Shown here: piece by piece, positions 1 to 23,535 of the stretch
Layout of the letters: each line of letters begins with the position of its first letter
Numbering within the stretch: the first letter of the stretch is position 1
DNA from: Candidatus Jordarchaeia archaeon
Lineage (GTDB): Archaea > Asgardarchaeota > Jordiarchaeia > Jordiarchaeales > Jordiarchaeaceae
DNA: 23,535 bases
Direction: 5' to 3'
Assembly (NCBI GenBank): GCA_029856435.1
Contig: JAHQXB010000150.1
Location: 1 to 23,535 of the forward strand
Translations under genes and position numbers: made by a program
Notes under the pieces: generated by a model
Seen by the model: only the letters and a program-made list of their open reading frames with translations
What the model was told of the DNA's origin: nothing
The model's database searches: none

Positions 1-124
1 TATTCAGTATGTCGATGGCCGAAATTTTTTTGGCAAGCGCCTGCCTGGCGAGGTCTGCTGCGAGCAAGTCGTCACCTTCAACGAGTGCCTGGGATAGTCT
101 CTCAAGTAGCTCCTTCTCCGACAT
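1..124 (-). CDS. Corrinoid (cobalamin-binding) protein, MtaC/MttC-like; N-terminal cap domain only, running off the left edge
   Basis: Absent from the ORF track. The reverse complement reads GGAGG-7 nt-ATG(124) and translates to MSEKELLERLSQALVEGDDLLAADLARQALAKKISAIDILN..., open to position 1. This matches the B12-binding cap pattern (L..L..A..EGD...A..LA..AL...I.A.DI.N) of methyltransferase corrinoid proteins. An alternative ATG lies at 130. Confidence 0.85.
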   Translation of the reverse strand, partial: MSEKELLERLSQALVEGDDLLAADLARQALAKKISAIDILN

Positions 125-187
125 AAGCATCCCTCCAAGGTCTTGTATCCCTATGGGGAATATTTTCTTTTAATTTAGTTTTTCTTT

Positions 188-195
188 TATATAAA
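188..195 (-). promoter_or_regulatory. Putative archaeal TATA box for the corrinoid protein gene
   Basis: TTTATATA on the minus strand, preceded by a purine-rich AAAGTAAAG, about 65 nt upstream of the ATG at 124. The surrounding spacer is very AT-rich, so specificity is limited. Confidence 0.35.
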
Positions 196-374
196 CTTTA
201 CTTTGTATAACAATTTTTATTTTTTTAACTCTTTGGCTTGTTTTTATGAATTTTTATAATTTTACATTGTTAATTTGATAAATTTTCAATATTTTTACCA
301 ATTTTTGGAAAAAGTAAAATTAGGCTCCAAGAGCATTTGGGTAGCGTTTCGAGGATGTGTAGGTTTTTGTTTTT

Positions 375-3300
375 TCATTTCTCTTCGGCTTCTTGTTTTT
401 CTTTGATGGTTTTTTCTTTTCCCACTATTATTTCGTCTATTCTGAGGATGGTTTCTGCTGTTTCGTTTGCTGATTTTATGATTTGTTTTTTGAGGCTTAG
501 GGGTTCTAGGATTCCCATGTTTTTTGTGTCTGCTAGTTTTCCTTGCTGGGTTATTCCTATCCACCTGTTTTTGGGGTCTTGGTGTAGGGTTCTGAGCTGG
601 GTTAGGGAGTCTGTGGGGTTTAATCCGGCATTTTCGGCTAGGGTTTTGGGTATTGCTTCTAGGGCTTTTGCGTATCTTTCTATGGCTAGTTGTTCTTTTC
701 CGAAAAAGTTCTTTGCGTATCTTTTTATTTCTTTGGCGAGTTCCATTTCTGTTGCTCCGCCTCCTGCCACCACCTTTCCCTCTAAAGTTACTATTTTGAG
801 AATTTTTAGTAGGCTGAGAAGCGTTCCTTCAGCTTCACTTATTATTTCCGGAGTAGCTCCCCTGATTAGAATAGTTGCGCATTTTGAACTTGGGAGTTGG
901 ACAAACACCTTTTTCTTTTCGCCGATTTTTTTCTCCTCTACTACTTTTGCAGTTACAAGATTTTCTTCCTTTAGATCGTTGAGGTCGGTTACGATTTTTC
1001 CATCTGTAGCTTCAGATATCATTTTGAGGTCTATGCTTGGTAATTGTGTGACGGTTAAAATTCCGTATTTGGTGAGGAAGTGCTCTGTTAACTCGTCCAC
1101 GATTTTTGTGGATAACACCACATTGGCTCCAGTATTCTTTATTTTCTCCACCATCTCTTCTGCCAGTTTGTTCAGTGTATCCATGTAGATGTCGTAATTC
1201 TTGGTGTTTTCTATGCGGACTTCCAGTTTTCTTCTGAAATTCTGCTGGGAGACTCTTAACCAGCAATCCAGCAGTGCTATTTTAGCCTGTTCAACCCTTT
1301 TGGGCATCTTGGGATTGACAACTTCTCTTTCCAGGATTACTCCAGAAAAGAGTTCGCTTTCATCTAGGCTTCTGCCCTTCTCTCCCAAAATCTTAATTTT
1401 TCTAAGGTCTATATTTGAGATGTCTTTTTCCCCTGTGAGGATTTCTATTGCCCTAGCCGCCATTTCTGCGAATAGTTCTTTTCTCTCCGGAAGCCTCCCA
1501 CCTATAGTGGTTAGGGCGATTTCCTTCAGAGTTTCTTGATCCTCACTGTTTATGGGTAGAGCCATTAGGTTTAGGAGCTCTAAAGTTTTTTGGGTGGCTT
1601 TTCGGTAACCATTTATTACTACTGTGGGGTGTATTTTTTGGCTCAGTAACTCTTCCGCATTTTTTAGTAATTCTCCCGCAAGGATGACGCTGGCCTTGGT
1701 TCCGTCTCCCAAGTTTTTGCTTTGGGTGTCTGTGAGGTCGACCAGCATTTTTGTCGCGGGGTGTTGAAGGTACATGAAAGCCAAAATTGTTGCTCCATGG
1801 CTAGTATATTTTAGGCTTCCTATATTATCTATGAGGAGCTTATTTCTTCCCCTAGGGCCGAAGCATGGCTTTACAGCGTCGGCTATGATGGTGAAAGTGG
1901 ATATGTTGTTAAGTATGGTTTCGAAGTCTTTTTCATGAGTCTTGACCTCTTTAAGGGGGTGGAGGTATTCCAGCTCTTCAGATTCTTTTTCGGTTAATTT
2001 TTCGGCTGCAATTATATCATTGATTCTGAGAATCGTGGTTGCGGCTTCATATGCGGATTTGAGTGCCTGCGTTTTCACTGATAGGGACTCGTAAACTCCC
2101 AAGGGTTTTAGGTTTTTGGTTTCACCGTCAATAACATCAATTCCCGCATAGATTTCTCCACATTCATGTTTCATTCTCAACTCTGCAGTCTTGGCTAAAA
2201 CGTCGAGCCCCAAATTCTTAGCAAGCAAGGCTGGTAAGGCTTCCAAAGCCTCTGCAAATGCTATGAGCACCAACTGCTCCTTCCCCTCGCTGCGCGCTTT
2301 GTTTCGGATTCTTTTTGAAACTTCAGCTTCTACGGCGCCCCCTCCCACCAATATGGCTGGATTTTCAAAGACTTCTTTTAATACCAAAACTGCATCGCGC
2401 ACTGCCCTCTCTGCCTCATCAAGGGCGCTTTGGGCAGCTCCCCTAAGGAGAACGGTTAAGGCCAGCGGATTTTTACAATCCTCAACAACTATTATTCTTT
2501 CTTCCCCAAATTCTCTCTCCCTAACCACACCCGCGTTTCCCAAATCTTCCAAAACAAGATCATTAATGTCTGCAACTACTTGGGCTCCAGTGGCTGAGGC
2601 AATCTTTTGAATTCTGGATTTTTCCACCCACTCAGCAGCCAGAATCCCCACACTGGCCAGATGGTACTTGACCAGGTCATCTATGCCCTTCTCTGAAAAA
2701 ACCACATTCACTCCCAATTGGGTCAACCTATTGACCATTTGCCTAAGCATACTTTCTTCTTCTTGCAGAAAGTCTATTATCTGCTCTGGCTTTTTCACCA
2801 TGATTTTGGTGTCAAACTCGGTTTTTTCAATTTCCAGAGGGCAGCTTAGCACAGCTATCTTCGCATTTACAACTTTTTTGGGCATCCCTCTATGAGTGAC
2901 CTCTTTATTTACTATTATACCCCTAATCAATTCACTATCTGTGACCACGCCTCCCAACCTTTTCTCAACAGCGATTTTTTTAACATCAACAACAAACTTT
3001 TTGCCAGCCCTTCTTGTAATCTGCGAGACAGCATCCACTACTATTCCCGATAGATGCTCACCCTCTTCATGGTCAAATTTACCAGTTATGACGCTAGTTG
3101 CTACTTTTTTCAAAATTTCCTTTTCAGCTGTGTTGATGGGAATTGCTATCTCTTCTAGAACTTTCAAGGTTTCTCTGAGGGCCACGGAATAGCCCCTAAT
3201 TATGGTTGCAGGGTGAACTCCCATATTAACTAATTTTTCTGCTCCACCCAGCATTTCACTCGCTAGGATGACGATGGTCTTTGTCCCATCCCCAAATTCT

Positions 3301-3575
3301 AAGTCCTGTGTCTTAACTGCGTCCTTAAGGACTCTAACTGCAGGGTGGCCTCCCCCCACTCTGTCCAAAATTGTAAATCCATCCCTTGTCATAGCAACCT
3401 CCCCCTTATCATTTACAATGAGTTTACTCAGACCCATGGGGCCAAATGAACCCTTAATAAAATCTTCTATAGTCCTCACTATTGTAACATTTTCCCGTAT
3501 AGTCGACCATTTTCCCGAAAGATCAGAAGAGTATCCATCTTCCAGCATTTTTAATCCCTTTGCGTGAGGCAGCAT
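375..3575 (-). CDS. Tandem-fused group II chaperonin (thermosome/TCP-1 family), two full domains, 1066 aa
   Basis: Domain 1 (aa ~1-524): SFGPMG, TRDGFTIL, GDGTKT, LLRGA..AERAVRDA, GGGAVE, ILRINDII. Domain 2 (aa ~545-1055): CFGPRG, TSHGATIL, GDGTKA, LIRGA, GGGATE, ILRIDEII. The acidic linker EKLTEKESEELE contains no stop or frameshift. An alternative start ATG lies at 3548. Confidence 0.93.
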   Translation of the reverse strand: MLPHAKGLKMLEDGYSSDLSGKWSTIRENVTIVRTIEDFIKGSFGPMGLSKLIVNDKGEVAMTRDGFTILDRVGGGHPAVRVLKDAVKTQDLEFGDGTKTIVILASEMLGGAEKLVNMGVHPATIIRGYSVALRETLKVLEEIAIPINTAEKEILKKVATSVITGKFDHEEGEHLSGIVVDAVSQITRRAGKKFVVDVKKIAVEKRLGGVVTDSELIRGIIVNKEVTHRGMPKKVVNAKIAVLSCPLEIEKTEFDTKIMVKKPEQIIDFLQEEESMLRQMVNRLTQLGVNVVFSEKGIDDLVKYHLASVGILAAEWVEKSRIQKIASATGAQVVADINDLVLEDLGNAGVVREREFGEERIIVVEDCKNPLALTVLLRGAAQSALDEAERAVRDAVLVLKEVFENPAILVGGGAVEAEVSKRIRNKARSEGKEQLVLIAFAEALEALPALLAKNLGLDVLAKTAELRMKHECGEIYAGIDVIDGETKNLKPLGVYESLSVKTQALKSAYEAATTILRINDIIAAEKLTEKESEELEYLHPLKEVKTHEKDFETILNNISTFTIIADAVKPCFGPRGRNKLLIDNIGSLKYTSHGATILAFMYLQHPATKMLVDLTDTQSKNLGDGTKASVILAGELLKNAEELLSQKIHPTVVINGYRKATQKTLELLNLMALPINSEDQETLKEIALTTIGGRLPERKELFAEMAARAIEILTGEKDISNIDLRKIKILGEKGRSLDESELFSGVILEREVVNPKMPKRVEQAKIALLDCWLRVSQQNFRRKLEVRIENTKNYDIYMDTLNKLAEEMVEKIKNTGANVVLSTKIVDELTEHFLTKYGILTVTQLPSIDLKMISEATDGKIVTDLNDLKEENLVTAKVVEEKKIGEKKKVFVQLPSSKCATILIRGATPEIISEAEGTLLSLLKILKIVTLEGKVVAGGGATEMELAKEIKRYAKNFFGKEQLAIERYAKALEAIPKTLAENAGLNPTDSLTQLRTLHQDPKNRWIGITQQGKLADTKNMGILEPLSLKKQIIKSANETAETILRIDEIIVGKEKTIKEKQEAEEK

Positions 3576-3978
3576 TTTTTTAAACCGTACAGTTTCAAGT
3601 TATGACACATCAAATTTAGACCATACAAGCTAAAATATATTGTTAGCCTTTTTCATCGTATTTCACTACTTAAGGTCTAAAGACTCATTTTTCTACGAAG
3701 GCGCTCTGATTTATGATAAATGCGAAAAATCTTTTTTCCACTACCCAAAAATCTAGGTTCATTTGGTATTTGTTTTTCTGGCCCTTTCCCCATTTTATGT
3801 TTGGATTTTTACACAAAAGTTTGGTAAAAATTATAAGCCAAAATAAACAGAAAATTAGTATTATACCCTCTCGCAAAAACAGAAGTCCAGTACTGAATGT
3901 TAAAAATAGAGGGTGGTTCCACAAAAGTAACCTGTAAGTAAATGAGTTACAGTTGCTTAGAAAGGGAGGTAGTTTGGT

Positions 3979-4902
3979 TTGTATGTTTTTGAGAAGGAAC
4001 AGAAGGTTTGGAACATTAATGGTGTAAAGATAGGTGGTCCGCCGGGGGCTCATCCCACGGTTTTGATTGGAAGCATCTTCTACGATAAGCACAAAATTGT
4101 TTCCGACAGACAGAAGGGAATATTCGACAAGAAAAAGGCAGAAGAGTTAATCAATAAGCAGGACGAGATGGCTGAGAAAACCGGGAACCCTTGCATAGTG
4201 GATATTGTGGGTGACACCGCGGAAGCTCTCATAAAACACATTGACTTTGTGGCCTCAGTGACCAACGCTCCGTTTCTGGTGGACAGCACCATTGCAGCTT
4301 CCCGGCTGGAAGCAATCAAACACGCTGTTGAAGTGGGTCTGGGGGAGAGAGCCATCTACAACTCCATAGATGTGCACTCCAAGGAAGATGAGCTTAACAC
4401 CCTCAAGGAAATCGGTGTAAAGTCTAGCATGTTGCTGGTATTTAGTCCCAAAGCATTGCTGCCCGAAGGTAGAATAGAACTGCTAAAAGGTTCAAGCCAG
4501 GAAAAGGGGTTAATTCAGAAGGCCCAGGAAGCAGGAATACAGAACATTCTTGTGGACACAGCAGTTCTGGATGTTGTGAGCATATCCTTCGCAGCCCAAA
4601 CCATATATTCTGTGAAGAAAGAGTTTGGTCTCCCCGCCGGTTGTGGGCCTTCTAACGCGATTACTGCTTGGAAAAAAATTAAGAAAGACTTTCCACCAGA
4701 ATCCTACAAGGCATGCCTATCCGGCTCCGTGCTGGTAACTGTAATGATGGGAGCTGACTTCGCCCTATACGGGCCAATTGAAGAGGCCACATCGGTTTTC
4801 CCCGCCTGCGCCATGGTCGACGGCCTTATCGCATATTACAACAAAAGAAAGTACAAGATACAGCCAGAATCCCCAACACACCCCTTAACCAAAATATTCT
4901 AA
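3979..4902 (+). CDS. mtrH: MtrH-family methyltransferase (stand-alone MtrH/MtgA-like, methyl-corrinoid:pterin methyltransferase)
   Basis: N-terminus FEKEQKVWNINGVKIGGPPGAHPTVLIGSIFY, plus NPCIVD, PFLVDS, IYNSI, LVDTAV, GLPAGCGPSNA and GADFALYGPIE, all characteristic of the MtrH family. TTG start with GGAGGT 8 nt upstream. No other mtr subunit genes in the window. Confidence 0.9.
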   Translation: MYVFEKEQKVWNINGVKIGGPPGAHPTVLIGSIFYDKHKIVSDRQKGIFDKKKAEELINKQDEMAEKTGNPCIVDIVGDTAEALIKHIDFVASVTNAPFLVDSTIAASRLEAIKHAVEVGLGERAIYNSIDVHSKEDELNTLKEIGVKSSMLLVFSPKALLPEGRIELLKGSSQEKGLIQKAQEAGIQNILVDTAVLDVVSISFAAQTIYSVKKEFGLPAGCGPSNAITAWKKIKKDFPPESYKACLSGSVLVTVMMGADFALYGPIEEATSVFPACAMVDGLIAYYNKRKYKIQPESPTHPLTKIF

Positions 4903-4939
4903 GTCCACTTTCCATGAAAAAAGGGGCGAGGTGGTTGAT

Positions 4940-5296
4940 GTGGGTAAAATTGCTGTTTTACTTTTTACTACACCCTTGCAGTTTCAGAATTCGGACACTG
5001 CGATTGAGTTTATAAAAGCGGCTGTTGAGAAGGGTCACGAGGTTACTGTTATTGGTCTGGGAGACGGCGTTTATAATGCCGTGAAACATTTCATTGTACA
5101 AGATATGCCTTCTCCCGTTGGCAAATTCAAGGAGCTTAGTGAGAGGGGAGTAAAGTTTGTTAACTGCTTCCCTTGCTGCACTGCCCGTGGATTAAAACCG
5201 GAAACAGACTTTATTCCCACTGCAACAATAGAAAGCACCACCACTGTCCTTGAAATCATAAAGGAAGCTGACCGGTTCTTCGCCATTACAATATAG
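4940..5296 (+). CDS. dsrE: DsrE/TusD-family sulfurtransferase subunit
   Basis: KIAVLLFTTP, GHEVTVIGLGDGVYN and VNCFPCCTARG (conserved Cys region). GTG at 4940 follows GAGGTG; the ORF track starts at 4931. Confidence 0.85.
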   Translation: MGKIAVLLFTTPLQFQNSDTAIEFIKAAVEKGHEVTVIGLGDGVYNAVKHFIVQDMPSPVGKFKELSERGVKFVNCFPCCTARGLKPETDFIPTATIESTTTVLEIIKEADRFFAITI

Positions 5297-5311
5297 AGAG
5301 GAGTTGTGAAG

Positions 5312-5668
5312 ATGAGAATATTGTTCATAATTAGGAAACCCCCATTCGGCTGGATTCACATTGTTGAAGCTCTCAGATTGGCAGCTGCAGGAGGCTCTCT
5401 TGCAATTCCAGTCACTCTCCTTTTCATCGATGATGGTGTTTATTGCCCCATGAAGAACCAGTTTCCAAAGGCTATCGGATATTCAGCCATAGACCGATTT
5501 CTGAGAATGCTGCAGAACTTCGAGTCGAAATTATACGTGGTTGGGGAGTCCATGGAAGAGAGAGGACTAACTATGGAGGACTTAAACCCTGCTCTGAATG
5601 TTGAGAGTGTGACTTTAAAAGATGTTGCAAAAATCATTGCGCAAAACGACATTGCCATGACCTTCTGA
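5312..5668 (+). CDS. dsrF: DsrF/TusC-family protein
   Basis: ILFIIRKPPFG..EALRLA, VTLLFIDDGVYC, ESMEERGL. ATG at 5312 lies 8 nt after GAGGAG; the ORF track starts at GTG 5306. Confidence 0.85.
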   Translation: MRILFIIRKPPFGWIHIVEALRLAAAGGSLAIPVTLLFIDDGVYCPMKNQFPKAIGYSAIDRFLRMLQNFESKLYVVGESMEERGLTMEDLNPALNVESVTLKDVAKIIAQNDIAMTF

Positions 5669-5679
5669 GGTGGTTAGAC

Positions 5680-6018
5680 ATGGCAACGCTTATACTGGTA
5701 TCCAAATCTCCCTACATAACGAAGGATAATTTGTACGCCCTTGAAACCTCCCTGAATTTGAAGAAGATGAACGAGGAAGTGGGAGTACTACTAATTCAGG
5801 ACGCGGTGCTCAGTGGCATCCAGGGACAGAGGGGACAAGTAGAAGAACTTTTAAGAAAAAACCTTGAAGTGGGCGTTAACATCTACGCATTGAAACCTGA
5901 TGCCCAAGCCAGAGGAATTCCAGAGGGGAGAATGATAAAAGGCATACAGCTTGTAGACTATGGAGAATGGGTCGACCTCACAATGGAAAAATACCAAAAA
6001 ATTGTAAGTTGGACTTAA
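5680..6018 (+). CDS. dsrH: DsrH/TusB-family protein
   Basis: LILVSKSPY, VLLIQDAV, YALKPDAQARGI, VDYGEWVDL. Third gene of an E-F-H trio, with a GAGGTGG RBS. Confidence 0.85.
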   Translation: MATLILVSKSPYITKDNLYALETSLNLKKMNEEVGVLLIQDAVLSGIQGQRGQVEELLRKNLEVGVNIYALKPDAQARGIPEGRMIKGIQLVDYGEWVDLTMEKYQKIVSWT

Positions 6019-6313
6019 ACTATCATAGAAAATTAATCAAAACAACTCGTCAAGTAGCCATAAATCCCAACCTACAGGGAGCGGTACTATTAAAAGATGC
6101 TCACTATTTCTTTAAATCTTCTAGTTAGTAAAGCTCCTCCACTATCTGTTTCCTTATGTTTCTCCAAATTAAGTGATGGGACTGCTCCTAAACGCCGTCT
6201 CTGCGGCCATCAATGCAAAAAGGAAAAATAGGTGAGTATAAAATTTTGGAGGTAGAGTAGCACGAGTCTAGAAGTTCAAATAAAGACGGTCGCAGTACTG
6301 GGTGAAGTAGAGG

Positions 6314-6739
6314 TTGGAAGCTGTGATTAGAATTCCAAGGGATGTTGCCAATCTTTTTAATAATCCGGAAACAGTAAAGGTTTTGGTGACTTTAAACCAG
6401 CATGGTGTTCCCCACTGTGTGCCTATAAGCTCCCTCTCAATCCCGTCCTCAGACATCATTGCTTTCGCTGTAATCATGGCGGATGAAACCCACAGAAACT
6501 TACTAAACAATCCAGATAAAGTAGTGGCCGCTACTGCTGTGAGGGGGTTCCAGAGTTACCAGATAAAGGCGAAACCCCAAGAATACGTGACTGAAGGGGC
6601 GGCCTTTGATGCCTTCAGGCAAAGATTCGGAGGCATCATTATGGGTTCGGGGCTTGAAATCAAGGGGGTATGGATCTTAAAACCTTTAGAAATCTACGAC
6701 CAATCAATTGGTTCTGATGCGGGAAAAAGAATAGTATAA
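6314..6739 (+). CDS. Pyridoxamine 5'-phosphate oxidase-like FMN-binding split-barrel protein
   Basis: KVLVTLNQHGVPHCVPISS, ETHRNLLNNP, YQIKA and EIYDQSIGSDAGKRI fit the archaeal PNPOx-like family. TTG start with GGTGA 8 nt upstream. Confidence 0.8.
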   Translation: MEAVIRIPRDVANLFNNPETVKVLVTLNQHGVPHCVPISSLSIPSSDIIAFAVIMADETHRNLLNNPDKVVAATAVRGFQSYQIKAKPQEYVTEGAAFDAFRQRFGGIIMGSGLEIKGVWILKPLEIYDQSIGSDAGKRIV

Positions 6740-6799
6740 ATTCAGACTCATTTCCGTGTATTCTAGGCTAATATGAGGATTTGGAAGTTGGAGGTTTTG

Positions 6800-8494
6800 T
6801 TGGGTAAAGACACATCTCCAATATTTAAGCCTGCGTATAGGCAGGAACGCGACTTTAATGTAAAGGTTCTCAAAAGTAACATTATGGTAGCTAGGATAGT
6901 CTCCCATATCATAAGTAACACTATAGGGCCTTATAGTGTGAGCAAAGCAATCCTCAAAAAAGACGGAGAAGTTTTGATAACTGGTGATGCCTTCAGTATA
7001 TTGGGTACTCTCAAGGTGGAGCACCCCATAGCCAAGATTCTGATTGGTATGGCTAAGGCTCAGAACGCCATTGTGGGAGACGGTGTTGCTACCGCAGTAA
7101 TTTTGGCAGGTGAGCTACTTAAAAAGGCAGAAATCCTAATTGACCAAGGGCTTCTTCCCTCAAATATTTCAAAAGGATACGACCTGGCGTTGAAAAGGGC
7201 GGTTCAAAGATTAGAAGAAATAGCTATTCCCATAAGGCTTGATGATGAGGAGATTTTGAGAAGGCTGGCTTACACCGCCATAAACACAAAGGTTATCGGT
7301 TCCCATGAAACAATAAACGATTTCAGCAATATGGCCCTGGAATTAGCCAAATTTGCCTGTGAAAATGAGACTGGAGCAAGGTTAAACCTTGAGGACGTAA
7401 AAATTGTTAAAAAGAGAGGGGGCATCCTAGGAGATTCTAGGGTTGTGGATGGCTATGTTATAGATGATAGAGAAATAGTTCATCCAGATATGCCCAGAAG
7501 AGTTGAGAACGCAAATATTGCTCTAGTGAGAAGCCTAGAATTAAAAGAAATCACTGGGAGTTGGTGGGAAGCAGCGGGAAAAAATATGGAAATACAAGTT
7601 GAAGAACTAGAAGCGCACCAAGCCTTCCTTGAGGAGAGGAGAAATTTAGTTAAACAAATGGTGAGCAAACTGGTTCTGCATGGAGTTAACGTGGTTCTTG
7701 TAAATAGGGGCGTAGATGAAATAACTGAACACTACCTTGCAAGGGCAGGAATTTTGACCGTTAAACGCGTTTTTCTCGAGGACATGAATAGGATTAGTAG
7801 GTTGACTGGAGCGCACATAGTGTCTGACTTGATGAGTGACTACTTGACAGCTGACAGGTTGGGGCGAGCCAAATTGGTGGAGGAATGGATACCATCCGAA
7901 AAAGAAAAATATATCCTGATTACTGGTTGTCCAGGTCGGGGAGCTTCAAGTGTTATTATAAGGGGTGGAAACCAGTACGCCTTGGAAGAAGCCGAAAGAG
8001 GTCTCTATGATGCTCTCCAAGTGGTAAGGAATATTAGGGAAGATCCTCGCATTATTCCGGGTGGAGGGGCTTCAGAGATGGAACTTTCCAAGTGTCTGAA
8101 GGAGTATGCCCAGACATTTAGCGGGAAGGAGCAGCTGGCTATTTTGGCCTTTTCTGAAGCTTTACGAATTGTGCCCCAAACTTTGGCAGACAATGCGGGG
8201 CTAGATTCGCTTAATGCTTTGGCAGATCTTAGGGTGAAACACAGTGAGGGAGTGGTTTGGGCGGGATTAGATGTGAACCGGGGCAAAGTTGATGATATGG
8301 AAAAAGTGGGAATCCTTGAGCCAATAAAGGTGAAGGTTCACGCTCTAAACGCTGCTACAGATGTTGCCCGAATTGTACTACGAATTGATGAAGTGATACC
8401 CGCGAGAGGATTCAAGAAGGAAGAGGAACCCAAGCCTGAAACAGAAAAAAGGGCAGCAGAAGCACTAAAAAAAGTGTACGATTTAGAACTATAA
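6800..8494 (+). CDS. Divergent group II chaperonin (thermosome subunit paralogue)
   Basis: TIGP, TGDAFSIL, GDGVATAVILAGELL, HPDMPRRVENA, IIRGG..AERGLYDA, PGGGASE, VLRIDEVI. Likely TTG start at 6800 after GGAGG (6790-6794); the ORF track starts at 6773. Confidence 0.92.
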   Translation: MGKDTSPIFKPAYRQERDFNVKVLKSNIMVARIVSHIISNTIGPYSVSKAILKKDGEVLITGDAFSILGTLKVEHPIAKILIGMAKAQNAIVGDGVATAVILAGELLKKAEILIDQGLLPSNISKGYDLALKRAVQRLEEIAIPIRLDDEEILRRLAYTAINTKVIGSHETINDFSNMALELAKFACENETGARLNLEDVKIVKKRGGILGDSRVVDGYVIDDREIVHPDMPRRVENANIALVRSLELKEITGSWWEAAGKNMEIQVEELEAHQAFLEERRNLVKQMVSKLVLHGVNVVLVNRGVDEITEHYLARAGILTVKRVFLEDMNRISRLTGAHIVSDLMSDYLTADRLGRAKLVEEWIPSEKEKYILITGCPGRGASSVIIRGGNQYALEEAERGLYDALQVVRNIREDPRIIPGGGASEMELSKCLKEYAQTFSGKEQLAILAFSEALRIVPQTLADNAGLDSLNALADLRVKHSEGVVWAGLDVNRGKVDDMEKVGILEPIKVKVHALNAATDVARIVLRIDEVIPARGFKKEEEPKPETEKRAAEALKKVYDLEL

Positions 8495-8520
8495 AACGAA
8501 ACAAAAAAACAATTTGGGGC

Positions 8521-10407
8521 TCAACTATGATTTTCTAAATATTTCTTTACGGAGGGGTATCTTTCAAGGTGTTTGTATGGAATGAGTGTGGATTTTACGA
8601 ATTCTCTTTGAAAGTTGGGTTCCGCCATCAGTTCCACGTATCTTATCCATCGGGACAACTTTTGTGCAGTTTTTCGGACTTCCCTTGATAGTAGAGCCAT
8701 TTTAGCTCCTGCAAGAGCAGTGTTTCCCGCAAAAGTAATTTTTTCGGTGGGAACATCAGGAATCAAGCCTAGAAACTTTGCACTCTCCGGATCAATGTAG
8801 TTTCCAAAGGCGCCAGCTATGAAAACCCTATCTATGTCCTCCTCTGTCACCGCTTTCTTTTCCATGAGAATGGCGCAGCCGGTATGTATGGCCGCCTTGG
8901 CCAACTGTACTTCTTCGATGTCTTTCAGGGAGACGGTTATATTTTTTTCAATAGCCGTTTCCTCCTTCCAAGCAATTACAAATTCCGGTTTTCCCTCCAC
9001 TCTAATCATCCTCACAGTATCTACATCGTTGAACTTCCCCCTCTCTGATATGATTCCACACTTAAACATTTCAGCCACAGCATCAATTACTCCAGAACCA
9101 CATATCCCCACTGGTTTCACTCCATCTATTGTTGCATATTTAACCTCAAAGGTTTTGGGATCGATTCTTATTCTTTCAATGGCTCCCGACACTGCCTTCA
9201 TGCCGTGTTGTATGTGTACTCCCTCAAAGGCGGGGCCTGCAGCACAAGAACAGGAAACAATGTCTTCTCTATTTCCCACAAAAACTTCACCGTTGGTTCC
9301 AACATCCACAAGTAAACACATCTCGTCCATTTCGTGAATGTTAGTTGCCAACACGTCGCCAACAGCATCTGCACCCACGTATCCCGCAATATTGGGTAAA
9401 GCATAAACACTTGCCCTGGGATTAGCGTTTATACCGAGTTCCTGGGTCTTCACCACAACCGGGCCTTTTACTCCCGGAACGTAGGGTGCCAAGTGTAAAT
9501 ATTTTGTTTGGATACCCAGAAACAGGCTGAGCATGGCGGTGTTTCCAACAACTGTCAACTCATAAATTTCACTTTGTTTGATTCCCGATTCTCCACAAGC
9601 AGTCTGGACTATTTTATTGATGCCTTCTATTGCCAGTGTTTGTAGTCTTCTTCTTTTTTCGGGGCTTTCCTCAGCATAGGATATTCGGGACAAAATGTCT
9701 TCTCCAAAGGCAATCTGGGGATTTTCCAAGGAGCCAAGCCCCACAACCTCGCCACTATTTAGGTTAACCAGATATCCCACAATTTTGGAAGTGCCAATAT
9801 CTACTGCAAATCCAAAATTTCTCGATGTAGTGTCTCCCGGCTCTAAATCTATTACTTTGTGGTCATTTAACAGGGTAACTGTTATGTTCCAATTTCCCTC
9901 CCTAATAGTGTCAGGAAGATTTTTAATGAGTTCGTATTCCCACTCTAAACCTCGGAGGCCGTATACCTTTTCCAGATGGGTTAAGATGTTTAAATCGTCT
10001 GCGACGGGATTTTGTACCGTAGGCTTTTCCAATACCAAATTTATTTTTCTGATATTAGGGTCCAGTTTTACTGGCTGCTCCATTCCTTGAATCTGTATCC
10101 TCCGAACACTTAATCGACTTTCGCTTGGAATTACTACAGTTAAATCTCGACGAATTGAAACCATACAAGCTAGACGATACCCCTTGCTAATTTCCTCTGG
10201 TGTTAGGTGCTCCTTCTCCGCTTCGCTTATCTCACTTAAGTGGAGCTGATTCGCAATTATTACCCTACATTTTCCGCATTTTCCCTTCCCACCGCATTCG
10301 GAACGTATTCCGATTCCCCCTCCTTTTGCCACTTCCAATATGGTGGACGCATCAACGGCAGACAACTTTTTACCTTCTGGTTCGAACCGTACAGTAAATC
10401 TTTTCAT
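8521..10407 (-). CDS. ASKHA-domain reductive activator of corrinoid proteins (RACo type) with N-terminal [2Fe-2S] ferredoxin
   Basis: CGGKGKCGKC...RLAC 2Fe-2S motif, plus DIGTS, VGNTAM, DVGTNGE, CAAGPAFEG, GICGSG, AGAFG and GNTALAGA. GGAGG RBS. 628 aa. Confidence 0.92.
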   Translation of the reverse strand: MKRFTVRFEPEGKKLSAVDASTILEVAKGGGIGIRSECGGKGKCGKCRVIIANQLHLSEISEAEKEHLTPEEISKGYRLACMVSIRRDLTVVIPSESRLSVRRIQIQGMEQPVKLDPNIRKINLVLEKPTVQNPVADDLNILTHLEKVYGLRGLEWEYELIKNLPDTIREGNWNITVTLLNDHKVIDLEPGDTTSRNFGFAVDIGTSKIVGYLVNLNSGEVVGLGSLENPQIAFGEDILSRISYAEESPEKRRRLQTLAIEGINKIVQTACGESGIKQSEIYELTVVGNTAMLSLFLGIQTKYLHLAPYVPGVKGPVVVKTQELGINANPRASVYALPNIAGYVGADAVGDVLATNIHEMDEMCLLVDVGTNGEVFVGNREDIVSCSCAAGPAFEGVHIQHGMKAVSGAIERIRIDPKTFEVKYATIDGVKPVGICGSGVIDAVAEMFKCGIISERGKFNDVDTVRMIRVEGKPEFVIAWKEETAIEKNITVSLKDIEEVQLAKAAIHTGCAILMEKKAVTEEDIDRVFIAGAFGNYIDPESAKFLGLIPDVPTEKITFAGNTALAGAKMALLSREVRKTAQKLSRWIRYVELMAEPNFQREFVKSTLIPYKHLERYPSVKKYLENHS

Positions 10408-10598
10408 TAATTAGCCTCCGAAAAATAATTAAAGATGATGTTATCTCCCTGTTTATTAATTTTTATAAGTAGCTCGGTCTAATAATTTATTTCATAAATT
10501 CGATTCTCACTTTACAATAAGTTTATGTTTTACCATTCTTCGATTTCTATATTCATTAATATTCACTTTTCCGTAATATTCTATGTGATGGGATTTTT

Positions 10599-10704
10599 GT
10601 TTAAACCCATTTTTTCGCGGATTTAATTTTTACATTTTTTTAATGCTTATTTTACTGGGATTTATATGAAACCACTGAGCGTTTAAACCCATTTTAGCGG
10701 GTTT
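10599..10704. repeat. 15-bp direct repeat GTTTAAACCCATTTT (10599-10613 and 10681-10695), each copy followed by GCGG(A/G)TTT
   Basis: Read directly from the sequence, in the divergent intergenic region between RACo and the FAD oxidoreductase. Confidence 0.7.
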
Positions 10705-10979
10705 GGGAATCCTTTAATGGGATTGCATTGTTCCATTATCACACTTCCAGCTTTTGGGAGAATAAATATACCGGGCCGGTGAAGAAGCAAAAGCATCCCA
10801 AACCATTCTTGAGAAAAGCAAAATCACCCAAAGAGCTCCACAGAATCTGTGAAATACCGGTTGAAATAAATATACCTTTTCAACTAATTTTTAAATATAA
10901 AATTTTAAATAATAGCTAGATTAATTTTTATTTAATACAGGGAGCTAAATAACACATTAAAATTTTTGGAGGGATATAA

Positions 10980-12548
10980 CTGAGTAAAGATAAAAGGGAA
11001 GAGACGGAGTTTGCCGAGGAGACTACAGAGAAAATCGTAATTAAGAGAGTTATTTTAAAACCCGACGAGTTTAGAGCGGCTTTAGAAAAAATTAAGGGTA
11101 TCGTTGGGGCGGAAAATGTTTCTGATGATCCTTTAGATTTAATCTGTCATGAAAGAGATCTATACACTCCGGTCAGTAAACGTTTCCTGGGATCTGTTGC
11201 AACACCGGCGATGGTTGTGAGGCCAAAGAATACGGAAGAGGTTCAGGGGGTTGTTAGAATAGCTAACGAATACAAGATTCCCATAACTCCCTTCTCTTTC
11301 GGAACAAATATGGGTGGTGCTGCTGTTCCGAGCGTTGAAGGTGCCATTCTGCTCGATCTTAGGAGAATGAACCGAATAATTGAGATTAATGAGGAGACTA
11401 TGACAGCCACCATTGAACCTGGGGTTTCTTATGGGAGGCTGGATTACGAGGCTAGGAAGAAGGGTTTAAGAACCGTTTCTACCATAGGTGGATATACTGG
11501 AGGGCTGATAGGCAATTTCGTTACAGCAAATGTGAGGCCCTTTAATGCTATGTTCGGTTTTTCTGATCCTATTGTAACAATGGAAGTTGTGCTACCAACT
11601 GGGGAGGTTCTGAGAACCGGTTCTATGGCATATCCCGGTTATGAAGACGCTAACCCCTATGTGAGGTTGGCTTGGGGACCAGATTTTGCTGGGCTATTCA
11701 GGGGTAGTGCTGGTGCTTTTGGTGTGGTAACCAAGGCTGTTGTGAAACTTTATCCCGCAGGTGAAATTGAGAAACGTTTGAAATTTGCTTTTCCAGATCT
11801 AGATTCACTTTTGGAGGCAATGAAAAAAACTCAAAGAAATGAAATAGGTAGAGCAGTTTTGGGCATTGATCGGAACGAGATATTTTTTGTATGTACCGAG
11901 AGAGGCGAGAGAGAAAACATGTCCAAAGAGGAGTGGCTGAAAACTTATAAGAGCTTTCCCGAATGGGCTATGCTAATAAATTTGGAAGAACGAAAAGAAA
12001 TTGTGGAGGCTGACGAGAAACTGTTAAGAAAAATCTGTGAAGAATATGGGGGTAAAGAGCTAGAACTGCCTCCTAGATACGCGGAGTCTCTGGACGATTT
12101 TTCAACTCATAGGGGCAGAATGATAATGCACAGTCTAGTTATCCCCAGTATGATTTGCTTATGGACATGCACACCTGCAAACAACATTAAAGCCTTTTAT
12201 AATAAAACTTTGGAAGTTTTAAAGAAGTTGGACATGAGGTTTCCTCTATTCAAGGATATATTCAACCCGGGTCGATGGTTCCTAATACCTTTTGATAGAG
12301 GAAATACCTATATGATTGGCGTGGATGTGGATTTTGACACTCTTGATGAAGAACAGTTAAAAAAGGCTATGGAGTTTCTCTTGTCCTACATTTCACTAAT
12401 GACCGAGGTTAAAGGCACCATACCTATGACCATGGGTCCATTGGTTGATATGCTTATGCCCTCCTATAGCAAATTGATTAAATCAATTAAGAAGATGCTT
12501 GACCCAAATGACATTTTTAGTCCTAATAGATTGTGCTTAGTGGGGTAA
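10980..12548 (+). CDS. FAD-binding oxidoreductase (VAO/GlcD/D-lactate dehydrogenase superfamily)
   Basis: VVRPKNTEEV, PFSFGTNMGG, LDLRRMNRIIEI, IEPGV, VVLPTGEVLRTG, GAFGVVTK, LDPNDIFSP. The frame is open for 77 codons upstream of the track's ATG (11211), back to CTG 10980, with a GGAGG RBS. The extension encodes the family-typical IVGAENVSDDPLDL..H.RD segment. Confidence 0.88.
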   Translation: MSKDKREETEFAEETTEKIVIKRVILKPDEFRAALEKIKGIVGAENVSDDPLDLICHERDLYTPVSKRFLGSVATPAMVVRPKNTEEVQGVVRIANEYKIPITPFSFGTNMGGAAVPSVEGAILLDLRRMNRIIEINEETMTATIEPGVSYGRLDYEARKKGLRTVSTIGGYTGGLIGNFVTANVRPFNAMFGFSDPIVTMEVVLPTGEVLRTGSMAYPGYEDANPYVRLAWGPDFAGLFRGSAGAFGVVTKAVVKLYPAGEIEKRLKFAFPDLDSLLEAMKKTQRNEIGRAVLGIDRNEIFFVCTERGERENMSKEEWLKTYKSFPEWAMLINLEERKEIVEADEKLLRKICEEYGGKELELPPRYAESLDDFSTHRGRMIMHSLVIPSMICLWTCTPANNIKAFYNKTLEVLKKLDMRFPLFKDIFNPGRWFLIPFDRGNTYMIGVDVDFDTLDEEQLKKAMEFLLSYISLMTEVKGTIPMTMGPLVDMLMPSYSKLIKSIKKMLDPNDIFSPNRLCLVG

Positions 12549-12550
12549 CT

Positions 12551-13696
12551 ATGGAGCTAAGTAAATATATACGGGAATTTGAACTATGCGTGAAATGCTC
12601 TTTCTGTCAAGAGGATCCTATAACCCATTTGCCTATTTGTCCGGAGGCTGAAAGGTTCGGTTTTGAATCATACCGTCCTTCGGGACTTATGGAGCTTGCT
12701 CGTGCACTAGCTCATAGGAACATAGGGTTGTCCGAGGGGCTGGCTAAGCGTTTCTACTCTTGTCTAACCTGTGGGGCTTGTGACAAACTGTGTTATTCTC
12801 TAACCGGGAAGCGTCCCCTAAATCTGTTCCTAGAAACAAGAAGGGTTCTAGTTAAGAGTGGATTTGGACCAATGCCCGGGCAATTGGAGGCTACAGTGAA
12901 TGTACTATCGACTTCAAACCCCTACGGAAAGCCAAAGGATCAGAGGTTCAAATGGGTCAAGGAAGCTATTCCCAACAAAGCTGAAATAGTTTACTTTGCG
13001 GGATGTACTCCATCATATTATTTTCCAGAACAAGCCCAGTCAACGCTAAAGGTTTTGAAGGCTGCGGGAATAAAGTTTGCTATCATGCCTAATGAACGGT
13101 GCTGTGGTTATACAACAATTATGACTGGACAAGACGACGCCGCCATGGATATTGTGACGGGCAATGTTAAATATATCAAAGAAACTGGGGCCAAAACACT
13201 ATTGACTAGTTGTGCTATGTGTTATAAGATTTTCAACCAGGATTATTTTAAATTAGCAGGAGAAAAAATGGATTTTGAAGTGACACATACTTCCCTGTTT
13301 TTCAATGACCTTGTCAATGAGAACAAGTTAAAGTTAAAGAAGCCAATTTCTGAAACAATAACTTACCATGATCCTTGCAACCTTGGGAGACTGAATAATG
13401 TTTATGATGAACCGAGAAACCTAATTGAGCAGATCCCGAAAACTCAACTGGTTGAAATGGAGAGAAACCGAGGAAGTGCTTGGTGCTGTGGAGCAGGTGG
13501 GGGAGTAAAATTCGCTTTTCCGGATTTTGCAAATTGGACTGCAATTGAACGATTGAAAGAAGCACAATCCACTGGTGCGAAATTATTAGTTTCAGCATGT
13601 CCCGAGTGTGAGCTTAACTTCATGGATTCACTAAAGACAATTGATAAAAAGATTAAAATTCAAGACGTTAATCAAATATTAGCAATGTCTCTTTAA
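12551..13696 (+). CDS. (Fe-S)-binding protein, HdrD/GlcF/GlpC-like (2x[4Fe-4S] plus two CCG domains)
   Basis: CVKCSFC...CP, CLTCGACDKLC, YFAGC, ERCCG, SCAMC, YHDPCNLGR, WCCGAGGG, ACPEC. ATG 12551 lies 2 nt after the previous stop; the track starts at 12533. Confidence 0.88.
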   Translation: MELSKYIREFELCVKCSFCQEDPITHLPICPEAERFGFESYRPSGLMELARALAHRNIGLSEGLAKRFYSCLTCGACDKLCYSLTGKRPLNLFLETRRVLVKSGFGPMPGQLEATVNVLSTSNPYGKPKDQRFKWVKEAIPNKAEIVYFAGCTPSYYFPEQAQSTLKVLKAAGIKFAIMPNERCCGYTTIMTGQDDAAMDIVTGNVKYIKETGAKTLLTSCAMCYKIFNQDYFKLAGEKMDFEVTHTSLFFNDLVNENKLKLKKPISETITYHDPCNLGRLNNVYDEPRNLIEQIPKTQLVEMERNRGSAWCCGAGGGVKFAFPDFANWTAIERLKEAQSTGAKLLVSACPECELNFMDSLKTIDKKIKIQDVNQILAMSL

Positions 13697-13817
13697 GAAA
13701 AGTCTAAATTCACTTTTCTTAATTAAAAACAAATTGGTAACTTTAAATTACCCCCTTCTCCCACTCCGCTGAAAAATGAAAGATTGTCCTCTTAACCACA
13801 AAAGAAAAACTAAAAAG

Positions 13818-14128
13818 ATGAACTACCACCCTTTGAGAAGGGTGGCTTCTGAGGTCGTGCCTTAAACAACACTACTAAGTTCGCTGGAAGGCAATGCCTC
13901 AGTTATGGGCTGGTTCACGACAGCCCCTATGCCAGACATCGAGCCTAGTACTCGTCCGTTGCCGAACGTATCGAAGCCCTTTTGGGTATCCCAAGCTTCA
14001 TCCGCACAGCGTGGCTTGGGTTTCTCCGACTGTTCCCTTTGCGGAACATTTCGATATTCTATTCACTTCGCCAGCTTACCTCAATTCATCCACCGTTTGA
14101 AAACGGTGGTCTTCTTGAGGTGGTCTTT
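13818..14128 (-). mobile_element. Non-autonomous, ORF-less IS200/IS605-family element (PATE/MITE-like), 311 bp
   Basis: Minus strand: target TTAT (14132-14129), left end with AAGA at +16..+19 directly before hairpin CCACCGTTT-TC-AAACGGTGG (14109-14090). Right end: GAAG, hairpin CCACCCTT-CTCA-AAGGGTGG (13845-13826), TAGT, TCAT. This fits IS608-type guide/cleavage-site geometry. No credible ORF inside. Confidence 0.8.
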
Positions 14129-14204
14129 ATAAGTATCATTGATTTTCTCTGCAGGTTTATTTCGCGATTTATGAGTGAGTTCTTGATTTTCGTTGTCTTT
14201 TTTA

Positions 14205-14675
14205 CTATTCTTTTCGCATCTTTATTTCAAAGATGCAGTGCTCTAAGTTTGCTTTGCCTGAGAATTTATCAATTTCTCCCATATCAAAGGCGTTTAAGGT
14301 GATTGCTGCGATAAAGGCTGCCATGCATAAAGGACATCCTTCCTTTCCCTCTGCTAAGAACTGCTCGGCTAGTGGCCTGTTCAGGCATCCTTTCATTCTG
14401 CATCTTAGAGTGTTTTCTTCGGGGTAGTCTACTTCTAAATCGAAGCCAAATGTTTTGAGGAAGGGTCCTGCCATTTCGAACATTTCATTTATGGATTTGG
14501 GTACTTTCCCGACAAGCATCTGGTTAAGCACATTCCGGATTTTGGGTTTCATATCGTTAGCGGCGGTTCTCGCTACTAGGGCTATATTTAATCCCAGCGT
14601 TTCTATAGCGTTAAGTATGGCGGAGTAACCATTAGTCATCGCCAGAAACATTGCCTTTTCATTTTCTTCAACCAT
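14205..14675 (-). CDS. Small V4R/MetOD1-like ligand-binding domain protein (hypothetical)
   Basis: 156 aa. A helical N-half is followed by DYPEENTLRCRMKGCLN...GCPLC...HCIFEI. The Cys spacing and terminal C-x-F-x-I strand resemble V4R-like folds. The family call is by eye only. Confidence 0.55.
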   Translation of the reverse strand: MVEENEKAMFLAMTNGYSAILNAIETLGLNIALVARTAANDMKPKIRNVLNQMLVGKVPKSINEMFEMAGPFLKTFGFDLEVDYPEENTLRCRMKGCLNRPLAEQFLAEGKEGCPLCMAAFIAAITLNAFDMGEIDKFSGKANLEHCIFEIKMRKE

Positions 14676-14884
14676 TGCCTTTCAAACCCCCTACATTATT
14701 TATAGGGATAAATGAGTTTATAAAATCCGCGTTTTTGGGTTCAGCGGTATATGAAAATGTATATTATTGTCGTTGTTAGCATGTATACTTAAAAATTTGT
14801 AGAATATAAATATAACCTGCATATTAATGTTTTTAACAATTAAAACTTTATGTTAAATCATTGAAGATTTTGAAGGGGTAAGAT

Positions 14885-15955
14885 TTGGTTAAGAAGATTG
14901 TAGCGCTTGGTGGAGATGGAATCGGTCCTGAGGTGGTTGATGCTGCAGTTCAAGTTTTGGAAAGTATGGGCTTAGATATAGAGATACAAAAACCCTTGTG
15001 TGGAGAAGTGGCAATAAAAAGGTTTGGAACGCCTTTTCCTAAGGAAGCCATGGAGTTAACAAATGAGTCTGATGCAATACTCTTCGGGGCAACCGAGCAA
15101 GCCAGTGTTTTTATCCTAGCCTATTTGAGATGGGGACTTGACACCTACGCAAACCTGAGACCCATAAAGTATTATGAGGGTGTGCCAACCCCCATAAAGG
15201 ATCCCGAAGGAATAGATTTCCTCATAGTTAGGGAAAATTCTGAGGGACTCTATCCCGGAAGGGAGGGAGACCTGTCGCTACTTGCAGAGAAGCTTCCGGA
15301 TTATAGGGACCGCTTAGGAAAATCTTTTGCAGACTATGGGCCGGGAAAATTCGCCATAAGAGTTTTCACCAATAAGGGGTGTCAGAGAATAGCAAAGTTT
15401 GCCTGCGAAAAGGCAAGAGAGCGGAAAGCTAAAGGATTTCCAGGAAAGGTGACCTGCGTCACAAAGTCAAATGTTCTCAGAGAAAGCTGTGGACTGTTTC
15501 AAAAAACCTGTGAAGAAGTGATAAAGAACTATCCCGAACTGAAATATGAACACTTCTACGTTGACGACATGGCCAGGAGAATAATTAGATTTCCCAAGGA
15601 CATGGATGTTATCGTCACCTCCAACATGTTTGGAGACATCCTCTCAGACCTAGCAGCTGAACTAATGGGCGGGTTGGGCATGGCCCCCAGCGCATGCATA
15701 GGCGATAAATATGCCTACTTTGAACCGGTACACGGCTCGGCTCCAGACATAGCGGGAAAGGGTATCGCGAATCCCACTGCAAGCATTCTATCCTCGGTCT
15801 TAATGCTGGACTATTTAGGTATGAAGGATAAAGCCGAAGAGTTGGAGAACGCAGTGAAGGCTGTTTATAAAGAAGGGAAGGTCTTGACTCCCGACATGGG
15901 AGGAAAAGCGAAAACCACAGATTTTACCCGGGCTGTCATTGAGAAGTTAAAATAA
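14885..15955 (+). CDS. Isocitrate/isopropylmalate (beta-hydroxyacid decarboxylating) dehydrogenase, LeuB/AksF/HICDH-like
   Basis: [65 protein letters not shown] start. Substrate not assignable. Confidence 0.92.
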
Positions 15956-15972
15956 GTTTTGGAGGATCCAAT

Positions 15973-17226
15973 ATGGGCATGACTTTGGCTGAGAAGATTC
16001 TTGCAAGAGCCTCTGGTAAAGAAATTGTCAAGCCGGGGGAATATGTTACCGCAGATATTGATTTGGCTATGGCCCATGAGGGGTTTGCAGCTGTTTATTT
16101 GGGATTGCTTGGTGCGGGAATAAATAGCGTATGGGACCCAGATAAGATTGTAGTTGTCCTAGACCATGCGGTGCCGGCTCCAAATGTGAGATATGCCGGG
16201 GTGCACAAAATGGTTCGCGATACGGTGAAGAATCTGGGCATAAAAAATTTTTATGATGTGAAGGCGGGAGTCTGCCACCAGGTTCTCCAAGAAAAAGGTC
16301 ACGTTCTTCCCGGTATGCTCATAGTGGGCACAGATTCTCACACCACCACATATGGAGCCTTAACCGCAGCTGGAACCGGGATAGGCTTCACAGAAATGTC
16401 CTACGTATTCGCCACTGGAAAACTATGGTTCAGAGTCCCAGAAACCATAAAATTCGAAATCTCGGGGAAGCTACCCTACAACGTTATGTCCAAGGACATA
16501 ATCCTCTACCTCCTAGGCAAATATTCTGCGGAGGCTGCCCAATACAAGTCCGTCGAATTTGCCGGTAGCCTCTCCAAAGAGTTGAGCATCTCCAGCCGCA
16601 TGACCATGAGTAATATGGCTTTGGAGATGGGGGCAAAATTCGCCTTCTTTGAAACGGACCAAAAAACAATCGACTACCTTAAAGACAAAACTAAGAAGCC
16701 CATTCAAAATCTAAGAGCAGATAAGAACTCCCAATATGAGAAAATATACAGGGAGGATGTCACAGAATTGGAGCCTCAAGTTGCAGCCCCCTACACTGTA
16801 GATAACGTGAAGCCTATTTCAGAAATTGAGGGCATTTCCGTAAACCAGGCGCTTCTTGGGTCATGCACCAATGGTAGACTAGAAGACCTTGAGATTGCTG
16901 CCAAGATTCTTGAGGGGAAGAAGGTTCACCCAGACACTCGACTAATTGTAACTCCTGCGTCCACAGAAGTTTACAAAGAAGCAGTGAAAAAGGGAATTAT
17001 TGAAACCATAGTTGATGCTGAGGGAATCGTGTGCAACCCCAGTTGTGGAGCGTGTTTCGGAGCCAATATGGGACTGCTAGCTTCAGGTGAGGTTTGCATC
17101 GCCTCCATCAATAGAAACTTTAGGGGAAGAATGGGAGACCCAGAATCAAAAGTTTACCTAGCATCACCGGCAACGGTGGCCGCTTCAGCAATTGAGGGAA
17201 AAATAGCGGATCCGAGAAAATATTGA
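15973..17226 (+). CDS. leuC: 3-isopropylmalate dehydratase/homoaconitase-family large subunit (archaeal short LeuC/HacA type)
   Basis: MTLAEKILA, DHAVP, GVCHQV, GTDSHTTTYGA, GSCTNGR, NPSCGACFG, NRNFRGRMG, YLASPA. The symbol is a family label; substrate unverified. Confidence 0.9.
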   Translation: MGMTLAEKILARASGKEIVKPGEYVTADIDLAMAHEGFAAVYLGLLGAGINSVWDPDKIVVVLDHAVPAPNVRYAGVHKMVRDTVKNLGIKNFYDVKAGVCHQVLQEKGHVLPGMLIVGTDSHTTTYGALTAAGTGIGFTEMSYVFATGKLWFRVPETIKFEISGKLPYNVMSKDIILYLLGKYSAEAAQYKSVEFAGSLSKELSISSRMTMSNMALEMGAKFAFFETDQKTIDYLKDKTKKPIQNLRADKNSQYEKIYREDVTELEPQVAAPYTVDNVKPISEIEGISVNQALLGSCTNGRLEDLEIAAKILEGKKVHPDTRLIVTPASTEVYKEAVKKGIIETIVDAEGIVCNPSCGACFGANMGLLASGEVCIASINRNFRGRMGDPESKVYLASPATVAASAIEGKIADPRKY

Positions 17227-17241
17227 GGAGATGAAAAATGA

Positions 17242-17754
17242 ATGAATGTGATAAAGGGAAAAGTTTGGAAGTTTGGAGACAATATTGATACTGACATAAT
17301 ATCTCCATCCAAATACATAGAGGCCTCAATGGACGAACAAGTGAAGCACGTCATGGAGGCTATAAATCCGAAATTTCCCCAAGAAGTGAAACCGGGAGAT
17401 ATCATAGTTGCGGGAAGAAACTTCGGCTGTGGCTCAAGCAGAGAAACGGCACCAGACCTGATAAAGAGACTGGGAATAGCAGCAGTTGTTGCGGAGTCTT
17501 TTGCCCGAATATTTTTCCGAAACTCAGTAGCCATCGGCCTACCCATACTAGTATGCCCAAAAGTCTCTGAAGCATTCAGTGAGGGAGACACCCTAGAACT
17601 GGACTTGGAAAAAGCCATCGTTAAAAATACAACCAAAAACATCACACTAGAGGGAATCCCCTTATCCCTAGACATGCTCAAAGTCCTAGAAAAGGGGGGA
17701 ATACAACCACTTCTCAAAGAGATGGCACAAGCCCAAAAATTAACTATTAAATGA
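17242..17754 (+). CDS. leuD: 3-isopropylmalate dehydratase/homoaconitase-family small subunit (LeuD/HacB type)
   Basis: GKVWKFGDNIDTD, AGRNFGCGSSRE, AESFARIFFRN..GLP. The symbol is a family label. Confidence 0.9.
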   Translation: MNVIKGKVWKFGDNIDTDIISPSKYIEASMDEQVKHVMEAINPKFPQEVKPGDIIVAGRNFGCGSSRETAPDLIKRLGIAAVVAESFARIFFRNSVAIGLPILVCPKVSEAFSEGDTLELDLEKAIVKNTTKNITLEGIPLSLDMLKVLEKGGIQPLLKEMAQAQKLTIK

Positions 17755-18290
17755 AAGTGGATTATGAATTGTGGCTTTTCCTAATAGCAGTTGCTAACAG
17801 ATGAGCTGAATGCGATAAATATACTAAAATTAATATAACTTATTTTTTAGTTGAGGAATTCACAATTATACCAATAGGCAAATTTGAAATAAACAATAAC
17901 TTTTATGCACTTCAAAAAAGGGTGGAAACAGATTTTCTGGCACAATTAATTTGGTGTCGCCTGCTGCGTGTTGTTTGTTTTTCGGCTTTCATCATCCCTT
18001 GATGTGCCCTTTTTGGCTTTTTTGCCCCACAGAATAACTTAAAATGAGCTTCAATATGGGGACGCAGGACGCAACTCAAACATGCACCCAAAAGGTGACA
18101 CTCAGTTAAACTGTGCTGATTTTCTGACCGAAAATTGAAATCAATAACTATGGAGTGCTCAATATTTAACACTCCTAAGACCTGAAGCCAAGGGGCCTTT
18201 CTTAACAAAGATTCTAGGAAAAATTTACTAGGGAATGGATGCTTGCAAGTTCCACAAAATAACCATATAAAATGTGGAAAAACGAGTTTG

Positions 18291-18965
18291 TTAGGAGTTT
18301 TCCCTCAATTCTGAGTTCAGGCTCTGTTGGAATTCTTTTCGGGCTTTTTGAAGGAGGGTTATAACTTCACTATCGCTGGTCTGGCTAAAATCGTAGTAGA
18401 ATTGGCCCACAGCTTCGAATGGCTCCTGAGTGATTAGTGAAATTACCTCGTCAGCCTCCTCCTCAACCTTTTTCACCGCACTTGGGGGCCCTACCGGGAC
18501 TGCTACCACAATTTTTTTGGGTTTCTGTTTTCTTATTGAGCGGATGGCCGCCCTCATGGTGACTCCGGTTGCCAGTCCATCATCCACCAGAATAACAGTC
18601 TTGTTTTTTACTGGGATGGGTTGCAGATCTCCACGGTAAGTTTTTGTTCTTCTTTCAATTTCCTTAATCTGCCTTTCGGCTTCCTCCCGAACGTATTCGT
18701 CTGAGAAGGTCACATATCTTTTTATTTCGGGATCGATTATTATGGTTCCGTCCTGTGTAACGGCGCCTATGCCGAGTTCGGGATCGATGGGGGAGGGTAT
18801 TTTGCGGGGAACAACTATATCTAGAGGGGCGCCCAGTTCTTTGGCTACTTCATAGCCCACAACCACGCCTCCCCTGGGAATAGCTAGAACGACTGTGTTG
18901 CTTCCCTTATACTTTAACAACTCTTTAGCCAATTTTTCACCTGCGTCGGCCCTGTTCCTAAACAT
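18291..18965 (-). CDS. Predicted phosphoribosyltransferase (COG1926-like)
   Basis: MFRNRADAG, LAIPRGGV, VPRKI...PELGIGAV, PRPP-binding motif VILVDDGLATG, AVGQFYYDF.Q.SD.EV. Confidence 0.88.
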   Translation of the reverse strand: MFRNRADAGEKLAKELLKYKGSNTVVLAIPRGGVVVGYEVAKELGAPLDIVVPRKIPSPIDPELGIGAVTQDGTIIIDPEIKRYVTFSDEYVREEAERQIKEIERRTKTYRGDLQPIPVKNKTVILVDDGLATGVTMRAAIRSIRKQKPKKIVVAVPVGPPSAVKKVEEEADEVISLITQEPFEAVGQFYYDFSQTSDSEVITLLQKARKEFQQSLNSELRENS

Positions 18966-19132
18966 TTATTTCACCAAAATCGGGTGTTTCCAAAGAATGT
19001 CCCCACGGTATTTGGGGTTACGATTTTTATTTCATTTACAATTTTCCTTTCAGATTTGATTTTTTACGTTATTTTTATATTTTAAACTTGTGATAGTGTT
19101 TTCTGCCCTAAATTCTTATGGGGTGTGTGTTT

Positions 19133-20581
19133 TTGCCTAAGGATTTGGTGTCTGAGATCGATGAGATTTTTAGGCCACGGTCTGTGGCTGTGGTCGGTGT
19201 GAGCGATAGGGCTAACAGGCTAGGAAACATATTATTGTACAGTTTTGTGGACATGGGATTTGAGGGAATGATTTATCCTGTTAACCCCAAGGAAGAGACC
19301 GTTATGGGTTTTAAATGCTATCCAAGCGTGAGAGATATTGAGGGCCCTGTTGACCTCGTGGTGGTTTCGGTAAATCCGAAATATGTTCCCGAAATAGTTG
19401 ACGACTGTGTTGCCAAGGGGGTTAAAGCCGTTGTTATTTTCAGCGCGGGTTATAGGGAGAGAGATGAGGAGGGAAAAAAGAAGGAAATGGAGCTTGTGGA
19501 AAGGGCGCGGGCGGGCGGTGTGCGAATAATTGGTCCAAACTGTATGGGGCTGTACTCTCCCTCATCCAAGATTTCTTTCTTCCCTGGTATGCCTAAGGAG
19601 AAGGGTGAGGTGGCCTTCCTATCTCAGAGTGGTTCACTGGCAAACATAATGGGGTTTTTCGCTAGCTTGAGGGGAATACGCTTTAGTAAAATGATTAGCG
19701 TGGGAAACGCCAGCGACTTGGACGTAAACGACTTTTTAGAATACTTGGGAAGCGACCCCGAGACAAAATTAATCGCATGCTACATTGAGGGGATAGAGGA
19801 TGGACGTAGATTTTTCAAATTGGCCCAAGAGATATCAAAGAGGAAACCTATTATTGTTTGGAAAGTTGGGGAAACCGAAGGAGGAAACCGGGCGGTAAGG
19901 TCTCACACTGGTTCGCTTTCGGGCTCGAGGGAAATCTGGGACGCGGTAATTAAGCAGACTGGCTTGATAAGAGTGGAAAACCATATTGAACTCATCGGCT
20001 TCATAACTGCTTTTCAAAACCCCTACCTCCCAAGAGGAAACAGGGTGGTGGTCATGTCTGGTCCTGGGGGTCCTGCAGTGTCCACTGCCGATGCTTGCGA
20101 GAAGGCGGGGCTCAAATTGGTTAAGCTTTCAGAAGAGACTAAAAAGAAGCTGACTGAAATTATTCCAGAATTTGGAACCAGCGTGTCAAATCCTGTAGAC
20201 CTCAGTCTCTCCTCATCATTTGATGTGGAAATGTATCCCAAAGCCACAGAGATATGTGGCCTAGACGAAAACGTGGACATGCTTGTTGAAGTGATTCCCG
20301 CCATGAACAAACAAGTTATTGAGCGATTAATAGAAGTTCAGAAAACGGTCAGGAAACCAATAGCAGTTATAACGTCCATAGAGTTTGTAACAGCAGGTTC
20401 ACAACTCAGTAAATTGTTTGGAGTAATAAGCCCAGAAGAACTAACTCAAACACTCATGGAAATGTATCACTCGGGAATTTCGGTACATTCATCAGAGCAG
20501 GAGGCAGCAAAAGCGTTAATGGCACTTCTAAAATACAAAGAATTCCTAGACAAGAATGCTAGGCAAATGGATGGAAGCTGA
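19133..20581 (+). CDS. acdA: ADP-forming acyl-CoA synthetase alpha subunit (CoA-binding), paralogue 1
   Basis: FRPRSVAVVG, IIGPNCMG, SQSGS, SVGNASD, phospho-His motif SHTGSL, NPVDL. Likely TTG start at 19133 (MPKDLV parallels MSKDVV of paralogue 2); the track starts at 19118. No ATP-grasp domain. Confidence 0.88.
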   Translation: MPKDLVSEIDEIFRPRSVAVVGVSDRANRLGNILLYSFVDMGFEGMIYPVNPKEETVMGFKCYPSVRDIEGPVDLVVVSVNPKYVPEIVDDCVAKGVKAVVIFSAGYRERDEEGKKKEMELVERARAGGVRIIGPNCMGLYSPSSKISFFPGMPKEKGEVAFLSQSGSLANIMGFFASLRGIRFSKMISVGNASDLDVNDFLEYLGSDPETKLIACYIEGIEDGRRFFKLAQEISKRKPIIVWKVGETEGGNRAVRSHTGSLSGSREIWDAVIKQTGLIRVENHIELIGFITAFQNPYLPRGNRVVVMSGPGGPAVSTADACEKAGLKLVKLSEETKKKLTEIIPEFGTSVSNPVDLSLSSSFDVEMYPKATEICGLDENVDMLVEVIPAMNKQVIERLIEVQKTVRKPIAVITSIEFVTAGSQLSKLFGVISPEELTQTLMEMYHSGISVHSSEQEAAKALMALLKYKEFLDKNARQMDGS

Positions 20582-20719
20582 CAAGCCAAAAATTTGGGGG
20601 CCGCCTTACCTCAGCGTGGAAGGACTCTTAGATAAGTGAGGGCTGATAATTGTTTCGTTAGTTTTATATCCTAAAATGAATAAAATGTGTTTCGCATTTG
20701 TTCTCTGGGATGAGTCATC

Positions 20720-22162
20720 TTGTCTAAAGATGTGGTTTCCCAAATAGACGCCCTATTTCACCCTAAATCTATTGCGGTGTTCGGTGTTAGCGGTAAAAAA
20801 CTTAAATTGGGGAACTTCCTCCTCCAAAGCTTCATAGATATTGGATATGATGGAAAACTCTTCCCCATAAGCCCCGATGATGAAACAGTAATGGGCCTAA
20901 AGGCCTATTCCCGCCTTAAAGAAATCAGGGAACCTGTTGACCTTATAGTGATTTCTGTACGGCCAGATAAAGTGCCCCAAATAATTGAGGAAGCCGTCCA
21001 TAAGGGGGTCAAGGGAGCGGTCATTTTTACTTCAGGCTACGGGGAGAAGGGCGCCGAGGGAAGGCGGAGAGAGAAGGAGCTGGTTAATATTGCTAGAAAG
21101 GGCAACCTGAGGATAATTGGCCCCAACTGTATGGGCTTCTACTGTCCCTCCACAAAGCTGTCATACTTTCCGGGTTTATCTGGGGAGAGTGGACCCATAG
21201 CTTTTATTTCCCAGTCTGGTTCCCTATCCAACATTGTTGCCTTTGCAGGTAACCTGAATGGCTTGTTCTTTAGCAAAATGGTTAGCATTGGAAATTCATG
21301 CGATTTAGACTTTAATGATTTCCTTGAATACTTTGGAGAGGATCCAGAAACTAGAGTCATTGCTTGTTACCTGGAAGGGGTTTCAGACGGGCGAAGATTT
21401 CTCAAGCTAGCAAAAAAGATTTCCACGAAAAAGCCCATCATCGTTTGGAAGGCTGGTTATACACAGGGCGGCGCTAGAGCCGCGGGTTCACACACCGGCT
21501 CCATTGCTGGAAACAGAGAAATATGGGATGCTGTTTTCAAACAAGCAGGACTGATACGGGTGGAAAACCTTTCTGAATTATTTGGACGCTTGGGCGCATT
21601 CATCAACCCTTATTTGCCAAGGGGGAACCGCGTGGCAGTTGTTTCCGCTCCCGGGGGGCCTGCGGTTTCCACATCTGATGCTTGTGAACAGGCTGGACTA
21701 AAGCTGGCAGTATTCTCAGAGGACACCAAAACTAAACTTTCAAAATTATTCCCTGAACTTGGAACCAGCGTCTCCAACCCTGTTGATATGGGTCTCAGTG
21801 TAGCCTTTGATAAAACAATTTATCCGCGTTGTGCAGAAATCGTGGGGCAGGATGAGAATGTAGATATGATATTGATATTCCACTTCGTGATAGATGAGGA
21901 ATACGCGGAGAGCCTAATAGCGGTTCAAAATAAAATCAGGAAGCCCATGGCTATTGCTACAAACATGGAACAATTAAAAGGGAAAGATTTTGGTCAAACA
22001 TTCAAAACTATTAACCCAGACAATCTGCCCAAAATACTAAGAAGACTCTACGAGTCAGGAATTTCGATGCACTACACCGAGCAGAGCGCGGCGAAAACAT
22101 TGATGGCGCTACTAAAATACAAAGAATTCCTAGACAAAAATAGGCAAGAAACAGAAAGTTAA
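20720..22162 (+). CDS. acdA: ADP-forming acyl-CoA synthetase alpha subunit (CoA-binding), paralogue 2
   Basis: FHPKSIAVFG, IIGPNCMG, SQSGS, SIGNSCD, SHTGSI, NPVDM. Colinear with paralogue 1. Confidence 0.88.
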   Translation: MSKDVVSQIDALFHPKSIAVFGVSGKKLKLGNFLLQSFIDIGYDGKLFPISPDDETVMGLKAYSRLKEIREPVDLIVISVRPDKVPQIIEEAVHKGVKGAVIFTSGYGEKGAEGRRREKELVNIARKGNLRIIGPNCMGFYCPSTKLSYFPGLSGESGPIAFISQSGSLSNIVAFAGNLNGLFFSKMVSIGNSCDLDFNDFLEYFGEDPETRVIACYLEGVSDGRRFLKLAKKISTKKPIIVWKAGYTQGGARAAGSHTGSIAGNREIWDAVFKQAGLIRVENLSELFGRLGAFINPYLPRGNRVAVVSAPGGPAVSTSDACEQAGLKLAVFSEDTKTKLSKLFPELGTSVSNPVDMGLSVAFDKTIYPRCAEIVGQDENVDMILIFHFVIDEEYAESLIAVQNKIRKPMAIATNMEQLKGKDFGQTFKTINPDNLPKILRRLYESGISMHYTEQSAAKTLMALLKYKEFLDKNRQETES

Positions 22163-22496
22163 AATTCAAATTTTATGAGGATACCCAGCATTGCTATAGA
22201 ATTATGCTTAAGGCTCTCTGTTATCAATTTTTCACGAAACAAACCTTAATCACGCCTCCTCTTTTCGGCTTCCAATATTTTTTGGGGTGAAACTCAAGAA
22301 GAGGAAATAGGGCTTATGAATCACCGAAAACCCATAAACATTAAGTTCTACACATCAACCTTGAAAAAACTGTTATAACTGTTTTTACAGTATGTCTCTA
22401 TCTAGTTGACTTTTTTGGTAGTATGACAAATTTCCCAAAAAGAACGGAGTGTGATTGAGGTGAAGTGGATAACAAGGTTAACTGAGCTTATAGGCT

Positions 22497-22650
22497 CTGA
22501 CATACTCCCACCCATAAATGGTGTGGGGTTCTACGCCTCTATCTCTATTGATAGGAGCGAAGGGCGTGCCACCGCCCCGTTTACGACTCCCGCAGGGATT
22601 ATCTCACCCTTGAGCGAGCCCTATATTTACGCAGCCTACCGCATCCCTGT
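22497..22650 (-). ncRNA. Putative TnpB omegaRNA scaffold (5' boundary approximate); guide would continue into the flank 22496-22477
   Basis: Stacked hairpins after the tnpB stop: TCCC-TGC-GGGA, GGGCG-GTGGCA-CGCCC, CGC.CTATC-AATAGA-GATAG.GCG, then the right-end hairpin. omegaRNAs are known to derive from this region of the element. Confidence 0.7.
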
Positions 22651-23533
22651 GCGCCTCAAGCTTGCACTCTAAGCACTTAAATAGCCTTCCTCTCTTCGCT
22701 ATATGCTTCGAATGGCATCGCGGGCATTCACTGCTAGAACCCCCCTCATCCTCTCTTCGCACTCTCACCCCATACTCCTCTGCTTTCTCTCCTATTCTTC
22801 GGTACAGGTAGCCAATTGACCAGAAGTTGTGTATCATCGCATTCGATTTATGACAGAAGTCTGCACTCTCCCTTATCCTCCTCAGATCGCCACAGACTAT
22901 CTCGCCTACACCCTGCTCCCAGCATCGCTTGACGAAATCCGCAACGATCTTGTTTATCTTATCTCTTAATCGTTTCCTCCTCTTACGATACAGCTTCCTC
23001 AGTCTCTTACTGCTCCTCTTACCTATCTTTGCAAGCTCCTCCTGGCACTCCGCTATCTGCTTTGATAGATACCACCAATCAGCAAGCATCGGATTCGCCT
23101 TGTATCCGAAGATTATGCCTTCTACATATGCCACTATCGGGCACTTCACTCCAAGGTCAATGTATGCTTTCTTACTACCTTTTGGCTGATGTGGAGGTTC
23201 AACCTCTACTGGCGTGTAGCATACCCATTGACCTTCGAGCGCATCGTAAACAATCTCAAGCCTGCATTGCTTACCTTTCCATTTGTTCCGTCCTTTCCAT
23301 CGTACCTTGAGCCCAGAAGGCAGTTTGAGATGCTTCCTGTCGAGTTTGTATGAATCCGGGCGGATGAGGGTGCGCAGTATTCGTTTGCCTGTGGTTCTGT
23401 CCTTCCAGTAGCTCGGCGGATGTGGCTTATCCTTTATCTTGCCCACTTTATATGCCTTTAGCAGGGTGAAAAATGATTTCCAGGCTTCGTTATTCTTGTT
23501 TATTATTTGCTGTGCGGTTGCGGAGCCTATCAA
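22604..23533 (-). CDS. tnpB: RNA-guided endonuclease TnpB (5'-truncated by the window edge)
   Basis: NNEAWKSFF, PPSYWK, RuvC-I AYIDLG, IVCGDL, zinc finger CPRC...CLEC, RuvC-III HRDAVGCVNI. The true start lies beyond 23535. Confidence 0.92.
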   Translation of the reverse strand: MIGSATAQQIINKNNEAWKSFFTLLKAYKVGKIKDKPHPPSYWKDRTTGKRILRTLIRPDSYKLDRKHLKLPSGLKVRWKGRNKWKGKQCRLEIVYDALEGQWVCYTPVEVEPPHQPKGSKKAYIDLGVKCPIVAYVEGIIFGYKANPMLADWWYLSKQIAECQEELAKIGKRSSKRLRKLYRKRRKRLRDKINKIVADFVKRCWEQGVGEIVCGDLRRIRESADFCHKSNAMIHNFWSIGYLYRRIGEKAEEYGVRVRREDEGGSSSECPRCHSKHIAKRGRLFKCLECKLEAHRDAVGCVNIGLAQG

Positions 23534-23535
23534 GT

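What the first reader, a model, noticed from the sequence alone, without database searches (positions are those of the whole stretch)
1..10407. Candidate new system: dedicated chaperonins embedded in a corrinoid methyl-transfer cluster
The order is corrinoid protein(-), fused chaperonin(-), then divergently mtrH-dsrE-dsrF-dsrH-PNPOx-chaperonin(+), then RACo(-). Corrinoid protein, MtrH/MtgA-like MT2 and RACo are the established core of cobalamin-dependent demethylation of methylated amines, sulfides and methoxy-aromatics. Housekeeping thermosome genes are not normally found inside such clusters. Here both divergent arms carry a chaperonin next to a methyl-transfer gene, and all three chaperonin domains deviate from consensus. 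Inference: a pathway-specific folding or cofactor-loading machine for corrinoid proteins or TIM-barrel methyltransferases. The substrate-specific MT1 is not in the window and is predicted to lie left of position 1.
Basis: partly seen in the sequence, partly recalled or inferred. Interest (0 to 1): 0.8.

Follow-up and report, generated by a model that had tools for sequence, protein, structure and literature searches.

The report
Private chaperonins in B12 methyltransferase cluster
An uncultured Asgard archaeon keeps three extra, fast-evolving chaperonin modules, two of them fused into one protein, inside a vitamin-B12 methyl-transfer gene cluster, and related chaperonins sit beside the same kind of enzymes in several distant archaea, which points to a folding machine dedicated to one pathway.

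Summary
The window is a whole 23.5-kb contig of a Freyarchaeia/Jordarchaeia (Asgard) MAG. It holds a corrinoid-protein fragment and a 1066-aa tandem-fused group II chaperonin on one strand. Divergent from these lie MtrH-DsrE-DsrF-DsrH-PNPOx-like-single chaperonin, followed by RACo.

These are not the housekeeping chaperonins. Two canonical thermosome genes lie on another contig. Against the nearest sister genome those evolve about ten times slower at non-synonymous sites.

The linkage recurs:
- five of six species of the genus carry the cluster, and the sixth lacks the cluster's MtrH, DsrF and both chaperonins;
- a Njordarchaeota-like lineage keeps the same fused gene, at 33% identity, and the same single chaperonin around MtrH-DsrEFH;
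- related chaperonins flank URO-D-fold methyltransferases or corrinoid genes in Borrarchaeum and in four other metagenome contigs;
- none of 40 canonical Asgard thermosome loci has such neighbours.

The missing MT1 is a divergent URO-D-fold protein. It lies left of the corrinoid gene in relatives, and its 3' end opens another contig of this genome.

The folding role remains an inference. The conserved core is MtrH-DsrEFH plus a lipoyl-carrier-like protein, not the corrinoid protein or RACo.

This scan found the same system earlier on other genomes (e1-5514332, e1-5514341).

The parts
2..130 (-). N-terminal 43 residues of the corrinoid (B12-binding_2/B12-binding) protein; the gene runs off the contig end
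   Evidence: ORF. It is 71% identical to residues 1-41 of the 215-aa corrinoid protein at the same position in L008 (Pfam).
1971..3575 (-). N-terminal chaperonin module (fusN, residues 1-535) of the 1066-aa tandem-fused group II chaperonin
   Evidence: Cpn60_TCP1 profile positions 1-489 of 490, 505.8 bits. Motif GDGTKT; catalytic Asp kept (RDAV). Its clade includes the Njord-like N-halves, support 0.955.
375..1970 (-). C-terminal chaperonin module (fusC, residues 536-1066) of the fused protein; the linker is only about 12-20 residues
   Evidence: Cpn60_TCP1 profile positions 1-489, 476.3 bits. Motif GDGTKA; the catalytic Asp is replaced in all 13 fused homologues examined. Its clade includes the Njord-like C-halves, support 0.952, with the single chaperonin P0029 as sister, support 0.998.
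3576..3978 (.). AT-rich divergent intergenic region between the two arms, with a conserved TATA-like element (taaaaattataag) at about 3825-3838
   Evidence: 32% GC. The element is invariant in an alignment of four orthologous intergenic regions. A promoter role is inferred, not tested.
3979..4902 (+). MtrH/MtgA-type pterin methyltransferase (the MT2 of the module)
   Evidence: PF02007 E 4e-101; NF002142 343 bits. Orthologues are 84-97% identical within the genus and 59-60% in the Njord-like clusters.
4931..5296 (+). DsrE/TusD-like protein with conserved Cys motif NCFPC(C)TARG
   Evidence: PF02635; alignments.
5306..5668 (+). DsrF/TusC-like protein
   Evidence: PF02635 and TIGR03010, below cut-off; alignment.
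5680..6018 (+). DsrH/TusB-like protein, without any cysteine
   Evidence: PF04077; TIGR03011 67 bits, above cut-off; sequence.
6314..6739 (+). PNPOx-like split-barrel (flavin-binding type) protein; an accessory gene, absent from the complete Freyarchaeia genome and from the Njord-like clusters
   Evidence: PF01243 23 bits, below cut-off. 29 of 30 Atlas feature hits are PNPOx. Absent in L022, L088 and L089.
6773..8494 (+). Single divergent group II chaperonin (cpnS), with a lid insertion containing Trp-Trp
   Evidence: PF00118 481 bits. Motifs GDGVAT, IGPYSVSKA and TGDA; catalytic Asp kept. Orthologues lie downstream of DsrH in Freya and Njord-like clusters, and downstream of x458 in L090.
8521..10407 (-). 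RACo-type reductive activator of corrinoid proteins ([2Fe-2S] domain plus ASKHA ATPase domain)
   Evidence: PF00111, PF17650, PF17651 and PF14574. NF040756 528 bits, below cut-off.
11211..13696 (+). FAD-linked oxidase plus CCG/Fer4_8 protein (GlcD/GlcF- or HdrD-like pair). It is a conserved neighbour of RACo in the genus; whether it belongs to the system is open
   Evidence: Pfam. The same pair lies next to RACo in L008, L011 and L059.

Best explanation
The window carries a specialised, non-housekeeping set of group II chaperonin paralogs. One gene is a natural tandem fusion of two different subunit types (fusN-fusC). The other encodes a third subunit type (cpnS).

The two genes lie on the two divergent arms of one module. 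The fused gene is the first gene of its arm and cpnS the last of the other.
- Arm 1: fused chaperonin, corrinoid protein, then (lost at the contig break) a divergent URO-D-fold methyltransferase x458, an SCP2-like protein, a 4-Cys Zn-ribbon protein and a GcvH-like lipoyl carrier.
- Arm 2: MtrH, DsrE, DsrF, DsrH, (PNPOx-like), cpnS. RACo lies beside it.

Shown: the paralogs are distinct from the canonical thermosome, they are under purifying selection, and they are co-inherited with this module over deep divergence.

Inferred: the three subunit types assemble into a dedicated hetero-oligomeric thermosome. That thermosome folds, holds or assembles one or more proteins of the module. The TIM-barrel methyltransferases x458 and MtrH are the most likely clients, because they are the neighbours that recur with these chaperonin clades.

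The module itself most resembles a four-component corrinoid demethylase that passes methyl groups to a pterin through MtrH. Its substrate is unknown. It also has an unexplained sulfur-relay and lipoyl-carrier side.
For: (1) Not housekeeping.
- The genome has 7 Cpn60_TCP1 domains in 6 genes. The two on contig C55 carry GDGTTT, score 633-653 bits like the best thermosomes of 300 other Asgard genomes, and are 62% identical to each other. The window's three domains score 476-506 bits and are 32-42% identical to everything else in the genome.
- Against genome G008, the canonical genes show dN 0.005-0.007 and dN/dS 0.02-0.03. The fused gene shows dN 0.074 and dN/dS 0.17; cpnS shows dN 0.052 and dN/dS 0.12. 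Both are faster but still constrained.

(2) Co-inheritance within the class.
- G000 and 4 other species of the genus have the MtrH orthologue, DsrF, the fused gene and cpnS together.
- G010 (96% complete) and all 5 genomes of the sister family lack all four.

(3) Deep conservation.
- Njord-like contigs L012, L088 and L089 keep GcvH-x59-fused <-> MtrH-DsrEFH-cpnS, with 85-120 nt gaps before cpnS, while the outer flanks differ.
- Identities to the window or to relative L008: fused 33-35%, cpnS 36-39%, MtrH 59-60%, x59 81%.
- In the tree, N-halves group with N-halves (0.955), C-halves with C-halves (0.952), and cpnS with the Njord-like singles (0.814).

(4) Further contexts of related chaperonins.
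- L090: two tandem unfused chaperonins, the second fusC-type with a 22-nt gap, lie divergent from an x458 orthologue (68% identical) followed by a cpnS-type chaperonin.
- P0029, sister of fusC, lies beside a corrinoid protein and a URO-D gene.
- P0104 lies beside a URO-D gene.
- Borrarchaeum has corrinoid-URO-D-CBS-chaperonin next to three MtrH genes and RACo.
- A more distant x458 (55% identical) lies 1.5 kb from a chaperonin, with GcvH and lipoate-attachment genes nearby.

(5) Controls.
- None of 40 canonical thermosome loci (+-7 kb, many genera) holds a URO-D, x458, MtrH, corrinoid or RACo gene.
- The other 4 chaperonin genes of this genome share no contig with any of its 15 URO-D, 22 B12-binding, 4 MtrH or 3 RACo genes.
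- Of 35 MtrH loci from other lineages, only 2 have a chaperonin within 10 kb.

(6) x458 is a URO-D-fold protein: hhalign 99% probability, E 4.5e-18, and Atlas features agree.
Against: - No expression, interaction or biochemical data exist. Synteny cannot say whether the chaperonins fold anything in the cluster, or which protein is the client.
- No single neighbour is present in every context. The Njord-like clusters lack x458, the corrinoid protein and RACo nearby. MtrH is not seen on the L090 contig, although that contig ends within the gene next to cpn536. L093 has corrinoid-x458 with no chaperonin within 10 kb upstream or about 3 kb downstream, where the contig ends.
- The closest MtrH orthologues outside these lineages (LC30 60%, Atabeyarchaeia 58%) have no chaperonin and no DsrEFH.
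- Most corrinoid modules of this same genome do without a chaperonin.
- Loss of the catalytic Asp in fusC, and in both halves of the Njord-like proteins, raises doubt that the complex runs a normal ATP-driven folding cycle.
- Freya and Njord-like occurrences may stem from one ancient event or from a transfer of the whole block, so they are not fully independent.
- The tree is a single FastTree run rooted at midpoint.
Confidence: 0.6

Rival explanations
1. Inherited synteny without functional coupling. The extra chaperonins are general or stress paralogs of a chaperonin-rich lineage that happen to lie in a stable gene block or a transferable island.
For: - Within the genus the whole neighbourhood is syntenic, including genes with no obvious tie to the module, such as FAD-oxidase/CCG and methylmalonyl-CoA mutase.
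- The genus has two further divergent paralogs, on contigs C70 and C5, that are not linked to methyltransferases.
- TnpB/IS elements occur at the window's right end and inside the Njord-like cluster L089.
Against: - The linkage survives divergence down to 33-39% chaperonin identity while the outer flanks change.
- Related chaperonins turn up next to URO-D, MtrH or corrinoid genes in differently arranged contexts: L090, L091, L034, and the P0029 and P0179 contigs.
- None of 40 canonical loci does so.
- Gaps of 85-120 nt between DsrH and cpnS are operon-like.
Confidence: 0.15
2. The clients or partners are the sulfur and lipoyl proteins (the DsrEFH hexamer, the GcvH-like carrier, the Zn-ribbon protein), not the methyltransferases. 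The chaperonins belong to a sulfur-relay/lipoyl module, which in turn associates with MtrH.
For: - Across the deepest split, the genes that always accompany the fused and cpnS genes are DsrEFH, GcvH-like and x59, together with MtrH. x59 is 81% identical over that distance.
- The P0179 contig places a chaperonin between two GcvH genes, beside radical-SAM and LplA lipoate-attachment genes.
Against: - No DsrEFH or GcvH is seen on L090 or L091, or in the 20.9-kb stretch read around the Borrarchaeum cluster (L034), yet a URO-D or x458 gene lies next to the chaperonin in each. L090 and L091 are short contigs.
- Small single-domain proteins are unusual chaperonin clients (general knowledge, not tested here).
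Confidence: 0.13
3. The chaperonin-like ring is not a foldase. It is a structural part of the pathway: a cage or scaffold that encloses or organises the methyl-transfer enzymes, for example to protect Co(I) or to channel a hydrophobic substrate.
For: - ATP-site motifs are degenerate. fusC, and both halves of the Njord-like proteins, lack the catalytic Asp, and no module in the window has GDGTTT.
- The genes stay under purifying selection despite this.
- Covalent fusion fixes subunit order, as would suit a structural assembly.
Against: - fusN and cpnS of the Freya clade keep the catalytic Asp.
- The L090 relatives keep fully canonical motifs.
- All modules keep the GGGA.E nucleotide-binding motif and the full three-domain length.
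- I know of no precedent for a group II chaperonin used as a metabolic compartment.
Confidence: 0.12

Closest known systems
Hetero-oligomeric archaeal thermosomes (alpha/beta of Thermoplasma, alpha/beta/gamma of Sulfolobus) and eukaryotic CCT/TRiC
   Same: Full-length Cpn60_TCP1 subunits. Several diverged paralogs sit in one genome, with unequal ATP-site conservation among them. That inequality is known for CCT subunits (general knowledge; PMC5413064 appears in the list).
   Different: - Two subunit types are covalently fused in nature. Only two such clusters exist among 1.84 billion representative proteins.
- The genes sit in a metabolic gene cluster.
- They evolve about ten times faster than the housekeeping pair.
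Client- or pathway-dedicated chaperonin paralogs: extra GroEL copies co-regulated with nitrogen-fixation genes in rhizobia, mycobacterial GroEL1, plastid Cpn60 for Rubisco, BBS6/10/12 for the BBSome (from general knowledge, not checked here)
   Same: A duplicated chaperonin that has left housekeeping duty and is tied genetically to one pathway.
   Different: Those cases are group I chaperonins or eukaryotic chaperonin-like proteins. Here the chaperonin is an archaeal group II type with three dedicated subunit types. No paper naming a thermosome linked to a corrinoid system was found. The Freyarchaeia genome paper does not mention chaperonins.
Four-component corrinoid methyltransferase systems that deliver methyl groups to a pterin: MtoABCD of Methermicoccus (PMC8630106, listed), MtgABC glycine betaine system, bacterial O-demethylases
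   Same: Substrate methyltransferase (x458, URO-D fold), corrinoid protein, MtrH/MtgA-type methyltransferase and RACo-type activator, all adjacent in relatives.
   Different: - x458 is a divergent subfamily below the Pfam cut-off. It has an N-terminal extension of about 85 residues and lacks the HxC zinc motif.
- The module carries DsrEFH, a GcvH-like lipoyl carrier, a Zn-ribbon protein, an SCP2-like protein and three chaperonin modules, none of which belongs to the known systems.
DsrEFH/TusBCD sulfur-relay complexes, and the lipoate-binding-protein (LbpA) branch of sulfur oxidation
   Same: Three paralogous DsrE-fold subunits in E-F-H order with a conserved Cys in DsrE. A GcvH-like protein keeps the lipoyl-lysine context ETVK.
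   Different: DsrH has no cysteine. No DsrC, TusE, TusA or sHdr genes were seen in the loci. The partner gene is a pterin methyltransferase, which is not a known context.
Engineered covalently linked thermosome subunits (general knowledge, not checked here)
   Same: Head-to-tail linkage of two complete subunits through a short linker.
   Different: This is a natural gene under purifying selection. It joins two different, anciently diverged paralogs.

Membership tests
Group II chaperonin (thermosome/CCT, PF00118) | Complete Cpn60_TCP1 domain (equatorial, intermediate and apical regions) | tested here: met
   All three modules cover profile positions 1-488/489 of 490, at 476-506 bits.
Group II chaperonin (thermosome/CCT, PF00118) | Nucleotide-binding motifs GDGTT(T/S) and GGGA.E | tested here: inconclusive
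   GGGA.E is kept in all three modules. GDGTTT is changed to GDGTKT, GDGTKA and GDGVAT. The effect on ATP binding is unknown.
Group II chaperonin (thermosome/CCT, PF00118) | Catalytic Asp equivalent to GroEL D398 | tested here: inconclusive
   Present in fusN (RDAV) and cpnS (YDAL). Absent in fusC (LSLL) and in both halves of the Njord-like fused proteins.
Group II chaperonin (thermosome/CCT, PF00118) | Assembly into double rings with ATP-driven lid closure | not testable with these tools
   Needs purification and electron microscopy.
Housekeeping thermosome alpha/beta subunits | Orthology with the conserved thermosome pair found in all Asgard genomes | tested here: not met
   - The canonical pair is on contig C55.
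- The window's modules fall in separate long-branch clades.
- TIGR02339 scores 489 against a cut-off of 671 for cpnS, although the NF041082 and NF041083 cut-offs are passed.
- dN is about ten times higher than in the canonical genes.
Four-component corrinoid methyltransferase system (Mto/Mtg/O-demethylase type) | Corrinoid protein with B12-binding_2 and B12-binding domains | tested here: met
   There is a 43-aa N-terminal fragment in the window. The full 215-aa protein is present in relatives.
Four-component corrinoid methyltransferase system (Mto/Mtg/O-demethylase type) | Methyl-corrinoid:pterin methyltransferase (MtrH/MtgA/MtoA type) | tested here: met
   PF02007 at 338 bits; NF002142 above cut-off.
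Four-component corrinoid methyltransferase system (Mto/Mtg/O-demethylase type) | RACo/RamA-type reductive activator | tested here: met
   All four RACo Pfam domains are present.
Four-component corrinoid methyltransferase system (Mto/Mtg/O-demethylase type) | Substrate-specific methyltransferase (MT1) next to the corrinoid protein | tested here: inconclusive
   - It is not in the window.
- Relatives have x458 directly after the corrinoid gene.
- This genome holds only the last 78 residues of a copy, at the start of contig C21.
- x458 is URO-D-fold by profile comparison.
- Its substrate and activity are unknown.
DsrEFH/TusBCD sulfur relay | Three DsrE-fold paralogs in E-F-H order | tested here: met
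   PF02635 twice and PF04077 once. The TusB model is passed; the TusC and TusD models score below cut-off.
DsrEFH/TusBCD sulfur relay | Active-site cysteines in DsrE and DsrH, and an acceptor protein (DsrC/TusE) | tested here: inconclusive
   The DsrE Cys motif is conserved. DsrH has no Cys. No DsrC or TusE was seen in the loci, but none was searched for genome-wide.

The most novel reading that the evidence does not exclude
Asgard archaea evolved a three-subunit-type, partly covalently fused thermosome that is obligatory for building one metabolic complex: a new corrinoid methyltransferase system coupled to a DsrEFH sulfur relay and a lipoyl carrier. This would be a prokaryotic example of the step that CCT took in eukaryotes, where paralogous subunits take fixed positions, use ATP unequally and serve particular clients. 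The fusion would hard-wire subunit order.
Probability: 0.3. Interest if true: 0.85.

Novelty: new variant of a known kind. Interest (0 to 1): 0.68.

Why it matters
Group II chaperonins of archaea are regarded as general folding machines, and specialised subunits with fixed order are seen as a eukaryotic (CCT) trait. This Asgard lineage, from the archaeal group closest to eukaryotes, holds seven chaperonin modules. Three of them are tied to a single pathway, and two of those are naturally fused.

If the inference holds, it offers a tractable system for asking how subunit specialisation and client dedication arise.

It also marks an undescribed type of corrinoid methyl-transfer module, made of a URO-D-fold MT1, MtrH, DsrEFH, a lipoyl carrier and an SCP2-like protein. 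The substrate and the sulfur chemistry of that module are unknown, and it may matter for methyl-group cycling in hot springs and wetland soils.

Tried and rejected
- **Complex prediction of MtrH with DsrE, DsrF and DsrH.** The result was no verdict (score 0.00, controls not run). It is not used for or against binding.
- **AlphaFold2 model of x458 from a 10-sequence alignment.** Mean pLDDT was 49. Only the C-terminal half showed an alternating beta/alpha pattern, so the model was not sent to fold search. It was replaced by a profile-profile comparison.
- **Sequence search of x458 against solved structures.** No hit at E up to 10.
- **Phylum-wide Pfam search for chaperonins, meant for a genome-wide adjacency count.** The match table was cut at 150 rows and listed only canonical genes. 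It was replaced by a control set of 40 canonical loci.
- **Open frames of about 1110 aa reported for thermosome matches in G304 and G398.** These looked like further fusions but are two separate tandem genes with stop codons between them.
- **Preprint on an [Fe8S9C] cluster in the Mtr complex, considered as a possible link between MtrH and sulfur or cluster assembly.** The cluster sits in MtrCDE, not MtrH, so the lead was dropped.
- **P0025, a 913-aa chaperonin-containing protein.** Its short contigs showed no methyltransferase context, and it was not followed further.
- **Literature searches for natural fused thermosomes or chaperonins tied to corrinoid systems.** Nothing relevant was found.
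- **The idea that these are the genome's only chaperonins.** Rejected.

Full report
**What is in the window**

The 23,535-base window is one whole contig (C160) of a 3.54-Mb, 181-contig MAG. Close homologues of its proteins come from Candidatus Freyarchaeota / Jordarchaeia, which are Asgard archaea.

- a 43-residue start of a corrinoid protein at 2-130(-), 71% identical to the N-terminus of the full-length protein in a relative;
- a 1066-aa protein at 375-3575(-) with two complete Cpn60_TCP1 domains;
- after a 403-bp AT-rich divergent spacer, MtrH (3979-4902), DsrE, DsrF, DsrH (4931-6018), a PNPOx-like protein (6314-6739) and a 573-aa chaperonin (6773-8494);
- RACo on the other strand (8521-10407).

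The rest of the contig holds an FAD-oxidase/CCG pair, leuB/leuCD-type genes, a phosphoribosyltransferase, two acetyl-CoA-synthetase(ADP)-like genes and a TnpB gene.

**The chaperonins are extra copies**

The genome has seven Cpn60_TCP1 domains in six genes.

- Two genes on contig C55 score 633-653 bits, carry GDGTTT and all other consensus motifs, and are 62% identical to each other. They score like the best thermosome matches of the other Asgard genomes sampled.
- The three modules in the window score 476-506 bits and are only 32-42% identical to each other and to every other copy.
- Their P-loop-like motif reads GDGTKT (fusN), GDGTKA (fusC) and GDGVAT (cpnS).
- fusC has lost the Asp that corresponds to GroEL D398, and so have all 13 fused homologues examined. 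fusN and cpnS keep it.

Compared with genome G008, the closest of the genus's species representatives (cpnS 90% identical):

| Gene | aa identity | dN | dN/dS |
|---|---|---|---|
| Canonical thermosomes | 98-99% | 0.005-0.007 | 0.02-0.03 |
| Fused gene | 85% | 0.074 | 0.17 |
| cpnS | 90% | 0.052 | 0.12 |
| MtrH | 96% | 0.016 | 0.044 |

The window's chaperonins are therefore real, constrained genes that evolve about ten times faster than the housekeeping pair at non-synonymous sites. The genus reaches five chaperonin matches per genome, which is the scoring cap, against at most four in the other Asgard genomes sampled.

**The fusion**

The two halves are joined by a short linker that is conserved within the Freya clade.

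A scan of 1.84 billion representative proteins found only two clusters of full-length tandem forms. One is the Freya type and the other is a type at 34% identity. The second type is 56-64% identical to a protein that NCBI names as Njordarchaeota.

In a tree of 189 chaperonin modules:
- Freya and Njord-like N-halves form one clade (support 0.955);
- C-halves form another (0.952);
- the two clades are far apart.

So two already distinct paralogs were fused once, before these lineages separated or before the gene moved between them.

Contig L090 shows what looks like the unfused state. A canonical-like chaperonin is followed after 22 nt by a second gene whose N-terminus is most like P0029, the single-module sister of the fusC clade.

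**Recurrent linkage**

Within the class (11 species genomes):
- G000 and four other species of the genus carry the MtrH orthologue (84-100%), DsrF, the fused gene and cpnS.
- G010, the sixth species of the genus (96% complete), and all five genomes of the sister family lack all four.

Relatives at 63-88% identity keep the order RACo / cpnS-(PNPOx)-DsrH-F-E-MtrH <-> fused-corrinoid-x458-x130-x59-GcvH-like.

Three Njord-like metagenome contigs keep GcvH-x59-fused <-> MtrH-DsrE-F-H-cpnS with different outer flanks. One has a TnpB gene inserted, and none has a corrinoid, x458 or RACo gene nearby. Between the two lineages MtrH is 59-60% identical and x59 81%. The fused protein is only 33-35% identical and cpnS 36-39%.

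Relatives of these chaperonin clades in other contexts again have methyl-transfer neighbours:
- x458 (68% identical) lies between chaperonins in L090.
- A corrinoid protein, a URO-D protein and a cobalamin adenosyltransferase lie next to P0029.
- A URO-D gene lies next to P0104.
- Candidatus Borrarchaeum has corrinoid-URO-D-CBS-chaperonin beside three MtrH genes, RACo and cobalt-transport genes.
- A distant x458 (55% identical) lies next to a corrinoid protein, two GcvH genes, a chaperonin and lipoate-attachment genes.

Controls:
- None of 40 canonical thermosome loci from many Asgard genera has a URO-D, x458, MtrH, corrinoid or RACo gene within 7 kb.
- The four other chaperonin genes of this genome share no contig with any of its 15 URO-D, 22 B12-binding, 4 MtrH and 3 RACo genes.
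- Only 2 of 35 MtrH loci from other lineages have any chaperonin within 10 kb. One of those two is the Borrarchaeum case.

**The missing MT1**

In relatives the corrinoid gene is followed by a 458-aa protein with no Pfam hit above cut-off. A profile-profile comparison with this genome's 14 URO-D family proteins gives 99% probability (E 4.5e-18, 334 aligned columns). The protein has an N-terminal extension of about 85 residues and lacks the HxC zinc motif of MtaA-type enzymes. Atlas features agree, with 29 of 30 hits being URO-D.

In this genome only the last 78 residues of a copy survive, at the very start of contig C21. They are followed by the SCP2-like gene and the methylmalonyl-CoA mutase gene that follow the second x458 copy in relative L008. 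The x59, GcvH-like and DpnII-like genes give no tblastn match (E <= 1e-8) in the assembly.

The most likely reading is an assembly break at the duplicated x458 gene.

**What the module may do**

The parts match a four-component corrinoid demethylase that hands methyl groups to a pterin through MtrH: x458 as MT1, the corrinoid protein, MtrH as MT2 and RACo.

x458 neighbours elsewhere include an SCP2-like protein, 2-hydroxyacyl-CoA-dehydratase-type genes, their activases and CoA-transferases. This hints at a hydrophobic or aromatic substrate, but it is only a lead.

The DsrEFH trio, the GcvH-like protein and the 4-Cys x59 have no place in known systems. DsrE keeps a conserved Cys and DsrH has none. 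The GcvH-like protein keeps the lipoyl-lysine context. GcvH next to MtrH also recurs without chaperonins in Atabeyarchaeia and Bathyarchaeia, and the Freyarchaeia genome paper noted it. That paper does not mention chaperonins. I leave this part unexplained.

**Interpretation**

Shown:
- these are non-housekeeping, constrained chaperonin paralogs;
- one is a rare natural fusion;
- they are co-inherited with this module over deep divergence;
- related chaperonins recur next to TIM-barrel methyltransferases, while canonical ones do not.

Inferred:
- they form a dedicated hetero-oligomer that folds or assembles proteins of the module;
- x458 and MtrH are the best client candidates.

Against over-reading:
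- no neighbour is universal;
- one x458 locus has no chaperonin within 10 kb upstream or about 3 kb downstream, where the contig ends;
- most corrinoid modules in this genome need no chaperonin;
- the degenerate ATP sites leave room for a non-canonical role.

Literature searches found no description of such a linkage or of a natural fused thermosome. Earlier agents of this scan reached a similar reading on two other genomes.

Noticed in passing
window 1-130 and G000 contig C21:1-2451 (L092): The contig ends inside the corrinoid gene. Contig C21 begins with the last 78 residues of an x458 copy, followed by the SCP2-like gene and methylmalonyl-CoA mutase. The x59, GcvH-like and DpnII-like genes of relatives give no tblastn match in this assembly. 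This looks like an assembly break at the duplicated x458 gene.
   Followed up: partly
L025 1427-2837; L030 7028-10921; L054 9501-10306; P0179 contig: A GcvH-like gene lies directly upstream of MtrH in Bathyarchaeota and Atabeyarchaeum loci that have no chaperonins. One metagenome contig places radical-SAM genes and a lipoate-protein ligase beside GcvH-chaperonin-GcvH-corrinoid-x458. A lipoyl carrier seems to be a regular partner of these methyl-transfer modules.
   Followed up: partly
window 11211-13696: An FAD-linked oxidase plus a CCG/Fer4_8 protein (GlcD/GlcF- or HdrD-like) stays next to RACo in all relatives of the genus that were examined. Given the thiol and lipoyl genes nearby, it could be a disulfide reductase of the system, or an unrelated lactate/glycolate dehydrogenase.
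   Followed up: no
G000 C70:38329-40113(-) and C5:7779-9413(+): There are two further divergent chaperonin paralogs. One has GDGTKT with the catalytic Asp changed to Ala; the other has GDGGKI with the Asp changed to Asn. Neither shares a contig with methyltransferase genes.
   Followed up: partly
window 22604-23533(-); L089 5026-6249(-): TnpB/IS605-type genes lie at the right end of the window. In one Njord-like contig, one is inserted between MtrH and the fused chaperonin.
   Followed up: no
window about 3825-3838: A TATA-like element (taaaaattataag) is invariant in the divergent intergenic region of four orthologous loci, about 145 nt upstream of MtrH.
   Followed up: partly
L009 6448-7509 and L010 5027-6088: Three small genes of opposite orientation (77, 134 and 140 aa, no Pfam hit) are inserted between DsrH and the PNPOx-like gene in one relative. 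The complete Freyarchaeia genome lacks the PNPOx-like gene altogether (L022).
   Followed up: no
L034 951-2096(-): In Borrarchaeum the chaperonin-containing corrinoid cluster starts with a B12-binding protein fused to a winged-helix DNA-binding domain, which may be a cobalamin-sensing regulator.
   Followed up: no
L094 (G304:C127) and L095 (G398:C80): The genome search reported open frames of about 1110 aa for canonical thermosome matches. These are two separate tandem thermosome genes (547+556 aa and 544+548 aa). Such an arrangement is one from which a fusion could arise.
   Followed up: yes
window 14885-17754 and 19118-22162: An isopropylmalate/isocitrate dehydrogenase gene, aconitase-type large and small subunit genes, and two paralogous ADP-forming acyl-CoA synthetase alpha-type genes. 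These are ordinary metabolism and show no sign of belonging to the module.
   Followed up: no

What the first reader, a model, noticed from the sequence alone, without database searches (positions are those of the whole stretch)
375..3575. Natural head-to-tail fusion of two complete, non-identical group II chaperonin subunits
One uninterrupted 1066-aa ORF holds two full TCP-1/thermosome folds joined by a ~20-aa acidic linker (nt ~2003-1941). The halves are clearly divergent from each other, so this is not a collapsed repeat. Known archaeal thermosome and eukaryotic CCT subunits are normally single-domain, with N- and C-termini close together in the equatorial domain, so a fusion is structurally feasible (established). 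Inference: the fusion hard-wires an alternating A-B order in the ring, giving (AB)4, or (AB+C)3 with the third chaperonin at 6800-8494. That would be a prokaryotic route to fixed subunit order, as in CCT.
Basis: partly seen in the sequence, partly recalled or inferred. Interest (0 to 1): 0.82.

Follow-up and report, generated by a model that had tools for sequence, protein, structure and literature searches.

The report
Natural two-unit fused archaeal chaperonin
An Asgard archaeon (Jord/Freyarchaeia group) makes two different subunits of its ring-shaped protein-folding machine as one conserved 1066-residue chain, and the second unit has lost the residue needed to burn ATP; this fusion is very rare in nature, fixes two subunits as permanent partners, and I found no report of it.

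Summary
Window 375-3575 (-) is one uninterrupted 1066-aa ORF with two complete group II chaperonin units that are 36% identical, joined by a flexible acidic linker of about 27 residues.

It is not an assembly artefact:
- Independent contigs from four runs cross the junction without gaps.
- Five of six genomes of the genus carry it, one of them closed.
- About 12 orthologues (63-88% identity) keep the architecture.
- dN/dS is 0.16-0.20 in both units and in the linker.

A distant relative has the same two paralogues as separate adjacent genes in the same order and frame, so the gene arose by fusion of neighbours. A second, very divergent fused lineage (labelled Njordarchaeota, 33-37% identity) shares the same locus layout: the fused gene faces an MtrH-DsrE-DsrE-DsrH-third chaperonin operon.

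New here: the C unit has lost the catalytic Asp in all 14 Jord orthologues (S921 here), while the N unit keeps it (D394). An exhaustive search of 1.84 billion representative proteins found only these two clusters of double-unit proteins.

Ring order, (AB)4 or (ABC)3, remains untested inference, and I found no specific kinship to CCT subunits. This scan had already noted the same fusion on other genomes.

The parts
375..3575 (-). Fused two-unit group II chaperonin gene (P0001, 1066 aa)
   Evidence: Uninterrupted ORF with two full PF00118 domains. Orthologues of 1053-1076 aa at 63-88% identity. Junction-spanning contigs in 4 runs.
2016..3575 (-). N unit (residues 1-520), with the ATP-site acidic residues intact: D65, D96, D386 and the catalytic D394 (nt 2394-2396)
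   Evidence: Motif table and residue mapping. Numbering anchored on the Thermococcus KS-1 chain 1q3r_A. Groups with N units of all fused proteins and with the stand-alone L040 gene 1.
1935..2015 (-). Linker (residues 521-547, Glu/Lys-rich)
   Evidence: AF2 pLDDT below 50. Length is conserved to within 0-2 residues and the sequence is conserved in 14 Jord orthologues. dN/dS is 0.13-0.16.
378..1934 (-). C unit (residues 548-1066), fold intact but acidic residues replaced: S921 at the catalytic Asp position (nt 813-815), S913 at the D385 position, H593 at the D64 position (nt 1797-1799)
   Evidence: All 14 Jord C units have S or N at the catalytic position. dN/dS is 0.17-0.19. The AF2 unit matches closed thermosome subunits.
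3576..3978 (.). Divergent intergenic region between the fused gene and the MtrH operon (presumed promoters on both strands)
   Evidence: Gene layout. The same divergent layout occurs in G117, G119, L041, L042 and L043. Promoters were not tested.
3979..4902 (+). MtrH/MtgA-like methyl-corrinoid:pterin methyltransferase
   Evidence: PF02007, 338 bits. NCBIfam MtrH family, 343 bits.
4931..6018 (+). Three small DsrE/DsrE/DsrH-like (TusBCD-like) genes: 4931-5296, 5306-5668, 5680-6018
   Evidence: PF02635 and PF04077. Same order in L041, L042, L043 and G117.
6314..6739 (+). Small ORF with a weak PNPOx-like match, not conserved in the distant loci
   Evidence: PF01243 at 23 bits, below its cut-off. 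Absent between DsrH and the chaperonin in G117 and in L042/L043.
6773..8494 (+). Third chaperonin subunit (P0002, 573 aa). It keeps D72, D103 and the catalytic D413 but has unusual nucleotide-site motifs (GDGVAT, GPYSVSK)
   Evidence: PF00118, 481 bits. Motifs. Orthologous to the chaperonin that ends the same operon in L042/L043 (SH-aLRT 99).
8521..10407 (-). RACo-type reductive activator of corrinoid proteins, a conserved neighbour within the genus
   Evidence: RACo_C_ter, Raco_middle, RACo_linker and Fer2 domains. Same position in the closed genome G117.

Best explanation
The gene encodes a covalent heterodimer of two old accessory thermosome paralogues. I call them N-type and C-type; they are distinct from this genome's two canonical thermosome genes. 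The pair first existed as adjacent genes in the same order. Loss of the stop codon and the short spacer then joined them. Most likely mechanism (inferred): both units fold as normal group II chaperonin subunits and occupy neighbouring positions in one ring. The C-terminal strand of unit 1 and the N-terminal strand of unit 2 both lie on the inner equatorial wall, and a flexible linker of about 27 residues connects them. This enforces 1:1 stoichiometry and a fixed N-to-C neighbour order. It also pairs an ATP-hydrolysing unit (N, catalytic D394) with a unit that can probably still bind nucleotide but not hydrolyse it (C, S921), so catalytic and non-catalytic sites would alternate. The third subunit, encoded at the end of the facing operon, probably assembles with it into a specialised hetero-oligomeric ring. 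That ring may serve the surrounding corrinoid methyl-transfer proteins. Shown: the gene is real, it is conserved under purifying selection, it arose from a neighbouring gene pair, the catalytic Asp is lost, and synteny with the third subunit is conserved. Inferred: ring assembly, in-ring adjacency, participation of the third subunit, and any client specificity.
For: Reality and conservation:
- One ORF with two full PF00118 domains.
- Junction-spanning contigs without gaps in four runs.
- Full length in G000, G117 (closed genome), G119 and G120. In G118 it is broken only by contig ends.
- About 12 orthologous protein clusters of 1053-1076 aa.
- dN/dS 0.16-0.20 in the N unit, linker and C unit for unsaturated pairs.
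- Linker length and sequence are conserved.

Fold: AF2 mean pLDDT 85.6. Each unit matches closed thermosome subunits with TM 0.92-0.93.

Origin:
- Contig L040 carries an N-type gene (538 aa) directly followed by a C-type gene (P0028). They are on the same strand and in the same frame, separated by TGA TAA plus 18-70 nt depending on the start chosen.
- L040 gene 1 groups with all N units (SH-aLRT 99) and P0028 with all C units (99).
- Fused N units form one clade (support 84) and fused C units one clade (76).

ATP site:
- By ungapped alignment anchored on 1q3r_A, the catalytic Asp (KS-1 D393 = Mm-cpn D386) is kept in 12 of 14 Jord N units. It is replaced by S or N in 14 of 14 C units.
- Stand-alone C-type proteins still have it.
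- Replacing this Asp gives ATPase-deficient subunits that still assemble into double rings (PMC5413064; the PDB entries named 'D386A Mm-cpn').

Third subunit: the layout 'fused gene facing MtrH-DsrE-DsrE-DsrH-chaperonin' recurs in G117, G119 and G118 and in three distant loci, L041, L042 and L043. The operon's chaperonin is orthologous across them (SH-aLRT 99).

In-ring placement: a cross-ring covalent Thermococcus chaperonin had to be built with circularly permuted subunits (PMC5413064). From my own knowledge, engineered head-to-tail concatemers of Thermococcus KS-1 chaperonin and of GroEL assemble into rings.
Against: No experiment or model here shows a ring, its size or the order of units. 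AF2 pTM is 0.53, so the relative position of the two units is undefined. A linker of about 27 residues is long enough to reach a cross-ring partner as well. In the distant fused lineage the catalytic Asp is missing from both units and from their third subunit. A ring made only of these parts would have no intact hydrolytic site there, which argues for mixing with canonical subunits or for a role without hydrolysis. The genome holds four more chaperonin units, so the actual partners are open. The link to corrinoid genes is weakened because this genome has about 20 B12-binding genes and 4-5 MtrH genes. The conserved block may also simply be inherited or transferred as one piece. I have no RNA or protein evidence.
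Confidence: 0.6

Rival explanations
1. Mixed rings. The fused pair, and perhaps the third subunit, is inserted as a double subunit into rings built mainly of the two canonical thermosome subunits. It changes ring properties rather than forming its own complex.
For: The genome keeps two canonical, slowly evolving thermosome genes with all catalytic residues. In the distant fused lineage none of the three accessory units keeps the catalytic Asp, so ATP-driven cycling would need canonical partners.
Against: The accessory units are only about 42-46% identical to canonical ones and evolve 3-4 times faster. The fused gene and the third subunit are conserved as a pair of neighbours far from the canonical genes.
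Confidence: 0.17
2. Cross-ring tether. The two units sit opposite each other across the equator, giving one ring of N units and one ring of C units (an active ring and an inactive ring).
For: Both termini of group II subunits lie near the equatorial septum (established structural knowledge). The ~27-residue flexible linker could reach across. An engineered complex of a wild-type ring and an ATPase-deficient ring of a Thermococcus chaperonin is functional (PMC5413064).
Against: That engineered cross-ring link required circular permutation of the subunits, which suggests the native termini do not favour it. From my own knowledge, head-to-tail concatemers assemble within rings. Under this model the third subunit has no obvious place.
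Confidence: 0.12
3. No folding ring. The fused protein has left the classical chaperonin cycle and acts as a holdase or assembly factor for the neighbouring methyl-transfer or sulfur-relay proteins, much as the BBS chaperonin-like proteins of animals did.
For: Acidic residues were lost progressively in the C unit here and in all units of the distant lineage. The locus is embedded among MtrH, DsrEFH-like, RACo and, in G117, a corrinoid protein. Stand-alone relatives also lie near URO-D and B12-binding genes.
Against: Both units keep full-length equatorial, intermediate and apical parts with lids, and they model as closed thermosome subunits. The GDG and GGG nucleotide-site motifs are kept in both units and the N unit keeps every catalytic residue. 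Corrinoid genes are so common in this genome that proximity is weak evidence.
Confidence: 0.09
4. Artefact: a mis-assembly, a sequencing error that removed a stop codon, or a decaying pseudogene.
For: The window comes from a metagenome-assembled genome with 5.7% estimated contamination, and the gene lies near a contig end.
Against: The junction is confirmed by independent contigs from four runs. The same architecture is present in a closed genome and in about 12 protein clusters. Purifying selection acts on both units and on the linker.
Confidence: 0.01

Closest known systems
Thermoplasma acidophilum thermosome (PDB 1A6D), alpha/beta subunits alternating in eight-membered rings
   Same: Two paralogous group II subunits at 1:1 in one complex. 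The fold of both units matches (TM 0.89-0.90 to 1a6d chains). Strict alternation is the arrangement a head-to-tail fusion would fix.
   Different: There the subunits come from separate genes, order is set by interfaces alone, and both keep the catalytic Asp. Here the pair is one chain and the second unit has lost it.
Sulfolobus/Saccharolobus thermosome alpha/beta/gamma (TF55; PDB 4XCD, 4XCG)
   Same: Three paralogues whose mix decides ring composition. It forms nine-membered rings, and the beta subunit has the same GDGTK-type phosphate loop (ADGTKT in 6xhi) as both units here. An (N-C plus third)x3 ring would resemble its proposed alpha-beta-gamma ring.
   Different: The genes are separate, the composition is variable and temperature-dependent (my own knowledge), and there is no covalent pairing.
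Eukaryotic CCT/TRiC
   Same: A hetero-oligomeric group II chaperonin with fixed subunit order and unequal use of ATP among subunits.
   Different: CCT has eight separate genes, its order is encoded in interfaces, and every subunit keeps the catalytic Asp (each could be mutated in PMC5413064). The units here are not CCT orthologues: best CCT model scores are 388, 351 and 371 bits against cut-offs of 553 to 800.
Engineered covalent chaperonins (Thermococcus KS-1 covalent mutants; GroEL concatemers)
   Same: Subunits are joined in one chain to dictate the arrangement of active and ATPase-deficient units (PMC5413064).
   Different: These are man-made from identical subunits. The window's protein is natural, joins two old paralogues and is maintained by selection.
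F1/V1-ATPase hexamers (analogy only)
   Same: Paralogous catalytic and non-catalytic nucleotide-binding subunits alternate in a ring.
   Different: The fold is unrelated and the subunits are not fused. I cite it only for the logic of an active/inactive pair.

Membership tests
Group II chaperonin (thermosome/CCT family, Pfam PF00118) | Full-length Cpn60_TCP1 domain covering the equatorial, intermediate and apical parts | tested here: met
   It is present twice: residues 36-525 (profile 1-489 of 490, 506 bits) and 564-1053 (476 bits), against a cut-off of 34.3.
Group II chaperonin (thermosome/CCT family, Pfam PF00118) | Three-dimensional fold with a built-in helical lid, as opposed to the GroES-dependent group I type | tested here: met
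   The AF2 model has mean pLDDT 85.6. The best Foldseek matches are closed thermosome and Mm-cpn subunits (TM 0.92-0.93, rmsd about 2 A). Lid helices are modelled at 264-286 and 791-814. GroEL models score only 47-81 bits.
Group II chaperonin (thermosome/CCT family, Pfam PF00118) | ATP-site residues: the Asp of TNDG, the GDGT phosphate loop, the sensor Lys, the GGG motif and the catalytic Asp (KS-1 D393 / Mm-cpn D386) | tested here: not met
   The N unit meets this feature in full (D65, D96, K, D394). The C unit does not. It has S921 at the catalytic position, S913 at the D385 position and H593 at the D64 position, although its GDG and GGG motifs are kept. The protein is therefore a member by fold and descent, with one degenerate unit.
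Group II chaperonin (thermosome/CCT family, Pfam PF00118) | Assembly into two stacked rings of 8 or 9 subunits with ATP-driven lid closure | not testable with these tools
   No oligomer model of this size could be run. The monomer pTM of 0.53 leaves the orientation between units undefined.
Archaeal thermosome subunit (NCBIfam NF041082/NF041083 equivalogs, TIGR02339 subfamily) | Score above the curated cut-offs | tested here: inconclusive
   Both units pass the NF041082 and NF041083 cut-offs of 450 and 400 (N unit 546 and 541 bits; C unit 508 and 515 bits). Both fail the stricter TIGR02339 cut-off of 671 (542 and 503 bits), which the genome's canonical genes pass (794 and 790).
Eukaryotic CCT subunits alpha to theta (TIGR02340-02347) | Score above the cut-off of one subunit-specific model | tested here: not met
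   Best scores are N unit 388 (gamma, cut-off 553), C unit 351 (alpha, cut-off 800) and third subunit 371 (delta, cut-off 695). The canonical paralogues score higher on CCT models (535 and 498 bits) than the fused units do. I could not build a tree with CCT sequences.

The most novel reading that the evidence does not exclude
The fused N-C chain and the third subunit form their own genetically hard-wired hetero-oligomeric chaperonin. Catalytic and non-catalytic sites alternate in it (for example (N-C-third)x3 or (N-C)x4), and it is dedicated to folding or assembling the corrinoid methyl-transfer system it is encoded with. That would be an independent archaeal solution to the fixed-order, asymmetric-ATPase design otherwise known only from eukaryotic CCT.
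Probability: 0.3. Interest if true: 0.82.

Novelty: new variant of a known kind. Interest (0 to 1): 0.66.

Why it matters
How hetero-oligomeric chaperonins acquire a fixed subunit order and an uneven division of ATPase labour is an open question, and it is central to the origin of eukaryotic CCT. This locus offers natural material to test it.

- The same two paralogues exist as separate neighbouring genes with both catalytic sites intact (L040).
- They also exist as a fused chain whose second unit has lost the catalytic Asp (Jord lineage).
- A third form is a fused chain in which all units have lost it (the distant lineage).

Together these forms suggest a possible evolutionary series (the order of steps is not rooted): duplication, then neighbour specialisation, then covalent locking, then degeneration of one site. 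The protein can be expressed and imaged directly.

A covalent active/inactive chaperonin pair would also be a ready-made tool for studying allostery within a ring. The finding does not show that this protein is ancestral to CCT. Its narrow distribution argues against that.

Tried and rejected
1. Catalytic Asp assignment. I first took the Asp of the 'VDEAER' motif as the catalytic residue. Counting on chain 1q3r_A showed that the catalytic Asp (KS-1 D393) is eight residues further on, in '..HDAL'. I redid the table. The C unit lacks both residues, so the conclusion stands.
2. G304:C127. It was reported with an 'open frame' of 1111 aa, but it is not a fusion. It holds two tandem canonical genes in one frame, separated by stop codons.
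3. P0199, P0254 and P0229. These long hits with two matched stretches are single chaperonin domains with inserts of 130-330 residues, not double units.
4. RNA evidence. No RNA holder was listed. Runs X6 and X9 are labelled metatranscriptomic but flagged as probably DNA, so I do not use them as evidence of expression.
5. Two scans of the GTDB species genomes for the distant fused form (P0148, then an alignment of three) found nothing. Its taxon rests only on NCBI's label 'Njordarchaeota' for P0014.
6. A tree including CCT1-8 could not be built, because no tool supplied eukaryotic sequences by reference. I used NCBIfam CCT model scores instead.
7. Complex prediction was not run. The full chain exceeds the size limit. 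Any pair of thermosome units would pass by likeness to solved structures, so a pass would not have changed my odds or told paralogues apart.
8. AF2 cannot decide between in-ring and cross-ring placement (pTM 0.53). In the input alignment all single-domain rows fell on the N unit, so the C unit rested on 14 rows.
9. Literature. Seven full-text searches found no description of a natural fused thermosome. Subscription journals are not covered.
10. The GDGTK phosphate-loop variant is not a defect. The Sulfolobus beta subunit has it too.
Full report
**Observation**

The window has one uninterrupted ORF on the minus strand, 375..3575, of 1066 aa. Pfam finds two complete Cpn60_TCP1 domains, at residues 36-525 and 564-1053, each covering the whole profile. 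The two units are 36% identical to each other.

NCBIfam places both nearest to the archaeal thermosome subunit models. They score far below every CCT subunit cut-off and far from GroEL. A third chaperonin gene lies at 6773..8494 on the plus strand.

**Is it real?**

- An independent (Logan) assembly of the probable source run gives a 9285-nt contig. It covers 1483-3700 with one different letter and no gaps.
- Contigs of relatives (~90% identity) from other runs (X2; X6 and X9) also run across the junction at nt 1935-2015 without gaps.
- The own genome (3.54 Mb, 97.8% complete) belongs to a genus with six species genomes. The fused gene is full length in four of them, including a closed 3.58-Mb genome. 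In a fifth it is cut only by contig ends. It was not found in the sixth, which is 96% complete.
- A search of 5.8 billion proteins returned about 12 orthologous clusters of 1053-1076 aa at 63-88% identity. Their sources label them Freyarchaeota or Jordarchaeia, that is Asgard archaea.
- dN/dS for the unsaturated genome pairs is 0.16-0.20 in the N unit, 0.13-0.16 in the linker and 0.17-0.19 in the C unit.
- The linker keeps its length to within two residues, and much of its sequence, in all Jord orthologues.

This is a functional, selected gene.

**How rare is it?**

An exhaustive phmmer search of 1.84 billion representative proteins listed only two clusters that match along the whole two-unit query. 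One is the Jord cluster. The other is a second cluster at 34% identity, P0148. Other long hits are single domains with large inserts.

No PDB chain contains two units. Among 400 Asgard species genomes from 33 families, only the window's genus has a match at E <= 1e-150. The sister family has three ordinary single-unit genes.

**Origin**

I built maximum-likelihood trees of single units (51 and 54 rows, quick IQ-TREE with a site-mixture model).

- The N units of the Jord proteins group with the N units of the distant fused proteins (P0014, labelled Njordarchaeota; P0015; P0148).
- The C units group likewise. Each grouping has SH-aLRT 98-99.

A sediment contig, L040, carries the unfused state. 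An N-type gene of 538 aa is followed on the same strand and in the same frame by a C-type gene (P0028). They are separated by TGA TAA and 18-70 nt, depending on the start codon chosen. L040 gene 1 falls in the clade of N units (SH-aLRT 99) as sister to all fused N units, and P0028 falls in the C clade (99).

In the best tree the fused N units form one clade (support 84) and the fused C units form one clade (76). This fits a single fusion of a neighbouring pair, although the support is modest. The C unit has no stand-alone relative closer than 46% identity.

Given the patchy distribution, the block was either inherited from a deep ancestor and widely lost, or moved between lineages. I cannot decide between these.

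**Anatomy**

AF2 gives mean pLDDT 85.6. The low-confidence stretches are the N-terminal 19 residues, the two lid tips and residues 521-547. Each unit superposes on closed thermosome or Mm-cpn subunits at TM 0.92-0.93. pTM is only 0.53, so the mutual position of the units is not predicted.

I mapped the ATP-site residues by ungapped alignment and by counting on the Thermococcus KS-1 chain 1q3r_A.

| Position (KS-1 numbering) | N unit | C unit |
|---|---|---|
| D64 | D65 | H593 |
| D95 (phosphate loop) | D96 | D624 |
| D385 | D386 | S913 |
| D393 (catalytic) | D394 | S921 |

- The N unit also keeps the sensor Lys.
- All 14 Jord C units have S or N at the catalytic position. Twelve of 14 N units keep the Asp.
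- The stand-alone C-type proteins (the P0028 group and P0150) still have the Asp. The loss is therefore seen only in the fused forms.
- In the distant fused lineage both units and the third subunit have lost it (I/Q, K and L respectively).
- Replacing this Asp is the standard way to make ATPase-deficient group II subunits, and such subunits still assemble (PMC5413064; PDB entries titled D386A Mm-cpn).

**Context**

The fused gene faces an operon on the other strand: MtrH/MtgA-like methyltransferase, DsrE, DsrE, DsrH, a weak PNPOx-like ORF and the third chaperonin. A RACo corrinoid activator follows on the opposite strand.

The same layout is present in the closed genome G117, where a B12-binding corrinoid protein follows the fused gene. 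It is also present in G119 and G118. The MtrH-DsrE-DsrE-DsrH-chaperonin operon facing a fused gene also recurs in three distant loci, L041 (contig ends before the chaperonin), L042 and L043. The operon's chaperonin in L042 and L043 is orthologous to P0002 (SH-aLRT 99).

Stand-alone N/C-type genes also lie near URO-D and B12-binding genes. This suggests a functional tie to corrinoid methyl transfer. However, the genome has about 20 B12-binding genes and 4-5 MtrH genes, so I treat client specificity as a hypothesis.

**The genome's chaperonin set**

There are seven units in six genes.

- Two are canonical units that evolve slowly (about 840 bits on the thermosome models).
- Five are fast-evolving accessory units: fused N, fused C, the third subunit, and two more on contigs C70 and C5.
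- Three of the seven lack the catalytic Asp: fused C, C5 and C70.
- None shows a specific affinity to a CCT subunit model. The canonical ones are the most CCT-like.

**Interpretation**

The best-supported reading is a covalent heterodimer of an active and a hydrolysis-dead thermosome unit. It would serve as a building block of a specialised hetero-oligomeric ring, probably together with the third subunit.

In-ring adjacency is inferred from where the termini lie and from engineered precedents. Cross-ring tethering, insertion into canonical rings and a non-ring role remain open. The CCT parallel is an analogy, not kinship.

**Prior knowledge**

Seven full-text searches found no report of a natural fused thermosome. 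Database records simply call these proteins thermosome subunits.

Two earlier notes of this scan, on other genomes, describe the same fusion and reach similar conclusions. I verified the shared points independently. I add the loss of the catalytic Asp, the natural split-gene relative, the orthology of units across the two fused lineages, and the exhaustive rarity count.

Noticed in passing
window 3979-6018 and 8521-10407; L044 (G117) 9866-10513: A corrinoid methyl-transfer set (MtrH/MtgA-like, RACo activator and, in the closed genome, a B12-binding corrinoid protein) plus three DsrE/DsrE/DsrH-like genes is interleaved with the chaperonin genes. The MtrH-DsrEFH-chaperonin operon is conserved even in the very distant fused lineage. 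I know of no described link between a TusBCD/DsrEFH-like trio and MtrH.
   Followed up: partly
window 6773-8494: The third chaperonin keeps the catalytic Asp (D413) but has unusual nucleotide-site motifs: GDGVAT instead of GDGTTT, GPYSVSK instead of GPxGxDK, and TGDA instead of TNDG. It also has a longer lid region. Its orthologue in the distant lineage has lost the catalytic Asp.
   Followed up: partly
G000 contigs C55, C70, C5 (loci L001, L002, L003, L005): The genome carries seven chaperonin units in six genes. The sister family has three candidate genes and other Asgard genomes mostly 2-5 first-look candidates (up to 11). Three units (fused C, C5, C70) lack the catalytic Asp. The C70 type is shared with the sister family.
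   Followed up: partly
L031 (G304:C127) and L040 886-4197: Two cases of tandem thermosome genes in the same reading frame, separated only by stop codons and a few codons. One pair is canonical (G304) and one is the N-type/C-type pair (L040). Both are one or two mutations away from a fusion.
   Followed up: partly
window 1-2000 versus 2001-3575: The part coding for the C unit has lower G+C (0.38-0.43 against 0.45) and a much stronger A excess on the coding strand (AT skew -0.42 and -0.32 against -0.14) than the part coding for the N unit. The C unit is richer in Lys, Leu and Ile and has a net positive charge (+4 against -8).
   Followed up: no
window 22604-23533 (-); L042 5026-6249: A TnpB/IS605 OrfB-like gene runs off the window's end. 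In the distant locus L042 another TnpB-like gene is inserted between MtrH and the fused chaperonin gene.
   Followed up: no
window 19118-22162: Two tandem paralogous genes with CoA-binding and Succ_CoA_lig domains (ADP-forming acyl-CoA synthetase-like), of 487 and 480 aa.
   Followed up: no
window 11211-13696 and 14885-17754: An FAD-binding oxidase followed by a CCG/4Fe-4S protein (a GlcD/GlcF-like or HdrD-like pair). After it comes an isopropylmalate/homoisocitrate dehydrogenase with the large and small aconitase-family subunits.
   Followed up: no
proteins P0199, P0254, P0229: Single-unit group II chaperonins from metagenomes with inserts of about 130-330 residues. In P0199 the insert sits close behind the GDGTTT phosphate loop, a place where inteins are known. 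I did not examine them further.
   Followed up: no
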